DNA of 64,000 bases from an uncultured Candidatus Saccharimonas sp. Its GTDB lineage: Bacteria > Patescibacteriota > Saccharimonadia > Saccharimonadales > AQU-01. The notes under the pieces were generated by a model, which was given only the letters and a program-made list of their open reading frames with translations, searched no databases and had not been told where the DNA came from. The stretch covers positions 6,169 through 70,168 of the forward strand of contig CALRGT010000003.1 of assembly GCA_943358095.1 (NCBI GenBank), written 5' to 3'. The translations under genes were made by a program, and so were the position numbers. Below, one piece after another: positions 1-64,000 of this stretch. The first letter of the stretch is position 1, and each line of letters begins with the position of its first letter.

Positions 1-1133
1 GGGTAGTGCTGGCAAATGGCGAAGTAATAGAGACGAGACGATTAAGCAAACGAGAGCTCGACAAAAAGCTTGGCCTAACGACTCTAGAGGGCGAAATTTA
101 CCGTTCATTAGATACGCTTATCGAAGAAAATAGCCAACTAATAAAGAACTTTCGACTGGGAGTTAGCAAGAACTCTGCAGGATTTGATATTTTTGATGTG
201 AAGCACAAGGACGGCTCCTTTGACCTTTCCCCGCTTATAATTGGTTCACAGGGAACACTAGGAATCGTTACCGAGGCTGTATTGTCGACATCGCCACATA
301 ATCCAGACACAACTGTTATTGCTGCTTTGTTTGACGATATTCAGGTGGCCGAACAGGTTATACTTGAGCTTCGTAAATTGCCAGAATCACCTAGTGCTAT
401 CGAAATGGTGGACGAGGCATTGTTAAATTTTGTCGACCAGCAAAATCCTCATCAGCTGAAGGGTGTATTTACTAAGCCTTTTCCTAGAATTGTTTTGTTG
501 ATAGAGTTTGATAATTTGAACGCAAGACTACAGAGTAAAATGGTTAAAAAAGCGACAAAGATACTTAAGAATAATCAGGTTGTTTACAAAGTAGAATCTG
601 AGGACCTAGCCAAAGAAAAATTATGGAAAATCCGCAACTCATCGGCAATTTTATACAGTCATTCAGATGGAGGAGCAAAACCATTACCAATAATAGAAGA
701 CGGTATCGTACCTGTTGAGAAATTTAGTGAATTTCTAGCTGGTATATATTTGCTATTTGAGAAATATAAACTAGTACCATCAGTTTGGGGTCACGCCGGA
801 GATGCGAATTTGCATGTTCAGCCAATATTAGACCTATCATTAGTTGGTGACAGGCAGAAGATTTTTAAATTAATGGAAGAATACAGTGAGTTAGTCATAG
901 GTTTAGGCGGCAGCACTTCAGGTGAGCATGGTGACGGCAGACTAAGAGCCCCTTATCTTAAGAAGCTCTACGGTGATGAAATTTATGCTATCTTCCAGAA
1001 AATAAAACTGATATTTGATCCTTATAATACAATGAACCCAGGCGTTAAGGTGAATGTGTCGATTGACGAGATTAAGCCTTTGCTTAGGCAGGAGTTTACA
1101 ATTAATCATGCTCAGCATCTACCTCACAACTAA
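1..1133 (+). CDS. FAD-linked oxidase, GlcD/D-lactate dehydrogenase family (5' end outside window)
   Basis: Frame stays open to the window edge. C-terminal FAD-oxidase signature GEHGDGRLRAPYL and FDPYNTMNPG tail. Stop at 1131-1133. Confidence 0.8.
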   Translation, partial: VVLANGEVIETRRLSKRELDKKLGLTTLEGEIYRSLDTLIEENSQLIKNFRLGVSKNSAGFDIFDVKHKDGSFDLSPLIIGSQGTLGIVTEAVLSTSPHNPDTTVIAALFDDIQVAEQVILELRKLPESPSAIEMVDEALLNFVDQQNPHQLKGVFTKPFPRIVLLIEFDNLNARLQSKMVKKATKILKNNQVVYKVESEDLAKEKLWKIRNSSAILYSHSDGGAKPLPIIEDGIVPVEKFSEFLAGIYLLFEKYKLVPSVWGHAGDANLHVQPILDLSLVGDRQKIFKLMEEYSELVIGLGGSTSGEHGDGRLRAPYLKKLYGDEIYAIFQKIKLIFDPYNTMNPGVKVNVSIDEIKPLLRQEFTINHAQHLPHN

Positions 1134-1136
1134 TTT

Positions 1137-1400
1137 ATGAAGGCGTATGACTTAATAGGACTAATCGGCGCGATATTTCTTCTTTTTGGATTCTATAGAG
1201 TTACTATTGGTAAATGGACCAACAAATCACTGTGGTACGAGCTAGATAATGTGATAGGACCAGTGCTACTAATAATTTACCAGTTACACCTACGAGCGTA
1301 TATTAGCGTGGTCCTTAATGCGGTTTGGGCGATTGTCGCCTTTAAGGGCATAACTTCCTACGCTGAAAGATTTGTTACTGCTCGTAGGTCAAAGCAATAG
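1137..1400 (+). CDS. small membrane protein, unknown function
   Basis: 87-aa ORF 4 nt after the previous stop. Two or three hydrophobic helices. No family recognised. Confidence 0.5.
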   Translation: MKAYDLIGLIGAIFLLFGFYRVTIGKWTNKSLWYELDNVIGPVLLIIYQLHLRAYISVVLNAVWAIVAFKGITSYAERFVTARRSKQ

Positions 1401-1469
1401 AGCTTGAGTTTTTGTCTAAAAAATAGTAATATAACAGAGTTATTATGACTGTAGGCGGTTGCCGACTTA

Positions 1470-1553
1470 GCGCGAGTGGTGGAATGGTAGACACGCTTGT
1501 CTGAGGGGCAAGTGCCGCAAGGTGTGGAGGTTCAAGTCCTCTCTCGCGCACCA
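1470..1553 (+). tRNA. tRNA-Leu(GAG)
   Basis: Acceptor GCGCGAG/CTCGCGC. Anticodon stem CTTGT/GCAAG with loop CTGAGGG. Long variable arm, T-loop TTCAAGT, encoded ACCA. Confidence 0.9.
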
Positions 1554-1566
1554 TAGTAATAGATTA

Positions 1567-1643
1567 GGGCGCTTAGCTCAGTTGGCTAGAGCATCTCGTT
1601 TACACCGAGAGGGTCGGGGGTTCGAGTCCCTCAGCGCCCACCA
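1567..1643 (+). tRNA. tRNA-Val(TAC)
   Basis: Acceptor GGGCGCT/AGCGCCC. D-arm GCTCAGTTGGCTAGAGC. Anticodon stem TCTCG/CGAGA with loop TTTACAC. T-loop TTCGAGT, encoded ACCA. Confidence 0.95.
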
Positions 1644-1652
1644 AGAATAAAA

Positions 1653-1675
1653 CCGACCCTAAAGGTCGGTTTTTT
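1653..1675 (+). terminator. intrinsic terminator after tRNA-Val
   Basis: Hairpin CCGACC-ctaaa-GGTCGG followed by TTTTTT. The 5' arm CCGACCCT is antisense to tRNA-Val AGGGTCGG. Confidence 0.8.
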
Positions 1676-1716
1676 CATGGCTTGGCGATGAAGCAAATGA
1701 ACTGCTTCATTTGCGT

Positions 1717-1832
1717 GGGGCGAAGAACAGTCGGAGCCTTGTGCGCCGGTACTTGGCGCACGGCGAGACGGGGTCGACCGCAAAATGCAAGGCATTTTGA
1801 CGGGTGACTCGAAAGTCCCTCAGCGCCCACCA
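1717..1832 (+). pseudogene. degenerate tRNA-Val-derived copy (tRNA-like remnant)
   Basis: GGGCG...CGCCC acceptor-like pairing. A 7-bp hairpin has loop GGTACTT with TAC central. The last 19 nt, AGTCCCTCAGCGCCCACCA, are identical to the tRNA-Val 3' end. No intact D or T arm. Confidence 0.6.
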
Positions 1833-1840
1833 AAGAAAAA

Positions 1841-1871
1841 TGCCAGACTTTATGTCTGGCATTTTTCTTTT
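1841..1871 (+). terminator. second intrinsic terminator after the tRNA-Val-like remnant
   Basis: Hairpin TGCCAGAC-ttta-tGTCTGGCA followed by TTTTTCTTTTT. Confidence 0.8.
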
Positions 1872-1922
1872 TAGACTTACTTATTTAGAGGTAGTACAAT
1901 TAGGTCATAAATAAGGAGCAAT

Positions 1923-2687
1923 ATGGGTACATTAATAACAATTTTGGTAGTTGGATTATTTATTATTCTAGTAAATAGTGTAAGGATTATTAATCAGTAC
2001 GAGCGTGGTGTTGTTTTTCGCCTTGGTAAAGTTCAGGGTGATATTAAGCAGCCCGGCCTAAGATTAATTATCCCAATTATCGACCAAATGCGTAAAGTCC
2101 CACTACGTACAATTACTCTGCCGATCGAAACACAAAAAATTATCACAAAAGACAATGTTTCGATCGATGTTTCGGCTGTTGCTTATTACCAAGTAGCAGA
2201 TCCAATTAAATCAATTGTTGAGATCGAGAATGTTGTTTCGGCAACTTATCAGATCGCTCAGACTACCGTGCGTAATGTTGTTGGCCAGTCAACTATGGAT
2301 AATGTGTTGAGTGAAACTACGGAATTGAACGAAAAAGTTAAGTCTATTTTGGATATAGCTACCGAAAAATGGGGTATATATGTTAGCAATGTTGAGCTAA
2401 AGGACATCCAGCTACCTGAAAGCATGCAGCGAGCTATGGCCAAACAAGCTGAAGCAGAGCGTGAAAAACGTGCAAAAATTATTGCTGCTGAAGGTGAAGC
2501 CCTAAGTGCTGCCAAGTTAGGTGAAGCAGCTGATATCATCAGCGCTCACCCAATTGCATTGCAACTTCGTAATCTCCAGGTTCTTAGTGAAATTGCGGTC
2601 GAAAAGAACTCAACTATCATTTTCCCAAGTCAATTCATGGACACAGTCTCAAGCGTCAAAGAATTCATGGCCAAAGAGACTAAGTAA
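1923..2687 (+). CDS. SPFH/band-7 (stomatin-like, slipin) family protein
   Basis: N-terminal TM helix. Motifs [31 protein letters not shown] and a C-terminal [12 protein letters not shown] coiled region typical of the stomatin/HflK-C family. Confidence 0.9.
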
Positions 2688-2688
2688 A

Positions 2689-3015
2689 GTGTCAGATTCT
2701 AAAACATTAAAAGAATATCAAAAACAAGTCGACGACCAATTGCAGCCTTATTTAAAACCATATTGGGATCCGCTCAGTAACATGGCCAGGCTTACGGAAG
2801 AGGCGGGGGAAGTAGCAAGAATACTCAATCATCAATTTGGCGATAAGCCCAAGAAAGATAATGAAGAGCATGAGGATCTTGCTGACGAGCTCGCCGACAT
2901 TATCTATACGGTCATTTGTTTGGCTAATAGCCAGGGCATAGAACTTGACCCAGCACTAGAAAGGGCGATAGCAAAACTAGAGACAAGAGATGCTGGTAGA
3001 TTTGCTAAGAAGTAG
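2689..3015 (+). CDS. MazG-type nucleotide pyrophosphohydrolase domain protein
   Basis: GTG start 2 nt after the SPFH stop, in frame with ORF 2521-3015. EEAGEVARIL ... ELADIIYTVICLAN is the MazG EExxE/ExxD helix pair. Confidence 0.8.
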   Translation: MSDSKTLKEYQKQVDDQLQPYLKPYWDPLSNMARLTEEAGEVARILNHQFGDKPKKDNEEHEDLADELADIIYTVICLANSQGIELDPALERAIAKLETRDAGRFAKK

Positions 3016-3066
3016 TAAACTTGAAAAACCCCCTGTTTTCAAGTAGAATACTCTGGTTACTAGCGT

Positions 3067-3142
3067 GGCTCTTTAGCTCAGTTGGTAGAGCAGGGGCCTG
3101 AAGAGCCCTGTGTCCCCAGTTCGAGTCTGGGAGGAGCCACCA
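3067..3142 (+). tRNA. tRNA-Phe(GAA)
   Basis: Acceptor GGCTCTT/AGGAGCC. Anticodon stem GGGGC/GCCCT with loop CTGAAGA. T-loop TTCGAGT, encoded ACCA. Confidence 0.95.
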
Positions 3143-3152
3143 AAGTAAAAGT

Positions 3153-3180
3153 CTCAGCCGTAAGGCTGGGGCTTTTTCTT
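3153..3180 (+). terminator. intrinsic terminator after tRNA-Phe
   Basis: Hairpin CTCAGCC-gtaa-GGCTGGG followed by CTTTTTCTTT. Confidence 0.75.
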
Positions 3181-3322
3181 TGGCCTAGGCTTTGCCTAGG
3201 GACTCGAACTGCTACAGTTCGCTAATTCACTGAAAAGTAAGTTTCTTTTCAGTGAATTATATCCTGAGACCGAGTCGCATCGTGCGACGCGGCTCGAGGG
3301 AGTATTCTGGGAGGAGCCTCCA
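3181..3322 (+). repeat. tRNA-Phe-derived trailer (inverted + direct self-fragments)
   Basis: GACTCGAACTG (3201-3211) is the exact reverse complement of the tRNA-Phe T-loop region CAGTTCGAGTC, followed by a direct CAGTTCG. A 14-bp hairpin carries CTGAAAAG (compare anticodon loop CTGAAGAG). It ends with TCTGGGAGGAGCCtCCA versus tRNA TCTGGGAGGAGCCaCCA. Confidence 0.6.
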
Positions 3323-3331
3323 ATAAAAACA

Positions 3332-3613
3332 TTAGTCTAGATGCTTAAAATTACGCGTTAACAGCCAAAGCATACAAAGTCCAAGAAGTCCGGTGAGTAT
3401 ATCTGTTAAGTAAGAGGAATCAACCGGCAATAACCTATCTAAAATATTCCAGGACGCACGCCAAAATAACACTGTTGCTATTGCGATGCCGATATAATGC
3501 ACTTGTCCAAGTTTTCGCTTCTTCATCAACCCATCATAATCGTTTATGTCTTTTAAGTCTATTGCCTTAGTGTTTGTTTGTGCACTTGTCTCTGTAGTTA
3601 CATTTTGATACAA
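3332..3613 (-). CDS. small membrane protein, unknown function
   Basis: 93-aa ORF with two C-terminal hydrophobic helices. No family recognised. Confidence 0.5.
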   Translation of the reverse strand: MYQNVTTETSAQTNTKAIDLKDINDYDGLMKKRKLGQVHYIGIAIATVLFWRASWNILDRLLPVDSSYLTDILTGLLGLCMLWLLTRNFKHLD

Positions 3614-3629
3614 TCTCTTGAGTAAACAT

Positions 3630-3706
3630 GCGGGTGTAGCTCAGTTGTTTAGAGCGCGTCCTTGCCAAGGACGAGGCCAAGGGTTAGAGTCCCTTTACCC
3701 GCACCA
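3630..3706 (+). tRNA. tRNA-Gly(GCC)
   Basis: Acceptor GCGGGTG/TACCCGC. Anticodon stem CGTCC/GGACG with loop TTGCCAA. Unusual D-loop AGTTGTTTA and T-loop TTAGAGT. Encoded ACCA. Confidence 0.9.
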
Positions 3707-3715
3707 AAATTAGAG

Positions 3716-3741
3716 CCCCACGAAAGTGGGGTTTTAATTTT
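3716..3741 (+). terminator. intrinsic terminator after tRNA-Gly
   Basis: Hairpin CCCCAC-gaaa-GTGGGG followed by TTTTAATTTT. Confidence 0.75.
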
Positions 3742-3750
3742 GGTTTGAGA

Positions 3751-3843
3751 TTCTAACCCTTGGCCTCGTCAAAATCAAATAATAGGCCAAGTGTCTTCCT
3801 CGACCGCCTACGGTCGAGGCGTTAGAGTCCCTTTACCCCTAAC
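3751..3843 (+). repeat. tRNA-Gly-derived trailer (inverted + direct self-fragments)
   Basis: TTCTAACCCTTGGCCTCGTC (3751-3770) is the reverse complement of tRNA-Gly GACGAGGCCAAGGGTTAGAg (19/20). Then a direct AGGCCAAG, an inserted 8-bp hairpin CCTCGACC/GGTCGAGG, and GTTAGAGTCCCTTTACCC, 18/18 identical to the tRNA 3' part. Confidence 0.65.
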
Positions 3844-4017
3844 TAGAAATTTGATTTATCGCGTCGATGCTAGTATTTACGATGAGTCAAAAGTAGTCGT
3901 GCCTGGCTGTTTAACTCGCGACCTTATTGAGGGCTAGCTCTAGGTAACCCGTTGATTTATTAACAAGTGTAATTTATAATTACGCTAAAGGTAATTGGTT
4001 TTATAGGGTTTGAGGGG

Positions 4018-5703
4018 ATGAGGATAGCTTTAATGCAGAGATTTAGAACTATATTGTCTAAATTGGCGCTGTTAAGTGCGGCGTTGATAATAAGTGGTGC
4101 TCCTAGAGCATTTGCTTTGGTTGGCCCGCACTCATTTACCAATACCGAAACTGGCGATGTTTATTTGGGCGGCGACTACATAGAGCTTGGTATAAGTAAA
4201 CCTGGATCATTCGGAACTACTCTCGGTACAATTCCCACAGGTTTTTTTGGAACCTCTATAGTTAGTGTCGGCATGACTACTAATCCATCTGGATTGGGTG
4301 AGACTCCTAACTTGATTATGGATTACTTTTTACCAGGCTCGCCAGAAGAGCGTTGGGTAGTTGGATATAAAGAGAATGGAACGCCTGCAATTGGCTCTAA
4401 CAGCCTACTTATGAATAATTTATATAATAATAGCCTAGATATGCCAGACAACGTTGTGACTAATCAATCGACAGGAGATCTACTAAAGGCCACGAGTCTT
4501 GGTACGCTAAACAACAAACTACAGACAACGCAGGTTATATCTTTTAACCGTGCGGATAAGTATTTTAGAAATCAGGTAACCTTAAAGAATGTGGGTGTCG
4601 CATCCATAGACAGCGTACGTTTTATGCGTAATTTTGACCCTGATAATACTGTTTTTCAGGGCGGAAGTTACACTACTCACAATACAATACCGTTCACCCA
4701 AGAAGCCGGTGACGGTAAGGCAGTAGTTATTGCTGATACTAACCGACCAGGACTAGTCGACCCGGTTAAAGCAGTGAACGGCTCAGACTCACCAATAATG
4801 TTTTATAGTAGTGATTCCCGAGCAAGAGTTTCAATATACGGGTTTAGTAACAAGAATCCCTATCAGGCACAAGCATATGATGAGGCGCTACCGAAAGGAA
4901 CTGTTATTGTTGGTGACTTATCCGTTACTATAACTTTTGATGTCGGAACGTTGGCTCCAGGTGCATCCGAGACAGTAGTTTACTATACTAGCCTCGATAA
5001 CCGTGATTTCACAGAAGTTGTAGCCGCGATCGAGAGTAATGATAGCGACAACATCGAAAAAGCAGTAGAAGATGCAGCACCAAATAACGGTGATAGTAAC
5101 GGCGATGGCATAGCTGACAGTACGCAGGATAGCGTCGCAGCTTTTCCAAACAGCGTGGTTGGAGGCGGCGCCTACCAGACGCTCACTAGTAGCGGTGACT
5201 GTTCTACTGTCAAAGAGGTTAGCGGTGGTGCAGTAGAAACATTTGGCGTAGATAGCTCATACAAGTACCCGCTCGGCCTCGCTAGCTTTACTTTAGCTTG
5301 TGCTAATCCTGGTGGAACAGCACATATAAAAATATTTTATGACAAGGTATATGATACGACTGCCTGGAAGGCTAGAAAATTTGTCAAAGGTTCGTTTATC
5401 GACATTCCTGGGGCCGTTTTTGGAGCTGCTGACGTTGGCTCCACAAAGGTGACTACTTTGTCTTACGATGTCACTGATGGTGGGATCCTAGATTCAGATG
5501 GATTAACAGATGGCGTAATCATAGATCCAGCGGGTCCTGCGCAACTTAAATTAACCGCACCCAACACTGGTTTTTATAACGATCAATCTGGGCTAAAGGC
5601 TTTGATGACAGGACTATCTTTACTTACTGCTGGAGTCTTGAGTTTGTGGTTTATTGGTAGACAGCACGCTCGATTCCTCGGCGACAGCTCAGACATTAAA
5701 TAG
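4018..5703 (+). CDS. secreted cell-surface protein with LPXTG-like (APNTG) C-terminal sorting signal
   Basis: N-terminal signal peptide ending APRAFA. Acidic D/G-rich repeat (NNGDSNGDGIADS). C-terminus is APNTG + hydrophobic helix + RQHAR tail. Confidence 0.7.
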   Translation: MRIALMQRFRTILSKLALLSAALIISGAPRAFALVGPHSFTNTETGDVYLGGDYIELGISKPGSFGTTLGTIPTGFFGTSIVSVGMTTNPSGLGETPNLIMDYFLPGSPEERWVVGYKENGTPAIGSNSLLMNNLYNNSLDMPDNVVTNQSTGDLLKATSLGTLNNKLQTTQVISFNRADKYFRNQVTLKNVGVASIDSVRFMRNFDPDNTVFQGGSYTTHNTIPFTQEAGDGKAVVIADTNRPGLVDPVKAVNGSDSPIMFYSSDSRARVSIYGFSNKNPYQAQAYDEALPKGTVIVGDLSVTITFDVGTLAPGASETVVYYTSLDNRDFTEVVAAIESNDSDNIEKAVEDAAPNNGDSNGDGIADSTQDSVAAFPNSVVGGGAYQTLTSSGDCSTVKEVSGGAVETFGVDSSYKYPLGLASFTLACANPGGTAHIKIFYDKVYDTTAWKARKFVKGSFIDIPGAVFGAADVGSTKVTTLSYDVTDGGILDSDGLTDGVIIDPAGPAQLKLTAPNTGFYNDQSGLKALMTGLSLLTAGVLSLWFIGRQHARFLGDSSDIK

Positions 5704-5814
5704 TCATTCGCAACCAAAATATTTATTATCGTAAGTCGTTAATATTCGTGTGCAAAAACAGTAGAAGTCGGTGCCTATTTCGTAGTTTAGTTATAAGCAA
5801 TAGAGCTATGTATA

Positions 5815-6615
5815 ATGGTAGATATGAAAACACTCAACGAAATCATTGATCTATCCGGAAAGTCGGCAATTGTAACTGGTGGGGCAAAAGGTATTGGATA
5901 CGGCATAGCCTATAGGCTGGCAGAGGCAGGTGCAAAGGTGCTGATAGCAGATCTTGACGATGTAACAGCGCAGGAGGCCGCAAACGAGCTTACCGGTAAG
6001 GGCTGGACTGTTAAGGCGATAAGAACTGATGTATCTGACGAACAGGCCGTAAAAATGATGATAGACGCCTGTAAAGAGCTGTATGGCTCAGTTGATATTT
6101 TGGTGAATAACGCTGGCATTTATCCGTCTGAGCCGGTTTCTAGTATGACAGCCGAAGGATTCGACAAGGTCATGCATGTAAACCTCAGAAGTGTATTCCT
6201 AACTACTAAGTACGCGTCGGAAGTTATGAAAGAGCAGGGTGGTGGCAAAATTATTAATGTGTCATCAATTGACGCGCTACATCCATCAATGATTGGGCTC
6301 GCTCATTATGACGCCTCAAAGCACGGCGTATGGGGGTTCACCAAAAATTCAGCTCTTGAACTTGCCGAACATAAGATTTGGATTAACGCGATTGCACCAG
6401 GTGGCATAGCTACTCCTGGAGTCGTTGCCAGTAGTGGTGGTGCTAGCGGCGAGCAAATGGCAGAGGCGACAAAGGCTTTTCTTGGTAAGATCCCTATGCA
6501 TCGAATGGGCGAATCCGACGAGATTGGAAAGGTTGCATTATTCTTAGCAAGCGACATGTCTAGCTATATGACAGGTAGTCAAATAGTGGTCGACGGCGGA
6601 GTACTATTAAGCTAA
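5815..6615 (+). CDS. SDR family oxidoreductase (FabG/glucose dehydrogenase-like)
   Basis: TGGAKGIGYGIA cofactor motif, NNAG, and catalytic S...YxxxK (YDASKHG). Confidence 0.9.
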   Translation: MVDMKTLNEIIDLSGKSAIVTGGAKGIGYGIAYRLAEAGAKVLIADLDDVTAQEAANELTGKGWTVKAIRTDVSDEQAVKMMIDACKELYGSVDILVNNAGIYPSEPVSSMTAEGFDKVMHVNLRSVFLTTKYASEVMKEQGGGKIINVSSIDALHPSMIGLAHYDASKHGVWGFTKNSALELAEHKIWINAIAPGGIATPGVVASSGGASGEQMAEATKAFLGKIPMHRMGESDEIGKVALFLASDMSSYMTGSQIVVDGGVLLS

Positions 6616-6841
6616 ATTTCGTTAAAAAGCTTATGTCTATTGACATTATGGTGTAAAATCTAAATAGCTTCCTTAAAAAAGAAGTAGGTTTCCGCTAAAG
6701 CCAAAAGCTGGTTGTGGAAACAGAAAGTTTGAAGTCTAGGGGATACCCTGGGAATATTCAATACTACTAAAAAAGATATCGAGCAATATACTCGATTCAT
6801 CGGTTAGAGCTTTGATTGCTGCAGAAATCAAAACTCCGACT

Positions 6842-6883
6842 AAAAATTATAAACACCTCACAAAAGGGGTGTTTATAATTTTT
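6842..6883. terminator. bidirectional hairpin terminator in AT-rich spacer
   Basis: 16-bp perfect stem AAAAATTATAAACACC / GGTGTTTATAATTTTT with a 10-nt loop. A-run and T-run flanks. Confidence 0.6.
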
Positions 6884-7148
6884 AGGCCCAATAGTGACTA
6901 AGAACTATTTATGAATTTACCCTTTTATTGTATTTTTGACACCACTAACAATTATGACGATTGTGACACTAAAATATGTGCTTAAAATATTTTAACAGAT
7001 TGAGATTATGTCAAAATAATGACATTATAGTTTGTTCATAAATTAAAACTATTGCAAAAGCCAATTTTGAGGCATATAATTTGTCGGTAAATTACATTAG
7101 ATACGCTCTAATGAAAAATAATAAATTAATTATTACGTAGGAGTTTTT

Positions 7149-7472
7149 ATGGCTGTTAATGGTGAATATCTATCAATGCCCGAAGATAATGGTTTTGGTC
7201 TACAAGATGGTTGGTCATCTAGATTAAAGAGCGTGTTTTCATCACGAAAAGAAGAAGTTACTGCTGTAGAGCACGTTGAACATACTAGCCACCACACTTC
7301 TCCTATCCCAGAAGTAGCTCTAGGTGGTATCGTTATCAATCAAGGTGTTATTCCTGCCACTAAAAGAAACGGTCAGATAGACGAAAATCATCCTGGTTAC
7401 GAAATTAATATTTACAAGTCGTCATCATTGCTCTCAGCTGAAGGACAGTCAGCGGAAAGATTCATAGCTTAA
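7149..7472 (+). CDS. hypothetical protein
   Basis: 107-aa ORF with strong SD (AGGAG) 7 nt upstream of ATG. No family recognised. Confidence 0.5.
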   Translation: MAVNGEYLSMPEDNGFGLQDGWSSRLKSVFSSRKEEVTAVEHVEHTSHHTSPIPEVALGGIVINQGVIPATKRNGQIDENHPGYEINIYKSSSLLSAEGQSAERFIA

Positions 7473-7493
7473 CAGCTCTATTAGTGTCCTATT

Positions 7494-9104
7494 ATGCACG
7501 CAAAGAGTATAATAGGACACAGTTATATGGATCCGTCTACAAAAAAATCTGATATATTTATTTTGCTCCAAGAGCAGTTATTAAATGCGCGCGCGAACGA
7601 CCAGCTTATTCGCGCCGACAACACCAAAGGCAAGAAGATCACCGTGCCTAATACAGGCAAGGCTATATCGTCAGCCTACGAGCAGTTGCGCAATGCTGCC
7701 GAGTACGCAGAAGATCATTTAATTTTGCAGAGAGCGATTAGAAGATTTTTGAAGCGTAGTTTGTTTATCGGCAAGGTTGAGTTGGTTGATCTTGGTGAGG
7801 ATTTAATTATAGAACTCGTGCAAGCAGGTTATCTTAAGGAGACGGAGCTAGGCTCAAAAGTTGCCGGCTCTATTAGTCAGTTAGCAGCTAGCTACGAGGA
7901 TGTTTATCACCGGCTTCGGCAATCGCATGTTACTAAGGTACAGGCTCAAGATTGGGTGCTATCTATATTGTCGGTAGAGATTGAGTCGATCCTGAACCCT
8001 CAAAACCATCATTACGCACTATTATATGTTGCTCAGTATCATTTTATGGATATGCTGCCGCGCCGAAAACTTGTTGTTAATCAAACCGAAGATGATCAAT
8101 ACGAGATTTCATTATATGCGGCCGTACATCTTGCCTTGTTTAAGTCAGATATAGCAGTGGTTAGGCACGATATAATGCGCGTTTATCAGCAATCTCCAGA
8201 CGATTTGAAGGGTTTTATATCTATGAACCGACATATTGACGATTTGTATCTCGCCAAGCTAACTCATCGACTTAGGCGTAATGTCGGCAAGAACGGTGCT
8301 CCGTTTAGGATTCTTAAAAGTATGTGCGACGATTTCCCCAATACAGTAGACATGCTCAGTGATCGTCAGCAGTTTCTGCAGGCATACAGACGACAAATTG
8401 ATATCGAGTTCGAGAATGTACACAAAAGAGTGAACAAGGGAATTGTTAAGAGTATTTTCTTTATCCTTATTACAAAAGTTATTATCGGTGTTGGCATTGA
8501 GGTTCCCTATGATCTTGTAACTACTGGCGCAGTAGCTGGCGTTCCGTTGCTGGTGAATCTTGCCACGCCTCCACTTTATATGGCAAGTCTAAAGTTTAGT
8601 CTTAAATCGCCACAATCACTTAGCAAGCAGACTCTCATAGAATATATAAACACTATGATTTACACTGACGACAAGCCGCCTCTATTGATGGTTAGGCCGG
8701 TGTCTAGTAGTCGATATATGGTTAATTGGGTGTATTCTATTTTGTTCTTTGTGCCGTTCGCTTTGCTTGTTTATATTCTAAAATTGCTAGATTTTAATAT
8801 TCCACAGATGATCATATTCTTTACATTCTTATCTACTGCCAGCTTCCTAGGTTTCCGACTGAGCAGTAAGATTCGTGAAGTTGAATTCGGCGATCGTCAG
8901 TCATCCGGTTTTATGACGTCATTAAGAGATTTTTTCTATCTGCCGTTTATAGTTTTTGGGCAATGGATATCTGGTAAGTATTCTAAGATTAATTTAGTAA
9001 GTAATGTGCTGGATATTGTTATAGAGTTGCCGTTAAAGACAATACTTAAATTAGCGCGTCAGTGGGTTACTTTCCTAGATCAAAAACAAGAAGAAATATA
9101 CTAG
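7494..9104 (+). CDS. hypothetical membrane protein (soluble N-terminal ~320 aa, C-terminal multi-TM region)
   Basis: 536-aa ORF with 4-6 hydrophobic helices in the C-terminal third. No family confidently recognised. Confidence 0.6.
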   Translation: MHAKSIIGHSYMDPSTKKSDIFILLQEQLLNARANDQLIRADNTKGKKITVPNTGKAISSAYEQLRNAAEYAEDHLILQRAIRRFLKRSLFIGKVELVDLGEDLIIELVQAGYLKETELGSKVAGSISQLAASYEDVYHRLRQSHVTKVQAQDWVLSILSVEIESILNPQNHHYALLYVAQYHFMDMLPRRKLVVNQTEDDQYEISLYAAVHLALFKSDIAVVRHDIMRVYQQSPDDLKGFISMNRHIDDLYLAKLTHRLRRNVGKNGAPFRILKSMCDDFPNTVDMLSDRQQFLQAYRRQIDIEFENVHKRVNKGIVKSIFFILITKVIIGVGIEVPYDLVTTGAVAGVPLLVNLATPPLYMASLKFSLKSPQSLSKQTLIEYINTMIYTDDKPPLLMVRPVSSSRYMVNWVYSILFFVPFALLVYILKLLDFNIPQMIIFFTFLSTASFLGFRLSSKIREVEFGDRQSSGFMTSLRDFFYLPFIVFGQWISGKYSKINLVSNVLDIVIELPLKTILKLARQWVTFLDQKQEEIY

Positions 9105-9165
9105 ATTACTGATAGGTCACTTATTCCACTCCGCAACTCATTGTGTTGTTAGCCTATCTATTAAT

Positions 9166-9203
9166 AAATATACCGCTAGCCAATGACTAGCGGTATATTT
9201 GTT
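9166..9203. terminator. bidirectional terminator between convergent genes
   Basis: 13-bp stem AATATACCGCTAG / CTAGCGGTATATT, loop CCAATGA, T-rich 3' flank. Confidence 0.7.
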
Positions 9204-9222
9204 CTAGATCTATGTAAATCTT

Positions 9223-11154
9223 CTATTCGAAGGTTACTGGTACTAGTTCGGCGTTAAGCCTCGAGTCTTGGCCTAGTCCGTAGTAGTCATAGGCAGGACT
9301 TGAGTTGTTTGCAAGTGAGGTGTATAGAAGTGAACGTAGTTTCCTGATACCCTTGTGACGCTTAGGAATAAATCTTTCACGTGCTACGTAAATAATCCAG
9401 TCTTTCATGTCGTCGTTTGGTGTTAGTTTGTCATTTGCGGCAATGTCACGTATTACTTGTTCGACATCAGGCTGTTCCATGAAGCCAAAGTTAGCGCTAA
9501 TTGCAAGTAGACTAGTGCCTTTCTTGTGGTTGTTCTCGAACTCTTTAATCGTGTAACGATCGGCCTCGTCAACATATGGTCGCTTAATTTGTTTAATGTT
9601 AAGGCTAATAATATGGTTTGGTAGACTTTGGTAACGATTAATGAATAGCTCGAGCAGTGGTGGCGCCATGTCGGTAAGCTTATTGACGCTACGGTCAGAT
9701 AGTACTAATAGGCTACGTTCAAAGACGTGCTCTTGCTTGTGCTTAATTTTCAATATTTTGGCAATGGTAAGGGTCGAGTGACTGTTCAGGGTCTTAGACC
9801 AGTGGTGGCGACCCCATCCCCACGCACCCATAACCGCTGACAGCGTTAAGCCTATTGTGATCGGAACATAACCGCCCTGGAAGAACTTTAGACTATTTGC
9901 AGTCAGGAACATACTGTCAAGCGCTAAGATCGGCAAGAAAACAGCAAGACTTACAAGTTTTGACCATCTCCAAATTTTTTGGGAGATTAAAATCATACTT
10001 AAGGTAGTCACAAACATTACGCCCGAAACAGCCAGGCCGTAGGCACTGGCCAGATTGGTGCTACTGCCAAAGCCAATCACTAGAAGTACACAGCCAACAT
10101 ATAGGGCCCAGTTTACGAACGAGATATAGATCTGACCATGGTGGTGTTCGTGGGTATGGCTGATACGGAGACGCGGCAAGAGGCCTAGAGCGATACCCTG
10201 TGATGTTAGACTAAAAGCCCCAGAAATAAGGGCTTGGCTTGCGATTACCGTTGCCAGGCTGGCAAGAATTACCATTGGAACGAGAAGTGCAGACGGAACT
10301 AAGCTATAGAAAAGACTCCCACCTATTACTTCTCGGCCTTGGAGTAGAAAAGCACCTTGGCCCAAGTAATTTAATATCAGGCAGGGCATAACAACAACGA
10401 ACCAACTTATACGAATTGGTAGTGCCCCAAAATGTCCCATATCGGCATATAACGCTTCGCCTCCGGTTATGACCAGCACAACCGATCCAAGTAAAATAAA
10501 TAATTTTTCAATCGGGAATAGCGTAAACGCACGTACGGCAAATGCAGGGTTAAATGCTTCCAGAATAGAAGCATCACTAATAATTTCGCGGATACCGAGT
10601 GCAGCCAGTGATATGAACCATATCAATATAATTGGTCCAAATAACTTACCAATCTTATGTGTGCCATATGACTGGATCGCAAATAGGCCTGTTAGTATCA
10701 ATATAGTAATTGGGACAATATATGCGCTTAGTGTTGGGGTAATCACTCTAAGGCCTTCGACGGCAGACAGTACACTGATAGCAGGGGTGATCACACCTTC
10801 ACCAAATAAAAGTCCAGCTGACATCATGAGTAAGGCAAAAACTGGCAAAACAATTTTTTGCCTATATCGTTGAAGAAGCGCGAAAAGTGAAAAGACTCCA
10901 CCCTCTCCTTCGTTATCGGCTCTAAGTACCCAAAATATGTACTTAAAAGCAATGACAATAATAAGTGTCCAAATTATAAGGGATATTAGGCTAAGTATAT
11001 TTGTTCTGGACAGTTCTGGCCTAAAGTGCCCAAAGAACATTTCGTTTACTGAATACAGTGGACTGGTGCCGATATCGCCGTAGACTATACCGAGTGCACC
11101 AAATGATAATCCGAGCACTCCTAATTTGGAGCGCTTTGTAAGGTGATCTGACAT
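9223..11154 (-). CDS. kup: KUP/HAK/KT family potassium transporter
   Basis: 643 aa, 12 TM plus cytosolic C-domain. N-terminal GALGIVYGDIGTSPLY and ADNEGEGG motifs are diagnostic of Kup. Confidence 0.95.
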   Translation of the reverse strand: MSDHLTKRSKLGVLGLSFGALGIVYGDIGTSPLYSVNEMFFGHFRPELSRTNILSLISLIIWTLIIVIAFKYIFWVLRADNEGEGGVFSLFALLQRYRQKIVLPVFALLMMSAGLLFGEGVITPAISVLSAVEGLRVITPTLSAYIVPITILILTGLFAIQSYGTHKIGKLFGPIILIWFISLAALGIREIISDASILEAFNPAFAVRAFTLFPIEKLFILLGSVVLVITGGEALYADMGHFGALPIRISWFVVVMPCLILNYLGQGAFLLQGREVIGGSLFYSLVPSALLVPMVILASLATVIASQALISGAFSLTSQGIALGLLPRLRISHTHEHHHGQIYISFVNWALYVGCVLLVIGFGSSTNLASAYGLAVSGVMFVTTLSMILISQKIWRWSKLVSLAVFLPILALDSMFLTANSLKFFQGGYVPITIGLTLSAVMGAWGWGRHHWSKTLNSHSTLTIAKILKIKHKQEHVFERSLLVLSDRSVNKLTDMAPPLLELFINRYQSLPNHIISLNIKQIKRPYVDEADRYTIKEFENNHKKGTSLLAISANFGFMEQPDVEQVIRDIAANDKLTPNDDMKDWIIYVARERFIPKRHKGIRKLRSLLYTSLANNSSPAYDYYGLGQDSRLNAELVPVTFE

Positions 11155-11276
11155 TATTACCTCTTAATTGATTAATTATTGTAAAAGCTTGGAGAAGTTT
11201 TTGTTTGAATTTAAGTGCCTATAGTAACACATCTAAATACGCAAAAAAAGTCTTTTCAGATATAATTTATTTAGCT

Positions 11277-11666
11277 ATGAATACAGCACCAAACAATGAG
11301 CCAGAAAGAAGCGTCGAATCTGAAGAGATTCGCCTTGGTGTTCATAATATAGACCCGACAAGGGATATGAGTATATCTGCTAAAGATTCAGAAGGTAGGG
11401 CGGTAAGTCTTAGTGACTTCCGTACGGAAAATAACGGAGAAGATGACGACGAGCATGTTTTGGCCAGAGTAGGCTATACGACAAAAGATGGAGAGTTCCA
11501 AGCCGAAGAAGTTCGGATGAGCAAAAGAGTCGTTGCAGCCGGCAAAACAACAATGGAGGTTGTTCAGCGCAACAAGGGTAAGATTGCTGTTGTTGGGTCG
11601 GTTGTGGTCGCTATTGCAGCTGGAACTGGGTTGTTGATACGTCGCAATCATCGTAGTGGCGACTAA
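11277..11666 (+). CDS. hypothetical protein with C-terminal TM anchor
   Basis: In-frame ATG 10 nt after a TATAAT box (11261-11266). The TTG at 11205 in the ORF track is less likely. No family recognised. Confidence 0.5.
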   Translation: MNTAPNNEPERSVESEEIRLGVHNIDPTRDMSISAKDSEGRAVSLSDFRTENNGEDDDEHVLARVGYTTKDGEFQAEEVRMSKRVVAAGKTTMEVVQRNKGKIAVVGSVVVAIAAGTGLLIRRNHRSGD

Positions 11667-11742
11667 ATTATTCCGCATATTATTTACAGAGACGTTGAGT
11701 CTAGAGCTCTAATCCTATAGAATGAACTGGATAAGATATAAT

Positions 11743-11816
11743 GGCGCCTTGGCCGAGCAGTTAGGCAGAGGTCTGCAAAACCTCGTAGATGGGTGCGACT
11801 CCCATAGGTGCCTCCA
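11743..11816 (+). tRNA. tRNA-Cys(GCA)
   Basis: Acceptor GGCGCCT/AGGTGCC. Anticodon stem GAGGT/ACCTC with loop CTGCAAA. T-stem ATGGG/CCCAT with atypical T-loop TGCGACT. Discriminator T + CCA. TATAAT directly upstream. Confidence 0.8.
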
Positions 11817-11834
11817 ATGATATACTTATATTAT

Positions 11835-11922
11835 GGGCGAGTGGCGGAATTGGTATACGCGATAGACTTAAAATCTGTTGACTGAATAAGTCTTGTGGGT
11901 TCAAGTCCCACCTCGCCCACCA
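11835..11922 (+). tRNA. tRNA-Leu(TAA)
   Basis: Acceptor GGGCGAG/CTCGCCC. Anticodon stem ATAGA/TCTGT with loop CTTAAAA. Long variable arm, T-loop TTCAAGT, encoded ACCA. Confidence 0.9.
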
Positions 11923-11932
11923 TAATAAAATG

Positions 11933-11954
11933 CTCCCTTTTTAGGGAGTTTTTT
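11933..11954. terminator. terminator after tRNA-Cys/Leu pair
   Basis: Hairpin CTCCC-ttttta-GGGAG followed by TTTTTT, with an A-run on the other side. Confidence 0.7.
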
Positions 11955-11961
11955 ATTACTG

Positions 11962-12690
11962 CTAGTATTTCCACTGATCAGGTATTTTGTTGATGCACTC
12001 TGGAATTTTCTGTAATTCGTTTAGACCGGATCGGCCAATGCAGCGGATATTCTTCATGGCCTTATTAGTAAAGCTGCCTTGTTCTATTATCGAGCCATCG
12101 TCGGCAATGTAGCTGAAGGGGTCTGCAAAATAGTTGCCAAGGAATTTTGCCGATCCTTCCATGAATGTTTTTGCGCTTGCGGGAACGGAATTACCAAGCC
12201 TAAGCTGTTCGTTTGCCAGTAGGACGCTATTAAGCAAGAAGCTTTTTCGGGGTCCAGCTACATTGTGCAAATCTGATTCTACTACTAGTGTTGCTTCGTT
12301 GGTGGGCCTTGGTTGGCCGAGCTGTGTTGCTATAATCGCTATTTCAACTTTTTCGACATAGTCTTCGTCGTGGCCCATTTCTAATAAATTAGTTCTGGCA
12401 GTTGCTGCGGCCAGAGCCTCCTTGCTGACAAAGCCATTTTTTTGCGGGTCTAGTTGAAAGTCGGCGTCATGCCATAAAATTGCATCGTCAACTACGTCAG
12501 CATCTAGCGTTACTCCAAGCCGGCTCAGATTAGGAATCCGCTTGCTTGCATACTCTCTCATAGACGTCACATGATTCCAATTATGATAGTCAAGATTGTA
12601 GTAGTGAGTCTTTGCTAGCTCTTGGGAGTAGGCCCTAAGTTCGGGAGAAGATTTATCCATTGTTATTTCATTATAATAGAGTATTGTCAA
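11962..12690 (-). CDS. hypothetical protein, possible HD-domain phosphohydrolase
   Basis: H...HD pattern (NWNHVTS ... ILWHDADF). Weak assignment. Confidence 0.4.
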   Translation of the reverse strand: MTILYYNEITMDKSSPELRAYSQELAKTHYYNLDYHNWNHVTSMREYASKRIPNLSRLGVTLDADVVDDAILWHDADFQLDPQKNGFVSKEALAAATARTNLLEMGHDEDYVEKVEIAIIATQLGQPRPTNEATLVVESDLHNVAGPRKSFLLNSVLLANEQLRLGNSVPASAKTFMEGSAKFLGNYFADPFSYIADDGSIIEQGSFTNKAMKNIRCIGRSGLNELQKIPECINKIPDQWKY

Positions 12691-12753
12691 GTATGCAAGA
12701 TGTTGCGATTAGAGGTATAATACAAGTACATTTAAGTAAGAGGGATTTAAAAA

Positions 12754-13314
12754 ATGACTATATATTATATTATCGGCGCTATCCTATTGTTGGTTGCAAT
12801 TATTGCCTCAATGTACAACGGTTTAGTTAAGATAAACACAAGAGTAGACGAAGCTTGGAGCGATATTACTGTCCAACTCAAAAGACGCACAGATTTGATA
12901 CCAAATCTTATAAATACCGTTAAGGGCTATGCCAAGCACGAAAAAGAAGTGTTCGAGCAAGTTACCGAGGCTAGATCTGGTTTGATGAACGCTCAAGGCG
13001 TCGCAGAAACAGCTAAGGCCGAGAATGCCTTCCAACAAACCCTAAAGAGTTTATTTGCGGTTGCAGAAGCTTATCCAGACTTGAAGGCAAACGAAAGCTT
13101 TCAGCAATTACAGACTGAACTAGTTGATACTGAAGACAAGATTCAGGCCTCACGACGATTTTATAATGGTTCTGTACGCGACCTAAATGTTAAAGTAAAG
13201 GTTTTCCCAACCAATATTTTTGCAAACATGCTAGGTTTTAAGGTGCGCGAATTTTTTGAAGTTGCGGAGAGCGAGCAGGCAGAAATCCAGAAACCTGTCG
13301 AAGCTAAATTTTAA
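12754..13314 (+). CDS. lemA: LemA family protein
   Basis: N-terminal TM then [32 protein letters not shown] and [12 protein letters not shown], a typical LemA signature. Confidence 0.9.
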
Positions 13315-13391
13315 CAAAATCTACAAGTTGATGATTGATATGATCAATACCACGAAAGGAATGCTAGAAACTATTTGCTAGCGGATAACTT

Positions 13392-14273
13392 ATGTACTCT
13401 GAGATAGAAAGCAATAAGCGCAAAACATGGTTTCTGATGTTTAGTTTTGCTGTTTTTATAACTCTACTGGGCTATATTTTTAGTAAAGCTTATGGGCAGC
13501 CTTCTATAACTTTTGCAGTAGGTATAGGAGCGATTTTCTACACTGTTTTTCAATATTTTGTTGCAGACAAATTAGCTACGGCCGTGAACGGGGCCAAGCA
13601 AATTACAAAAGCAGATAATCCAAGGTACTGGCGAATTGTAGAAAATCTTGCAATAACAGATGGATTACCAATGCCGAAAGTCTATATCATAGAAGATCCT
13701 TCGCCTAACGCTTTTGCCTCTGGGCGAGATCCAAATCATGCCTTGGTATGTGCGACTACCGGTATTTTAGATATTATGACCGACAGCGAACTCCAGGGGG
13801 TATTTGCGCACGAGATGGGTCACATTAAGAACTATGACATTAGAGTTAGTATGATAGTTTTTGGATTAGTTAGCCTAGTGGCGATATTAAGCGATATATT
13901 TTTGCGCATGATGTTTTGGGGTAACAACGACAATGACAACAACAATAATAACGCTATTTTCATTGTGCTAGGAATTGCAGCGGCAATATTAGCGCCAGTA
14001 GCGGCCACTCTCATACAGTTATCCATCAGCAGGAATAGAGAATATTTGGCAGATGCAACCGGTGCATTAACGACCCGCTATCCACAAGCTTTGGCTAGCG
14101 CTTTACAGAAGATTGAACAATCCGGTAGCGTACTTCGTAAGCAGAATACATCTACAGCTCATTTGTTTTTTGCCAACCCACTAAAAAAGAAGAGTTTACT
14201 AAATATGTTCAGCACACATCCACCTATCGAGGAGAGAATTAAACGACTTCAAGGAATGGATTTGCACGCTTAA
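13392..14273 (+). CDS. htpX: M48 family zinc metalloprotease HtpX
   Basis: HEMGHIKNYD zinc motif, 4 TM, C-terminal STHPPIEERIKRL. Contains an Asn/Asp low-complexity insert. Confidence 0.9.
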   Translation: MYSEIESNKRKTWFLMFSFAVFITLLGYIFSKAYGQPSITFAVGIGAIFYTVFQYFVADKLATAVNGAKQITKADNPRYWRIVENLAITDGLPMPKVYIIEDPSPNAFASGRDPNHALVCATTGILDIMTDSELQGVFAHEMGHIKNYDIRVSMIVFGLVSLVAILSDIFLRMMFWGNNDNDNNNNNAIFIVLGIAAAILAPVAATLIQLSISRNREYLADATGALTTRYPQALASALQKIEQSGSVLRKQNTSTAHLFFANPLKKKSLLNMFSTHPPIEERIKRLQGMDLHA

Positions 14274-14274
14274 T

Positions 14275-15288
14275 ATGGCTACCAAAAAGAGTGCTCCCAA
14301 GCAAGAGTTCAAGATAATCAAAAAGACTAAAAAGTTATTTGTTAAAAAAACCGACATCAAGACAGCTACTGTTGGCTCGGCAAAGCGGCCGCGTAAAATC
14401 AAACAAGCCGAGCATAAATCTTTCAAACTAAGTAAGCGGATTAAGCACTATAATCGACCTATTGCCGGCCCGATAAAACTTACAAGGTATACATTTCGAC
14501 CGTTCATAAAGCACTGGCGTTTATACGCTGGTATCGTGCTAGTTTATTTAGTGCTAAATGTTATTTTTGTGCATGGTTTTGGTAGTGGAATTGATCTAGT
14601 GGCTCTAAAGGAATCTATTCAAAACAATAAAGCCGCAGATCAGGGTAATCTCGCGACAGCTACGACGCTTTTTAGCTATCTACTAACTTCTAATGGCGGT
14701 AGTTCGGCGGGTACTGGACTATTTCAAACACTGCTAGTACTTCTGGTGAGTCTGTCTATTATCTGGACTCTAAGGCAGATTACTGTTGAATCAAAAATTA
14801 GAATTCGCGACGCTTTTTATAAAAGTACCGGTCAATTAATACCGTTCATTCTTGTGTTAACTGTAGTCGCCTTGCAACTAATTCCGTTAATAGCCGCAAA
14901 CTGGTTGATCACAAACATTATTGGTGGCGGGGTAGCTTCTGCTGCTGTAGAGAGGTTTGTAACATATATAATTGCCGGACTGTTCACGTTGTTATCGTTG
15001 TACATGTTGAGCTCATCATTATTCGCATTATATATAGTAACCCTGCCAGACATGACGCCTTTTAAGGCGCTTAAGGGAGCCAGAAAACTTGTTATGCACC
15101 GACGCTGGACTATCATGCGTAAAATAATCTTCTTGCCATTCTTGCTGATAATTACAGGGGCTGCGATTATGTTGCCGATGCTATTATTGCTACCTTCTTT
15201 TGCGTCGTGGGTGTACTTCATATTGTCGCTACTGATACCGTTTGTTATTCATAGCTATATGTACAGTTTGTATCGGGAATTACTGTGA
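14275..15288 (+). CDS. hypothetical polytopic membrane protein with Lys-rich N-terminus
   Basis: 337-aa ORF starting 2 nt after the htpX stop. 5-6 TM helices. No family recognised. Confidence 0.6.
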   Translation: MATKKSAPKQEFKIIKKTKKLFVKKTDIKTATVGSAKRPRKIKQAEHKSFKLSKRIKHYNRPIAGPIKLTRYTFRPFIKHWRLYAGIVLVYLVLNVIFVHGFGSGIDLVALKESIQNNKAADQGNLATATTLFSYLLTSNGGSSAGTGLFQTLLVLLVSLSIIWTLRQITVESKIRIRDAFYKSTGQLIPFILVLTVVALQLIPLIAANWLITNIIGGGVASAAVERFVTYIIAGLFTLLSLYMLSSSLFALYIVTLPDMTPFKALKGARKLVMHRRWTIMRKIIFLPFLLIITGAAIMLPMLLLLPSFASWVYFILSLLIPFVIHSYMYSLYRELL

Positions 15289-17315
15289 ACAAGCCCGATG
15301 CAATAAATAGGCTAAGTAAATTAATTTCTCAGCTCTCGCAATATGCCTATGAGTATTATGTGCTCGACAAAACCACCGTTAGTGACGCTGTCTATGATGG
15401 TCTTATTCAAGAGGTAAAAAAGATCGAGGAGGAATATCCTGATCTTATTTCGCCCGAATCGCCGACGCAAAGAGTTGGGGCTGGTCCTGCGGATGACTTT
15501 CAGAAAGTTCCGCACTCTACCAGAATGCTTAGCTTGAACGACGTCTTTAGCAGAGAAGAAGTTGAAGCGTGGGTGTTAAGAATGGAGAAGTTGATACCAG
15601 GCAGTAAGCACGAATATTCTGCAGAGATAAAGATGGATGGTTTGGCTTGTTCTTTGATATATCAGGACGGTGTTCTTATAAGAGCTATTACTAGAGGCGA
15701 CGGTTTTGTGGGCGAAGATGTGACGACTAATGTCCGCACTATTAAAAGCGTGCCACTAAAATTACGACATAATGATGAGTCGTCATCGGCTAGTAAATTC
15801 TTAAGCGGTCGTACAGAAATCCGTGGCGAAATTATTATGCTAAAGAAAGATTTCGAAAAATTGAATGCCGCGCGTGAGCTAAATGGACTTCCGGTATTTG
15901 CTAATCCTCGCAACTTAGCTGCCGGCACTATTAGGCAGCTTGATCCTAGGTTGGTGGCAGAAAGGCCCTTGCAGTTTAGGGCCTATGATTTGATACGCGA
16001 CGATGCCAGTGAAGTTCCGACTTACGTGTTTGCATATGAGACTATTCGACGTCTTGGAATTATTGTGACTCCAGAAAACGACATGTTTAGTAATATTCAG
16101 GACGTGATGGATTTTGTTGAAAAATGGGATAAGAAAAGGCACGCTCTGTCATTTAATACTGACGGCCTAGTGATTAAAATTAACGATCGTAAATTATATG
16201 CTGAGCTTGGCGTCGTGGGCAAGAATCCGCGCGCAGCTGTAGCCTACAAATACGCCGCTGAAGAAGCCACTACAATTGTGCGCGACATAGTGATTAGTAT
16301 TGGTAGGACAGGTGCAGCAACTCCTGTAGCAGTATTTGACCCTGTAGTTGTCGCCGGAACAACTGTTCAGCATGCTAGTCTGCATAACGCCGACGAGATT
16401 GCCCGTAAAGATATACGAGTTGGCGATACGGTTGTTATATATAAAGCGGGCGATATTATACCTCAGGTTCAGTCTGTAATAGAGAGTTTGCGTCCAAAAA
16501 ATTCTAAGCGTTTTAATATGGAGGATGAGCTGGCTACGCAGTTTCCAGGGCTACAGTTTGAGCGTCCTGAAGACGAAGTCGTATACCGTATAAAAGGCGA
16601 CGCTGGGAATATTTTACTAAAAAAAGCGCTAGAGCATTTTGCCAGTCGGGGTGCTCTTGATATAGAGAGTCTGGGCGAAAAAAACGTTGAAGCTCTTATC
16701 GACGCACAGCTTGTTTATGATTTGGCAGATATATATAGACTCAAAAAAGAAGATGTCTTGACGGTTGATAGGTTTGCCGAGATTTCGGCCAGTAAATTGG
16801 TGTCAGCGATAGCCGAAAAGCGTAATCCGCCAATGGCAAAATTCGTCTATGCTCTAGGTATACGACATGTTGGTACGCAAACAGCTATAGACCTAGCTCA
16901 CGCCTTTAAATCACTTGATACATTAGGCACAGCTACCTATAAACAGTTAATGTCAGTTGATGGTATAGGCGAAATCGTAGCAGACTCGATATTGATGTGG
17001 TTCGAGGACGATGATAACCAGAAGTTACTAGCAAAATTCCGCAACTTGAGTGTCTGGCCGGAGGACGACTCTGCTATTAATGGTAAGTTGACGAATAAAA
17101 GTTTTGTCGTTACGGGTACTTTGGAGTCGATGAGTCGTGACCAAGCTGCTGACAAGATTCGTGCACTTGGTGGCACATTTCAAAGCTCAGTCGGCAAGGG
17201 TACAACATATCTAGTTATGGGTACCAATGCTGGTAAATCCAAAGCCGAAAAAGCCCGAAAAGTTGGAACAGAAGTTATTGACGAGCCCGAACTGATTAAA
17301 ATTTTAGAAACTTAG
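15285..17315 (+). CDS. ligA: NAD-dependent DNA ligase
   Basis: Adenylation motif KMDGLA, OB fold, Zn finger region, HhH and C-terminal BRCT (FVVTGTL...GGTFQSSV). GTG start overlaps the upstream stop by 4 nt. Confidence 0.95.
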   Translation: MNKPDAINRLSKLISQLSQYAYEYYVLDKTTVSDAVYDGLIQEVKKIEEEYPDLISPESPTQRVGAGPADDFQKVPHSTRMLSLNDVFSREEVEAWVLRMEKLIPGSKHEYSAEIKMDGLACSLIYQDGVLIRAITRGDGFVGEDVTTNVRTIKSVPLKLRHNDESSSASKFLSGRTEIRGEIIMLKKDFEKLNAARELNGLPVFANPRNLAAGTIRQLDPRLVAERPLQFRAYDLIRDDASEVPTYVFAYETIRRLGIIVTPENDMFSNIQDVMDFVEKWDKKRHALSFNTDGLVIKINDRKLYAELGVVGKNPRAAVAYKYAAEEATTIVRDIVISIGRTGAATPVAVFDPVVVAGTTVQHASLHNADEIARKDIRVGDTVVIYKAGDIIPQVQSVIESLRPKNSKRFNMEDELATQFPGLQFERPEDEVVYRIKGDAGNILLKKALEHFASRGALDIESLGEKNVEALIDAQLVYDLADIYRLKKEDVLTVDRFAEISASKLVSAIAEKRNPPMAKFVYALGIRHVGTQTAIDLAHAFKSLDTLGTATYKQLMSVDGIGEIVADSILMWFEDDDNQKLLAKFRNLSVWPEDDSAINGKLTNKSFVVTGTLESMSRDQAADKIRALGGTFQSSVGKGTTYLVMGTNAGKSKAEKARKVGTEVIDEPELIKILET

Positions 17316-17340
17316 TCAGAATAAGCATAAGTGTTATATT

Positions 17341-18045
17341 GTGACTATGAAATATTCCAGTAATAAATTTTATTGTTTTTCGCCACCAGTAATGCTGGCA
17401 ACTATTATTATCGAACTTAGCTTGGCGATTTATACATTAGTTCGCTACAAACTAAATCCAAAGAAAAGATTAGTTCTTGCAATTTTGCTGTTATTGGCCA
17501 CGTTCCAGCTAGCGGAATATAGCGTCTGTGGACGGTTTAATCTTAATGCAGAAGCATGGTCGAGGGTCGGTTTTGTTGCTATTACGATGTTGCCACCTCT
17601 AGGTATACATTTGATAAAAGTAATAGCCGGCAAGAGTGCAAAGCTCTTGTTGCTCGTCGCCTATCTGTCTGCCTTGGTATGGATAGTGGCGTTTACTTTT
17701 AGCAGTAATGTATTTGCAGGCCAGGTGTGCGCAGGTAATTATGTGATATTTCGTCTAACCAGTACCGCAAATCTAGGTTATTTTATTTACTATTACTCCT
17801 GGTTGTTTATTAGTATATTTTTGGCTCTACATTGGTCGAGAAACACCAAAAAACAGACATCAAGGGCGTTAATGCTATTAGTCTTGGGGTATCTAGTATT
17901 TTTGGTGCCTACTACTGTAACAAACAGTTTATATCCTAATTCAGGCAGGGGTATACCTAGTATTATGTGTGGCTTTGCCGTTTTCTATGCGATTATCTTG
18001 GTATTCGGCGTTATGCCTTTGTCGCTTGACAAACGTAAAGCTTAA
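17341..18045 (+). CDS. hypothetical 7-TM membrane protein
   Basis: 234-aa hydrophobic ORF. No family confidently recognised. Confidence 0.55.
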   Translation: MTMKYSSNKFYCFSPPVMLATIIIELSLAIYTLVRYKLNPKKRLVLAILLLLATFQLAEYSVCGRFNLNAEAWSRVGFVAITMLPPLGIHLIKVIAGKSAKLLLLVAYLSALVWIVAFTFSSNVFAGQVCAGNYVIFRLTSTANLGYFIYYYSWLFISIFLALHWSRNTKKQTSRALMLLVLGYLVFLVPTTVTNSLYPNSGRGIPSIMCGFAVFYAIILVFGVMPLSLDKRKA

Positions 18046-18142
18046 GCTTTAAATGAATAGTATCTCGTGCGCTCTGCGGCGCGTGAAATAAAAACAACCA
18101 AAACAAAAAAAACCACCCGCCGCGGGTGGGCGCGCACGAATT

Positions 18143-18173
18143 ATAAAAACCCTATCAAGTATAGGGTTTTTAT
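18143..18173. terminator. bidirectional hairpin terminator
   Basis: Stem AAAAACCCTAT / ATAGGGTTTTT, loop CAAGT. A second GC-rich hairpin CCACCCG/CGGGTGG (18113-18129) with an A-run lies just upstream. Confidence 0.7.
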
Positions 18174-18176
18174 AAT

Positions 18177-18270
18177 GATGGAGGCACAGAGACAGCCCAC
18201 TTCAATCCGAGCCCTAGCGCCAAGCTGAAGCTTGTCGCGGTCCAGGGCTCGAAGCTCAATAACTTGACCA
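18177..18270 (-). repeat. tRNA-Ala-derived trailer (inverted + direct self-fragments)
   Basis: In tRNA sense: CTTCGAGCCCTGGACC is antisense to tRNA GGTCCAGGGTTCGAG. It is followed by a direct AGGGCTCG and CTGTGCCTCCATCA (tRNA has CTGTAGCTCCACCA). Confidence 0.6.
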
Positions 18271-18298
18271 AAATAAAAACCCATCCTTATGGGATGGG
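18271..18298 (-). terminator. intrinsic terminator after tRNA-Ala
   Basis: On the minus strand, CCCATCC-cataa-GGATGGG followed by TTTTTATTTT. Confidence 0.75.
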
Positions 18299-18307
18299 AT
18301 CTTATTT

Positions 18308-18384
18308 TGGTGGAGCTACAGGGACTCGAACCCTGGACCTCTTCACTGCCAGCGAAGCGCTCTAGCCAACTGAGCTACAGCCCC
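18308..18384 (-). tRNA. tRNA-Ala(GGC)
   Basis: Reverse complement reads GGGGCTG...TAGCTCC-ACCA with G3:U70. Anticodon stem CTTCG/TGAAG with loop CTGGCAG. T-loop TTCGAGT. Confidence 0.95.
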
Positions 18385-18420
18385 AAAATAACGTTGAATT
18401 TGATTGTTAATATTATGGTG

Positions 18421-18429
18421 ATTATACCA
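18421..18429 (-). promoter_or_regulatory. extended -10 promoter element for tRNA-Ala
   Basis: Minus strand reads TGGTATAAT about 37 nt upstream of the tRNA 5' end. Confidence 0.5.
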
Positions 18430-18503
18430 GTTGGCCAGAGCGCTTAAGCGCATCTTTTATTTTTGCAACAAGTTGCCCCAACTGAGCTTCGTCCCCAAAA
18501 TAA
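18428..18503 (-). repeat. tRNA-Ala-derived leader (direct 5' fragment + inverted D-arm fragment)
   Basis: In tRNA sense: TTTTGGGGACGAAGCTCAGTTGG (tRNA has TTTTGGGGCTGTAGCTCAGTTGG). Then GCGCTCTGGCCAACTGG, antisense to the D-arm CTCAGTTGGCTAGAGCGC (15/18). Confidence 0.6.
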
Positions 18504-18664
18504 TCAAAATTAATTATACCATGATTTATAGATAGTAAGGCTGCATCAGAGTAGTTTAGCCTAGACGCAACTTAACAGTGCATTCTGATGTACTGTAGAT
18601 TCTACTAGAAGTCATATATACTTAAGTGGCTAGTTGATCGCCAAATTTACTGCTAGCAATATAT

Positions 18665-18700
18665 GGGGCGATGCATGGTTTACTCTGCAGAGCTCCACCA
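18665..18700 (+). other. tRNA-Ala acceptor-like minihelix sequence on the opposite strand
   Basis: GGGGCG-(20 nt)-AGCTCCACCA. 5' GGGGC can pair with GCTCC, keeping the G3:U70 geometry, and it ends in ACCA. Function unknown. Confidence 0.3.
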
Positions 18701-18745
18701 CATCTTAGAACTACAGGATAATTAACAGACCTGGCTTACAAAAAT

Positions 18746-20032
18746 ATGAAAGATCAATTCAAAAAAATTATAGTCTCATTGCTTGGTAGGCAAGTTATTC
18801 GGCTTAGGGCTCGGAGTGATTTTACAGTAGTTGCTGTTGGCGGAAGCGTCGGCAAGACTGGCACAAAATATGCTATTGCTACACTGTTAAATCAGAAACT
18901 TAGAGTGCAATATCAGCAGGGTAATTACAATGACATAGTAACTGTTCCATTGGTGTTTTTTGGAATTACAGAGCCTAGTTTGTATAATCCGTTCGCTTGG
19001 CTTTTGGCGCTGATAAAGACAGAAATACTACTTCACAAAGATTATCCTTTTGACGTTGTTGTGCTCGAGCTCGGTACTGATGGTCCGGGCCAGATATCGC
19101 GATTTTCCGAATATTTGAACATTGATCTAGCTGTAGTCACTGCTATAGCCGACGAGCACATGGAGTATTTTGGCTCACTTGACGCAGTTGCTCTAGAAGA
19201 GCTGGAACTGATAAATATATCCAAAAGGACTATTATTAATAGCGATTTATGCGACAGTAAATATCTACCAAATGATAAATCCTTTGATACATATGGTTTT
19301 GCTAAGGCTGATTATCAACTAACAGATTTAGTAACCGAAAACCAAAAGTTTGATTTTACTATTATGAAAGGCGAAAGTAAGTTATTAGCATCTTCATATG
19401 AAGGTATCGCTAAGTCACAGCTATATTCATTGCTTGCTGCCACGGCAGTCGCAGATATTTTGAGCGTACCAGTTGAAGAGATTAGTTTGGGTATAAAAAA
19501 GATTACAGCTGTTAATGGGCGCATGAACCTTTTGAACGGAATAAGTAACTCCACCATTATTGACGATAGCTATAACTCAAGTCCTTTGGCTGTAAAGAGC
19601 GCTCTAGATGCTTTGTCGGCATTTAAAGGCGATTATAAGATTGCTATTTTGGGTAACATGAACGAATTAGGTAATCTGTCTGCAGCTGCACATATTGAAA
19701 TTGGGGATTATTGTAATCCAAGATATATAGATTTATTGGCCACAATTGGTCCTGACGCAAACCAATACTTAGCTGCAGCTGCAGAAAAGAAGGGTTGTGT
19801 CGTGGAGCGATTTGACAGCCCATATAAAGCTGGCGAATGGGTTAAGCAGAGGATCAAAGATGGAACAATTGTATTGGTTAAGGGTTCACAAAATGGCGTT
19901 TTTGCCGAAGAATCAGTTAAACAATTATTGTCTGATAAGAACGACGTCAGCAAGCTAGTACGTCAGTCTAAGTACTGGCTTAAAATCAAGCAAAAACAGT
20001 TTACTCAAAGAGATAACGGGGTCAGGAAATGA
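18746..20032 (+). CDS. murF: UDP-N-acetylmuramoyl-tripeptide--D-alanyl-D-alanine ligase
   Basis: Mur ligase P-loop GGSVGKTGTK, central and C-terminal Mur ligase domains (DDSYNSSP). Overlaps ddl by 4 nt. Confidence 0.85.
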   Translation: MKDQFKKIIVSLLGRQVIRLRARSDFTVVAVGGSVGKTGTKYAIATLLNQKLRVQYQQGNYNDIVTVPLVFFGITEPSLYNPFAWLLALIKTEILLHKDYPFDVVVLELGTDGPGQISRFSEYLNIDLAVVTAIADEHMEYFGSLDAVALEELELINISKRTIINSDLCDSKYLPNDKSFDTYGFAKADYQLTDLVTENQKFDFTIMKGESKLLASSYEGIAKSQLYSLLAATAVADILSVPVEEISLGIKKITAVNGRMNLLNGISNSTIIDDSYNSSPLAVKSALDALSAFKGDYKIAILGNMNELGNLSAAAHIEIGDYCNPRYIDLLATIGPDANQYLAAAAEKKGCVVERFDSPYKAGEWVKQRIKDGTIVLVKGSQNGVFAEESVKQLLSDKNDVSKLVRQSKYWLKIKQKQFTQRDNGVRK

Positions 20033-20934
20033 AAGTTCTTGTACTTGGCGGAGGCGACTCACCAGAAAGAGACGTATCGCTCAGATCGGCCAAGTCAGTC
20101 GCTTTGGCATTGCGAGATGCAGGTCACGATGTGGTCGAAGCCGATCCAATAAATGGTGATGATATCTTTAATGGTATAGATCAATCGGTACTAGTTTTTC
20201 CTATTCTTCATGGAGCAGGTGGTGAGGACGGGATTATACAGAAAAAGTTAGAAGAAAGAGGGCTGCGTTATTTAGGATCAGACAGCACCGTTTCGAAAAT
20301 TTGTTTTGACAAAAACGCCACCAGAGTAAAATTGAATGACTCCGGCATAAAGGTCGCAGAAGGCGGCAGCGTGACAAAATCTGATTATTGGACCAACGAA
20401 CTAATCACTAGGCCTCATGTTTTAAAGGTGCAGCATGGTGGCTCAAGTATTGGCACCTATATTATCCGTGATCCTGGTCATATAAATAAAGAAGAGGTTG
20501 ATGCAGTATTTGAACTTGATGACCACGCGATTATAGAAGAATTGGTTGTTGGGATTGAGATAACTGTACCAATTTTGGACGATAAAGCCCTGCCAGTTAT
20601 TGAAATAGTGCCCCCGCAAAACGAAGATTTTAACTATGAAAATAAATATAACGGAAAGACTGGCGAGTTATGTCCGCCTCAATCAATAGATAGTGAAGTG
20701 CAGGCCAAGGCGCAAGAGCTAGCCGTTTTAGTGCACAAGAACCTCGGTTGCCGTGAACTATCGAGGATAGATATGATTGTGCGTCAAAATGGCGAAATAG
20801 TTGTATTAGAAGCGAATACGATGCCAGGCATGACGGATCAGAGTCTGTATCCTAAGGCCGCGCTTCAGTACGGGCTTACAATGCCTGATTTGATGAATAT
20901 TTTTGTTGATCTAGTTGATCGCCACAAAATATAA
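20029..20934 (+). CDS. ddl: D-alanine--D-alanine ligase
   Basis: ATP-grasp; ILHGAGGEDGIIQ and EANTMPGMT motifs. Confidence 0.95.
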   Translation: MKVLVLGGGDSPERDVSLRSAKSVALALRDAGHDVVEADPINGDDIFNGIDQSVLVFPILHGAGGEDGIIQKKLEERGLRYLGSDSTVSKICFDKNATRVKLNDSGIKVAEGGSVTKSDYWTNELITRPHVLKVQHGGSSIGTYIIRDPGHINKEEVDAVFELDDHAIIEELVVGIEITVPILDDKALPVIEIVPPQNEDFNYENKYNGKTGELCPPQSIDSEVQAKAQELAVLVHKNLGCRELSRIDMIVRQNGEIVVLEANTMPGMTDQSLYPKAALQYGLTMPDLMNIFVDLVDRHKI

Positions 20935-20996
20935 GACCAGTAAAAGTAAACAGAGGTGTGGTTATAGCTAAAAGTCCTATATAATAATATTTAACT

Positions 20997-23432
20997 ATGA
21001 AGAGATATAACCCAAAAGATATTGAAGTTAAGTGGCAAAAGTGGTGGGACGACAACAAGACCTACCAAGTAGATTTTGACAGCCCAAAAACTAAGTATGT
21101 CGGAATGGGTATGTTTAATTACCCAAGTGGCGCAGGTATTCATATTGGCCACGCTATGAGCTATACGGTAAGTGACGTTATGGCACGTTTTAAGCGCCAG
21201 CAAGGTTACGAAAGCTATAACCCGATTGGTTGGGACGCTTTTGGATTGCCAGCCGAAAATTATGCAATCAAGACTGGCGTGTCGCCTCAAGCCAATATGG
21301 CTACTATTATTCCGGGCTATCACAAGCAATATAAGGCTATGGGTTGGAGCAATGACTGGTCTAAAGAGATTTCTACTCACGAGCCAACGTACTACAAATG
21401 GACTCAATGGATATTCACGCAAATGTTTAAGCAGGGATTGGCTTATCAAGATGCGCGAATGCAGTGGTGGTGCGAAAAATGCCAAACAGTGTTGTCGAAC
21501 GAGCAAGTTATTGACAGTAAATGTTGGAGGCATGATAGTGCTGATGATGTAGAGGTCGCTAAGCGTGAAGTTAAGCAATGGTTTTTCAAGATTACTGATT
21601 ATGCCGATGAGTTGCTTGAGGCGATTGACGACTTAAACTGGACTGATACTGTTAAAACTGCACAGAAAAATTGGATTGGTAAAAGCAAAGGCGCGGAAGT
21701 GACTTTTGCAGTTGATGCTAGCGACGAAAAGCTCGTAGTATTTACTACTAGGCCGGACACATTATATGGTGCGACATTTATGGTGCTGGCGCCAGAGCAT
21801 GATCTAGTCGACAAGTTAACGACTGAACCTCAAAAAGCAGAAGTAAGTAACTACGTTAAACAGGCTACTAAAAAATCAGAAGTAGAACGCCAGGCCAGTA
21901 AAGATAAAACCGGTGTATTTACTGGAGCTTATGCCACTAATCCTATTAACCAAGCCAAGATTCCAATTTGGATTGCTGACTATGTTTTGGTTGGTTATGG
22001 CACTGGTGCGATTATGGCTGTGCCAGCCCACGACGAGCGAGACAAGGAATTTGCAGTCAAGTACAGTCTGCCAATAATTAAAGTTGTCGATACGCCTGAA
22101 GACGATATTAGTGTCGAGGCTAAAATGATTAATTCTGACACCTTTAATGGCTTAATGTCGAGCGATGCCCGCGAAAAAATTGTTGCAGATCTGCAGGTGA
22201 ATAATCTGGCAGAATCAAAAACTACCTTTAAAATTCGTGATTGGAGTGTGTCGCGTCAACGTTATTGGGGAGCGCCAATACCGATTATTAATTGTCAAAA
22301 ATGTGACCAAGTTTTGGTACCGGACGACCAATTACCGGTCGTACTTCCGGAACTGGAAGACTTTCAGCCAAGTGGCGATGGTCGTAGCGCGCTAGCTAGA
22401 GCCAGTGAATGGCTTAAAGTTAAGTGTCCAAATTGTGGCGGCGATGCCGAGCGCGAGACCGATACGCTAGATACTTATATTTGTAGTAGTTGGTATATGC
22501 TGCGCTATCTTGATCCGCATAATAGTGAGGCAATATTCAACAGCCAGCAAGTAAATAAATGGCTACCGATTGATTTTTATAATGGCGCTGATCATGCCAC
22601 TGCTCATATGATATATGCTCGTTTTATGACTAGATTCTTCCACAAGCTTGGTCTTATAGACAATCCTGAGCCATTCAAGAAGTTCTTGTTTAACGGTAAG
22701 GTCACCGCTGCTGACGGCCAGATGTTTAGCAAGAGTAAGGGTAATGGCGTTGATCCACTTGAGATTATAAATAGCGGATATGGAGCCGACGCCTTAAGGA
22801 CATATTTGATGTTTGCTGCGCCACTAGAATTGTCTGCAAAATGGGATGCTCAGGGCGTGCCTGGTACTTACAGGTTCCTGAATAGAGTATGGAATATTGT
22901 TCAAGAATATCTAGAATTACAGCCAAGTTCAGAAACTAATAACGATGCTCCACTGCGCATTATTCATCCAGCTATTAAGAAAGTTACTTCTGACATTGAA
23001 GAGCAAAAATACAATACGGCAATCGCTGCTATGATGCAGGCCTGTAATAGTCTGTATGACCTGAAGGCAATGAGCGGTTTTGATGATACGACTAGTTGGC
23101 GACAAGCTTTGGAGAGTTTAGTGATGTTGGTTACTCCGTTTGCTCCACATATGTCTGAGCAGCTATGGCATGATCTTGGTCACGAGGATAGTGTAAATAA
23201 GGGCCACTGGCCTGTATGGGATGACAAGTTCTTGGCTTCCGACACAATGACGATAGCAGTGCAGGTTAATGGTAAATTACGAGCCGAAATAGAGGTTCCG
23301 TCAGACGCCGATCAATCTGCTGTATTGGCGGCCGCTAAAGCAAATCTAAAAGTCGCTGGCTATTTGACCAGCGACCCTATTAAAACAATTTATGTGCCCG
23401 GCAGACTACTTAGTTTAGTCGTCCGCGCGTAA
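20997..23432 (+). CDS. leuS: leucine--tRNA ligase
   Basis: 811 aa; HIGH-type motif (GIHIGHAMSY), KMSKS variant (MFSKSKGN), CP1 editing domain. Confidence 0.97.
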   Translation: MKRYNPKDIEVKWQKWWDDNKTYQVDFDSPKTKYVGMGMFNYPSGAGIHIGHAMSYTVSDVMARFKRQQGYESYNPIGWDAFGLPAENYAIKTGVSPQANMATIIPGYHKQYKAMGWSNDWSKEISTHEPTYYKWTQWIFTQMFKQGLAYQDARMQWWCEKCQTVLSNEQVIDSKCWRHDSADDVEVAKREVKQWFFKITDYADELLEAIDDLNWTDTVKTAQKNWIGKSKGAEVTFAVDASDEKLVVFTTRPDTLYGATFMVLAPEHDLVDKLTTEPQKAEVSNYVKQATKKSEVERQASKDKTGVFTGAYATNPINQAKIPIWIADYVLVGYGTGAIMAVPAHDERDKEFAVKYSLPIIKVVDTPEDDISVEAKMINSDTFNGLMSSDAREKIVADLQVNNLAESKTTFKIRDWSVSRQRYWGAPIPIINCQKCDQVLVPDDQLPVVLPELEDFQPSGDGRSALARASEWLKVKCPNCGGDAERETDTLDTYICSSWYMLRYLDPHNSEAIFNSQQVNKWLPIDFYNGADHATAHMIYARFMTRFFHKLGLIDNPEPFKKFLFNGKVTAADGQMFSKSKGNGVDPLEIINSGYGADALRTYLMFAAPLELSAKWDAQGVPGTYRFLNRVWNIVQEYLELQPSSETNNDAPLRIIHPAIKKVTSDIEEQKYNTAIAAMMQACNSLYDLKAMSGFDDTTSWRQALESLVMLVTPFAPHMSEQLWHDLGHEDSVNKGHWPVWDDKFLASDTMTIAVQVNGKLRAEIEVPSDADQSAVLAAAKANLKVAGYLTSDPIKTIYVPGRLLSLVVRA

Positions 23433-23771
23433 AGGCGAACAAGCTGGCACGACAATAGGTGTACCTAAAGGAATTTCATCCATATTTTCACTTTGAATTG
23501 AGTCATTGTATTTGTCTACCCAGTCAATAAAGTCGTCTCGGTTCATACCGGGACATACCTTCGTCGACATATCCCACAGAGGTCTGTCTACTAATACAGT
23601 ATTAAGACTAGCCGGTAAATCTGGCTTACCTTCACAGGCAGATACAGTAACCATAGAGCTCATTGCTATTAGTGGGAGGGCGGCCTTAGCAATTGCTCGT
23701 TTTAATGGTCCGGTCTTGCGATCATTCGTGTTCGGTTCAAATGTACCTGGAATAATTTCAATAGTGTTCAT
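23415..23771 (-). CDS. putative lipoprotein, unknown function
   Basis: Internal Met gives a signal peptide with lipobox (MVTVSAC). The 3' end overlaps the leuS stop by 18 nt, convergently. Confidence 0.5.
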   Translation of the reverse strand: MNTIEIIPGTFEPNTNDRKTGPLKRAIAKAALPLIAMSSMVTVSACEGKPDLPASLNTVLVDRPLWDMSTKVCPGMNRDDFIDWVDKYNDSIQSENMDEIPLGTPIVVPACSPLRADD

Positions 23772-23888
23772 AAAAAGTATTATAACATAGTAGACTAACT
23801 TTAGCAATATATTTACGGTTGCGTAAAGGGGTGGTTAAGAGGTATAATATGTTCAAATAATATAAAATAACTAAAAGGACAGCTATTC

Positions 23889-24038
23889 ATGGGTAAACCA
23901 AAGAAACGAACCAGCCCCCGCAGAACCGGTACACGCCGTAGTCACTTAGCTTTGAAGTTAGCCCGAGCGGTTAACGCCAAATCTCCAGTTAAGGCCTACA
24001 CGACTCGTCGTGAATCTGGCAAAGCCGCAGTCAAATAA
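23889..24038 (+). CDS. rpmF: 50S ribosomal protein L32
   Basis: 49-aa ORF missing from the ORF track. MGKPKKRTSPRRTGTRRSH matches the L32 N-terminal signature (PKRRTSKSRxxxRRSH). Promoter TTGCGT-17-TATAAT upstream. Confidence 0.85.
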   Translation: MGKPKKRTSPRRTGTRRSHLALKLARAVNAKSPVKAYTTRRESGKAAVK

Positions 24039-24097
24039 GACTGCAAAAATCTTCGTAGTAACAGTTTTAGTCAAGGAAAGTAGCCACTTAACATTAT

Positions 24098-24577
24098 ATG
24101 AGCGCAAATCGCCACCTCGGTCGCATCGTAGCCCTACAGACTCTATATGAGCAGGATTTTCGACGTGAATGTGGCGATGAGCTATTTGACCTAAAAGAAG
24201 TACTTGACCGCAATATAGGCCGTTACCACAAGACTATTGAAGACCCTGAGTTCATTGTTTCGTTGGTTAATGGCGTGGCGTCGCGTGCAGAGGAGTTAGA
24301 TAGTGTTCTTCAACCTATAGCTCCAGAGTGGCCCATCGACCAAATTGCCCGCATGGATAGAGTTATATTACGCATGGGCCTTTATGAATTAACTCATCAA
24401 AAAGATGTTCCATCCAAGGTGGTTATAAACGAAGCTGTTGAATTAGCAAAATCATTTGGTGGCGACAATAGTTCAAAATTTGTTAATGGTGTGCTTGGTA
24501 CAGTATTACGACAGCATCAGGCCGAGGAAATTACTTTACCTGCAAAGGCTAAAGTCAAGAAAGTGGTGGCAAAATAA
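24098..24577 (+). CDS. nusB: transcription antitermination factor NusB
   Basis: RIVALQTLYE ... VVINEAVELAKSFGGDNSSKFVNGVLG, a canonical NusB C-terminal motif. Confidence 0.9.
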   Translation: MSANRHLGRIVALQTLYEQDFRRECGDELFDLKEVLDRNIGRYHKTIEDPEFIVSLVNGVASRAEELDSVLQPIAPEWPIDQIARMDRVILRMGLYELTHQKDVPSKVVINEAVELAKSFGGDNSSKFVNGVLGTVLRQHQAEEITLPAKAKVKKVVAK

Positions 24578-24579
24578 TT

Positions 24580-25080
24580 ATGAAAAGACCATTACCAATT
24601 GGTGGAATCAAGAAGCTGGTGGGTAGACGACGCCCAGCTATCAGTGAAGTGTTGAGCGAACCGACAGCTGGCGGTGTAGTTTATCGTCGCAATACGACTA
24701 CTAATGCCGTCGAAATATTATTGATCCAAGACGCCAAAAATCGTTGGACAATACCGAAGGGTCACATTGAAGAGGGTGAGTCAGCCAAAGAGACTGCCGC
24801 TCGAGAAATAGGCGAAGAAACAGGCCTAACTGACGTAACTGTCATGAACTGGCTCGGTAAGATTAACTTCCGCTATCGTCGTCAGCAGAGCCTAGTATTG
24901 ATGACTACAGAGATATTCCTGGTGAAGGCCAATGGAGATACTGATGCTTTGAAGCCCGAAGATTGGATGAACGGCATTCAGTGGTTTCCGACTAGTGAGG
25001 CTTTGGACAAGATAGAATACGAAGATATTAGTAAGATTATTTTAATTGGTTTAACTAAGTTACGACAGGCGGGGCTGTAA
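24580..25080 (+). CDS. NUDIX hydrolase
   Basis: Nudix box GHIEEGESAKETAAREIGEETGL. Confidence 0.85.
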   Translation: MKRPLPIGGIKKLVGRRRPAISEVLSEPTAGGVVYRRNTTTNAVEILLIQDAKNRWTIPKGHIEEGESAKETAAREIGEETGLTDVTVMNWLGKINFRYRRQQSLVLMTTEIFLVKANGDTDALKPEDWMNGIQWFPTSEALDKIEYEDISKIILIGLTKLRQAGL

Positions 25081-25088
25081 ATTATCCT

Positions 25089-25790
25089 ATGCAAGATTTT
25101 TCGACTTATAAGCAGTTCGCAACAGATAAACTAGCAGTAGAATTTAACGATTTAGGCATTCTAGTGACAGCATTTACTCATCGTTCGTACGTAAACGAAC
25201 ACCGTAAGACTGTCCAGACTCATAACGAGCGTCTCGAGTTTTTGGGTGATGCCGTATTAGAGCTAGTCGTAACCGAGTATTTATATGGTAGTTTTGATGA
25301 TCCAGAGGGTGTGCTTACAAACTGGCGCAGTGCACTTGTAAGAACAGAAAGTATTAGTGCAGCTGCTACTCGTCAAGAGTTAGAGCCGCTGCTTCGTCTA
25401 AGTCGTGGTGAGAAGCGTGGTACGGCTCGCGCTAGAGCTCAGATTCTAGCCAATTGTTACGAGGCTGTTATTGGTGCGTTGTATGTTGACCAAGGCTATG
25501 ATGCTGCTAAGAAATTTATTGAGAATAGTTTGCTTACTACTTTTAGTGAAATTCTAAAGACTGGTTCGTGGATGGATCCAAAATCACATTTACAAGAGTT
25601 AGTTCAGAGCCATGAAGGTCATACTCCTATCTATAGAGTGATTAGCGAGGAAGGTCCTGACCATGACAAGGTTTTTACTGTTGGTGTATTAGTTGATGGC
25701 GAGATTAAGGGGCAGGGGCAGGGGCCTAGTAAGCAGGCTGGGCAGCAGAAGGCGGCGGAGTCGGCATTAGAGGCTTATAAACAGGTTTAG
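25089..25790 (+). CDS. rnc: ribonuclease III
   Basis: RNase III signature NERLEFLGDAVL and a C-terminal dsRBD (GPDHDKVFTV...AEQQAAESAL-like). Confidence 0.95.
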   Translation: MQDFSTYKQFATDKLAVEFNDLGILVTAFTHRSYVNEHRKTVQTHNERLEFLGDAVLELVVTEYLYGSFDDPEGVLTNWRSALVRTESISAAATRQELEPLLRLSRGEKRGTARARAQILANCYEAVIGALYVDQGYDAAKKFIENSLLTTFSEILKTGSWMDPKSHLQELVQSHEGHTPIYRVISEEGPDHDKVFTVGVLVDGEIKGQGQGPSKQAGQQKAAESALEAYKQV

Positions 25791-25877
25791 GGTAGTCGAC
25801 ACGCATCTTTGGCACATTTTCGGCGAACTATTATTTGATGGAATCGTTTTTCCTAGTTCCCTAAAAGGGGCTATTTA

Positions 25878-26097
25878 GCCACTTTTGATTCGGCAAAAGT
25901 GGCGCAAAACCGAGGGGCGGTGGCCACAACTCGATATAGCTTCCTAACAAGGAGCACAACACAGCCTGCGGAACTAGCTGCTTCGCAGCGTCAGACAGTC
26001 CTCGGCAGGAAGTGTTGTTGTGCTCTTGTAGGAATCTATCTCGGGTTGCACCCAGGCCCCACATAAGCCCATGGATGCCCGCTGGAGGCGGGCTATT
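25878..26097 (+). ncRNA. candidate structured RNA / palindromic repeat element, copy 1 (unclassified)
   Basis: 10-bp hairpin GCCACTTTTG/CAAAAGTGGC, then a long imperfect rod helix. Ends in terminator GCCCGC-tggag-GCGGGC + TATT. Paralogous to complement(28400..28621) with paired substitutions. Confidence 0.45.
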
Positions 26098-26143
26098 GAT
26101 TGGTATATAGTTAGAGCAAATCAAGGTCTGCTATGATTAAATC

Positions 26144-26680
26144 ATGTCAGTAGATAAATCACGTAATTTTGAATTAGAAATAGATGAAAATCTAAAACTC
26201 CGTCAGTTAATTCCCGACGAAGCCAATTTAATATTTAGTATTGTGGATAGTGAAAGAGAGTATTTAGGTAAGTGGTTGCCGTGGGTCAAAACAACCCAAA
26301 CACCAGAAGATTCTAAAGATTTTATTGAAAGTATTATAGAAAAGCGACAAGAAGGCTCAGAATTTGGTTTTGGAATAATCGTCAATGACCAGCCAAAAGG
26401 CCATATAAGCTTAATGCATGTTAGTGATGGCAAAGGGCCAGAAATCGGTTATTGGATATCAAGCCAGGAATCAGGCAAGGGCATAACTAGTAAAGCGGCT
26501 AAAACGGTCACCGAATTTGGTTTTAAGACATTAGGTCTAGATAAAATAACAATTCGAGCCGACCACAGAAATATAGCTAGCAACAAAGTCGCCGAAAAGT
26601 TGGGCTATATCCTGACGGGTCAAGAGTATGCGGGCACGGAAACTGCAATGAATGTTTGGGAAAAGACTAAACCTATATAA
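26144..26680 (+). CDS. GNAT family N-acetyltransferase (RimJ/RimL-like)
   Basis: 178 aa; acetyl-CoA motif region GKGITSKAAKTVTEFGF and C-terminal N..A..VAEKLGY. Confidence 0.85.
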   Translation: MSVDKSRNFELEIDENLKLRQLIPDEANLIFSIVDSEREYLGKWLPWVKTTQTPEDSKDFIESIIEKRQEGSEFGFGIIVNDQPKGHISLMHVSDGKGPEIGYWISSQESGKGITSKAAKTVTEFGFKTLGLDKITIRADHRNIASNKVAEKLGYILTGQEYAGTETAMNVWEKTKPI

Positions 26681-26690
26681 GACCATGGAT

Positions 26691-26713
26691 GCCCGCTGGA
26701 GGCGGGCTATTTT
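26691..26713 (+). terminator. intrinsic terminator after GNAT gene (third copy of the repeat's terminator module)
   Basis: GCCCGC-tggag-GCGGGC + TATTTT. The ~35 nt AAGACCATGGATGCCCGCTGGAGGCGGGCTATT are shared with 26063-26097 and complement(28400-28436). Confidence 0.8.
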
Positions 26714-26730
26714 GATGAGTGAGGATGGGG

Positions 26731-27510
26731 TTAGTTTTTGGAGCTGAGTGTACCTAGGACTATTATCCAGGCCAATAACGATTTAGCGATTAGGCTGAGC
26801 CAAACATAGGCGCGCTCGCCGTATGCATAGTCCTTCCATTTGCCGATCTTTTTGTACTGTAACCACATGTTGACAGCAAAAGTATTGAACAGTAAGAACG
26901 TTAACAAAAAGCCGAGCTTGGCGTACCACGGTATAGAATCGGCTATATTGCTAGTACTTGCCCAGAAGTATATGCCACCGATTATCCAAGGTACGATGCC
27001 AGCAATAATACCTATATTAAACGGGAACCATGATGTTTTCTTGGTTAGTTGATTGTAACGTTCCATTTCTAGACCCCAGATGTTCATAAGGAAATTAAGA
27101 GTAAAAACAAAAACTACGCTCGGCAACTCGTTTAATCCACCCATCATAAGTAGGACGGTAATCATCAGTGATGAACTGATGGAGTATTCCAGCCAGCGCA
27201 TAGGGTTTATGCCTTTTTTGATATTGGCTTCATAGCGGCGATAGTACATTGGTGAGGCTACGAAAAGATGAAAAAAGGCTGCAACTAGCAGAAATAGTGG
27301 ACCAACAACTGCTATAGGTATATCAACAAGTATCTTGGTCGCAAAAGTGAAGTCACCATCAGGAGCCACATCAAAAAAGCGAGTAATAATAGGTATCTTG
27401 AGCGAATAGTTCAAAATTATGAGCATTATCGTCGCCTGCAAAAGATGCACGGAACCCATAATAATATTAAATCGTCGAAGTTTTTTGGTCTGGTTGTTTT
27501 TAAATATCAT
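26731..27510 (-). CDS. heliorhodopsin
   Basis: 7 TM. Recalled heliorhodopsin 48C12 motifs are all present: FNxxxGxVHLLQ, MRWLEYSISSSLMI, GIIAGIVPWI, GERAYVWLSLIAKSLLAW (Schiff-base Lys). Confidence 0.9.
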   Translation of the reverse strand: MIFKNNQTKKLRRFNIIMGSVHLLQATIMLIILNYSLKIPIITRFFDVAPDGDFTFATKILVDIPIAVVGPLFLLVAAFFHLFVASPMYYRRYEANIKKGINPMRWLEYSISSSLMITVLLMMGGLNELPSVVFVFTLNFLMNIWGLEMERYNQLTKKTSWFPFNIGIIAGIVPWIIGGIYFWASTSNIADSIPWYAKLGFLLTFLLFNTFAVNMWLQYKKIGKWKDYAYGERAYVWLSLIAKSLLAWIIVLGTLSSKN

Positions 27511-27518
27511 ATAAATAA

Positions 27519-27546
27519 ATTATAGCATAAGCACAATGCCGTCAAA
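27519..27546 (-). promoter_or_regulatory. sigma70-type promoter of heliorhodopsin, near-leaderless
   Basis: Minus strand has TTTGAC(G), a 16-nt spacer, then TATAAT. Only 8 nt lie between the -10 box and the ATG. Confidence 0.6.
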
Positions 27547-27554
27547 CCCTTCCT

Positions 27555-27580
27555 GCCACTTTTGCCGAATCAAAAGTGGC
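27555..27580. repeat. third copy of the 26-nt hairpin GCCACTTTTG-6 nt-CAAAAGTGGC
   Basis: Same hairpin as at 25878-25903 and 28596-28621. Here it sits immediately upstream of the heliorhodopsin -35 box. Confidence 0.8.
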
Positions 27581-27674
27581 ATAATCACGATAAGCTTATC
27601 AGGAAAAGGCGCTTGTCATATTAAGCAGAAGTATTCTAGCCTTTTGCCCGTAATGAATGCTCTATTATTTCTAA

Positions 27675-27959
27675 ATGAGCGATATTAACTTCTGCCCACA
27701 TTGCGGTCACGACTTAGCGATGTATCAAAATAACGATTACTCTACTGCAGACAACACAGAGGATGAAAATCTTTTAATAGCTGTAAAATGCGTAATAGAG
27801 GCCAATAAAGCGTCGACATCACTGCTTCAAAGAAAGATGAGGATCGGTTACGGTATGGCAGCGCGTTTGATAGAGACGATGGAAGAACGGGGCTATATAG
27901 GGCCTGCTATTGACTCTAAACCACGAGATGTACTAATAGATAGTATTGATCGAATGTAA
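27675..27959 (+). CDS. zinc-ribbon + stand-alone FtsK gamma (winged-helix) domain protein
   Basis: N-terminal CPHCGH. The C-terminal [32 protein letters not shown] matches the FtsK/SpoIIIE gamma domain. Confidence 0.8.
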
Positions 27960-27963
27960 TGGT

Positions 27964-28401
27964 ATGAATATTTACCTAGATATTGACGGAGTGATAGTCG
28001 CGAATGATAATAACGCAGCTAATTATGCTGCGGAGTTTATTGAGTACGTATTAAATAAGTTCCCAGACACAACCTACTGGCTGACTACTCATTGTCAAGG
28101 TGACGCAAGTCAACCGATTAAGGACATTGGTCATTTGTTTGATGCCAAAACCATTGATTATATGAAGATGATTAAACCGACAACTTGGTTAGACTCACCA
28201 AATAAAACATCGGCTATAGATTTTAGCCAACCCTTTTTATGGTTTGACGACGACTGTTTTGACGGCGAGAGGCAAGAGTTAATCAAGAACAATGCACTAG
28301 ATAATTGGATAGAAGTTGACTTAAGTAAAGATCCAGACCAACTGCTAAAATTCATAACCAGTTTTCCGATTGCTTCTGAAATGGCACAAGAAGGCTCATA
28401 A
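27964..28401 (+). CDS. hypothetical protein, HAD-like N-terminal motif
   Basis: MNIYLDIDGVIV resembles HAD motif I (DxDGV). The rest is unrecognised. The ORF track's start at 27946 overlaps the upstream gene. Confidence 0.5.
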   Translation: MNIYLDIDGVIVANDNNAANYAAEFIEYVLNKFPDTTYWLTTHCQGDASQPIKDIGHLFDAKTIDYMKMIKPTTWLDSPNKTSAIDFSQPFLWFDDDCFDGERQELIKNNALDNWIEVDLSKDPDQLLKFITSFPIASEMAQEGS

Positions 28402-28621
28402 AAAATAGCCCGCCTCCAGCGGGCATCCATGGTCTTATGTGGGGCCTGGACGCGACCCGAAATAGATTCCTACAAAAAGACAACAAACTACTCCCCGAGG
28501 ACTGTTTGAAGTCCGATAGGACAAGTTCCGGAGGGCGTGTTGTCCTTTTTGTTAGGAAGCTATATCGAGTTGTGGCCACTGCCCCTCGGTTTTGCGCCAC
28601 TTTTGCCGAATCAAAAGTGGC
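28400..28621 (-). ncRNA. candidate structured RNA / palindromic repeat element, copy 2 (unclassified)
   Basis: The reverse complement aligns over its full length with 25878-26097: the first 73 nt have 1 difference, the last 72 nt about 5, and the central 75 nt are diverged but still fold. Minus-strand terminator + TTTTTT at 28400-28424. Confidence 0.45.
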
Positions 28622-28750
28622 ATAAATAAACTCCGCATCTGCGGAGTAAAAATAACTATATATAAGAAAAAAACGTTAGAAAATATCATAGACTGTAAGA
28701 AACGTGGCATAATCCGCAAAAAGCGCAATTGCGAGCCAGCAAGCCAGCAG

Positions 28751-28779
28751 TTGACTTATCTGTTATTCCCCTGTAAAAT
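28751..28779 (+). promoter_or_regulatory. sigma70-type promoter upstream of rpsP
   Basis: TTGACT, 17-nt spacer, TAAAAT, about 45 nt upstream of the rpsP ATG. Confidence 0.6.
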
Positions 28780-28825
28780 ATTCTTTATATATTCATAAAG
28801 TTAAGACCGGGAGTGATATTAATAA

Positions 28826-29209
28826 ATGTTAGCAATTCGTATGCAACGCACAGGCCGAAAAGGACACGCTAGTTTCAGAGTTGTCGTTCAGGATTCTTCA
28901 CAGACACCAACTAGTGGTAAGGTCGTTGTTCAAATTGGTAGCTATGATCCTCACACCAAGGCTGCAATTATTTCTAAAGACAAAGCTGAGTTCTATCTAG
29001 AGCACGGTGCACAGCCATCTGAAAGAGTAGCTTATCTTCTTAAAAAAGAAGGTGTTAAAATGCCTACTTGGGTAGAAAAAGCGACTAAAAAATCTGCTAC
29101 TACTCGTCACCCTGAAAAACTACGCCGAAACCGACCACCAGAGCCAAAAGCTGAAGCTCCAGTCGAAGAAGAAACTGCCGACGTTGTCGAAGCAGTACCT
29201 GCCGAATAA
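28826..29209 (+). CDS. rpsP: 30S ribosomal protein S16 (with C-terminal extension)
   Basis: MLAIRMQRTGRKGHASFRVVV is a canonical S16 N-terminus. Basic/Pro-Glu-rich tail. Confidence 0.95.
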   Translation: MLAIRMQRTGRKGHASFRVVVQDSSQTPTSGKVVVQIGSYDPHTKAAIISKDKAEFYLEHGAQPSERVAYLLKKEGVKMPTWVEKATKKSATTRHPEKLRRNRPPEPKAEAPVEEETADVVEAVPAE

Positions 29210-29304
29210 ACTACAACAATTCAACGTGCTTTTAGTCGACCAGCAAGAGATTTGGTCTGCTATAATAGTACGTATCACTACCGCTTAAAAGGAGATTACC
29301 AAAC

Positions 29305-29787
29305 ATGAGTAGCATTGACGAACAATTTGTCGAATTTATAGTAAAATCACTAGTCGGCAACCCCGACGCTGTTAAAATCGAGCGACGCATTGATGAAAAG
29401 GGCGTATTGCTAGAGTTGACTGTTGATCCAGAAGATTTGGGCCGTGTTATTGGCAAAAGAGGCGCTACAGCTCAGAGTCTACGAACTCTACTTCGTGCAT
29501 TGGGTACCAAGAATGATGCAAGATACAATCTAAAGATCGTTGACAATGGCGAACCTCGTCCGCGACGCGAAGACGATCAGTCTAGCTACGGCGACTCAGT
29601 TCATCAAGATTCTGCTCCAGCTACACAATCAAGCGAAGTAAGCGAAACTAACTCCTGGAACACTCCTGTTGCTGACAACAAAGAAGACGACGACTTGTTT
29701 CCGTCTAAAACTGATGACAGTAGTTCATCTAGTCGTGCAGAACAAACTCGCAAAGAGCTTGAAGACCTAGACGACCTAGACCTGTAA
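29305..29787 (+). CDS. KH domain RNA-binding protein (YlqC-like) with long acidic C-terminal tail
   Basis: GRVIGKRGATAQSLRTLL KH motif in the first ~80 aa, followed by ~80 aa of D/E/S-rich tail. Confidence 0.85.
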   Translation: MSSIDEQFVEFIVKSLVGNPDAVKIERRIDEKGVLLELTVDPEDLGRVIGKRGATAQSLRTLLRALGTKNDARYNLKIVDNGEPRPRREDDQSSYGDSVHQDSAPATQSSEVSETNSWNTPVADNKEDDDLFPSKTDDSSSSSRAEQTRKELEDLDDLDL

Positions 29788-29788
29788 A

Positions 29789-30364
29789 TTACTTACTTGT
29801 TGGAAAAGTAGGTTCCAAGTAACCCGGACTATTCGGGGTTATTATATCTGGTGATAATTTGTGAATAAAGGCTGAACGAAAAATAATTCTAGAATCAGGC
29901 CATTCTGGGGTATTGTTTGGCCTGGCGGCGTGCAAGTCGTGATCTGGGTCAAAAACAGAGACAAAACCGTCTGGTGCTGTTACAAAGTTTGCTTCGATAA
30001 ACTTTTTGTCTAATTCGCCGGTTCTCTCTCGTTCTAAAGATTCATCACGCGTAAACAGTGTGCTGGCGTTCTCTCCATTAGCTGTCAGGGCTAGGGTGAC
30101 AAATGTCGCTTCACCAGGTCGTAGACTGTCTCTGTGTACGTCTGTTGAACGATTGCTACAGATAAGGCTTAGGTCACTGCGTTCATTTATCTTTAGAGTT
30201 CGTTCGGGGTTATGATCATTAAATTCGGGCATAAGTATTCGGCCTACCCATTTTGCAAAAATCTCACCACGATGCTTGATTTGGTTGGTACGGCCATATG
30301 AATCGAATTGATCAAAAGGACTAAAAAATTCTTCGCCTAACTCTTTCGCGTCTGCATAAAACAT
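29789..30364 (-). CDS. hypothetical protein, possible 2OG-Fe(II) oxygenase-like fold
   Basis: 191-aa ORF antisense to the rpsP-trmD operon direction. HxD (VHRD) ... H (DLHAA) ... RxxFRS spacing is suggestive only. Confidence 0.35.
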   Translation of the reverse strand: MFYADAKELGEEFFSPFDQFDSYGRTNQIKHRGEIFAKWVGRILMPEFNDHNPERTLKINERSDLSLICSNRSTDVHRDSLRPGEATFVTLALTANGENASTLFTRDESLERERTGELDKKFIEANFVTAPDGFVSVFDPDHDLHAARPNNTPEWPDSRIIFRSAFIHKLSPDIITPNSPGYLEPTFPTSK

Positions 30365-30386
30365 GGTATAATAATAACATTAATCT

Positions 30387-31046
30387 ATGAAAATTCAAAT
30401 CATCACACTATTTCCAGACATGTTCCCAGGTGTATTCAACGCAAGTATGCTGTGGAAGGCGCAAGACCGAAAGCTAGTAGAAATAAGCTATATTGACTTA
30501 AGGCAATTTGGTCATGGTCCTCGAAAGCAGGTTGATGATACGCCTTATGGCGGTGGTGACGGTATGTTACTAAAAGTCGACCCACTCGTAGAGGCGATTG
30601 AGCTAGCCAAGAAGAACGATCCGACGGCTGTAGTTATTCTTCCTACGCCGAGAGGCAAAACTTATAAGCAGTCTGACTCTAAGCGATTAGCAGCCGCTCA
30701 AAACGGCCTAATATTTGTCTGCGGACGCTACGAGGGATACGACGAGCGTGTAACTAATTGGGTGGATGAACAGTTTAGCATTGGTAATTATGTTTTGACT
30801 GGAGGCGAGCTGCCTACTATGGTTATCGCCGACAGTGTTATAAGGCTAATTCCAGGAGTTCTTGGTGGCGAAAATAGTGTTGAGTTTGAGTCCTTCCAGC
30901 AAGATGACAATAATATAGAATTTCCTCAGTACACGCGCCCAGAAGAATTCAGAGGATTAAAAGTACCGGATGTTTTGCTAAGCGGGCATCACGCCGAAAT
31001 CGAAAAATGGCGCATACAAGAATCTTCTAAAATGAGCGAGAAATAA
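30387..31046 (+). CDS. trmD: tRNA (guanine37-N1)-methyltransferase
   Basis: MKIQIITLFPDMF, YGGGDGML, CGRYEGYDERV and SIGNYVLTGGELP motifs. Confidence 0.95.
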   Translation: MKIQIITLFPDMFPGVFNASMLWKAQDRKLVEISYIDLRQFGHGPRKQVDDTPYGGGDGMLLKVDPLVEAIELAKKNDPTAVVILPTPRGKTYKQSDSKRLAAAQNGLIFVCGRYEGYDERVTNWVDEQFSIGNYVLTGGELPTMVIADSVIRLIPGVLGGENSVEFESFQQDDNNIEFPQYTRPEEFRGLKVPDVLLSGHHAEIEKWRIQESSKMSEK

Positions 31047-31047
31047 C

Positions 31048-31986
31048 ATGGTAAATAAAGAAATGCTAAGTTGGTCCGTGGAGGTTCCTGCCAGTGATTA
31101 TGGGGACTATGATCCGTTTATTATTACACGAGCTCAGGCACGTGACTCTGTGGCTCGGGCAAAACAACAAACCATAGGTTCTACTTCTGACCTATATAAA
31201 CTTGACGGCGATACTACTGAAGCTATGTGGCAAAGAGTTATGCAGTCGGCCATTATCATGACGCCGAGCACAAGAGAAGTAATTGCTAGTAATAATATTG
31301 TTATAGATAATGTGGTTCCATCTGGAGTTGCTCTAGGCGGACTTAGGCTTGTCGCGGAATCTGCCAATACCGCCACCGTAGAACCTGAAGCACCTAACAT
31401 AAGATTAGTTATCCCGGCAATTGGCGGAGAGTACAGAAGACTCAAAAAAACTGTTGAAAGATACGTTGGTGTTACAAAAGACAATCCAGACGCTATAAGT
31501 GGAGGTGGATCGGATAGAATACAAGAATTAATCGAAACGCCAAAATTAATGGAAAATGTCGCAATAGAACTGGCCGCCTCACGTAGAATCCTTAAATACG
31601 GCTTACTGCCAGACGAGGCTTTGCCTGAAGGTATGCGAGAACATGGCTTTGAATCTTGGCGAAAAGTAGTAAATAACAACGTAAGCGCTGCAGATCGCAA
31701 GAAACAAAACAGTCAAACACTTAGAGGGCTATATGTCGAAAATGACCAGGCGATGAAAAATTTGCGCGGAAATGTTTGGCCAATAATATCTAGTCGAATA
31801 ATTGGTATCGACCCAACAAAAGATGTGATGTTTAACGTCGTGCACGGCAGTGTAAGTAATGAATCTCCAGATAGTTATTTGATATCCTTTAGGAACAAAT
31901 TGACCAGCGAAGTGTCTCCTGTTGAAGGAAAAGAAATGATAACTTCTATTTATAGCCCAAGAAGGACGATAAGACGAGTCAAGTAA
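31048..31986 (+). CDS. hypothetical protein (occupies the position normally held by rplS)
   Basis: 312-aa ORF whose ATG lies 2 nt after the trmD stop. No family recognised. Confidence 0.55.
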   Translation: MVNKEMLSWSVEVPASDYGDYDPFIITRAQARDSVARAKQQTIGSTSDLYKLDGDTTEAMWQRVMQSAIIMTPSTREVIASNNIVIDNVVPSGVALGGLRLVAESANTATVEPEAPNIRLVIPAIGGEYRRLKKTVERYVGVTKDNPDAISGGGSDRIQELIETPKLMENVAIELAASRRILKYGLLPDEALPEGMREHGFESWRKVVNNNVSAADRKKQNSQTLRGLYVENDQAMKNLRGNVWPIISSRIIGIDPTKDVMFNVVHGSVSNESPDSYLISFRNKLTSEVSPVEGKEMITSIYSPRRTIRRVK

Positions 31987-32041
31987 ATAATTAATCATCA
32001 CTTACTGTTATAATTAGACAGTAAAGAAAGTGAGGGTAATT

Positions 32042-32422
32042 ATGAAGTTTATTAAGCCAGTTTATGCACATTGTGATTTGCCTTGTGGGGTTTACGATCC
32101 TGCTCAAGCTCGAATCGAAGCAGAGTCTTGCCATATGATAATGACAAAATATGCAGATTTGCACAGCGAAGAAGACAAATGGCGAGCAGTATTTATCAAA
32201 GAAGAGCGTGCCGACATGGTCAAGAACCATCTATGGGTGTTGTGGACCGATTATTTTAAGCCTGAACATCTAGCTAAGTTTCCTGATTTGCACGATTTAT
32301 TTTGGCGAGCTACAAAGCAAGCTGGCAGCGTCAAGAAGTCTGTCGACCCGGCCGAAGGTCAAAAGTTGCTAGACCTAATTGCTGAGATTACTGATATTTT
32401 TCAACAACCCAAAAAAGCTTAA
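32042..32422 (+). CDS. sodN: nickel-dependent superoxide dismutase precursor
   Basis: Leader MKFIKPVYA followed by the Ni-hook HCDLPCGVYDP. SD GAGGG upstream of ATG 32042. Confidence 0.9.
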   Translation: MKFIKPVYAHCDLPCGVYDPAQARIEAESCHMIMTKYADLHSEEDKWRAVFIKEERADMVKNHLWVLWTDYFKPEHLAKFPDLHDLFWRATKQAGSVKKSVDPAEGQKLLDLIAEITDIFQQPKKA

Positions 32423-32428
32423 TTTTTA

Positions 32429-32728
32429 ATGAATTTACCGCTAATGATACGACAAGTGCGTGGTGCTAGCATGGAGCCGTCACTTCCTGCTGGTAAGTAT
32501 GTGTTTGCTATAAGGCGAGTTCGCCCAAAAAGTGGGCAAATAGTAATTGTGCTACACAATAACGTAGAGAAGATTAAGCGAATCAACGAAGTTGACGGCG
32601 CTCATGTGTTTTTGCTGGGAGACAATCCAGCAGAGAGTAATGACAGTCGGGATTTTGGACTTGTGCTATCTAATACAATTATCGCTACTGTAATTTGGCC
32701 TAGACGTAATCTGGCGAGTTCTCTGTAG
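32429..32728 (+). CDS. sodX: S26-family NiSOD maturation peptidase
   Basis: GASMEPSLPAG serine motif, GDNPAESNDSRDFG box. Immediately downstream of sodN. Confidence 0.8.
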   Translation: MNLPLMIRQVRGASMEPSLPAGKYVFAIRRVRPKSGQIVIVLHNNVEKIKRINEVDGAHVFLLGDNPAESNDSRDFGLVLSNTIIATVIWPRRNLASSL

Positions 32729-33620
32729 TGCTTAATTGCTCTGTTTCTTTTAATTGAATTATTTTGGATTTTAAGGCAAAGATAAATTCGATTATATAAA
32801 ATGCTGAAAAGGCAAAGATAACACCAATTATGACATCAAAAACATAATGCTCTCCTTGATAGACGACACCAAAGTACATAAGTATTGGATAGATGCTGGA
32901 TAAAGCACCCCATTTCTTGCCAAAAAGTTTAAATATAATAACCGCGAACAAAGTGGCATATGCACAGTGGAGCGAAGGAACGGCAGCGACAGGATTGGGT
33001 GCGATTTTATTGTACAGTGAAGGGAAGTCGTTAACTCCAAGTGCTGCCCAAACATGGCTAGAGACTCTTGTTATTGGCTCAATAATCTTCTTGTCGCTCG
33101 CCATCCAAGGAGGTGCGGCCGGATATATAAAGTAAGTAACGAATCCTGCAAAAGACAGTACCACGTAGCTGTACATAAAACGCCAGTAGTAGCTATCTCG
33201 CATCTTCCATATAATTATCGCTAAGGCTAAAGGCATAACAAAGTGGAGCATGTAGTTTATATATAAGACAAAATCATACCACTGCACACTACCGTGCCAT
33301 AACTGCCGTTGCAGTGCGGCGGTTGGTAGTGAGCCAAATAGTCGTTCGTCAAACTTTGCCATAAAAGTGTAGTTAACATGATTATTAATTGAGTGAGCAA
33401 GGCCGCGAAACGACTCATATACTATAAGCAAAGCAACAAAAGGCAGCAGTCTTTTGAGCAGTTCCTTGGCCTGGCTAAGTGACAATCCAGCAAAAGTTAA
33501 GAATACTAATAATTTATCTGGAGTAGGAAAGCTGGGTTTGTTAATAAATATCAAGACACAGGCTACTGTTCCAATTATTCCGACGATTCTTAAAGCTTTA
33601 CGATAATTTAAGTTTTTCAA
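32700..33620 (-). CDS. PAP2 superfamily membrane phosphatase/phosphotransferase-like protein
   Basis: 6-7 TM. PSLHCAYA and downstream H/D motifs are typical of PAP2_3/IPC-synthase-like proteins. Confidence 0.7.
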   Translation of the reverse strand: MKNLNYRKALRIVGIIGTVACVLIFINKPSFPTPDKLLVFLTFAGLSLSQAKELLKRLLPFVALLIVYESFRGLAHSINNHVNYTFMAKFDERLFGSLPTAALQRQLWHGSVQWYDFVLYINYMLHFVMPLALAIIIWKMRDSYYWRFMYSYVVLSFAGFVTYFIYPAAPPWMASDKKIIEPITRVSSHVWAALGVNDFPSLYNKIAPNPVAAVPSLHCAYATLFAVIIFKLFGKKWGALSSIYPILMYFGVVYQGEHYVFDVIIGVIFAFSAFYIIEFIFALKSKIIQLKETEQLSTTENSPDYV

Positions 33621-33633
33621 TTTAACACCAAAT

Positions 33634-34053
33634 TTAAGATTTTTCTAATGAATTTATGCGGTCATGATCAAGTCCGTAAAAGTGAGCTACCTCGTGCCAT
33701 ACCGTATGTCGAACACGTTCGCGTAGTTCGTCTATCGAGTTGCTGGCCATCTCTAACGGGTTTTTAAAAATAGTGATTTTGTCTGGCAGTACTAGGTTAT
33801 AATTTGAGCCTCGGCGGGTTAGTGGAATACCTTCATATAGCCCAAATAGTGATTGGTCGTGGCGTAACTTTAGCTTGTAGATTTGTTCTGCCGAAGGGGT
33901 GTCTTCAGTCACAAACACTATATTATTAAGATGCTCGATGTATTTTGGTGAAATAGCGTCCATGCCGGCGCCCACCATTGCTGCAAATTCTTCCTCACTG
34001 ACAGATATCATTACTATATAATAGCAAACTTGAGCCGGCTTTGTATTAGCCAT
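33634..34053 (-). CDS. zincin-like metallopeptidase family protein (DUF1025-type)
   Basis: C-terminal HEVAHFYGLDHD. The likely true start is the internal MISVSEEEF (34011). Confidence 0.7.
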   Translation of the reverse strand: MANTKPAQVCYYIVMISVSEEEFAAMVGAGMDAISPKYIEHLNNIVFVTEDTPSAEQIYKLKLRHDQSLFGLYEGIPLTRRGSNYNLVLPDKITIFKNPLEMASNSIDELRERVRHTVWHEVAHFYGLDHDRINSLEKS

Positions 34054-34099
34054 AATGGTGCAAAATTAGTGTAATATAGTAGTAGGCATAAGGAGATAT

Positions 34100-34777
34100 A
34101 TGGCAGGAACTAGAGAATTTATAAAAATCAGCTCAATTGATCCAGTTGTCGACTATTTATCAGATGCGATATCTACTGCATTAGCCCAAGACAAGAAAGT
34201 TTTATGGCTTGTCCCTGGCGGATCTTCTATAAAGATCGCAGCAGAAGTTAGTAAGCGATTGGCGGGCTCGTCACTTAAAAATTTGTATGTTAGTTTGACG
34301 GACGAAAGATACGGAGACGTTGGACATGCTGACTCTAACTGGCTACAACTTGTGCAAGCCGGATTCAATCTACCTGAAGCAAATTTGCGTCCTGTGCTTA
34401 TTGGCCAAGATTTTGACAAGACAGTAGAGGAATACGGCAAAGAAGTTGACAAGGATATGCAGGCTGCAGACTTTCGTATTGGGTTTTTTGGAATTGGTCC
34501 GGACGGTCATACGGCAGGTATTTTGCCAGGTAGTCCTGCTGTGAGCGATAAGGGGCTTACTAGCGGATATGATGCAGGAGTATTTAAGCGCATAACTATC
34601 ACAGGTAACGCTATAGATAGGTTAGATGAGGCAGTAGTTTATGCAGTTGGTGAAGACAAGTGGCCAGTGATCGACCAACTAGATACCGACCTGTCAGTTA
34701 ATCAACAGCCAGCCCAAATGCTCAAGGCCGTACCGAGACTTATAATATTTAATGACCACAAGTCTAGCCAGCTTTGA
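34100..34777 (+). CDS. pgl: 6-phosphogluconolactonase
   Basis: NagB/RpiA/DevB-type fold. LVPGGSS, DERY, GIGPDGHTAGILPG motifs. Adjacent to zwf. Confidence 0.85.
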   Translation: MAGTREFIKISSIDPVVDYLSDAISTALAQDKKVLWLVPGGSSIKIAAEVSKRLAGSSLKNLYVSLTDERYGDVGHADSNWLQLVQAGFNLPEANLRPVLIGQDFDKTVEEYGKEVDKDMQAADFRIGFFGIGPDGHTAGILPGSPAVSDKGLTSGYDAGVFKRITITGNAIDRLDEAVVYAVGEDKWPVIDQLDTDLSVNQQPAQMLKAVPRLIIFNDHKSSQL

Positions 34778-34854
34778 TAAATTCAACTGGCGCGATTAGC
34801 TAAAAGTGTACATACTATATTAAGAGGGACAATTAAAAAGAAAAGCTTACAACT

Positions 34855-36207
34855 ATGAACTCAAGACTAACAAATCCGACCATTCTTATCATAATAGGTA
34901 TATCAGGTGATTTAGCTAGGCGTAAATTGTTGCCTGCAATCCGCAAGATACATGATGCTGCGGTATTACCAGAAAACTTCCGTATCATAGGCATTTCTAG
35001 AAGAGATATTAGCGTTGAAGATGTTTTGCCTATTGGAGGCGATCAAGAGTATCTACGCAGTAGCATAGAGATCAGGCAGATGGACCTAGGTAACGAAAAT
35101 GATTATCGAGCATTAGGGGAATACCTAACAACCATTGAGCAGGAGTTTGGTGCTGAAACTCAACGAATATTTTATTTGTCAGTTCCGCCACTTGCATCAC
35201 AGCCAGATATTGAGCTAATGGGATTGTCCGGTCTTTCAAAAGCGCCTCGCACAAAACTTTTGATCGAAAAGCCTTTTGGTACCGACCTGGAAACAGCTGA
35301 AGAGTTAGTAGAAAACATAAAGCTTCATTTTGCAGAAGACCAAGTGTATCGAATTGACCATTATTTAGCCAAGGAGATGACTCAGAACCTTGTAGTATTC
35401 CGCAGCAGCAATGCTTTGTTTAGGAACACCTGGAACAAGGATAATATAGAATCGATAGACATCACCGCTAGTCAGCACATTGGCATAGAAGGTAGGGCGG
35501 CATTTTATGAGCAAACAGGGGCACTGCGCGACATCGTGCAGAGCCATCTACTCCAGCTAGCTGCGCTGACGCTAATGGATTTACCGAATGGTGATGACTG
35601 GCAAGCAATTCCCGTTAGTCGCCTGCACGCACTCGAAAAGCTCAGTCTCAGCGGCTCAGCAAATGACACCGTCACCAGAGGTCAGTATAGAAGTTATCGC
35701 CAAGAAGTCGACAACGAAACTAGCAATGTGGAGACTTTTGTTTCACTTAAATTAGCATCGTCCGATCCAACGTGGCAAGGCGTGCCGATAACTTTAACTG
35801 CCGGCAAGGGACTGAACGACACCCTTACAGAAATCACTATTACTTATAAAAAAATTGGCACAGAAGAGCCTAATGTTCTGATTTTACGTATTCAGCCAAA
35901 TGAGGGTGTTGAGTTATATCTATGGACCAAAGAACCCGGTTATGACCGTAAGTTGCGTCAAGTACCGCTTAGCTTCTCTTATAGCGAGCAATTTGAAGGA
36001 TTGCCAGAGGCCTATGAACGCGTATTTGTTGATGCCATGAAGGGCGACCGAAGTTTGTTTACGAGCAGTGACGAGGTGCTAGCATCTTGGAAAATTCTAA
36101 AACCTGTGCAGGATAATTGGAAGTCAATAGGCGACCAAGGACTTATTATTTATGAGTCTGGAAGTAAGCCGGGCGACGTTGTTGGCACGATACCCGCTAA
36201 AGATTAA
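34855..36207 (+). CDS. zwf: glucose-6-phosphate dehydrogenase
   Basis: GISGDLARRKLLPA dinucleotide motif, RIDHYLAKE active-site nonapeptide, DIVQSHLLQL. Confidence 0.95.
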   Translation: MNSRLTNPTILIIIGISGDLARRKLLPAIRKIHDAAVLPENFRIIGISRRDISVEDVLPIGGDQEYLRSSIEIRQMDLGNENDYRALGEYLTTIEQEFGAETQRIFYLSVPPLASQPDIELMGLSGLSKAPRTKLLIEKPFGTDLETAEELVENIKLHFAEDQVYRIDHYLAKEMTQNLVVFRSSNALFRNTWNKDNIESIDITASQHIGIEGRAAFYEQTGALRDIVQSHLLQLAALTLMDLPNGDDWQAIPVSRLHALEKLSLSGSANDTVTRGQYRSYRQEVDNETSNVETFVSLKLASSDPTWQGVPITLTAGKGLNDTLTEITITYKKIGTEEPNVLILRIQPNEGVELYLWTKEPGYDRKLRQVPLSFSYSEQFEGLPEAYERVFVDAMKGDRSLFTSSDEVLASWKILKPVQDNWKSIGDQGLIIYESGSKPGDVVGTIPAKD

Positions 36208-36257
36208 GACATTGTGGCTCTGGATAAGTAAAACAGAAAAGGCTATACTTAAGCGTA

Positions 36258-36887
36258 ATGGATAAAATGGATGAACTCGACGAAATGATAAGTGCAAATG
36301 AGCCCGCTCCCGAGCAGGTCCATCAACCTTATTTCGAGACAAGTCAGCCTCAACCCACTGCATCTCGAATTAAACTGCCGTTTAAAGGAGTCAGGAGATC
36401 GGTTAGGCTATTGATTGCAGGGGCGATTATTACGATAATGTTCTTTATTCTGAATGTATTTATACCTAAACCAAAGGTTGTTAACGTCAAGGTATTGGCA
36501 GCCGATAAAGCAGCTATGGTTTTACTAATAGATAAGCAATGTCAGGATGGAGCTAAGATCTATGGTTTGACCTCAGGCGTTACGGGCTTTATCGTTTCAG
36601 ACGAAATTGCATCTAGGGGTCTTGCGGCCAACTCAGCTGTAATTAATTTTAAGCAAATAGAGTCAGCTGGCGTGGCTACGATTAGTTGCGCTAACGGTCA
36701 ATCACCATTAGATGTGTACTCTGATGCTTTATTTTTAAAGACTAATAATATATGGAAAATTGCTGGCACTAAGATTACTATCCCAGGAAGTGGGTTCCTG
36801 TGTTCCACGCTTTCTAACAATAAAGTACCCAAGGATTTTATTAGTACATGCTCGGACAAAGACGGTGCTGCTAGTCACGCCCGCTAA
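36258..36887 (+). CDS. hypothetical membrane-anchored protein
   Basis: 209-aa ORF with a single TM near residue 55-75. No family recognised. Confidence 0.5.
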   Translation: MDKMDELDEMISANEPAPEQVHQPYFETSQPQPTASRIKLPFKGVRRSVRLLIAGAIITIMFFILNVFIPKPKVVNVKVLAADKAAMVLLIDKQCQDGAKIYGLTSGVTGFIVSDEIASRGLAANSAVINFKQIESAGVATISCANGQSPLDVYSDALFLKTNNIWKIAGTKITIPGSGFLCSTLSNNKVPKDFISTCSDKDGAASHAR

Positions 36888-36906
36888 GCCTTATTGGTAT
36901 TTTTAT

Positions 36907-39528
36907 TTAATTTGATGTGTATTGTCTGTGCAGATAGGTGCCGTATGTTTTGTCGCCTCTACATAGTTTTACTGTTTTACATACAGCGCCGTCGTACTTA
37001 GAGTAGGTTAAGAAGGTAGAGAACTTACTGCCTAGTTCTGCGCCAGTTACATTCTCAGCCATCTCTCTTATAGGATATCCAATGTAGTGCTTGAGAGGTA
37101 TCTTGAGAATGTTGGCATAGTGCTGGTTCATATAAGCTTCGTAGCTTCTATCTACAAATTTTGAAGTGTAAATGTGATCGCTGTGATCGGGTATTATTGT
37201 GCCATTATAATCACTCAAAGTATTTATAAATGATGGGTGATAAGTGGCCATTATCTCCAGCAAGGAATCAGTCAAATTTTGAGTGCTATAAGTTGAGTCG
37301 CCATACAAAGCTTTAATGCTTGGTATTGAATCATTATAAAGCTTCTCTATACTTTCATTATTTGTGATTTTAAATCCGCCTCCTCTCAAATTACCATCAG
37401 GTAAGTGCATGTAAAGTAAAAGTATTTTATCGTTCCCTACAGGATTAGATGCAGTTATATAATGCCCGTTATCAAGCTCTACAGTACGATCAACCCAGAA
37501 ATTGTCTATTCCAGCCATTTTGGAATATGCGGCCTCTGAGCCTCTCTCTCTTCTTAGCCAATAGAAACTATTATTACCACCATCACCTGTTGTTAGGTAT
37601 ACAGTACGTACACACAATCCAGCAGTGATATATTTTTGGATATCAGGGTTCATAAATAATATATCATCATCTTGGTGAGCGACTATATTTAGAACGCTCG
37701 CTTTAGTACAAGAAGTATTGGTGAGATTTTTCATCTTTGTTGGTACGACAGCCAAAGTAGTTTGCTTACTTATATTATTAGCTATCGCTCTGTCGCGGTC
37801 TGAGTAGTCGTAGAACAATAAGAGTTCTTTTGGATTTTTGACGGTACCCGAAACTACAATGCTGCTGTTTGGTTCGCCGTATTTTGATATGACGGTGTTG
37901 ATGCTACATCCAGGAAAGTCAGTTTGACCCTTTTCTACAGAAAGCAGGTATGCAAAACTGCTGGTTTTTAAGTCCATCTGCCATTCGCTACTTGTTAGTA
38001 CGTTTTTATAGGTTGTACAGTCGCTAAGTGGCAGCACCCTTACTTTGCCTTTAGAGACTTGTTTGATCGGTAATACTCGCCAATAATCCCCTATCAATAC
38101 GCTAACTGGCTGAGCATTAAGAATTTGTGATATGACTGAATTACGAAATGTGAATTCGTCGTTAGATGACGACTCTAGTCGATTGTAGTTGTAGATAGCA
38201 GGCATGCTTATAAAACTGAGCAATGCAATAGAATAGCCGGCTATAACTAACTTTTCTGAAGATATATTAAATTTGCGTAAATATGTGGTGCCGGCTATGA
38301 AAATTGTAAATAATGCGATGCTAAGATATCTCGCGTCGCCAGCGTAATAATGATTAGTCACTACGAATGCTCCTAATGCCGCAACAGTAGACCAGATCAT
38401 TGCTACAGACAATGTATTGTTGATGTCGGCGCCAAAATCTCCATGCTTTCTTAGACTATTTTTGATAATCATAAACACCGCCACAATACCCACAATAAAT
38501 AACGCGAAGTTTATTAATAATGCAGGTCCAGAGTATGAAAGTATATTTGCTAAAGCGTGTTTAGGAAATTGGCTTAAAATATTTGTGTCGTAGGCAAAGT
38601 TAGCTCCAAAGTTCACTAGAAGGCCACTAACTCCATATGCGATGCCGAGAATTAATTGATGTAGGCTTGACGCTAGATTGTACGTATTAGTTGATTGTGA
38701 CGAAAAATTTACTACACCAATAGTACTAACTAATCCTAGTATTGAGTATGATCCTGCTGCTCCTGCTAATACCCCAAGCACCCATCTGGCTGATGTCGTT
38801 ACTAGATTCCACCTTCGACTAAGCGCGTATACGAATAGCGCTATCAGTGCGCCGCCTAAAGATATATTAAAGAACAATGCGTCAGATGCTATGAGTACGC
38901 TCAGGCCAATTACTCCTACCAGGAAGAGCCTATGCTTGATTTTTGGAGAACGTAGCAGCGCCAAGATACTGGCTATATATAAGACATATTCTATATTTCT
39001 GGTAGTGGCCATGCCCATATTGACTGGCAATAAAGCTCCAGCATAGGGCTGAGCAGGTATTTGTAGAAGTACTGAAGCTAGAGCTAAAAAAATAGTTCCA
39101 ATTACTAAAGGTCGCTTTTCGATTTTGTAGAGTATTTTGCAAAAAAACAAAACGGTTGCTAGGGCCAGTATGATTGTTGCGACCTGATAACTTCTGGCTG
39201 TGTCGCCAAAAAGATGAATTACATAAAATACTGGCCATTTCAAAAACTGAGAATGTTGTCCAGGTAGTGTTGAGTTTCCGAAGCTCGTAGAAGATTCGTA
39301 TAGGTATGGGTTTACTAATTGGTCGGCGTTGTTGCTATGCACTCTTGCGCTAAGGCCTGCCCAAATGACTGTGCTTATTATAAGAAATATGACCGACCCT
39401 ATAAGATAATTTCTCTGATATTTTTTGTCGTTAACCATCTTCTCAAAGATGTTTACACGTGATTGCTTGTGATTATTGATGATAGTACGTTTGTTGTTTT
39501 TGTTAGGTTTACTCATAGATTCAATCAT
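36907..39528 (-). CDS. fusion protein: polytopic membrane domain (GT-C/ArnT-like topology) + C-terminal PIG-L/LmbE family deacetylase
   Basis: 873 aa. About 13 hydrophobic helices in the N-terminal 450 aa. The C-terminal domain has VAHQDDDILFMNPD (the AHPDDE-type PIG-L motif). Confidence 0.7.
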   Translation of the reverse strand: MIESMSKPNKNNKRTIINNHKQSRVNIFEKMVNDKKYQRNYLIGSVIFLIISTVIWAGLSARVHSNNADQLVNPYLYESSTSFGNSTLPGQHSQFLKWPVFYVIHLFGDTARSYQVATIILALATVLFFCKILYKIEKRPLVIGTIFLALASVLLQIPAQPYAGALLPVNMGMATTRNIEYVLYIASILALLRSPKIKHRLFLVGVIGLSVLIASDALFFNISLGGALIALFVYALSRRWNLVTTSARWVLGVLAGAAGSYSILGLVSTIGVVNFSSQSTNTYNLASSLHQLILGIAYGVSGLLVNFGANFAYDTNILSQFPKHALANILSYSGPALLINFALFIVGIVAVFMIIKNSLRKHGDFGADINNTLSVAMIWSTVAALGAFVVTNHYYAGDARYLSIALFTIFIAGTTYLRKFNISSEKLVIAGYSIALLSFISMPAIYNYNRLESSSNDEFTFRNSVISQILNAQPVSVLIGDYWRVLPIKQVSKGKVRVLPLSDCTTYKNVLTSSEWQMDLKTSSFAYLLSVEKGQTDFPGCSINTVISKYGEPNSSIVVSGTVKNPKELLLFYDYSDRDRAIANNISKQTTLAVVPTKMKNLTNTSCTKASVLNIVAHQDDDILFMNPDIQKYITAGLCVRTVYLTTGDGGNNSFYWLRRERGSEAAYSKMAGIDNFWVDRTVELDNGHYITASNPVGNDKILLLYMHLPDGNLRGGGFKITNNESIEKLYNDSIPSIKALYGDSTYSTQNLTDSLLEIMATYHPSFINTLSDYNGTIIPDHSDHIYTSKFVDRSYEAYMNQHYANILKIPLKHYIGYPIREMAENVTGAELGSKFSTFLTYSKYDGAVCKTVKLCRGDKTYGTYLHRQYTSN

Positions 39529-39564
39529 TACAGTATGACTTAAAATTGCGTTTCTTAAAAGAGG

Positions 39565-39984
39565 TTATTCGATAGGTGGAAAGTTGTTATCGCCAAAAAT
39601 ACGGGTTTTGTATAGATAAAAGTTCCAAATAGTAGTCGCACCAAGCGCGATGGTTCTACTTATTGGTGCCGGCACTCTATCGCCTAATGTTTTTGCTAAC
39701 ATAATAGTGAAGTAGAAATTGAATAGTACTAAAGCTGATGCATAAAAGACTTGCTTAAAAAGTACTTTTTTGTGCATACGTTTGTCTCTGAATGTTAATA
39801 GTTTCTGTGCCCAGAATGACACCACAAAACCTGTCCAATAACTTATGCCAACCGCTAATATAGTGTTTGCTCCGAATTTTTGGGCAATTACTATAATTAT
39901 TAGCTCCAGTAAATATATTGACACCCCTACTACTAAATAGCGACCAGTGTTTGTCTTAAGGAATTTGCTATATTTACTGCGCAT
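39565..39984 (-). CDS. GtrA family membrane protein
   Basis: 139 aa, 4 TM. RYLVVGV...E N-terminal motif and WNFYLYK C-terminal motif. Confidence 0.8.
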   Translation of the reverse strand: MRSKYSKFLKTNTGRYLVVGVSIYLLELIIIVIAQKFGANTILAVGISYWTGFVVSFWAQKLLTFRDKRMHKKVLFKQVFYASALVLFNFYFTIMLAKTLGDRVPAPISRTIALGATTIWNFYLYKTRIFGDNNFPPIE

Positions 39985-40952
39985 TAATTTTTGCCAGAAT
40001 GAATCGACTTACTCCTGTCGATAACATATAAAGGTCTTCGTTTGCTAAGTGTGTGAATATGTGAGACGTAAAGCGATAGTAGCCCGAGCGACAACAGAAC
40101 TATCCCTACGAGAAAAACAATTAAAATGCCAAGCATGGCATTACCTGTAAATTTCCAGCTTAGAGGGTCGTTCATTATTAGTTGTTCAATTATGACTGCC
40201 AACCCTAGAAGTAAGGAGCAGGAAGTTATAAATATTCCTACCCAGCCAAACATATAAAGAGGGCGTGGTGATGAAGATATGAAGCTATCCGTAGCGAGTT
40301 TAAATAGCATATTTCTAGTATATGATGGGCTACCTCCGTCTCTATCGTTGGCGTTAAACTCAATATATTCACGGTCAAAACCTAGCCAGTCAATAAGACT
40401 GCGAGTTACCCGGTTATTTTCTGGAAGTTCTAGGAATGCCGATTGAACGCTTCGGTCAATTAGACGAAAGTCGCTCGAGCCAATGTTTACGGCTTGGCCT
40501 GTTATGGCTTTAAAAAGCTTGTTGAATATCTTGGGTCCACTGTTCTTTAGTAGGCCTTTTCCGCTAGGATTGACTCGTATGCCTATTACAACTTGGGCAC
40601 CAGACTGCCATTTGGCTATAAACTCTGGTATTAGATCTACTGGGTGTTGACTGTCAGCGTCCATTGTTATTATTGCGTCACCTTTAGCTTCTGCGATTCC
40701 GGCAGTTAGTGCTGCCTCTTTGCCAAAGTTGCGAGATAGTCGGACGTAGTTAATGTTGCTGTAATCTTTCTGAAGGGATTTTATAATTTTGGGGGTGTCG
40801 TCGACGCTGCCATCATCGCAATAGATTATTTCAAAAGTCAGATTAGTATTTTTAAGAACATCGTAAAGTTTTATATGAAAAGCTGGTAGAGCCTCGGCTT
40901 CGTTGTAGGCCGGTATGACCATTGAAATATTGGGACTATTAGAATTTTTCAT
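39984..40952 (-). CDS. family 2 glycosyltransferase (polyprenyl-phosphate sugar synthase type, 2 C-terminal TM)
   Basis: SMVIPAYNEAE, DDGSVDDT, DADSQHP (DXD) motifs plus two C-terminal TM helices, as in DPM1/ArnC/GtrB-like enzymes. Confidence 0.9.
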   Translation of the reverse strand: MKNSNSPNISMVIPAYNEAEALPAFHIKLYDVLKNTNLTFEIIYCDDGSVDDTPKIIKSLQKDYSNINYVRLSRNFGKEAALTAGIAEAKGDAIITMDADSQHPVDLIPEFIAKWQSGAQVVIGIRVNPSGKGLLKNSGPKIFNKLFKAITGQAVNIGSSDFRLIDRSVQSAFLELPENNRVTRSLIDWLGFDREYIEFNANDRDGGSPSYTRNMLFKLATDSFISSSPRPLYMFGWVGIFITSCSLLLGLAVIIEQLIMNDPLSWKFTGNAMLGILIVFLVGIVLLSLGLLSLYVSHIHTLSKRRPLYVIDRSKSIHSGKN

Positions 40953-41120
40953 GTATTGGCTAGATTATACCAAATATCAAGCCTTGCTGTCGCATCTAGT
41001 TGTGTGATTGGTTTATTGCAGTTCTTTGCTGGCTATATATACAATCGAAAAACTATAAGAATAATATGGTATTTCATGGGATTAGTGGTGTATTATGGTT
41101 ATGGTAGGAGGGGACAATTT

Positions 41121-41708
41121 GTGAGGGTTACTGTTTTCGGTGAAACCAATCGCGCTAAACACTTTATATTAAATAGAGCTCTTTCTGCAGGTTATTCTGT
41201 TAATGTGATCGAAAATGGCAAAAAAAAACATCCCAAGCGAAAGAATCTCAAGGTATTTAGTGGCAGGCCTCAAGACGTAAAAAGCATTAATCGAGCAACC
41301 AAAAACACTGACGCGGTATTATGTTTATTGCAAGACGCTCTGAGCGATAAATCTGAAGCTTTTATCTATAATCTTGTTTCTGTAATGGAGAGCAAGTCTA
41401 TTCGCAGGCTAGTAATTTATTCTTGCACTCAAGAGCAAAATGCTGGTGCAAGTATGGAGACCAGTAGGCTGGTTGCATTATTCAAATTTAAGAAATCCCC
41501 AAGCCATAGCGACATAAAAGAGATTCTTAAAAAATCAAATATAGACTGGACAATCGTTGGGCACCCTCCAGTTACAAGAACACTCAGCAGCGATATTACT
41601 AAAAGCCAGGAATACCCTGAAAGCTTCGGAGCGGATTTAGCTAAACGATTAGTCTCTCAGATAACAGACTCATCATCAATTCGTGAAACACTACTACTCT
41701 CGGCGTAA
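41121..41708 (+). CDS. NAD(P)-binding (NmrA/SDR-a5-like) domain protein, degenerate Gly motif
   Basis: GTG start with an AGGAGG SD 8 nt upstream. VTVFGETNRAKHFILNRALSAGYSV resembles a Rossmann N-terminus with GxxGxxG degraded. Confidence 0.5.
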   Translation: MRVTVFGETNRAKHFILNRALSAGYSVNVIENGKKKHPKRKNLKVFSGRPQDVKSINRATKNTDAVLCLLQDALSDKSEAFIYNLVSVMESKSIRRLVIYSCTQEQNAGASMETSRLVALFKFKKSPSHSDIKEILKKSNIDWTIVGHPPVTRTLSSDITKSQEYPESFGADLAKRLVSQITDSSSIRETLLLSA

Positions 41709-41711
41709 AGA

Positions 41712-43115
41712 CTAATTAACTGTGTAGTTAGAGGCGCTTAGCTCATTTTGAGTTTGATTCCATCTTAGACGTTCTAGAATCATATTATATGTTCGTTGGT
41801 TTGATGGCTTGGTTGTTTTGTTGGATGTTTGGACGCCTATTACACTAAATTTAAACTTGAAGGGTAATAGCCCAAGATTGCTTGTTTTAATTTGATCAAA
41901 ACAATCATCGTGAAAGGAAGCACATCTTTCTCCCAAGCTAACCCATGACTGTAGCATAGTTTCTGTTTCCGGGCTTTGATCAATACTCATTGTTAAGCTT
42001 ATAGCTGCTGAACGAGTTACTTCCTCGCTGAACTGCTGGTCAAATATAAAGTTACCCATAGAGTAGGCGATTAATTTTCCTTTATACACTTCTGTTGGCT
42101 GCACCCAATGTGGATGATTGCCGAGCACTATATCTGCACCATAATCTATCATCTTATGGTACAGAGCCTGTCTCTCTGCGTCTACAACAGAACTGTATTC
42201 AACACCCATATGAGGCATGACAATAACTGGCATATATTTTGCATATAATTTGATAGGCTCTAGGTCCTTGTCTTTTATTTTGTAATTCACGCCAGCAAAA
42301 CCACACATTGCTACTGGGATTTTTACTTCCTTCTGTGTGTCATCCAGGCGCACCCTAGCAGGAATCGCTATGACCTCGCAAGCATCGGTGCTTATACTCG
42401 GATCAAAATGTCCAAAATATTGAATTGCGTAATCGTCCAGTGCTTTTCTAGTTGCGAGTAGTCCTTCTTCGTCTTTGTAGTTATTGGTGTGGTTGTTAGC
42501 GAGCGAGAACACATTGAACCATTTAGATGCCTCTGAAAGATACGATACAGGGCAGTTAAATATCAATTTCTCTTTCTCATCTTTAATTGATGCTTGCACT
42601 CCTGGAACTGAAGGACATTCAAGGTTAGCTACCCACGCATCGTAGCTGTCTTTTTTGAACTCGCCTAAATGTCTAAAGGGGTAGGCTTCTTTTAATGAGG
42701 TTTCTTGCGCCCACTTGTTTAGATTCCGTCCCCAGTAAACGTCGCCCGCAAATAGAACTCTACTTTCTAGAATTGTTGATTCCGGAAGTTTGGTCGAGTA
42801 GTCCTCCATCCGAATGGCATGACTACGTAGAGAAATGTTTACAGCAAGTCCAAGGCCAATCATGGCCAGCACCACCATACAGAGTATATTTTTGCGTTCA
42901 TCTTCTGTATATCGTTTATTGTAGCGTGCTCTACTTTTCTTTGCTTTGAACTTCAATAGAATAATTTTATTTCGCTTAATCTTATTAGCATTACGAATTA
43001 CTTTACGAATTCGATTAATGCGAAACTTCAATACCTTTAATCTTCTCTTAATAAGTCTTCGAGATTTTTTCGTAAGAAGTGCCATATTAATTACTTTCCT
43101 TTTCAGGATGCCCAA
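41712..43115 (-). CDS. capA: CapA/PgsA family poly-gamma-glutamate synthesis protein (metallophosphatase fold) with highly basic N-terminal extension
   Basis: VANLECP, SLANNHTN, LGNHPHW and YSMGNFIFDQ motifs. About 70 aa Lys/Arg-rich N-terminus, then a TM. Confidence 0.85.
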   Translation of the reverse strand: MGILKRKVINMALLTKKSRRLIKRRLKVLKFRINRIRKVIRNANKIKRNKIILLKFKAKKSRARYNKRYTEDERKNILCMVVLAMIGLGLAVNISLRSHAIRMEDYSTKLPESTILESRVLFAGDVYWGRNLNKWAQETSLKEAYPFRHLGEFKKDSYDAWVANLECPSVPGVQASIKDEKEKLIFNCPVSYLSEASKWFNVFSLANNHTNNYKDEEGLLATRKALDDYAIQYFGHFDPSISTDACEVIAIPARVRLDDTQKEVKIPVAMCGFAGVNYKIKDKDLEPIKLYAKYMPVIVMPHMGVEYSSVVDAERQALYHKMIDYGADIVLGNHPHWVQPTEVYKGKLIAYSMGNFIFDQQFSEEVTRSAAISLTMSIDQSPETETMLQSWVSLGERCASFHDDCFDQIKTSNLGLLPFKFKFSVIGVQTSNKTTKPSNQRTYNMILERLRWNQTQNELSASNYTVN

Positions 43116-43770
43116 AACCTAGAAATCCGTAATTCTGTACAAATGAAAAATTCCGGTATTTCACTCCACCATTCAAATTGCCGCCAATCATACCGGCTCT
43201 TCCGATTTCATCGCCAACGTCTACGACAATATCTACGTGCCCAAGATTATCTTCATAATCGCCGCGCCAGAATATAACAAAATCACCAATTTCTGGCTGA
43301 AGTCCTTTCTGTGTTATCTCTGCGCTGTCGTGCCACGTACCATGTTCCTTTAGATATTCTGTGAACTTACGAGAATTTGTTATTCGCCAATTTTGAGTTA
43401 AATTATCTGCTACTGGCGATCCTGCCTTCATAGTAACCCAGCTCGCAAACATGGTGCACCATTGTGAATGATAACCCTGCGTGTACATGTCGACCTGGGG
43501 TCCGCTATTAGATCCCATAGGAGATTCAAGGACGTTTTTTCTGAACTCCTGCATAGCAATATCAGCCCGTTTTATGCCATAAAATTCTTTTGGTTTTACT
43601 TCAGCCTTGGCTGTCTCTAATAATTGTTTTTGGATTTTTATTTCTGGCTGCGCTGCGACGTCAAAAAATAGGTCCTTGTAGCCAAAGTATGTATAGAACG
43701 TAACTGTAAACAAGACTAATCCAATTCGCACAAAGACTCTTTTATTAATGAAATTAAATTTAATGCGCAT
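43087..43770 (-). CDS. CHAP domain amidase/peptidase
   Basis: N-terminal TM. Catalytic Cys context QWCTMFASWV and His context LGHVDIVV. Confidence 0.7.
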   Translation of the reverse strand: MRIKFNFINKRVFVRIGLVLFTVTFYTYFGYKDLFFDVAAQPEIKIQKQLLETAKAEVKPKEFYGIKRADIAMQEFRKNVLESPMGSNSGPQVDMYTQGYHSQWCTMFASWVTMKAGSPVADNLTQNWRITNSRKFTEYLKEHGTWHDSAEITQKGLQPEIGDFVIFWRGDYEDNLGHVDIVVDVGDEIGRAGMIGGNLNGGVKYRNFSFVQNYGFLGFGHPEKESN

Positions 43771-44977
43771 GATTTTTCTCTAAGAATTTTAATAGCGCTT
43801 GAGATTGCTTGGTGTGGATATTAACAGACCCTAATAGCAAAAACTCGTCCTCTACAATAGCTTTTGATATAACTTTAAGAAGCTTTGTTCCTGCTAGTTC
43901 TGAGTGCATGCTCTCGTTCCCCATACTTACAACCACGACATTCTTGTTTTTACGTTTGCGAGTTAATTTTGCAACTTCCTTAATGACATTTTTTTCATAA
44001 TCACCGAATGCGAAGATATAGTCAGCGCCAATTGATTTGACTGCAATATTCGCAAATTGTGATACTCGATCAGGTCTATCGTGCCTATTGTTTAGAATTA
44101 CGGCTCTGATAGTCTTGTCGCCTACTTTAGTGCGCAAGGCTTTAGACGTCATTATGAAACTTTCTGAATCGTTAATAGCAAAAAGATTTGCCCAATGTAT
44201 AGTCTTTTTGTGTTTAATTATTTTCTTTAGCGCAAAGGCACCAGGATCAGGTTGTGCTTTATGCATGCCATTTAGAGCCGTGCTTCGCTTTATGCCAGTT
44301 AGTTGCGCTACTTTTATTGCTATAGCGACATTCGACTTATACTCAAAGTGATCAAACATAGACATTTGTTTATCGCCAATTCTCATACTCCCTACGGCAT
44401 GAAATTTTGTATTACGTCTCTTGCACTCTTTACGAAGAATCGTAAGAAGTTTAGGGTTTGTTTCCGCTGTAATTAAATGGCCATTTTTGGGTATAGTTGC
44501 ACATAGACTTCTGGCAATTTCCGGCAAGGTTTGCCCAAGCATATCCATATGATCTTCTCTAATATTCGTAATGACACCAATAGTTGAGTGCATGATTTTT
44601 TCTTCAAGATACTTCTGGTATATCGGGTTAATTGCCATGCATTCAAAAACAATAGCTCTGTATCCTTGGCCTTTGTACATGTCTATAATTTGTTTTTGTT
44701 CTGCAATATCTGCTTCTGTTCTCGGTATTTCCATATCTTTGCGATGTCCTATTACTAGGCGGGCAGCTGAGCCAGTAGTTTTACCAAGAGTATTGATTCC
44801 ACCCTCTCTTAGCGAGGCTGCAATTAATCGGGTAACCGTAGACTTACCGCGAATGCCGTTAACGTGAATTCGATGTTCAAACTCTTTTAAAACTAAGTGC
44901 GAATGCTTACGCTCTATTAGAACGCTGTTCGTAATATATATTGCAAATAATATGGCAATTACAATCGGAATATACAT
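43760..44977 (-). CDS. capB: poly-gamma-glutamate synthase CapB/PgsB (Mur ligase family)
   Basis: HVNGIRGKSTVTRLIAA, ECMAINP, NIREDHMDMLG, PDPGAF and NNRHDRPDRVSQFA closely follow recalled B. subtilis PgsB. Confidence 0.9.
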   Translation of the reverse strand: MYIPIVIAILFAIYITNSVLIERKHSHLVLKEFEHRIHVNGIRGKSTVTRLIAASLREGGINTLGKTTGSAARLVIGHRKDMEIPRTEADIAEQKQIIDMYKGQGYRAIVFECMAINPIYQKYLEEKIMHSTIGVITNIREDHMDMLGQTLPEIARSLCATIPKNGHLITAETNPKLLTILRKECKRRNTKFHAVGSMRIGDKQMSMFDHFEYKSNVAIAIKVAQLTGIKRSTALNGMHKAQPDPGAFALKKIIKHKKTIHWANLFAINDSESFIMTSKALRTKVGDKTIRAVILNNRHDRPDRVSQFANIAVKSIGADYIFAFGDYEKNVIKEVAKLTRKRKNKNVVVVSMGNESMHSELAGTKLLKVISKAIVEDEFLLLGSVNIHTKQSQALLKFLEKNHAH

Positions 44978-44979
44978 GA

Positions 44980-45942
44980 CTACACCGCCAATCTTGCTAT
45001 GTATGCTAATAGAAGGGAAGGAAACACGCCTTTAATCAGAGATTCACGGACAGGCTGCAAACAAAGCTCGTTCGTTAATACGGCGACAGCAATAATGGCA
45101 ATAGTCGGTGATGGATGATATTTATTCATGTGTACAGCTAGAGCGGTATAATCTAGTATAGAAATCGTCAGATAGCCCATAACTAGACTGGCTACAAACC
45201 TTTCCAGCCCAATAATCAGCGTGTATTTTTGGATAAGTTTCATAGCCCAGAAACTAATTACTACGGCTATGGATATGCACATCGCTTGCAGTGGCGCGAT
45301 AAATATTAGAAGAGCAAGAAATGGACCGATCACATATCCACCACCACGAATACCGAAGCGATAATAGATCAAGGCTGCAGTAATTAAACTTATAGGTATC
45401 ACAATAAATGGAGCAGTCAATGTTAGCGGTGTGTATTGAGCCAATTGAACGTTTAATGAGGTGAGGTCATGTTTTGGAATCACAGACGCCAATATCACAC
45501 CTGCCGACCCAGTTAGCGCAGTAACAAGTAATGTTGAAGTAATAATTCGCGACTTGCCATATTTATGAGCGCTAATAGTAATAAGTCCTGGTATGACAAG
45601 ACTAACGATTGAAGATTCTATATAAGCATTTCCGTAAGTTCTAAAAACGTACATCGTGATAAGTCCAAGAAGTGTAGATATGGACATGCAGATAATGGTA
45701 ATCCAACGACTACTAAGTGCGTGCTTGGACACAAATATGCGATAAATAGTCCAGCATATAACAGTAGAAATAAGTAAAACAATAAAGGATTTAAAGCTGA
45801 CGAATAACGTTCCTGCCAAGATTCCAGGTACGATAATACCGCCTGGTGTTACCCCATACTTTTTTTTATAAAGTATTGAGATAATTGCTCCCAGTAGAAA
45901 TAGAATGCGAATAAGTTCGATCGAACTGTCTAATATCTCCAC
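44980..45942 (-). CDS. capC: CapC/PgsC-like membrane protein, apparently duplicated (about twice the usual length)
   Basis: 320 aa. GVTPGGIIVPGILAG and SLVIPGLIT resemble PgsC GIVPAGLVVPGYLA / GIIVPGLIAN. Its stop lies 2 nt before the capB start. Confidence 0.7.
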   Translation of the reverse strand: MEILDSSIELIRILFLLGAIISILYKKKYGVTPGGIIVPGILAGTLFVSFKSFIVLLISTVICWTIYRIFVSKHALSSRWITIICMSISTLLGLITMYVFRTYGNAYIESSIVSLVIPGLITISAHKYGKSRIITSTLLVTALTGSAGVILASVIPKHDLTSLNVQLAQYTPLTLTAPFIVIPISLITAALIYYRFGIRGGGYVIGPFLALLIFIAPLQAMCISIAVVISFWAMKLIQKYTLIIGLERFVASLVMGYLTISILDYTALAVHMNKYHPSPTIAIIAVAVLTNELCLQPVRESLIKGVFPSLLLAYIARLAV

Positions 45943-46185
45943 GATACCTTGCCCACAATAAGTTAACAGGGGTAGTATAACATATAAGTTGACTTTTTGT
46001 CAATGCTGTAGCGTTATATTTTCAATAATGTAAGATAGATTATGCTTACCAAGATCTGTCACTAGTTTGTCTTTTATAGAAAATTGTAAGCAGATCATTT
46101 AGATCGTGCTTGTGCCTTTAAATTTTTCACTATATATTTAATATGTATAGATAATCATACGATTAAAAAAGATAGGATTCGCATT

Positions 46186-46734
46186 ATGTCCAAAAAAGCA
46201 GATAGAAGAACACTAGATGTCACTTTCACTTTATTAGGTCTTGCAGTCACCGTAATATTATTTGTTGCTGGCTGTATAGGGATGTATGCCTATAATTTTG
46301 CAACTTCTACAGTTAGAAGTGAATTGGTTCAGCAGAAAATCTTTTTTCCACCAGCAGGTAGTCCAGGCTTAAGTGCTAGTGAGTTTCCTGATCTTCAGAA
46401 ATATGGTGGCCAGCAGGTAGACGATGGCATTAAAGCGAAGGCTTATGCAAACGGATTCATCGGAAGGCATCTAGATAAAGTCGCTAATGGAAAAACATAT
46501 TCAGAAGTAAGCGCCGAGTCAAAACTTGATCCAACCAACGCAAAACTAACGGCACAAAAAGCAACTCTATTCCAGGGCGAAACATTACGAGGAATTTTAC
46601 TTGGTGATGGCTATGCCTATTGGACATTTGGTTTGATCGCTTATTATGCATCCATACTCGCACTTACCGGTTCGGCTGTAATGTTATTGCTAGTAATCCT
46701 AGGCTACCGACACATTCGTCATAATAAGAATTAA
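46186..46734 (+). CDS. hypothetical membrane protein (N- and C-terminal TM)
   Basis: 182-aa ORF. No family recognised. Confidence 0.55.
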   Translation: MSKKADRRTLDVTFTLLGLAVTVILFVAGCIGMYAYNFATSTVRSELVQQKIFFPPAGSPGLSASEFPDLQKYGGQQVDDGIKAKAYANGFIGRHLDKVANGKTYSEVSAESKLDPTNAKLTAQKATLFQGETLRGILLGDGYAYWTFGLIAYYASILALTGSAVMLLLVILGYRHIRHNKN

Positions 46735-46759
46735 AAACGAAAAAATTATTTTATTAGGC

Positions 46760-46915
46760 GTGACGCTAGTTATTGTATTGGCTGGAGCGTATTTTGTGGT
46801 TAATCGTAGTTCAAGTACACAAACCTACACTAGTCCATCAAGTGCTGTCATTACAACAAGCTCAACAACTTGCACTTCTCAAATTATTATGATGCCGCCA
46901 ATGAACCGCCAATAA
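46760..46915 (+). CDS. possible small Ser/Thr-rich membrane-anchored peptide
   Basis: 51-codon ORF from GTG (or from in-frame ATT codons at 46745/46748, which add KIILLG). Hydrophobic N-terminus. Below the ORF-track cutoff. Weak. Confidence 0.25.
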   Translation: MTLVIVLAGAYFVVNRSSSTQTYTSPSSAVITTSSTTCTSQIIMMPPMNRQ

Positions 46916-46963
46916 AAATAGCCGACAAATGTCGACTATAGTTATTTGCTAAACGTTGAGCTT

Positions 46964-47155
46964 TTAGTAAGCTTTTGTTGCGCCTTCTTCTAATGCTTTT
47001 TCGGCATTAACTTTAGACATCATCGCACAAACGGTAGTTCCACACGTTGCGTGCTTTCCCTTGGCCATGTAGCCGCCCTTTGATGTTTGATGAATCTCTG
47101 GTGCTGACAATTCAACGCCCTTTTCTTTGCACTTAACGCAGTATCCTGTAACCAT
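46964..47155 (-). CDS. DUF5679-type small zinc-ribbon protein
   Basis: 63 aa; CVKC ... CGTTVC cysteine pairs. Confidence 0.6.
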   Translation of the reverse strand: MVTGYCVKCKEKGVELSAPEIHQTSKGGYMAKGKHATCGTTVCAMMSKVNAEKALEEGATKAY

Positions 47156-47436
47156 TTCTATGTACTCCTTATATTATTGCTTTATCAGTAGGCATTATAG
47201 CCCTAATCAGTATTTTCTCTAAGTAAAAGTAAAAATTACAAAGGTATTATATTCGGTAAAATATTGAAGCCTAGTCCGTAGAAATATCAAAATTGTTTTA
47301 TATAATTGTAAATGCGCAATCATAATAAGATTTCAGCCGCATGATTTTACGCACATCCCGTATTTAGTACTCGAACTACTTCTACTCTTGCCTCATAGAA
47401 TAGGCTTAAGAGTGTCGTAGGGTGTAATATTAGTAC

Positions 47437-48003
47437 ATGGCAATTGAAACACCGAAGTATAAAGTTTTAGAAAAAAATGGGCATATTGAGCTAAGAAAAT
47501 ATGACGGCTATATAACAGCAAATGTAGAAATTAAAGCCGATAGCTATAAATCTGCCGGCAGTATGGCATTTAGAGTTTTGGCCGATTATATATTTGGGAA
47601 TAATACGAAAAATACAAAGATAGCTATGACTGCTCCTGTAATTAGCCAAAAACCTGCTACTTCAGAAAAGATAGCAATGACTGCTCCTGTAACTACGGCT
47701 AAACTTGACGATCAAAAGTACGTTATTTCATTTACAATGCCAGCAAGTTTTACGTTAAAGGATTTACCTAAGCCCAATAATGACAATGTAATTATTAAAA
47801 GTTTGCCTGCGCACGAAGTAGTTGCTATTGAATTTTCGGGGTACACATCAGAAGGTGATATTGAGAAGAAGTCCGCTGAACTCAGGGAGTGGGCTAATAA
47901 AAAACAAATTAAGCTAGCCAATCAGCCGTCTGTACTAAGATATGATCCACCATGGAAGCCAGGATTTATACGACGAAACGAAGTCTGTTTTAGTGTCGTC
48001 TAG
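47437..48003 (+). CDS. SOUL heme-binding family protein
   Basis: IETPKYKVLEK...IELRKY N-terminus, repeated IAMTAPV motif, C-terminal YDPPW....RRNEV. Confidence 0.85.
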   Translation: MAIETPKYKVLEKNGHIELRKYDGYITANVEIKADSYKSAGSMAFRVLADYIFGNNTKNTKIAMTAPVISQKPATSEKIAMTAPVTTAKLDDQKYVISFTMPASFTLKDLPKPNNDNVIIKSLPAHEVVAIEFSGYTSEGDIEKKSAELREWANKKQIKLANQPSVLRYDPPWKPGFIRRNEVCFSVV

Positions 48004-48028
48004 ATTAGTATGCCGCTGTGCTCGTGGA

Positions 48029-48433
48029 TTATCTATTTAAATAAGTAATCCCAAGCTGCACGGTGGTCGCGAATGCGCCCCAAACAAGATAAGGGATATT
48101 TGCATAGCTGACCCATCTGAGTTCGGGAGCTTTTAGCCAAACTGCTAAGAGTGCCCATATAAGTGTGGCTACTATGAGTAATATATCTATAGACGCAAGT
48201 AAATTATTCGCCAAACCGAATTGTATGTATGTAAAGGCAAAGTTGAAAATAAGATTAAGAGCAAAGGGCAAAGCAACCACCCTCGGAATTAGCTTTTTAT
48301 ATGCACTGTAAAAAACCACACTATAGGAAACTGCAATTATCACATACAAAAACGGCCATACGAGACCGATTACCCACGACGGTGGTGTCCATGACGGCTT
48401 AATGTACTGTGAGTATAGTGCTCTTCCATCCAT
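48029..48433 (-). CDS. tspO: TspO/MBR tryptophan-rich sensory protein
   Basis: 134 aa, 5 TM. KPSWTPPSWVIGLVWPFLY and the aromatic-rich C-terminus are typical of TspO. Confidence 0.85.
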   Translation of the reverse strand: MDGRALYSQYIKPSWTPPSWVIGLVWPFLYVIIAVSYSVVFYSAYKKLIPRVVALPFALNLIFNFAFTYIQFGLANNLLASIDILLIVATLIWALLAVWLKAPELRWVSYANIPYLVWGAFATTVQLGITYLNR

Positions 48434-48524
48434 TAGTTCCTGCGATTCTGTATAACATAATTATTAGTTTAATAACTTAATTGTATCAAAAAAAGACCAA
48501 TTTGGTCTTTAAACTCAAGCATTT

Positions 48525-48598
48525 TGGCTGGGGATGAGGGATTCGAACCCCCGATCGTGGAACCAGAATCCACTGCCTTACCACTTGGCCAATCCCCA
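48525..48598 (-). tRNA. tRNA-Gln(CTG)
   Basis: Reverse complement reads TGGGGAT...ATCCCCA-GCCA with U1:A72. Anticodon stem GTGGA/TCCAC with loop TTCTGGT. T-loop TTCGAAT. Confidence 0.9.
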
Positions 48599-48690
48599 AT
48601 AGCAAACGTAGCGTGGTTATTATAACAATTCGTATCTGTTTAGGCTAGTTGTTATGTGTAGATCGTCGACAAAGTAGTATACTTAAAATA

Positions 48691-49350
48691 ATGAAATTAG
48701 CTCACGTTCATCACAGGGTAAAATTAGAGCCGGTTTGGCACGTCCAGTTTGCCGTATTCATGGCCATAGTTCTGCAGGTCGTTTTAAGTAATAGTCTTAC
48801 GTTCGGCCCCAAGTACTTAATTGCTATTATCGAGTTTATTCTGCTTGCTGCGTTAATTGTTATGCCTCGCGACGGTAACTTGTCCTGGAGAATTAAAAGA
48901 AGTGCAGCCCTAATTTTAATAGGCGTTATATCTTTAGCTAACATAATCTCACTATTCCTTGTGACTCATTCTCTACTCATAACAAACACTGTTACGGGTA
49001 GGCAGTTAATCGGCTCGGGTGTGGCGATATTTCTGACAAATATTATTGTTTTTGGACTTTGGTATTGGGAGCTTGATAGTAACGGGATTCAAGGACAGTC
49101 TACGAAAGTTCGCCCAGTAGATTTCTTGTTCCCACAAATGACGCCAGGTGAGCACGTAGTTGAGCGTGGACTTTGGGTCCCAACATTTTTTGATTATCTA
49201 TATATATCAATAACTAATGCCACAGCTTTTAGCCCAACCGATAGCCAGCCTTTGTCGCATAGAGCAAAATTATTGATGGCCTCACAGTCTCTAATATCTT
49301 TGATTACCGTTGCACTAGTTGCCGCTAGAGCTGTATCTATATTGTCTTAG
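48691..49350 (+). CDS. DUF1345-type membrane protein
   Basis: Start taken at MKLAHVHH. 5-6 TM. The C-terminal FFDYLYISITNATAFSPTD resembles DUF1345. Confidence 0.55.
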   Translation: MKLAHVHHRVKLEPVWHVQFAVFMAIVLQVVLSNSLTFGPKYLIAIIEFILLAALIVMPRDGNLSWRIKRSAALILIGVISLANIISLFLVTHSLLITNTVTGRQLIGSGVAIFLTNIIVFGLWYWELDSNGIQGQSTKVRPVDFLFPQMTPGEHVVERGLWVPTFFDYLYISITNATAFSPTDSQPLSHRAKLLMASQSLISLITVALVAARAVSILS

Positions 49351-49402
49351 TTTTTAAAGTAAATCTTCTGGTGTGCTAAACTATAAGAGCTTTAACAATT
49401 TA

Positions 49403-49494
49403 AAAATATAAAGAGTGTAGCGAGGGTTCTAGCCCAATGACCTACCGGCAACCTACTAATTAATAGCAAGGTGCTCCATCTAGTCCGTAGTTAT
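49403..49494 (+). promoter_or_regulatory. SAM-I-type riboswitch aptamer upstream of metK
   Basis: The conserved core is readable: AAGAG-tgtagc-GAGGG-ttct-AGCCC-aatGA-cctaCCGGCAACC-...-GGTGCT. The P4 region looks short. Confidence 0.75.
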
Positions 49495-49495
49495 T

Positions 49496-50668
49496 ATGGA
49501 AACGATATTTTGCCAAAACATATCCTTTCCATATATTCACGGGGAAGGATATTTTATTTCAAACTCTACAAAAACAACACTATTTACTAGTGAATCAGTT
49601 GCCGCAGGGCATCCAGACAAAATCTGTGACGCCATAAGTGATGCAATTCTTGACGCAGCCTTAGCGCAAGATCCAAAAACGAGAGCCGGTATTGAGGCGG
49701 TTGCTGGCGCAAATCAGATCAGCCTATTTGGTGAAATTACCACTACCGCCAAACTAGACTATGAGGCGATTGTTCGAGAAGTTATTAAATCTCAAGGTTA
49801 CATTGAGCCAAAGTGGGGCTTTTCTGAAGAGTCAAAGTTCACAAGTTATTTACATCAACAATCGCCAGAGATATCGCAGGGCGTTGACCAAGATGGGGCT
49901 GGCGATCAAGGAATGATGTTTGGTTATGCCTGTAACGAAACCCCAGAACTTATGCCGATGCCGATTACTTTGGCACATGCTTTAGCGCGTAGAATCGACG
50001 AAGTCCGTCAGAAAAAAATACTCGATTATATCCGACCCGACGGCAAGGCGCAGGTTACTGTCGTCTACGAAGATGGCATACCTACTGCTATAGCTAACGC
50101 CGTTATTGCAGTAGCACATTCCGAGCAAGTTAGCGCCGATCAAGTTCGTGCTGGAGTTATTGCTGAGATTATTACCCCAGTTTTAGCTAAATATGGCTTC
50201 ACAGTGAGCGACGAAAATATAACTGTAAATGGCACAGGCTTATGGCATATACCAGGTCCAGAATCAGACGCAGGATTAACTGGTAGAAAAATTGTAGTAG
50301 ATACATATGGTGGTTACGCTCGTGTTGGAGGAGGCGCCTTTAGCGGTAAAGATCCGAGCAAGGTGGACCGTTCTGGCGCTTATGCGGCACGATATATTGC
50401 TAAAAATATTGTTGCTGCCGGTCTAGCGGATAAATGTGAGGTTGGTCTGGCATATGTAATTGGTAAGCCGAATCCTTTAATGCAAACAATTGAAACATTT
50501 GGAACTAGTAAAGTTTCTGACAAAGAACTTTACGACTTCAAAGATAAATTGATAGATACTTCGGTACGAGGAATAGTCGAAAAATTGCAGCTACTTAGGC
50601 CGATTTATTCTGCGACAAGCGCATATGGACATTTTGGTAAGCCAGAATTGCCGTGGGAGCAGGGGTAG
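49496..50668 (+). CDS. metK: S-adenosylmethionine synthetase
   Basis: LFTSESVAAGHPDKICD, GAGDQGMMFGYA and GGGAFSGKDPSKVDRS motifs. The ORF-track ATG 49496 lies inside the riboswitch platform. The conserved N-terminus is better served by ATT at 49556 (see findings). Confidence 0.95.
   Translation: METIFCQNISFPYIHGEGYFISNSTKTTLFTSESVAAGHPDKICDAISDAILDAALAQDPKTRAGIEAVAGANQISLFGEITTTAKLDYEAIVREVIKSQGYIEPKWGFSEESKFTSYLHQQSPEISQGVDQDGAGDQGMMFGYACNETPELMPMPITLAHALARRIDEVRQKKILDYIRPDGKAQVTVVYEDGIPTAIANAVIAVAHSEQVSADQVRAGVIAEIITPVLAKYGFTVSDENITVNGTGLWHIPGPESDAGLTGRKIVVDTYGGYARVGGGAFSGKDPSKVDRSGAYAARYIAKNIVAAGLADKCEVGLAYVIGKPNPLMQTIETFGTSKVSDKELYDFKDKLIDTSVRGIVEKLQLLRPIYSATSAYGHFGKPELPWEQG
49520..49559 (+). 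terminator. riboswitch expression-platform hairpin (terminator/SD sequestrator)
   Basis: 11-bp stem ATATCCTTTCC / GGGAAGGATAT followed by TTTTATTT. The 3' arm contains the GGAAGGA Shine-Dalgarno. Confidence 0.7.
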
Positions 50669-50675
50669 TTAAATT

Positions 50676-51431
50676 TTAAGTATTTGGCCGGACTATGTCG
50701 GAGGCTAATCGAAGCATGCCAGCTGTCGCTACGCCATGAGTCAGAATGCTCATATGGCCCAGATTGGGTCCAGATATCCTTTCGATTCCGTCGTTAGCAT
50801 CTTCTGATTCTTGGCTCCAAGGGACAAACAGGACTCTTCGTGCTCCGGCGTAGTCGGGTAGGGCGCTAGAGGAGGTAACGAACTTGCTAGAAGTTGCAGT
50901 CATGGTGAGTTTTGGATGATTATCGGACTTTTGCGCTTCTTCTGCTAATCTGGCGGTCTCGTCGCTAAATTCCTCGCTGTTTATCAGTCGTCTCATCAGT
51001 AGTTCCGTCATTCCACCGATCGGTCCAGAGAACTTCCCACGGTGAGGTGAGTCGACTGTTATACCCCCAGCAATTCTTGAATCTTCAGTGTTCTGACATA
51101 ATCTCGCTACAGATAGCCCGCCAAGCGAGTGACCAACTAGTACGGCTTGGACGCTGTCTGGATATTTGTCTAGTTTGCGTTCTACTAGATCAGAAATATT
51201 TTTGTGAGTTTTTTCTATGGGCTGTATTCCAAGCCTAGGAAGTACGAGTGGTTCTTCGAAATCCCAACTCCCCTCACTCTTGAATGTCTTGCTTAGTTCG
51301 TTGAAATGGACGGTTGCAGTAGAGACGACATTTGCCCAAGGTAAGTGCGGCGTCTGGAGCTTCATGTTAATGGCTCCGGCTATCGGTATAACAACTTTAT
51401 CATGAGATTGGCCTAGCTTTTCAGCGGACAT
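50676..51431 (-). CDS. alpha/beta hydrolase (lipase/esterase-like)
   Basis: Nucleophile elbow GHSLGG. No signal peptide seen. Confidence 0.7.
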   Translation of the reverse strand: MSAEKLGQSHDKVVIPIAGAINMKLQTPHLPWANVVSTATVHFNELSKTFKSEGSWDFEEPLVLPRLGIQPIEKTHKNISDLVERKLDKYPDSVQAVLVGHSLGGLSVARLCQNTEDSRIAGGITVDSPHRGKFSGPIGGMTELLMRRLINSEEFSDETARLAEEAQKSDNHPKLTMTATSSKFVTSSSALPDYAGARRVLFVPWSQESEDANDGIERISGPNLGHMSILTHGVATAGMLRLASDIVRPNT

Positions 51432-51562
51432 TTTGGTCTCTTGCTTAGTTGAATATATTTATACGCCTAAATTTTTAATAAAGCTAGTGATTAAAATAGA
51501 GGTGTATTTGTAAAATTAGAGAAATAGTATAAGGTTGGTCGTTATCAGATTATTCGGTTATA

Positions 51563-52492
51563 ATGACATGGATGCTAAACGTTTATTTTAATACTACAAA
51601 AACCCCAAAGGTACGCAGTTATACGGTGCCACGAGCCGGCGCGTGGGTTAATATTGAGGCCCCAACAACAGTAGAGCTAGAATATATCGCCAAGAAATTA
51701 AAGCTTGATATAGACTTACTGAACGACGGAATTGACCCAAATGAATCGCCTCGTATTGAGAGGGACGTAAACAGTATTTATATTTATACGCGTTATTGCT
51801 TGCCTGAAAGCGAGAAGCAGACTACAAGCCCGCTGCTACTAATACTTACTCCAAATAACCTAGTGACCATAGCGCGAAGGCCATACAATGACCACAAACC
51901 AATAATTAAAAAGGCGGGGTCTACACAAAATCAGGCACAGCTGGCTCTCGAAATACTTACTCAAATTAACAATGGTTACAGTAAGAGAATTAATAATGTT
52001 AGTAAGCGAATTTGGCAGATTCGCAGCCAACTGGATAAGTCGCATATTGATAACAAGGATTTTATTTCCTTTATTGATCTTGAAGAAGATTTGAGTGACT
52101 TTTTGTTGGCGCTAGAGCCTATGAATACAAGTTTGAACACTCTATTATCAGCAAAATATTTCCGAGCCTACGAAGAAGACAGGGATGATTTCGAAGATCT
52201 TGAACTGACCACCAAGGAGCTTATTGGCTTAGCAAATTCACGACTAAAAACAATTCAGAATATACGCGAAGCCTATAGTACTATTACGGCCAATAACTTA
52301 AATAAAGTTTTTAAGTTGATGACTAGTATCACCATTCTTATGAGTATTTTTACTATTATTACTGGTGTTTATAGTATGAATATCGCACTGCCACTTGCTC
52401 ACGAAGGTTATGTGTTCTGGGTGTTGCTAGGATTCTCAGCGCTTATTATTGGTGTATTGGCGACAATCTTCCGCCGCAAAAAATGGCTTTAG
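51563..52492 (+). CDS. corA: CorA family divalent-cation transporter (SMN variant of the GMN motif)
   Basis: 309 aa; cytosolic N-domain and two C-terminal TM helices with GVYSMNIALP at the position of YGMN. Confidence 0.8.
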   Translation: MTWMLNVYFNTTKTPKVRSYTVPRAGAWVNIEAPTTVELEYIAKKLKLDIDLLNDGIDPNESPRIERDVNSIYIYTRYCLPESEKQTTSPLLLILTPNNLVTIARRPYNDHKPIIKKAGSTQNQAQLALEILTQINNGYSKRINNVSKRIWQIRSQLDKSHIDNKDFISFIDLEEDLSDFLLALEPMNTSLNTLLSAKYFRAYEEDRDDFEDLELTTKELIGLANSRLKTIQNIREAYSTITANNLNKVFKLMTSITILMSIFTIITGVYSMNIALPLAHEGYVFWVLLGFSALIIGVLATIFRRKKWL

Positions 52493-52705
52493 TTATTTGT
52501 TAATAATTTGACCTTTTGCGACTAAATGCGATTGTCCAACCACGTCTTTTAGGCTCTCTGGACGCAACTTTTCGGCTTAGGAATGTTATCCATATAACTA
52601 GTATAGCGCGTATTGCCAAAGAAGTACTTGCTTAAAAATCCCGCTTATGCCATAATATAAGTAATAGTTTTACAAGCGCTAATCAAGATAAGGAGCGCCT
52701 TTTTT

Positions 52706-54526
52706 ATGCAAGACCCAAACAAGATACGAAACATCGCAATTATTGCCCACGTTGACCATGGCAAAACAACATTAGTCGACGGACTATTAAAGCAGTCACA
52801 GACTTTCCGCGACAACCAAGCTGAAATGTCACAAGACTTGATTATGGATAGTGGCGACCAAGAACGCGAACGCGGAATCACCATTACGGCAAAAGTTACA
52901 GCTGTTCAGCACGGTGACTACCGCATTAATATTATCGACACACCTGGTCACGCCGACTTTAGTGGTGAGGTTGAGCGTATTTTGAATATGGCCGATGGTT
53001 GTCTTCTAATCGTAGATGCCCAAGAAGGCCCAATGCCTCAGACTAAGTTTGTGTTATCAAAAGCACTAGCTCAAGGCTTGAAGCCAATTGTAATTATCAA
53101 CAAAATCGACAAATTCGGTAGCCGTTTGGGTGAAGTAGAAGACGAACTAGCAGATTTGTTCCTAGAACTTGCCGTTCACGAAGATCAGTTACATTACCCA
53201 GTTTATTATGCAATTGGTCGTGCTGGTAAGGCTTGGCAGAATCCTCCAACAAACCCAGACGAAGACGCTAATCTTGATGTAATTTTCGACGCAATCATCA
53301 GCGACATTCCAGCTCCAGTAGTGGAAGCAGACAAGCCTTTCCAGATGCTTGTTACTGCATTGGCTTGGGATAACTTTAAGGGTAAATTTGCTGTTGGCCG
53401 AATATCTCGTGGTTCTATTAAAGCTGGTGAAGCTGTTACTCTTTGTCGCAAGGACGGAACATTATTAAAGTCAAAGGTTGACCTCGTATTCATGAGTCAT
53501 GGTGTTAGTCGTTTTGAAGTTCCTGGTGGTGTTGCTGGTGATATTGTCCAGTTGACAGGTATTGGTGAGGCTCAAATCGGTGAAACTCTAGCTGATGCTG
53601 TTAATCCTGAGGCTTTGCCGGTACTAGAGGTAGAAGCTCCAACCCTAAAAATCTATCTAGGTCCAAACACTAGTCCTTTTAAGGGCACAGAAGGTGAATT
53701 TACGACTAGTCGTCAGATTGGTGATCGCTTAAAGAAAGAACTTGAGATTAATGTTGGTCTACGTGTAGAAGAAGAGTCAATCGGCTTCTTGGTTTCTGGA
53801 CGTGGCGAACTTCACCTTAGCGTACTTATAGAAACTATGCGACGTGAAGGTTTTGAATTCGAAGTTGGTCGTCCACAAGTTGTTACCCACGAAGAAAAAG
53901 GTAAGACAATGGAGCCACTTGAAGAAGTTATCATCGAAATCCCTGCAGAGCATGTTGGTGCTGTCCAAATGGAACTTGGAACAAGACGAGCAGCATTGAA
54001 AGAGCAATTTACTAGCAATAAAGGTGTGACCAAGCTAGTTTACGAAATGCCTACCCGCACACTACTAGGTATGCGAAATATTCTTTTGACTAACACTAAG
54101 GGCACTATAATCATGAACACTTTGCCGCTTGGTTTCCAAGAGCTTGGGTCTAGTTTGCAACAGTTGCGAAACGGCGTCTTGATCGCTTTTGAAACAGGTG
54201 TTACTACTCCATACGCATTGCAGAACGTAGAAGAACGCGGTGTTTGTTTTATCGGGCCAGCAATTCGTGTTTATGCCGGTCAAATTATTGGACTTAACAC
54301 TCGTGGTGAAGATATGGAAATTAACGTTTGTCGCGCTAAGCAACTTACGAACATGCGAAGTAAGTCTAGTGACGGAACTGTACAGTTGACCCCTCCAATT
54401 AACTTCAGTCTTGAAGAGTGCTTAGATTTCCTAGAAAAAGATGAACTACTAGAAGTTACACCTAAGTCTCTTCGTTTACGCAAACGCGAACTTGATCCTA
54501 ACAAGCGAAAACGCGCTCCAAAGTAG
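52706..54526 (+). CDS. typA: translational GTPase TypA/BipA
   Basis: IRNIAIIAHVDHGKTTL, DTPGHADF and NKID G-motifs; 606 aa with the BipA C-terminal domain. Confidence 0.95.
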   Translation: MQDPNKIRNIAIIAHVDHGKTTLVDGLLKQSQTFRDNQAEMSQDLIMDSGDQERERGITITAKVTAVQHGDYRINIIDTPGHADFSGEVERILNMADGCLLIVDAQEGPMPQTKFVLSKALAQGLKPIVIINKIDKFGSRLGEVEDELADLFLELAVHEDQLHYPVYYAIGRAGKAWQNPPTNPDEDANLDVIFDAIISDIPAPVVEADKPFQMLVTALAWDNFKGKFAVGRISRGSIKAGEAVTLCRKDGTLLKSKVDLVFMSHGVSRFEVPGGVAGDIVQLTGIGEAQIGETLADAVNPEALPVLEVEAPTLKIYLGPNTSPFKGTEGEFTTSRQIGDRLKKELEINVGLRVEEESIGFLVSGRGELHLSVLIETMRREGFEFEVGRPQVVTHEEKGKTMEPLEEVIIEIPAEHVGAVQMELGTRRAALKEQFTSNKGVTKLVYEMPTRTLLGMRNILLTNTKGTIIMNTLPLGFQELGSSLQQLRNGVLIAFETGVTTPYALQNVEERGVCFIGPAIRVYAGQIIGLNTRGEDMEINVCRAKQLTNMRSKSSDGTVQLTPPINFSLEECLDFLEKDELLEVTPKSLRLRKRELDPNKRKRAPK

Positions 54527-54539
54527 ATAGTAGATAATT

Positions 54540-54690
54540 GATACATTTGTCATTGATACATTGATGCATTAATTTTGCATTTGGGCATTTAACATTGCAC
54601 ATTTATTTGGGCATTTGGCCTCCGTAGCTTCAATGACAAATGTGAAATGATAAATTAATGAGTCAATGACAAATGCATCAATGGTCAATT
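54540..54690. repeat. cluster of short direct and inverted repeats in convergent intergenic region
   Basis: CATTTGTCATTGA (54544-54556) is complementary to TCAATGACAAATG at 54630-54642 and 54663-54675. ATTTGGGCATTT is repeated at 54579-54590 and 54605-54616. Confidence 0.7.
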
Positions 54691-54702
54691 GTCTTCACGC
54701 CC

Positions 54703-55338
54703 TTATTCATTATCCAATGACTTCCAAATATACCAGCAGGCAACTGACTCGTAAGGATGCCAATTATTGATATCAGAAATTCTTAATATGTCGCTTGCAG
54801 TTGGTTTGCCGGGTAAATTGTACAGTGTCTTAACACCGTTTTTGACTCCAAGGTCTCCAGTTGGAAGTACATCAAGTCTACCAATCGAAAATATCAAAAA
54901 CATATGTGCAGTCCATTCGCCAATGCCTTTGACGGCAATTAATTCTTCAATAACCGATTCGTTGGGTAAGTTAATTAGATGATAAAGCTTTAGTCTGCCG
55001 TCAATTATATGCTCGGCGAGATCGCGTATATAATTAATTTTAGATGTACTTAGTCCAGCGCTTCGAATGTCTTCTGGTGACTTTTTTAGTATGTCTTCAG
55101 GCGTTGGAAAAACGTTGCTATCGCCAAAAAGATTTACGAATCTTGTTTGAATGGTGTAAGCCGCCTTTACGCTAAGTTGTTGTGAAATAATACTATTAAC
55201 AAGTTCTTTGTAATAATTTTGATGTGGCTTAATATCGAATGGGCCGAATCGTTTTATAAGAAACGCTAGTACTGGATCGTTTTTTGACAGATGAGACATT
55301 GCCGCGCGAGTACTTTTAGAGATAATGGGCATAGTCAA
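54703..55338 (-). CDS. HhH-GPD family DNA glycosylase (AlkA / 3-methyladenine glycosylase II-like)
   Basis: HhH motif LIAVKGIGEWTAHMFLIF followed by DVLPTGDLGV with the catalytic Asp. Confidence 0.85.
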   Translation of the reverse strand: MTMPIISKSTRAAMSHLSKNDPVLAFLIKRFGPFDIKPHQNYYKELVNSIISQQLSVKAAYTIQTRFVNLFGDSNVFPTPEDILKKSPEDIRSAGLSTSKINYIRDLAEHIIDGRLKLYHLINLPNESVIEELIAVKGIGEWTAHMFLIFSIGRLDVLPTGDLGVKNGVKTLYNLPGKPTASDILRISDINNWHPYESVACWYIWKSLDNE

Positions 55339-55436
55339 ATTGTATACCTAAACTGCAAATAAGTATCGTAGTGGCTTATTTGTACTAATATAATTAACTT
55401 GCAAACATCGCAGTAATCATTTAAAACTATTCTATT

Positions 55437-56021
55437 ATGATCGAACTTCGACCGAAAAGATTTATGATGGACAAAGACAAAGATGTTGCAGAACGACTAC
55501 GCGACGGCGACAATGACGATTTTTTTGCAAATATCAGACATGGCAACCAAGATATGCCGTGGGGCGGAACTATCGAAAAGGCTGGCGAATTATTTGTTGC
55601 AAAAGGCAATAGTCCTAGACTACCTAGAATCCGAGATGCTTTTAGTGCGGGGGTATCGGTAGCGGTTGAAAGTTTTTTTGAATCTGAAGTTCCTGTATCG
55701 TTAAGGCCAGCAGTACTTGATGTTTTTAGCGAGACTCCATTGCCACGCAAATTACGAAATGGTTCTTCTAGTGCGATATTGGATAATTTTATCGAACTTG
55801 CATATATCGGCTACAATCTTCATCCAGAACTAAATGAAGTCGCCATAAGAACCCGAGATTATTACATTCAAATAGACGAAGAAGCGAAATTGGGTCACCC
55901 CGCATTCTTGGGTATTGGTTTAGGTGCATATTTAATAGATGATGCTTACGAGAGCGCACTTGATAATAAGGTGAACGCTGTGATGAAGGCCGAAAATTGG
56001 CCAATTGACTTGATAGGCTAA
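55437..56021 (+). CDS. hypothetical protein, paralog 1 of a three-gene tandem family
   Basis: Shares VAVESFFESEVPV, GYNLHPE and AYLIDDAYE blocks with the next ORF. Confidence 0.6.
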   Translation: MIELRPKRFMMDKDKDVAERLRDGDNDDFFANIRHGNQDMPWGGTIEKAGELFVAKGNSPRLPRIRDAFSAGVSVAVESFFESEVPVSLRPAVLDVFSETPLPRKLRNGSSSAILDNFIELAYIGYNLHPELNEVAIRTRDYYIQIDEEAKLGHPAFLGIGLGAYLIDDAYESALDNKVNAVMKAENWPIDLIG

Positions 56022-56090
56022 ACGTCGCGACGATCTAAAAACAAAAATAGTGTTGCTTATTAGTTGGTTTGAGCTTAAAAATAGGTATAA

Positions 56091-56708
56091 ATGGAATCAC
56101 ATCTACCAGAAAAATTTAAGTTAGATAGTAACGGCAGAGTGTTGGATTATCTTAGGCATAAAGACCACAATAGCGGCCTAGATATGATGAGACAGCGCTA
56201 CGCAGGGTTGCCATTAATGGCTCCGGCGGTTGCTGCTAGTCGTAATTACGCACCGGTTAATGAAAGAATAAGTTCGGCATTTTTAAGACATGGTTTTGTT
56301 ACTGGAGCTTCTGTAGCGATTGAGTCTTTTTATCAATCCGATGTTCCGGTAGATATAAAAATTTCTCTAGCGGAAGAACTTATAAAAAGTAAGGTAGCTA
56401 ACGATTCCAAAAGTAGGCGGTCTAATGATGTGCTGCGAAATTTTTATGACTTAGCATCAAAAGGAATAAACTTACACCCAGAAGCCGTAGAATTAGTCGA
56501 TTTAACCGAGAGGCACTTTGAGGATCGCGGTCCCGTGGAAGAAATGGGCACTGCCGCTTTCTGTGGAGCCGGTATGACTATTTTGTGGGTCGATGAGGCC
56601 TACGACAGGGTTATTGATGGTCAATTTGATGCAATAAAGCCTGAGATTGATTGGGATTCTAAGTCCTGGGGTCCTGGTTGGAATACTCCATATCCTCCAA
56701 AAGCCTAA
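56091..56708 (+). CDS. hypothetical protein, paralog 2 of a three-gene tandem family
   Basis: VAIESFYQSDVPV, GINLHPE, ILWVDEAYD, C-terminal IDWD. Confidence 0.6.
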   Translation: MESHLPEKFKLDSNGRVLDYLRHKDHNSGLDMMRQRYAGLPLMAPAVAASRNYAPVNERISSAFLRHGFVTGASVAIESFYQSDVPVDIKISLAEELIKSKVANDSKSRRSNDVLRNFYDLASKGINLHPEAVELVDLTERHFEDRGPVEEMGTAAFCGAGMTILWVDEAYDRVIDGQFDAIKPEIDWDSKSWGPGWNTPYPPKA

Positions 56709-56774
56709 AAGCATATCTATATAATATTAAGTTAAAGCTTGCAAATTATCTGTTTTTCGCTTAAGGTATATGAT

Positions 56775-57407
56775 ATGTACGAATATAACGCACCTATATT
56801 GCGGCTAGATAGCACTGAAGAAATAGCAGCACGAATTCAAGAAGATGTTTTATTGGCGACGTGGGATTTCCATAATACCTATATTCCAAGAAGCCAAGGT
56901 AAGCATATTGTTGAAGTTGCAAATTCTCTGTTTATAGACCGACGCTCAGATTTAGACTTATATCGTGGCCAAGCTTTCTGTACGGGGGCTGCGGTAATGT
57001 TGGCGGCATTAGACTCGACAGTTATTGATCCTGAAATACATATCGAAACAATGAATCAGTTTACCTCACAACCTATGCCATACAGAAAAGATACTAGGCA
57101 TCAAAAGAAGATTGATTTAGTCGATAAGATGGCTGGGCTGGGGCACGTTCTTCACCCTGAAATGACGGTAGCAACAGAAGCAGTAGCTCAAGATTTTCTA
57201 AACAAAACTATGGAAATGTCAGTTGAAGATGCTGTGCGAAGCGGTACTGGCTACACTCTTTGGAGAGCTCATCGTTCATGGCAAGAGGCTCGTAGAATTA
57301 TTGCGGCAAAAAATGGCACTACACACGAAAACGAGGAAGCTCAGTTAAGTTCAGAAGTTGCCAGGTTAACCGTAGATCTCGATTGGGATGATTTGTTAAA
57401 AGGCTAA
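56775..57407 (+). CDS. hypothetical protein, divergent paralog 3 of the tandem family
   Basis: In-frame ATG with SD AAGG. GHVLHPE block, GTGYTLWRAH and C-terminal LDWDD align with paralogs 1-2. Confidence 0.55.
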   Translation: MYEYNAPILRLDSTEEIAARIQEDVLLATWDFHNTYIPRSQGKHIVEVANSLFIDRRSDLDLYRGQAFCTGAAVMLAALDSTVIDPEIHIETMNQFTSQPMPYRKDTRHQKKIDLVDKMAGLGHVLHPEMTVATEAVAQDFLNKTMEMSVEDAVRSGTGYTLWRAHRSWQEARRIIAAKNGTTHENEEAQLSSEVARLTVDLDWDDLLKG

Positions 57408-57459
57408 AATGCCCCCTAGTGCGGTTTGTTAAATAGTCGTCGTATTGTATATTTAGGTT

Positions 57460-57882
57460 ATTACAAAACACATTGCCCAAGCCGTCGTATACAGAAGAAA
57501 TCTAAATGGATTAGAGTTTCTTGTTATGAAGCGTGTTCCTAAAGATGGTGGATTTTGGCAGGCAATAACAGGTACCGTTGAGCCCGGTGAAGAAATATTA
57601 GACACGGTTAAACGAGAACTTGTCGAAGAGGCGGGTATTAGCGAACCAATGTATATAAGCGCCAAGCTAGCTGAATACGAATGGTTTAACAGCAAGGGCG
57701 GTTACGGTGGTCGCGACACAATATTTGCAGTAGAGGTCAGCCCGATCGCAGAGGTTGTGATTAGTATAGATGAACATAGCGAGTATAAGTGGCTGCAGAT
57801 AGAAGACGCCTTAGCTCTACTTAAATTTGATGGTAATAAAAAATCAATGCAGCTAGTTTTGGAGCACGCAAATAGTCGTTAA
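57460..57882 (+). CDS. NUDIX hydrolase (NudB-like context), start codon uncertain
   Basis: Nudix box GTVEPGEEILDTVKRELVEEAGI. The ORF-track ATG (57526) leaves only 15 aa before the box. The frame is open back to a TAG at 57454-57456, with ATT at 57460. Confidence 0.75.
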   Translation: MTKHIAQAVVYRRNLNGLEFLVMKRVPKDGGFWQAITGTVEPGEEILDTVKRELVEEAGISEPMYISAKLAEYEWFNSKGGYGGRDTIFAVEVSPIAEVVISIDEHSEYKWLQIEDALALLKFDGNKKSMQLVLEHANSR

Positions 57883-57883
57883 G

Positions 57884-58231
57884 CTAGGATTCTTTATCAA
57901 ATCTTATATAGTCCAGCTCTCTTGGAGTTAGTCCACCCCAGATTCCATCTTGTTGAACTGTGTCGATTGCGTAATTTTTGCAATCTATTCGTACATCACA
58001 TTGGTTGCAAATATATTTGGCGGCTCTTTCTCGGGTAATTCTTTGAGAGTTAGTCTCTACTTTTATTATTAACGGTTTGGAAGTTTGTGGCGTTTCATTT
58101 TCTGGAATGGAAAGTTCTGTGTAGGCGACTTTTGAATAAAATAATTCTGTTTGTCCCTTACAACTGGCGTACTTAACCCAAGACCTACCAGGCCCTTCGC
58201 GGTAATAATCAAGTATCGAGTCCTCTCTCAT
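57884..58231 (-). CDS. WhiB-like (Wbl) iron-sulfur transcription factor
   Basis: Cys pattern C-x(n)-CNQC-x5-C followed by GIWGGLTPRE. Start taken at MRED (a GTG at 58255 is also possible). Confidence 0.75.
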   Translation of the reverse strand: MREDSILDYYREGPGRSWVKYASCKGQTELFYSKVAYTELSIPENETPQTSKPLIIKVETNSQRITRERAAKYICNQCDVRIDCKNYAIDTVQQDGIWGGLTPRELDYIRFDKES

Positions 58232-58279
58232 CCAATAGATGGTATCACTAATCACCAGATTCTAGTATGGATAGATTTG

Positions 58280-58579
58280 CTATCTAATTCTTATTCGACC
58301 TTTGACTGGTGAGGGGAAGCCCCTGCGTAGTCGTTCGAGTTCATTAAGTCCAGCCCAGATGCCGTATTCTTCGTTCTTTGATGACTGTTCTAGGCATTGC
58401 TCTATTACAGGACAGCTGGCGCACATATTCCTTGCGATAGTCTCGCGGCGTTCTCTCGCTTTTGAGCTTTCGTTGTAAGGTGAATAAAACTTATCAGTCA
58501 TACCACGACAAGCTGCCTGGCCTATCCAGCCTTGCACAGCATCAGGATTATTTAGTTTTTCTTCAATTTTCTCTCTCAT
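58280..58579 (-). CDS. WhiB-like (Wbl) iron-sulfur transcription factor
   Basis: AACRG...CASCPVIEQC...GIWAGLNELER. Start at MREK (58579) is supported by a TTGCAC-17-TATAAT promoter 9 nt upstream. Confidence 0.8.
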   Translation of the reverse strand: MREKIEEKLNNPDAVQGWIGQAACRGMTDKFYSPYNESSKARERRETIARNMCASCPVIEQCLEQSSKNEEYGIWAGLNELERLRRGFPSPVKGRIRIR

Positions 58580-58588
58580 CGGATAATA

Positions 58589-58624
58589 ATTATAAAACAA
58601 TAAAGTAATTCGTGCAATATTGCA
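58589..58624 (-). promoter_or_regulatory. near-consensus promoter with overlapping 12-bp palindrome upstream of the WhiB-like pair
   Basis: Minus strand has TTGCAC, a 17-nt spacer, then TATAAT. The perfect palindrome TGCAATATTGCA (58613-58624) overlaps the -35 box. The ATG lies 9 nt after the -10 box. Confidence 0.6.
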
Positions 58625-58687
58625 TGGCACGGCCCATAAACAACAGAGGGCTACTAATTTACAAGTAAACATGGTATAATAGTATTA

Positions 58688-59173
58688 ATGAATGATTTTT
58701 CTAAATTCGAACGTGATTTGGCTTTTGATGCCGATAGTTATGCTGAGTCATACGACATGCAACGGCAGGCTACGCGTGAGCACCTCTCTAGTCTTATGGT
58801 GCAGGGTTATTTAAGTACTAATGTTATTCCTAGCGGATCTTTAGTGGAGGTAGAGCTAGCATCTAGAAGCGTAGCTTATGATCCAGATGAGAAATTGCGG
58901 AGAATAATTGGAACTATGGCTGGTGACGGTAGCTTGAAAGTGATCGGTGATAGTTCTGATGGTAGACAGCTCATAGGGCAGAGAATAGTCATGGGGAACT
59001 GGAAGATAGCAGACGAGGCAAATAACGATATAGTTTATACTCCAGGTACTGTTAATCCTGATGCAAACCTAGGCTATCATAATTATTGGGACGGCGAAGT
59101 TAGCGCGACAGATCTAGGTAGTCCGCCTGCTTCATTTACGGTTGATGGCATCCCTTTTATCTTTGAAAAGTAG
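58688..59173 (+). CDS. hypothetical protein
   Basis: 161-aa ORF divergent from the WhiB-like genes. No family recognised. Confidence 0.5.
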   Translation: MNDFSKFERDLAFDADSYAESYDMQRQATREHLSSLMVQGYLSTNVIPSGSLVEVELASRSVAYDPDEKLRRIIGTMAGDGSLKVIGDSSDGRQLIGQRIVMGNWKIADEANNDIVYTPGTVNPDANLGYHNYWDGEVSATDLGSPPASFTVDGIPFIFEK

Positions 59174-59243
59174 TATTCCTCTACTTCAGATTAATCTCAG
59201 GAAGTAGTATATAATTAGTAGCACCAGTAATAAGGAGTTTTTT

Positions 59244-59501
59244 ATGAGGAATTACGGTCAGTTCGAAAGAGTAGTTACTCAGCAACCTATGCACGATCCG
59301 CGTCAAGGTACGTGTTTATTGATGCTCGCAGTCTTCCTGCTAGTTGCAACGCTTGCTATGTATCTTGTTTATAGAATATTTTCAGAGTCAAAGTGGGCTT
59401 ATCGTTTCCAGGATCCGATTGATATTGCTGAAGCTAGATTCGCTAATGGCGACATAACTAAAGCGCAACTTTCAGATATTCGTAAAGAACTAGAACAGTA
59501 A
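59244..59501 (+). CDS. small membrane protein with C-terminal SHOCT-like domain
   Basis: One TM, then IAEARFANGDITKAQLSDIRKELEQ, resembling the SHOCT motif. Confidence 0.6.
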   Translation: MRNYGQFERVVTQQPMHDPRQGTCLLMLAVFLLVATLAMYLVYRIFSESKWAYRFQDPIDIAEARFANGDITKAQLSDIRKELEQ

Positions 59502-59547
59502 ACTATTGGTTTGCTCATATAAAATTATTTAATCGCTATGATTGCAA

Positions 59548-60375
59548 TTAATGCAGTTGTAGCGATTTTATAATTTCAATAGCTAGTTTGTAGGCATTAC
59601 TTTTAATAATATAATCGACTGGAACTGTATTAATTGCCATATCGTCTTTTAGTTCCTTTGATGAGTAGCCGCCCGATACAATAAAGGTTTCTGGTTCTTT
59701 GCCGTAATCTGGTCCAAGTGTATCACCAACTTTTAGTTGAAAGTTGCCAGCGACGAAAAAATAAGCAAAATTGTCGGCAGTATCGAGTCCAAAATTTGTT
59801 ACTAGTGTATCGGCTCTTTGCCCAACAGCAGGTTTTTTGTAAATTGTTTTAATGGATTCCTGAATCGCCACTCCTCGACCAATATATTTCCTGTCAGCAG
59901 CTCTAGCTCCCTTTCTGATATATATTCTAAAGTTACCGCTTACTGGATCACCATCTAAATTTTTATAATTAAATACTGGCGATTCTATCCTAGTGCCGTT
60001 GTCAGAAGTTTCTGTCGCAGTCCAGTCTGACGGATATGTTAGGGTTAGACCCATAGGTCCGTTTTCGTATTCTTTAGTTGTTGTAGTGTTAGGTAGGTCA
60101 GCAACTTCAACTTTTTGTTCCGATTTTTTCTCTATATTTGTAGTAGTTTTGGCGGCCGGATTTTTATGTGTAAAAAGCTTCACAGCGCCAATTATTAGAC
60201 CGGCGAAAATGCCCAGTGCAAGCAGTAACATAATTAGTTTTTTAGATTTTTTGGATTTTCGTGATCCGTTACGACGCACGGCCTTATTGTTTTCTTCGTC
60301 GATTTCGACGGACTGATTATACGGATCATTAATCTGCATATAGATTATTATGCTACTAAACTCGTATATATTCAA
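59548..60375 (-). CDS. hypothetical membrane-anchored extracytoplasmic protein
   Basis: Basic stretch + single TM + ~200-aa soluble domain. No family recognised. Confidence 0.55.
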   Translation of the reverse strand: MNIYEFSSIIIYMQINDPYNQSVEIDEENNKAVRRNGSRKSKKSKKLIMLLLALGIFAGLIIGAVKLFTHKNPAAKTTTNIEKKSEQKVEVADLPNTTTTKEYENGPMGLTLTYPSDWTATETSDNGTRIESPVFNYKNLDGDPVSGNFRIYIRKGARAADRKYIGRGVAIQESIKTIYKKPAVGQRADTLVTNFGLDTADNFAYFFVAGNFQLKVGDTLGPDYGKEPETFIVSGGYSSKELKDDMAINTVPVDYIIKSNAYKLAIEIIKSLQLH

Positions 60376-60406
60376 ATGCTGCCCGGCATAATGCCTGCTC
60401 TAGTAA

Positions 60407-61195
60407 CTAACGAATGAAGTAAACAACAGAAACAGAATACTGTAGTTTATTTTCGCCTGGCTGCACAACAAGGCTGTTGGTTGCATCTCTAGCCATGCTA
60501 TTGCTTACAGACGAATCTAAAGCAATAGGGTATGGTTGGTACATATTTCCAAACCCAGCGCCATCTGTCACCGACTTTACGTTAGATACTTTAAACCCAA
60601 GATTTTTTGCTGACTGATCGGCTTTGGCACGAGCTTCCTTGGTGGCTTTGTCGCGTGCCTGGCTTTCAAGCTCTTTGCGTTTTGCGTCGCTAAAACTTGC
60701 TTGAGGAGACACCTCTCCTAACGGTGAAGTTGTCGTTATGTAGTCTTGGATTTTTTGAGATAGTTCTGTTTTAGAAACTTTGATGGTGTACATGAGAGTA
60801 TAGGTTGCTTGCTTGGCGCTGTCGTCATAAAAATAATTGTAGTCGTATCCACTAGAGTTTGTTTTTATGTCTTTATCGACGACTCCTAGACCTTTTAGTT
60901 TTTCCGTTATCTCATTACTCTTTTTTGTTAAATTGGCTAGAGCTATAGTTTTGTCGGTATTCTTAAATGTATAACTAGGAGTAAAGACGTATTCGTCGGG
61001 CGTTGCAGTAACTGATGCCTCGCCAGTAACAGAAACGGTGCGGTCATTATTAGATTTTGTCGTCCATGGTTTCCAAATAAATACTATCGCAATAATTATA
61101 ATCAAAAGCACGAGACTGATTATTCGATAGTCGATGATAAGTTTTGTCTTATTTTTTTGTGGTTCTGAATGATTGGAGCTTGCCGGGTCGTTCAT
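60407..61195 (-). CDS. SIMPL (DUF541) domain protein
   Basis: Start at MNDPASS with an AAGGAG SD. TM, then RTVSVTGEASVTATPDEYVF, typical of SIMPL/26-kDa periplasmic antigen family. Confidence 0.7.
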   Translation of the reverse strand: MNDPASSNHSEPQKNKTKLIIDYRIISLVLLIIIIAIVFIWKPWTTKSNNDRTVSVTGEASVTATPDEYVFTPSYTFKNTDKTIALANLTKKSNEITEKLKGLGVVDKDIKTNSSGYDYNYFYDDSAKQATYTLMYTIKVSKTELSQKIQDYITTTSPLGEVSPQASFSDAKRKELESQARDKATKEARAKADQSAKNLGFKVSNVKSVTDGAGFGNMYQPYPIALDSSVSNSMARDATNSLVVQPGENKLQYSVSVVYFIR

Positions 61196-61385
61196 ATAAT
61201 TTAAAATCTCCTTAATTTGATTGCGATAAGCATAAGTATAATATTTATTCAATTATTTTTAAAGCTGATAAGCCTGAATCGCAGTTGAGTTTTTGGCAAA
61301 AACTCCAATCTGTATTGCAATTGAATTTTACTAACCATAGACTATGAGTAACAGTACGTAATAAATAAACAGGAAGTATTAATAT

Positions 61386-61715
61386 ATGGACGATCAAACA
61401 AACACACCAGTAGATATGAGTAGTGCAGAGCCTGCTCCAATAGTGATCGATCAATCAGCCGCTGCAGACGCGCCGTTTCCAGTTCTTCCGTCGCTAAATC
61501 AAAACGACGAAATAATGCCCAACGAAGCTGACTTGCCTCCATTGCCAAGCTTTGACGTTGCTACCCCAAGTTACTTGCCAAATGACAGCACCTCAAGCTT
61601 TCCCGCCAACGGAGGCCCTGTTGTTGGAGTAGAACACGATCCAAGTACTGATGCTATAGGCGCAGTCGAACCTGAATCAACAGGAGCGGCGACGACTATT
61701 CCGACGTCTCTGTAG
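61386..61715 (+). CDS. hypothetical Pro/Asp-rich protein
   Basis: 109-aa low-complexity ORF. Coding status uncertain. Confidence 0.35.
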   Translation: MDDQTNTPVDMSSAEPAPIVIDQSAAADAPFPVLPSLNQNDEIMPNEADLPPLPSFDVATPSYLPNDSTSSFPANGGPVVGVEHDPSTDAIGAVEPESTGAATTIPTSL

Positions 61716-61719
61716 TCGG

Positions 61720-61983
61720 GTGATGCTTAACAAGATTTTTCGAGACAAACAGGGGAAGGTAGTTATTATCCAATTCCCAAACATCCCTCTATCTGTATGG
61801 ATAGTTGGTTTGTTGTTAGCCAAGGTCTTGCCCTCGGGCGACTTTTCTAATTTCTGCAAACATATATCCACTCTTGGGTTGGTTGTTTGGGGGATAATAG
61901 AAATTCTGTATGGCGTTAATTATTTTCGTAGAATATTGGGAGCAGTCATTACTATTTCTACAATTTACGGATTAACTAGATAA
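61720..61983 (+). CDS. small membrane protein, unknown function
   Basis: 87 aa, 2-3 TM, starting 5 nt after the previous stop. Confidence 0.45.
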   Translation: MMLNKIFRDKQGKVVIIQFPNIPLSVWIVGLLLAKVLPSGDFSNFCKHISTLGLVVWGIIEILYGVNYFRRILGAVITISTIYGLTR

Positions 61984-62087
61984 AACCATAAATTAGTGAG
62001 TTAGATCATAGTCAGCACTATTAAAGTTGGGATAAAATAAAGGTGGAAGTGAGATACTTCCAACGAGTCCCGACTAGTTCGGGACTC

Positions 62088-62513
62088 TTATGTTGAAGAA
62101 GCGCAATCTTGACAGAGTCCTCTGATTTCCAGTTGATGGTCTGTCATAGTTAGGCCCTGGCTCTTAGCGAGTAAGGATATGCTAGCTTCAAGGTCGGAAT
62201 TGTCCTGCAGAGTTATGATTAGCCCGCATTTCATACAGCTAAAGTGGTGGTGATGGTGTGTGAAGGCGTCGCTTAGCTCTATCTTATATTTCCAACCTAA
62301 AGCTAGTCGCTGTGTAATGCCAAGGCTTTCGAATAGTCCTACCGTACGATAGACGCTGGCACGGTCTACAGATTTACCAAGCAAGTTTATTAACTCGTTC
62401 ATGGTTTGTGGTTTGTGACTACTAAGCACTTCAAAGACTAATTTTCGTGGGTTAGTAAGGCTTTGGCCCTTATTTTTAAGCACTTCTGATAATTTTTTGA
62501 GTTCAGGATTCAT
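62088..62513 (-). CDS. Fur family metalloregulator (Zur-like)
   Basis: Winged-helix N-domain (RASVYRTVGLFESLGI), HHHHF and CxxC...CxxC motifs. Divergent from a ZIP transporter. Confidence 0.85.
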   Translation of the reverse strand: MNPELKKLSEVLKNKGQSLTNPRKLVFEVLSSHKPQTMNELINLLGKSVDRASVYRTVGLFESLGITQRLALGWKYKIELSDAFTHHHHHFSCMKCGLIITLQDNSDLEASISLLAKSQGLTMTDHQLEIRGLCQDCASST

Positions 62514-62514
62514 A

Positions 62515-62537
62515 TCGCAACAATAGCATTATTGCGA
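62515..62537. promoter_or_regulatory. candidate Zur/Fur operator (imperfect 23-bp palindrome)
   Basis: TCGCAACAATAGCATTATTGCGA in the 74-bp divergent intergenic region. The arms TCGCAA / TTGCGA are perfect. Confidence 0.5.
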
Positions 62538-62587
62538 CATAATTGCAATAACTGGTTGTTTCCTCTAAGATATCTACTAAGCAACTA

Positions 62588-63370
62588 ATGAAAGGTAACT
62601 ATATGGCTACATATTGGCACGTAATATTTTATTCGATGATCGGTGGTGTTTTTTCTTTACTGGGTGGCATATTACTTCTTAGCAGACAAAAAAGTGCCGA
62701 AGTTTTAGCAAGATACGCTACTCCATTTGCGGCTGGAGCTCTCTTGTCAGCAGTATTTCTTGATCTATTAACTGACGGGCTCGAAGTTTCAAGCCCAGAA
62801 TCAGTCATGTGGTCGGTACTTGTAGGTATCTCTATTTTCTTCTTCCTAGAAAGATTTTTAAGATGGTTTCATCATCATCATGCCCACGCAGGTGATGTAA
62901 TAAGCCACAGAGTAGGAATGATAGTAATCGGCGACACGCTGCATAATGCCCTAGACGGTGTCGCCATTGCCGCAAGCTTCCTAATAAGCGTGCCAACCGG
63001 TATCGTTACAACTATTGCGGTTGCCGCTCATGAAATACCCCAGGAAGTTGGTGATTTTGGTTTGTTACTTGCAAGAGGCATGAGTCGCAGAGCCGTTTTG
63101 ATTGTGAATTTCTTTAGCGCACTGGCCACGGTACTTCTTGCCGTTATTACATTTGCGCTTGGAAGTGAGCAGAGATTACCAATCGGGATACTAATTGGAC
63201 TAAGCGCTGGATTCTTACTATATATTGCAATGAGCGACCTAATACCTGGTATACATGAGAGTTCGCCTAAAAAGAAATTGTTTGACTGGCGTCCAGTAAT
63301 GTTCGTCTTGGGCATTGTTACTGTCGCGGTCTCAATACAGATAGCTCATAGACTTACGCTCGTCGGTTAA
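62588..63370 (+). CDS. ZIP family zinc transporter (ZupT-like)
   Basis: 8 TM. His-rich loop WFHHHHAH and HNALDGVAIA / HEIPQEVGDF signature helices. Confidence 0.9.
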   Translation: MKGNYMATYWHVIFYSMIGGVFSLLGGILLLSRQKSAEVLARYATPFAAGALLSAVFLDLLTDGLEVSSPESVMWSVLVGISIFFFLERFLRWFHHHHAHAGDVISHRVGMIVIGDTLHNALDGVAIAASFLISVPTGIVTTIAVAAHEIPQEVGDFGLLLARGMSRRAVLIVNFFSALATVLLAVITFALGSEQRLPIGILIGLSAGFLLYIAMSDLIPGIHESSPKKKLFDWRPVMFVLGIVTVAVSIQIAHRLTLVG

Positions 63371-63395
63371 GTTTAAATTAATGTACAATATAGGT

Positions 63396-64000
63396 ATGCA
63401 AGAAATTATATTATTATTTTTGGTAGTCAATGCCGGCTTAGTAATATTTTTAATTCGATCCAAGAAACCTAGTCAAGACAGTCAGTCGCAATTAATGCTC
63501 AAGGCCGACATACAAGCTATGAGCGCTCAAGTTGAGAAGTTGCAAGAGAAGCTTAGCGGGCAGCTCGACACCAAACTAGACAAGAATCAAGAAAGTATGT
63601 CGCGTCAGCTAGCGTCAAGCGCCAAACTAGTAGCCGAAGTGACAGAGCGTTTGACTCGGCTTGATGAGACAAATAAGAGAGTTGTTGATGTTGCTGACGA
63701 GCTAAAGCAATTACAAAATGTTTTGCAGAATCCAAAACAGCGCGGAGTTTTGGGTGAGTTTTACTTAGAGCAAATACTTCAGAATTTATTGCCGCCAGGA
63801 TCATATGAACTTCAATATAAATTAACTGATGGATTTATAGTTGACGCCGTAATTATGCTAGACGGTAAAATGTTGCCGATTGACAGTAAGTTTAGTTTAG
63901 AGAACTATAACCGTTTGATAGATGCAAAAGGCGCAGAACGCAAATTATTGGAACGAGCCTTTAAGGATGATCTCAAAAAGCGCATCGACGAAACAGCAAA
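63396..64000 (+). CDS. rmuC: DNA recombination protein RmuC (3' end outside window)
   Basis: N-terminal TM, coiled coil, then NPKQRGVLGEFYLEQIL ... DAVIMLDGKMLPIDSKF, typical of RmuC. Open to the window end. Confidence 0.85.
   Translation, partial: MQEIILLFLVVNAGLVIFLIRSKKPSQDSQSQLMLKADIQAMSAQVEKLQEKLSGQLDTKLDKNQESMSRQLASSAKLVAEVTERLTRLDETNKRVVDVADELKQLQNVLQNPKQRGVLGEFYLEQILQNLLPPGSYELQYKLTDGFIVDAVIMLDGKMLPIDSKFSLENYNRLIDAKGAERKLLERAFKDDLKKRIDETA

Follow-up and report, generated by a model that had tools for sequence, protein, structure and literature searches.

In Saccharibacteria, as in other CPR bacteria, many proteins are lineage-specific and uncharacterised, and they are thought to underlie the unusual episymbiotic biology of these organisms. 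The window analysed here, a 64,000-nucleotide stretch of DNA from an uncultured Candidatus Saccharimonas sp., contains three adjacent ORFs for related proteins of about 200 aa, designated paralogs A, B and C (Table 1). The identity of the organism is borne out by matches of 99% to a 'Candidatus Saccharimonas' MAG and of 95% to a Saccharibacteria MAG. The question they raise is what these proteins are and why three of them stand side by side. A previous inspection of the letters alone (the sequence-only reading) took them for a rapidly diverging local triplication in an accessory island, of the kind found among immunity, antitoxin, effector-neutralising or host-interaction genes.

Three genes with shared motifs

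The ORFs are co-directional, and their limits and strand agree with those first reported. Paralog C could also be read as a longer ORF from a TTG at 56739, but the family alignment favours the ATG at 56775. A scan for promoter-like and terminator-like sites between A, B and C found none above chance, as it performed no better than on shuffled sequence. Since no terminators separate the genes, their co-transcription is likely.

Table 1. The three paralogs and the spacers between them (positions in the window)
Feature	Position	Strand	Length	pI	Source or remark
Paralog A	55437..56021	+	194 aa	4.8	ORF list
A-B spacer	56022..56090	+	69 nt		without terminator-like hairpin
Paralog B	56091..56708	+	205 aa	5.4	ORF list
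B-C spacer	56709..56774	+	66 nt		without terminator-like hairpin
Paralog C	56775..57407	+	210 aa	5.1	ORF list

Each gene had been credited with a ribosome-binding site of its own, which is true in a weak sense for B and C, preceded only by AGG(T), and fails for A, which has no Shine-Dalgarno-like motif upstream. Taken together with the lack of annotation anywhere, this might suggest that A-C are chance ORFs or decaying pseudogene copies, which we consider scarcely conceivable. Shine-Dalgarno-like motifs rarely precede genes across the whole window, and therefore their absence before A-C is uninformative. Moreover, no relative whose contig spans the reading frames has any of them interrupted, all three genes bear the marks of strong purifying selection (see below), the near-invariant residues of the family are kept in each of them, and the AlphaFold2 (AF2) model is confident. 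A, B and C are real, expressed-looking genes.

The similarity among the three proteins is formally significant, with BLASTP E-values extending from 4e-24 for A versus B (26% identity across 183 aa) through 8e-7 for A versus C to 7e-4 for B versus C. The family HMM matches all of them over their full length (160, 169 and 158 bits for A, B and C, respectively). As had been supposed, paralog C, which bears an 18-residue insertion near its C-terminus, is the most diverged copy.

The motif blocks described from the sequence as common to the three hold in part. G-x-x-L-H-P-E and G-x-G are carried by A, B and C, and residues D12, G125, H129, E131, G159 and G161 (paralog A numbering) are likewise present in all. 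On the other hand, the AF..G..V..ESF.S(D/E)VP block is plain in A and B but partial in C, and the D(D/E)AY following G-x-G, present in A and B, is missing from C. At the C-terminus, B and C have the DWD motif and A has NWP. No internal repeat was detected within the protein by hhalign self-comparison. The statement that the proteins have neither a signal peptide nor a TM helix is upheld by their hydropathy, with 19-residue Kyte-Doolittle maxima of 0.96-1.43.

An orphan family and the age of its copies

A word-indexed protein search with profiles A1, A3 and A4 retrieved near-identical orthologs only, and the family emerged when 1.84 billion representatives were scanned exhaustively with HMMER, the relatives forming 62 clusters at 50% identity. 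Nearly all of them are full-length proteins of about 190-230 aa that match profile positions ~5-190. The family is uniform in length and without domain fusions, soluble and acidic (median pI 4.8), and those relatives whose origin can be read directly, a minority of the 62, come from MAGs of Saccharibacteria (TM7) and from related contigs of metagenomes. A metagenome scan with alignment A4 gave no matches and one with B gave close relatives only, and searches of phage, plasmid and IMG/VR sequences returned no homologs.

The view that the family is an unrecognised one is confirmed by the curated libraries, and the homology searches did not assign it to any known housekeeping family. Paralogs A and B have no match in Pfam-A, NCBIfam, PHROGs or PADLOC, and the best matches of paralog C lie far under the cut-offs (DUF7391, E=0.13; RnpM, 0.016; phrog_4336, 0.015). 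When 50 family members were compared with Pfam, NCBIfam and PADLOC, no family was matched by more than one of them. A profile search of PDB sequences gave nothing (best E=0.35), and we found no description of this family in a literature search. The proteins form a small, uncharacterised orphan family which, where the origin is readable, belongs to the Saccharibacteria lineage. By calling it new we mean that it cannot be placed in any family or fold of the libraries searched; no new mechanism is implied.

Several orphan ORFs were considered as diverged further copies and rejected, with an hhalign probability of at most 0.2%: the window ORF 58688-59170, two ORFs of 181 aa and 145 aa on relative contig L012, and one of 185 aa on L021.

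Local triplication would predict that A, B and C are each other's closest relatives. In trees built from BLOSUM-score distances, however, the three were monophyletic in 0/100 bootstraps. A clade of A and B with the family members P0009 and P0033 was recovered in 59% of them, the nearest relatives of paralog C are proteins of other genomes (P0008 and P0007), and no DNA-level similarity is left among the three genes. For these reasons A, B and C are anciently diverged paralogs and not the outcome of a recent local triplication.

Nor is their divergence rapid. The orthologs of paralog A (P0002-P0005) are 88-99% identical, and dN/dS among orthologs, which the sequence-only reading had proposed to measure among the three copies, is 0.04-0.12 for A, 0.02-0.04 for B, the most constrained copy, and 0.02-0.16 for C. 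The constraint on A-C equals that on the neighbouring Nudix gene and exceeds that on the HhH-GPD and WhiB genes. Such values mean slow evolution, with all three copies under strong purifying selection.

Duplication has taken place elsewhere in the family. The contigs L019 and L020, of another lineage, carry an independent tandem pair whose members are each other's closest relatives (87% bootstrap support). The MAG GCA_964490245.1 holds two dispersed copies, and beyond the window block and the L019/L020 pair the copies are single or dispersed. The family duplicates repeatedly, both in tandem and in dispersed form.

The genomic neighbourhood

The block belongs to a core neighbourhood that includes CorA, BipA and an HhH-GPD glycosylase. 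All of the eight related contigs that span it (L001, L002, L003, L005, L006 and L025-L027) keep A, B and C, and a ninth, L004, is short and carries the 3' end of A together with B and C. These contigs come from freshwater samples. On either side of the block the relatives are collinear, at 91-97% identity, and the GC content of the region is ordinary, which does not suit an accessory island, and the copy-number variation that might have been expected among related genomes was not seen in the eight. The Nudix gene, previously grouped with the block, is an indel missing from two relatives that retain the triple.

No toxin, nuclease-toxin, LXG/Rhs/WXG or secretion gene was found adjacent to family members in 13 distinct contexts, and no operon partner is conserved across contexts. 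Genes of nucleotide metabolism or DNA repair do stand near the family in several contexts: the window has the HhH-GPD and Nudix genes, L017 a MazG-like gene and a UvrD/PDDEXK helicase, the latter present also in L024, and L015/L018 show PIF1 and NYN. These neighbour associations reduce to about three independent synteny classes. Defence genes lie a few genes off in L007 (MTase, SduA_C and a restriction enzyme), L024 (MmeI) and L018 (KwaB).

It is against this background that the original proposal, an immunity, antitoxin, effector-neutralising or host-interaction array whose members diversified through local duplication in the course of an arms race, has to be judged. The all-alpha immunity and antitoxin families of polymorphic-toxin and TA systems are likewise small, acidic, helical, lineage-restricted and tandem-prone, tandem duplication is seen again in the L019/L020 lineage, and the defence genes just mentioned are not far away. 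Nevertheless, we regard this explanation as very improbable. A cognate toxin is not found immediately adjacent in any of the 13 contexts, dN/dS of 0.02-0.16 shows no diversifying selection at this scale, the copy number is fixed in the eight spanning relatives, and a position next to BipA/CorA is common to the distant relatives L012 and L019. Neither PADLOC nor Pfam provides an immunity-family match, and phage or plasmid homologs are lacking. As the relatives sampled display no copy variation, rapid diversification or mobile context, A-C look like stable core genes and not like a fast-evolving immunity or antitoxin cluster.

Predicted structure and possible role

Structure prediction, suggested at the outset as a means of placing the family, yielded a confident AF2 model of paralog A, a single-domain eight-helix bundle (pLDDT 93.8, pTM 0.89). 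Foldseek found no match for it at E<=1e-3 in the PDB or BFVD. The best match of the AF2 model was TenA 2qcx_A (E=0.82, TMq 0.30, rmsd 13.7 A), and that of an earlier model against the PDB was 3mvu (E=0.68, TM 0.24). The predicted fold is thus without a significant analog in these two libraries.

Proteins of the heme-oxygenase-like fold recur as the top Foldseek matches of both models and are aligned over nearly the full length. TenA/THI-4 thiaminase II, CT610/CADD and heme oxygenase (HO) are also single-domain, all-alpha proteins of ~200-225 aa with 7-8 helices. However, these matches are non-significant (E 0.68-3.8, probability <= 0.25, TM 0.15-0.30, rmsd 10-15 A), short of the E<1e-3 or TM>0.5 of a significant superposition, and there is no sequence similarity to the family. 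Ligand features by which proteins of this fold are recognised include an active-site Cys in TenA, a proximal His on the first helix of HO and the di-iron His/carboxylate set. The orphan family has neither the conserved Cys/Tyr of the TenA site nor the proximal-His arrangement nor the 3-His/3-carboxylate di-iron set, and its sole invariant His is located at the junction of helices 6 and 7, unlike the HO proximal His.

The near-invariant positions are the N-terminal L-D, the G-x-x-x-H-P-E helix junction and the G-x-G of the last long helix. In the AF2 model, G125 and H129-P130-E131 lie where helix 111-128 gives way to helix 130-146; H-P-E forms the exact helix N-terminus at this 6/7 junction and may serve as a capping box. 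G159/G161 are inside helix 153-185. Because most near-invariant positions are Gly/Pro or at helix boundaries, the conservation pattern in the model fits a structural role better than a catalytic one.

The main rival is that the proteins constitute a new all-alpha hydrolase or metal enzyme with Asp12, His129 and Glu131 in its active site, the paralogs differing in substrate. We consider this somewhat unlikely. These residues are classic catalytic or metal ligands, and at least 90% of members keep them in a family with otherwise ~20% identity; an invariant His would also be unusual for a helix cap. In the first AF2 model residue 11 pairs with residue 83, which brings the N-terminal L-D beside the conserved S-(D/E) block. 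On the other hand, there are only three invariant polar residues, with no second His/carboxylate set for a di-metal site, no Cys is conserved (paralog A has none at all), and the H-P-E position at a helix N-terminus may be no more than the capping box mentioned above. The recurrence of TenA, THI-4, CT610 and heme oxygenase among the top matches would suit an enzyme, but none of these matches is significant (E >= 0.68, TM <= 0.31).

Such an enzyme might be concerned with the sanitation of nucleotides or DNA, judging from the HhH-GPD, Nudix, MazG-like, UvrD/AddB-type and PIF1 neighbours met in several contexts (the window, L017, L024 and L015/L018). Here, too, the small number of independent synteny classes, the loss of Nudix from two triple-bearing relatives and the want of a partner common across contexts weaken the argument.

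The Ser of the 'SD' block is only partly conserved and is replaced by Ala in several members, which excludes it as a nucleophile. A MazG-like ExxE, the Fic motif HPFxxGNGR, a Ser-His-Asp triad, a Pup/UBact-like C-terminus, sigma-factor domains and PhoU were discarded as well, the motifs being unconserved or the fold a mismatch.

Based on these observations, we tentatively favour, with low certainty, the view of A, B and C as helical modules of the cytoplasm, probably without catalytic activity and with a binding, adaptor or regulatory function, which would serve lineage-specific housekeeping and not toxin immunity, an antitoxin function or a mobile element. The step to a non-catalytic adaptor we infer from absence. 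The paralogs have probably sub-functionalised, whether by taking different partners or by assembling among themselves, and this would explain the joint retention and the probable co-transcription of all three.

A bolder suggestion, in our opinion rather unlikely, is that of a new fold specific to Saccharibacteria, which would either form hetero-oligomers (A-B-C here, pairs elsewhere) or represent a new all-alpha class of Asp/His/Glu enzymes. If true, the function of the family would be tied to life as an epibiont with a reduced genome; examples are salvage and repair of nucleotides or DNA, or a regulatory role connected with the neighbouring WhiB or Pup-ligase-type genes.

A large part of CPR proteomes belongs to lineage-specific orphan families, and since CPR genomes commonly hold them, the surprise is modest. 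Like other CPR orphans, the present family is lineage-restricted, unannotated, devoid of domain matches and conserved within its lineage. It is nonetheless a well-defined case, being small, constrained and repeatedly duplicated and retained, and thus a tractable target for structure determination. What sets it apart from the other orphans is a confident model with no PDB analog, recurrent duplication and a clear motif set, namely L-D, G-x3-H-P-E, G-x-G and DWD.

The family and its three tandem members

The genes A, B and C lie in the same direction, with 69 nt between A and B and 66 nt between B and C (see the table of features). Pairwise BLASTP scores make their paralogy formally significant (A and B: E=4e-24, 26% identity over 183 aligned aa; A and C: E=8e-7; B and C: E=7e-4), C having diverged furthest, as the sequence-only reading had held. 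That reading had also ascribed one set of motif blocks to all three proteins, which stands only in part: in a three-way alignment G-x-x-L-H-P-E and G-x-G are common to A, B and C, the AF..G..V..ESF.S(D/E)VP and D(D/E)AY blocks are clear only in A and B, and the C-terminal DWD is found in B and C, its counterpart in A being NWP. The absence of a signal peptide or TM helix was confirmed (maximum 19-residue hydropathy 0.96-1.43). The ribosome-binding site claimed for each gene proved weak, as no Shine-Dalgarno-like motif precedes A and AGG(T) is all that B and C show. Most genes of the window are likewise without such a motif (any AGGA, GGAG, GAGG, AAGG or AGGT within 20 nt upstream in 5 of the 18 long plus-strand genes checked), and translation initiation in this genome seems, from these upstream regions, to be largely independent of Shine-Dalgarno pairing.

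Features of the window and of related contigs, with dN/dS among orthologs of the window, L001, L002, L005 and L006 (dS 0.04-0.68)
Feature	Position	Strand	dN/dS	Remarks
A	55437-56021	+	0.04-0.12	ORF, 194 aa
B	56091-56708	+	0.02-0.04	ORF, 205 aa
C	56775-57407	+	0.02-0.16	ORF, 210 aa; longer ORF form begins at TTG 56739
BipA			0.01-0.02	
HhH-GPD			0.11-0.20	
Nudix gene	57526-57882		0.07	indel segment 57441-57869
Two adjacent WhiB-family genes	57884-58255, 58280-58672	minus	0.20-0.53	Pfam E=3e-14, 2.5e-15
ORF	60407-61252	minus		L001 ortholog carries SIMPL domain (PF04402)
Second small indel	60380-61248			absent from L027; both flanks ~93%
SAM (S-box) riboswitch	49403-49511	+		57.9 bits (gathering score 44.4)
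metK, longest ORF	49496-50668			
metK, L012	2154-3302			
metK, L019	9245-10222			
Pup-ligase-family gene, L019	5763-7253	minus		
Pup-ligase-family gene, L020	3217-4701			
N6/N4 methyltransferase, SduA_C (Shedu), ResIII/restriction endonuclease, L007	7700-12591			
DUF4357, MmeI-type enzyme, DEAD helicase, L024	12330-16606			
KwaB, L018	1122-2156			

Homology searches bore out the description of the proteins as unrecognised. A, B and C gave no match at meaningful E-values in Pfam, NCBIfam, PADLOC or PHROGs, a family profile reached only E=0.35 against PDB sequences, and when 50 members were scanned singly against Pfam, NCBIfam and PADLOC no family was matched by more than one of them; at the sequence level, the family is outside every curated family tested. 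A word-indexed search of 5.8 billion proteins returned near-identical orthologs only, and B has copies 99% identical in an uncultured Candidatus Saccharimonas sp. MAG and 95% identical in a Candidatus Saccharibacteria bacterium MAG, which makes the window a piece of Saccharibacteria (TM7, Candidate Phyla Radiation, CPR) chromosome. When a profile built from A, B, C and their orthologs was run exhaustively with HMMER against 1.84 billion representatives, 62 family proteins emerged at E<=1e-3 (32 of them at E<=1e-10), nearly all of 186-231 aa and matching over their full length, with no fused domains among the 62. The family is thus real, small and uniform, as well as uniformly acidic (median pI 4.78) and, as far as seen, restricted to Saccharibacteria; that A, B and C are non-genes is effectively excluded. 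In an alignment of 50 members the mean identity to A is about 20%. D12, G125, H129, E131, G159 and G161 (paralog A numbering) are conserved in at least 90% of the sequences, and an AF, an S-D block, a P, an L-D and the C-terminal DWD are conserved in the majority.

Age, constraint and genomic setting of the copies

A recent local triplication, as first proposed, is excluded, since A, B and C were monophyletic in 0 of 100 bootstraps and show no similarity at the DNA level. In the neighbour-joining tree, which is star-like, with highly diverged members and poorly resolved deep branching, A and B group with P0009 and P0033 from other contigs (59% bootstrap), and C is placed apart, its nearest relatives being P0008 and P0007. 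Neither does rapid divergence hold, because dN/dS among orthologs of each copy is only 0.02-0.16; on these ratios each of the three is strongly constrained by purifying selection.

All three genes are kept, without copy-number variation, in each of the eight related contigs that span the block (L001, L002, L003, L005, L006, L025-L027), and the short contig L004 carries B and C together with the 3' end of A. Collinearity with the window extends over 13.7 kb in L005 (96.7%), 14 kb in L006 (91.7%) and 12.5 kb in L001 (92.6%). Upstream of the block come MetK, an alpha/beta-hydrolase-like gene, CorA, BipA/TypA and a divergent HhH-GPD glycosylase gene; downstream come the Nudix gene, the two WhiB genes and several orphans. 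GC content is 37-45% across the window and 39-41% around the block, where no integrase, transposase or compositional anomaly was found; the supposed accessory island is therefore not borne out. The Nudix gene occurs in the window, L001, L002, L005, L006 and L025 but is cleanly absent in L026 and L027; as both of these retain A, B and C and are otherwise collinear at 90-93% identity, the gene is not an obligate partner. Both WhiB genes are conserved in all relatives and evolve faster than their neighbours. The neighbouring orphans were considered as hidden family members, which was rejected on testing.

Most distant loci carry a single family copy, HMM scans of all fetched loci having confirmed the copy numbers. 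MAG GCA_964490245.1 has two dispersed copies, P0007 downstream of rpoBC and P0013 one gene downstream of a UvrD/PDDEXK helicase and adjoining a MazG-like gene. An independent tandem pair, whose members are mutual closest relatives (87% bootstrap), occurs in L019/L020, divergent from a Pup-ligase-family gene (PF03136, Pfam E=2.2e-30); pupylation-type ligases in Saccharibacteria relatives may merit a look of their own. This pair stands upstream of MetK in the neighbourhood of a BipA whose C-terminus is 85% identical to that of the window, and hence the BipA/MetK neighbourhood seems to be an ancestral location common to the window, L012 and L019. Elsewhere, a PIF1 helicase, a family member, then DUF1801 and a GH1 glycosidase recur in this order in L015 and L018 (DUF1801 also in L013), and QueA, a UvrD/AddB-type helicase and then a family member recur in L017 and L024. 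No constant operon partner was found across the examined contexts. The defence-type genes listed for L007, L024 and L018 in the table lie a few genes from single-copy members of other genomes.

Predicted fold and possible function

With the 50-sequence alignment AlphaFold2 produced a confident model (pLDDT 93.8, pTM 0.89; all five models at least 92.8) of eight helices (16-22, 26-38, 43-53, 62-81, 90-99, 111-128, 130-146 and 153-185), and no internal repeat was detected. Foldseek searches of PDB (350,542 chains) and BFVD, the two collections to which the lack of an analog applies, gave no match at E<=1e-3; the top PDB match was TenA (2qcx_A; E=0.82, TM 0.30, rmsd 13.7 A), and an earlier, shallower model gave a similar outcome. 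Heme-oxygenase-like proteins (TenA, THI-4, CT610, heme oxygenase) turn up repeatedly among the best matches, none of them significant. This resemblance of the model, the sole structural lead, is no more than a lead; the family fails both the fold test and the residue test for that group. With the libraries used, neither the sequence nor the predicted fold of the family fits a known kind, and it is new in this narrow sense only. Lineage-specific orphan families are common in CPR genomes, and this one resembles them in general character; nothing about it is mechanistically surprising so far, although it is clean and tractable, with a confident and possibly new predicted fold.

The family is a soluble, acidic, single-domain one with eight predicted helices, under strong purifying selection and repeatedly duplicated and retained. 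Our tentative preference is for a non-catalytic binding, adaptor or regulatory scaffold with sub-functionalised paralogs, since the invariant positions are for the most part glycines, or sit where two helices meet or within the long helix at the C-terminus (in the model, G125 and H129-P130-E131 between helices 6 and 7, G159 and G161 inside helix 8), and several members have Ala in place of a semi-conserved Ser. The main rival, an all-alpha enzyme that would work through the invariant Asp/His/Glu, perhaps in the maintenance of nucleotides or DNA, would suit neighbours such as HhH-GPD, Nudix, MazG-like, UvrD/AddB and PIF1 genes; these associations come down to roughly three independent synteny classes and are statistically not compelling, and we consider such an enzyme rather unlikely. 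As for the scaffold, its paralogs may act together, given that A, B and C, with no terminator between the genes, are probably co-transcribed.

The sequence-only reading had likened the block to immunity, antitoxin or effector-neutralising families. No toxin, secretion gene or recognisable TA component adjoins a family member in any examined context, and searches of 50,697 phage genomes, 72,556 plasmids and IMG/VR yielded no homolog. Together with the constraint on each copy, the retention of the triple and its collinear flanks, this makes an immunity or antitoxin role very improbable.

The metK region

The SAM riboswitch directly upstream of metK (SAM synthetase) runs 16 nt into the longest metK ORF, so that the true start of the gene probably lies farther in; not until about residue 31 of this ORF does the usual 'TSESV..GHPDK' N-terminal motif appear. 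The MetK of the window shows only 37-41% identity to those of L012 and L019, a pair with 71% mutual identity, whereas BipA of the window and of L019 are 85% identical. Judged from these identities, the difference suggests two MetK lineages, or a metK replacement, among these Saccharibacteria.

Follow-up and report, generated by a model that had tools for sequence, protein, structure and literature searches.

WhiB-like (Wbl) proteins are described in reviews up to 2026 as exclusive to Actinobacteria and actinophages (PMC13013590), and an earlier sequence-only reading of the DNA analysed here gave the same general view. Binding to region 4 of the sigma factor (sigmaA4) is mediated by an aromatic patch, AP1-4, which in WhiB1 comprises W3, F17, F18 and W60 (PMC13013590). 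Sigma binding requires these patch positions, which occur in 98.7% of surveyed Wbls, and the same sigma site is bound by all seven M. tuberculosis Wbls and by the phage Wbls tested (PMC13013590). An Arg-rich DNA-binding motif has been defined in WhiB3 (PMC10245118). In freshwater virome studies whiB serves as an 'actinoviral hallmark' in host assignment.

The gene pair and its relation to known Wbl proteins

The window, that is the whole 64-kb stretch of DNA analysed, contains exactly two Wbl genes by six-frame HMM and regular expression scan. They lie in tandem, as the sequence-only reading had proposed, on the minus strand, and are termed Wbl1 and Wbl2. The coordinates are itemized in Table 1. 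In an HMM search both score more than twice the gathering score of Pfam PF02467 (Whib; InterPro IPR034768), which is 23.6. Both also match PHROG WhiB families; no NCBIfam model fits either. The PDB sequence matches of both proteins are Wbl proteins without exception, with scores for Wbl2 of 58.5 bits (WhiB3), 35.7 bits (Streptomyces venezuelae WhiB) and 29.4 bits (WhiB1), and for Wbl1 of 34.1 bits (WhiB1), 33.2 bits (WhiB) and 30.7 bits (WhiB3).

Table 1. Coordinates of the features of the Wbl locus within the window.
Feature	Position	Strand	Remarks
Wbl1 CDS	57884-58231	minus	115 aa + stop; PF02467 53.8 bits
Wbl1 GIWGG turn (G96-I-W-G-G100)	57932-57946	minus	
Wbl1 C84 codon	57980-57982	minus	
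Wbl1 C78 codon	57998-58000	minus	
Wbl1 C75 codon	58007-58009	minus	
Wbl1 insert	58061-58132	minus	about residues 34-57, loop between Cys1/helix h1 and helix h2; from alignments
Wbl1 C24 codon	58160-58162	minus	
Wbl2-Wbl1 intergenic spacer	58232-58279	minus	48 nt
Wbl2 CDS	58280-58579	minus	99 aa (likely) + stop; PF02467 57.2 bits; WhiB3 best PDB match
Wbl2 GIWAG turn (G73-I-W-A-G77)	58349-58363	minus	
Wbl2 C62 codon	58394-58396	minus	
Wbl2 C56 codon	58412-58414	minus	
Wbl2 C53 codon	58421-58423	minus	
Wbl2 C24 codon	58508-58510	minus	
Wbl2 ORF, in-frame upstream extension	58580-58672	minus	probably untranslated
Divergent block	58230-59700		from sliding-window identity against L083 and L084

The hallmark noted earlier, four cysteines as C...C-x2-C-x5-C followed by a GIWGG or GIWAG turn, is found in both proteins. 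The invariant columns of the alignment are the Trp of AP1, Cys1, the Phe of AP2, Cys2-4 and the G-W-G of the turn, in agreement with the Wbl motifs defined in PMC13013590. At the sequence level all four positions of the aromatic patch are intact in both, comprising a Trp six residues ahead of Cys1, F-Y at positions +7/+8 from Cys1 and the Trp within the turn. Sequence and predicted fold make the two genuine members of the WhiB-like family. The restriction to Actinobacteria and actinophages does not hold for their host (Saccharimonadales UBA10212), but it is a distributional and not a molecular criterion and is therefore no bar to membership.

Two parts of the earlier description need correction. 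The basic C-terminal tail ascribed to both proteins is present in Wbl2 (KGRIRIR), while Wbl1 ends in RFDKES. The pair had also been called duplicated; the identity between Wbl1 and Wbl2 is just 29%, and neither is closer to the other than to actinobacterial Wbls. Judged by this comparison they are old paralogs, with no recent duplication. A neighbor-joining tree based upon about 70 columns does not bring Wbl1 and Wbl2 together and places neither in a named subfamily; its M. tuberculosis reference sequences are partly approximate and are used as labels only. Because the tree is weakly resolved, bit scores to solved structures were relied upon instead.

The best relative of Wbl2 among solved structures is WhiB3 (M. 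tuberculosis Rv3416)/WhiD, with 46% identity over about 80 residues. The fold of Wbl2 is read from this sequence alignment, the AF2 model being of Wbl1 only. Both Wbl2 and WhiB3 have the Cys spacing x28-29, x2, x5 (C24-x28-C53-x2-C56-x5-C62 in Wbl2, which is typical), the Trp six residues before Cys1, FF or FY after Cys1 and the G-[VI]-W-x-G turn, and Wbl2 retains R42 of the Arg-rich loop together with the basic C-terminal tail. Unlike WhiB3, Wbl2 has S38 in place of the invariant R38 and K40 in place of R40 (S38-S-K40-A-R42), a single N-terminal Trp instead of two (W15/W17), a GIWAG turn instead of GVWGG, and a Saccharibacterium as host. GIWAG is a one-residue variant of G-[V/I]-W-G-G that is kept in the orthologs P0002 and P0003; P0001 has GIWGG. 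Wbl2 is thus WhiB3-like in overall similarity, yet on its loop residues and single Trp it is not assigned to the WhiB3/WhiD subclass. A further candidate, P0049, was considered as an intermediate ortholog and rejected, as it proved to be the P0003 allele with a frameshift.

BLAST and HMM searches place actinophage WhiB proteins (e.g. those of Actinomycetia phage DSL-LC01 and Thermobifida phage P1312) with the nearest relatives, at 42-50% identity to Wbl2 and 31-44% to Wbl1. They resemble the window pair in low or medium GC and freshwater habitat. The window pair differs in being chromosomal, set between housekeeping genes and away from any phage genes.

Wbl1 and its insert

The closest PDB sequences to Wbl1 are WhiB1 of M. 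tuberculosis and WhiB/WhiB2 of Streptomyces venezuelae, with which it shares the four cysteines, the GIWGG turn and the aromatic patch. It differs from them in an acidic or neutral C-terminus and in an insert in the h1-h2 loop. The cysteines follow the pattern C24-x50-C75-x2-C78-x5-C84. The Cys1-Cys2 spacing of 50 compares with 28-29 in 296 of the 316 retrieved Wbl proteins, and the next largest is 34. From this difference the insert measures about 22-25 residues, rather than the approximately 45 proposed earlier, and the alignment gives the same size. Spacings of 50-53 are confined to the Wbl1 family, and the insert is absent from the 314 other retrieved Wbls. It is polar and acidic, and specific to the lineage. 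The start adopted is the ATG at 58231 chosen by the gene callers (L001, L083-L088) in preference to a GTG at 58255 that would give 123 aa.

The AF2 model of Wbl1 has a pLDDT of 75.8 overall, rising to about 90 in the core and falling below 50 at residues 38-50, and the insert is predicted to be a disordered loop. The remainder is predicted to adopt the four-helix Wbl fold around a cluster pocket. The top nine Foldseek matches of the model in the PDB are all Wbl proteins (WhiB3, WhiB1 and S. venezuelae WhiB), with target TM of 0.67-0.83. The matches at the top are sigmaA4-bound WhiB3 and WhiB1, with a target TM of 0.80-0.83 and RMSD = 2.0-2.1 Å to 6onu/6ono; the best superposition is on WhiB1 (target TM 0.82-0.83, RMSD = 2.0-2.1 Å). 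The insert occupies the position where WhiB3 has its DNA-contacting Arg-rich loop, and in Wbl1 takes the place of that loop.

The start of Wbl2 and the spacer

The longest Wbl2 ORF comprises 130 aa (58280-58672). This form was rejected, since its 31-residue N-terminal extension contains two in-frame stops in the sister strain L083. A -10-like TATAAT at 58589-58594 is located 9 nt upstream of the internal ATG of Wbl2, and both are conserved. The sequence TTGTTTTATAAT..TTATCCGATG is conserved though the surrounding block is about 73% identical (against L083). Given the stops in the sister strain and the conserved internal ATG and TATAAT, Wbl2 is likely to be a protein of 99 aa; the ortholog P0003 is called at the same length. 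The extension is hydrophobic, and a reading of it as a signal peptide was rejected on account of the same stops and the conserved downstream start. In the spacer between Wbl2 and Wbl1 there is a promoter-like site, TAGATA-16-TAGAAT, at 58259-58286. No terminator is predicted in the spacer.

Host and genomic setting

The LeuRS is 98% and 97% identical to those of Saccharimonas/Saccharibacteria MAGs, one of which (RH-23may17-197) belongs to the Saccharimonadales, family UBA10212. The earlier impression of a non-actinobacterial genome is borne out, and these matches assign the host to the freshwater Saccharimonadales (TM7/CPR, monoderm-type), not to the actinobacteria.

An 'accessory island' had been suggested, with composition as its test. 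The GC, GC3 and codon-usage likelihood of the Wbl locus all lie within an absolute z of 1.3 relative to 61 window genes, with no excursion in the GC profile. The locus is flanked neither by an integrase nor by a tRNA, the nearest tRNA lying some distance away at 48.5 kb. The interval 54-63 kb is free of mobility genes, and a PHROG search of four neighbour genes gave no matches. With native GC and codon usage and nothing nearby that resembles a phage or mobile element, the locus forms no compositional island; the native composition also excludes a recent transfer. The same synteny is seen in eight or more independent assemblies (ENA, Logan). Its immediate surroundings are mostly hypothetical genes lacking a Pfam, PHROG or NCBIfam match, with contiguous housekeeping genes on both sides: TypA, CorA and MetK upstream, and SIMPL, Fur and ZIP downstream. 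By these features the locus is not a recently acquired genomic island, nor is the pair a phage-borne Wbl or part of a prophage.

The window contains no sigma-70 motif, and the 180 fetched loci gave a single match, region-4-like, in L020. The L020 protein (346 aa, with an N-terminal region-4-like domain ending ...NKIRQSD) was rejected as a primary sigma factor.

A divergent block between strains

Wbl2 lies within a block of about 1.5 kb in which nucleotide identity between strains is 72-83%, compared with 97-100% in the flanks. The block also contains a divergently transcribed 161-aa gene (58688-59173), an 85-aa gene (59244-59501) and the end of a 275-aa gene, and identity is regained gradually beyond it, by about 60500. 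Its other boundary is the Wbl2-Wbl1 spacer, so that Wbl1 is outside. dS is approximately 1.0 within the block, and 0.014 in Wbl1. At this dS of about 1 the dN/dS of Wbl2 is 0.155, with every Cys and aromatic residue retained; selection is therefore purifying, not diversifying. Read from these comparisons the block is a recombination import, the unchanged gene order, dS near 1 and low dN/dS indicating homologous exchange with a related lineage and not a foreign insertion.

Relatives and distribution

A search of 1.84 billion cluster representatives matched 31,531 Wbls, of which only the two clusters of the pair itself reached E ≤ 1e-30. Word-indexed protein searches with single Wbl proteins returned same-lineage clusters only. 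The nearest relatives outside the lineage have at most 50% identity to Wbl2 and at most about 41-44% to Wbl1. These are located on phage-like freshwater contigs, on high-GC contigs (0.69-0.71) of presumed actinobacterial origin, or in Actinomycetota MAGs that carry a name. Other low-GC, putatively non-actinobacterial contigs are also among them, and the taxon names among the relatives' clusters are those of Actinomycetota members only. The phage-like contigs gave one partial match to a known phage, Actinomycetia phage DSL-LC01. There is no close homolog in INPHARED (best identity 47% for Wbl2 and 44% for Wbl1), and no close match to either protein in IMG/VR.

A metagenome scan with the Wbl alignment gave matches (at least 600 listed) that are mostly on high-GC contigs. 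Six low-GC loci among the matches listed share with the window only a generic TypA (L130, L157) or M48 peptidase (L144). A second low-GC, putatively non-actinobacterial clade has a Wbl gene in a conserved SpoU-PilB-Wbl-malic enzyme synteny, and L180 is a further contig of this kind; Wbls are probably carried by low-GC non-actinobacterial contigs outside the present lineage too. In the second clade the syntenic Wbl orthologs are 41-46% identical beside adjacent PilB proteins that are 87-93% identical. The absence of close relatives thus proves neither a narrow distribution nor a particular origin. No WhiB is annotated in the complete, structure-annotated genome of the cultured Saccharibacterium Southlakia, and no open-access paper connects WhiB with Saccharibacteria or CPR genomes.

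Discussion

We consider it probable that the two proteins are anciently acquired [4Fe-4S] sigma-binding regulators of the cell's own RNA polymerase, resident in the Saccharimonadales chromosome. By analogy with the solved Wbl:sigmaA4 complexes each monomer would carry a [4Fe-4S] cluster on its four cysteines. [quoted passage not shown] Docking would alter promoter use, and in Wbl2 the basic C-terminal tail may add non-specific DNA contacts. Once O2, NO or redox stress had damaged the cluster, the sigma factor would be freed, so that the pair would act as redox- or oxidant-responsive switches. Several features count against this explanation. Of the two arginines that are invariant in the DNA-binding loop of WhiB3, Wbl2 lacks R38 (S38), and it has one N-terminal Trp fewer; the insert of Wbl1 could change partner binding; no Fe-S assembly genes were found in the window; and no sigma-70 gene was found there or in the fetched loci.

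Concerning origin, the evidence leans to genes acquired long ago from actinobacteria or actinophages that have since diverged rapidly, because Southlakia has no annotated WhiB and the nearest outsiders, in freshwater Actinomycetota or on phage-like contigs, do not exceed 50% identity. The Wbl genes could instead be older than the split of Actinobacteria and Patescibacteria within the Terrabacteria, with loss in most CPR lineages. This we regard as unlikely. It accords with the fully native composition, with the conserved synteny of the second low-GC clade and with L180, and the fast evolution of Wbl in that clade would make an old orthology hard to detect. It calls, however, for many independent losses, and those low-GC contigs are putatively non-actinobacterial. 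Wbl1 and Wbl2 do not group, each being about as close to actinobacterial and phage Wbls as to anything, and neither the Southlakia annotation nor the open-access literature on Saccharibacteria and CPR offers a WhiB.

The Wbl fold might also serve a sigma-independent function, as in some mycobacterial WhiBs, for example as a thiol-disulfide oxidoreductase or in DNA binding by the apo form. WhiB1 reportedly has protein disulfide reductase activity (Garg et al. 2007, cited in PMC12369343). Apo-WhiB1 binds DNA via C-terminal basic residues (PMC10245118), and Wbl2 has a basic tail; Wbl1 lacks one, and its loop is unusual. Against such a function, all four positions of the aromatic patch are intact in both proteins, and one sigma site serves for every M. 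tuberculosis Wbl, seven in all, as well as for those phage Wbls that were assayed (PMC13013590). We give this alternative little weight.

It is very unlikely that the proteins are effectors delivered into an actinobacterial host, where they would bind region 4 of the host SigA and reprogram transcription. Oxygen-labile Fe-S proteins are poor substrates for secretion. Neither a signal peptide nor a hydrophobic segment is present in the conserved forms (highest Kyte-Doolittle value over 15 aa 0.3-0.6), the hydrophobic extension of the long Wbl2 ORF is broken by the stops in the sister strain, no secretion-system genes are adjacent, and a dN/dS of about 0.16 is purifying and not diversifying. The idea draws on the life of cultivated Saccharibacteria as epibionts on Actinobacteria (PMC10633639, PMC9166423), although free-living Saccharimonadia cells are reported from lakes (PMC9166423). 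It draws further on the His516-dependent binding of phage Wbls to SigA4 (PMC13013590), on the Wbls of phage-like freshwater contigs among the nearest relatives, and on the position of Wbl2 in a recombination-variable block, a frequent setting for host-interaction genes. If it were true, the strain-variable block around Wbl2 would reflect adaptation to differing hosts.

A recent horizontal transfer, prophage remnant or assembly chimera, with foreign DNA newly inserted or mis-joined, is largely refuted and barely credible: the family is otherwise actinobacterial or phage-borne, the neighbours are chiefly hypothetical genes and the block containing Wbl2 is strongly divergent between strains, but the pair cannot be told from the 61 window genes by GC, GC3 or codon usage, independent assemblies from several samples share one gene order, housekeeping genes continue on either side, INPHARED (at most 47%) and IMG/VR hold no close relative, and the block itself points to homologous exchange.

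With the pair read as resident regulators, native and selectively maintained Wbl genes suggest that the family functions in a candidate-phyla-radiation genome too. It is somewhat more likely than not that Wbl proteins belong to the established, fast-evolving regulators of certain Saccharimonadia and of further low-GC lineages outside the Actinobacteria, working with a CPR sigma-70; if true, the 'Actinobacteria-only' rule would be overturned. If acquired as proposed, the pair would offer tangible evidence that genes have passed between the lineages of epibiont and host. whiB by itself is unsafe as a taxonomic marker. The pair allows the Wbl-sigma interface to be tested with a non-actinobacterial sigma-70, and Wbl1 provides a naturally occurring variant of the family whose long loop lies where WhiB3 contacts DNA.

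Gene models and host genome

Two co-directional open reading frames (ORFs) on the minus strand at 57.88–58.67 kb encode the small, cysteine-rich proteins Wbl1 and Wbl2 (see table). They match the Pfam family PF02467 (Whib) with scores of 53.8 and 57.2 bits (curated cut-off 23.6 bits), and a six-frame HMM and motif scan found no third copy in the 64-kb window. The longest Wbl2 ORF comprises 130 aa, extending to 58672 with a hydrophobic additional N-terminus. The product is taken as 99 aa because in a sister strain this extension contains two in-frame stops, the internal ATG is kept together with a TATAAT 9 nt upstream, and gene calling gives 99 aa for the ortholog. The Wbl2 mRNA is possibly nearly leaderless. 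A spacer of 48 nt, with a promoter-like site inside and no predicted terminator, precedes Wbl1.

The window is chromosomal, carrying LeuRS, LigA, TypA, MetK with its SAM riboswitch, RNase III, NusB, TrmD, S16 and eight tRNAs. The LeuRS is 98 and 97% identical to those of 'Candidatus Saccharimonas sp. RH-23may17-197' and a Saccharibacteria MAG from ELA respectively, and 55–80% identical to those of many other Saccharibacteria; no actinobacterium occurs among the 80 best loci. RH-23may17-197 belongs to Patescibacteria; Saccharimonadia; Saccharimonadales; family UBA10212, with 41.6% GC and an estimated size of ~1.1 Mb (PMC9166423 supplement). This classification and the LeuRS agree with the sequence-only reading that the genome does not look actinobacterial, and its observation of two tandem Wbl genes there is confirmed. 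The organism's habitat is oxic lake water. A contig labelled 'Burkholderiaceae bacterium' (L005), whose LeuRS is 80% identical to that of the window, is probably a mis-binned Saccharibacterial contig.

Features of the window
Feature	Position	Strand	Description
Heliorhodopsin	26731–27510	−	PF18761, 273 bits; on Saccharibacterial chromosome
Nickel superoxide dismutase	32030–32422	+	PF09055, 143 bits
873-aa protein	36907–39528	−	sole recognisable domain: C-terminal PIG-L (GlcNAc-PI de-N-acetylase/MshB-like)
Poly-gamma-glutamate capsule-type cluster	41712–45942	−	PGA_cap/CapA, CHAP-domain protein, Mur-ligase-like CapB, CapC
SOUL haem-binding protein and TspO/MBR tryptophan-rich sensory protein genes	47437–48433		neighbours of each other
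SAM-I riboswitch	49403–49511	+	57.9 bits; directly 5′ of metK (49496–50668)
Three tandem genes	55437–57407	+	194, 205 and 222 aa; distant paralogs of one another (21–26% identity)
Wbl1	57884–58231	−	115 aa; C24-x50-C75-x2-C78-x5-C84; GIWGG turn
Wbl2	58280–58579	−	99 aa; C24-x28-C53-x2-C56-x5-C62; GIWAG turn
Divergent block	58230–60500		Wbl2, divergently transcribed 161-aa gene, 85-aa gene, part of 275-aa membrane-protein gene
Fur-family regulator and ZIP metal transporter	62088–63370

Conserved residues and fold

When the two proteins are aligned with WhiB1 and WhiB3 of M. tuberculosis and WhiB of Streptomyces, the columns that never vary are a Trp 6 residues before Cys1, Cys1, the Phe following it, Cys2–4 and G-W-G. 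They correspond to the ligands of the cluster, the beta-turn and the four residues of the 'aromatic patch', which mediates binding of seven out of seven M. tuberculosis Wbls, and of the phage Wbls tested, to His516-Pro517 of SigA region 4 (PMC13013590, 2026). All significant matches in a sequence search of the PDB are Wbl proteins. WhiB3 is closest to Wbl2 (58.5 bits, 46% identity), whereas WhiB1, WhiB and WhiB3 are about equally far from Wbl1 (34–31 bits). Wbl2 is WhiB3-like, but is not filed in the WhiB3 subclass, as it lacks the invariant R38 of the Arg-rich DNA loop and one of the two Trp residues. The core of the Wbl1 AlphaFold2 model is confident, and its best Foldseek matches are WhiB3 and WhiB1 bound to sigmaA4 (target TM 0.80–0.83, rmsd ~2 Å).

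Cys1 and Cys2 are spaced by 28–29 residues in 296 of the 316 Wbls retrieved, by at most 34 outside the Wbl1 family, and by 50 or 53 within it. The Wbl1 insert, first read as ~45 residues, is therefore ~22–25 residues long. Its residues are polar and acidic, its length differs among alleles, and the model predicts disorder there (pLDDT below 50). It lies in the h1–h2 loop, the position where WhiB3 touches DNA (PMC10245118). Wbl1 is a loop-insert variant within the known family.

From the conserved residues and fold we infer that both proteins bind a [4Fe-4S] cluster and sigma. [quoted passage not shown] Conservation of an LRHPSR motif is widespread among primary sigma factors, also outside Actinobacteria; no sigma gene lies in the 64-kb window. 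The alternatives to docking on the organism's own sigma are an unlikely non-sigma function and a very unlikely role as host-directed effectors.

Locus context and recombination

The GC profile of the window is flat, and in GC, GC3 and codon-usage likelihood neither Wbl gene deviates, both lying within 1.3 SD when compared with 61 genes of the window. Around the locus are a Nudix gene, three distantly paralogous hypotheticals, two small hypotheticals, one gene for a membrane protein and one for a SIMPL protein; the four of these scanned gave no PHROG match. No mobility genes are present near the locus, and gene order is identical in independent ENA and Logan assemblies. The three tandem paralogs sit just upstream of the Nudix–Wbl1–Wbl2 group and are kept in sister strains; they have no Pfam match, and the one tested has none in NCBIfam or PHROG. 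Wbl1 and Wbl2 are 29% identical, and are therefore old paralogs or separate acquisitions. Thus real Wbls in a non-actinobacterial genome stand from the earlier interpretation, while the accessory (compositional) island and the recent tandem duplication do not.

Contigs L083 and L084 represent one sister strain, with flanking DNA 97–100% identical to the window. Identity falls abruptly to 72–83% at ~58,230–59,700, beginning inside the Wbl1–Wbl2 spacer, and has recovered by ~60,500. Within this block dS is ~1.0, compared with 0.014 in Wbl1, and the gene order is the same in both strains. The sharp bounds, dS contrast and shared order point to homologous replacement by the allele set of a more distant lineage. 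Wbl2 has dN/dS = 0.155 and is therefore maintained by purifying selection; the 161- and 85-aa genes have values of 0.16 and 0.08.

Relatives and origin

A profile built from Saccharibacterial Wbl sequences matched 31,531 Wbls among 1.84 billion cluster representatives. Only the two own clusters reached E ≤ 1e-30, the next score being 96 bits. Outside the lineage the top identities are 50% (Wbl2) and 41% (Wbl1), and no close relatives were found in INPHARED or IMG/VR.

The nearest neighbours with readable context fall into three groups. The first comprises freshwater phage-like contigs (GC 0.35–0.46), some of them 47–135 kb long, with class II RNR, Fpg and DUF3039; two loci hold two Wbl genes each. 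In L172 and L173 (GC ~0.45) two different Wbl genes lie ~2 kb apart (7907–8232 and 10001–10240), and near them are class II ribonucleotide reductase, Fpg, DUF3039 and a ferredoxin; the longest contig recorded for the cluster is 139 kb. The second comprises high-GC contigs, taken as actinobacterial, and named Actinomycetota, Ilumatobacteraceae and Acidimicrobiia MAG proteins. The third comprises cellular contigs of GC 0.39, judged non-actinobacterial by similarity of DnaE, UvrB and enolase to solved structures. Three of low GC (L176/L181, L182 and L183) share the synteny SpoU–PilB–Wbl–malic enzyme, the SpoU end being missing from L183, and may be Patescibacteria. Their Wbls have a C-terminal tail P-x-x-N-x-R/K-x-F similar to that of Wbl2. 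Their PilB proteins are 87–93% identical, whereas the syntenic Wbls are 41–46% identical. Hence in these lineages Wbls change very fast, and missing close relatives do not prove a narrow distribution.

Ancient horizontal transfer is the favoured origin. The unlikely alternative of deep vertical descent has to accommodate the cultured Saccharibacterium Southlakia epibionticum, whose complete genome tables (sequence and structure annotated) contain no WhiB entry, so not all Saccharibacteria carry the family. Recent transfer or a chimera, the remaining and very unlikely alternative, faces the native composition and conserved gene order. No report in the open-access literature connects WhiB with Saccharibacteria or with CPR genomes; with Wbl1 and Wbl2 a known family gains new members in a phylum where it was not expected.

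Other genes

In a distant Saccharibacteria MAG (L020, 4514–5554, plus strand) a 346-aa protein encoded directly after leuS has at its N-terminus a helix-turn-helix like that of sigma-70 region 4 (…TRERVRQIENHALNKIRQSD…); the domain after it is unrelated, and the protein is not a primary sigma factor. Heliorhodopsins are reported from freshwater CPR, and the window gene is in keeping. Nickel superoxide dismutase is an enzyme type known chiefly in Streptomyces and marine cyanobacteria; its gene here may be a further one of actinobacterial type.
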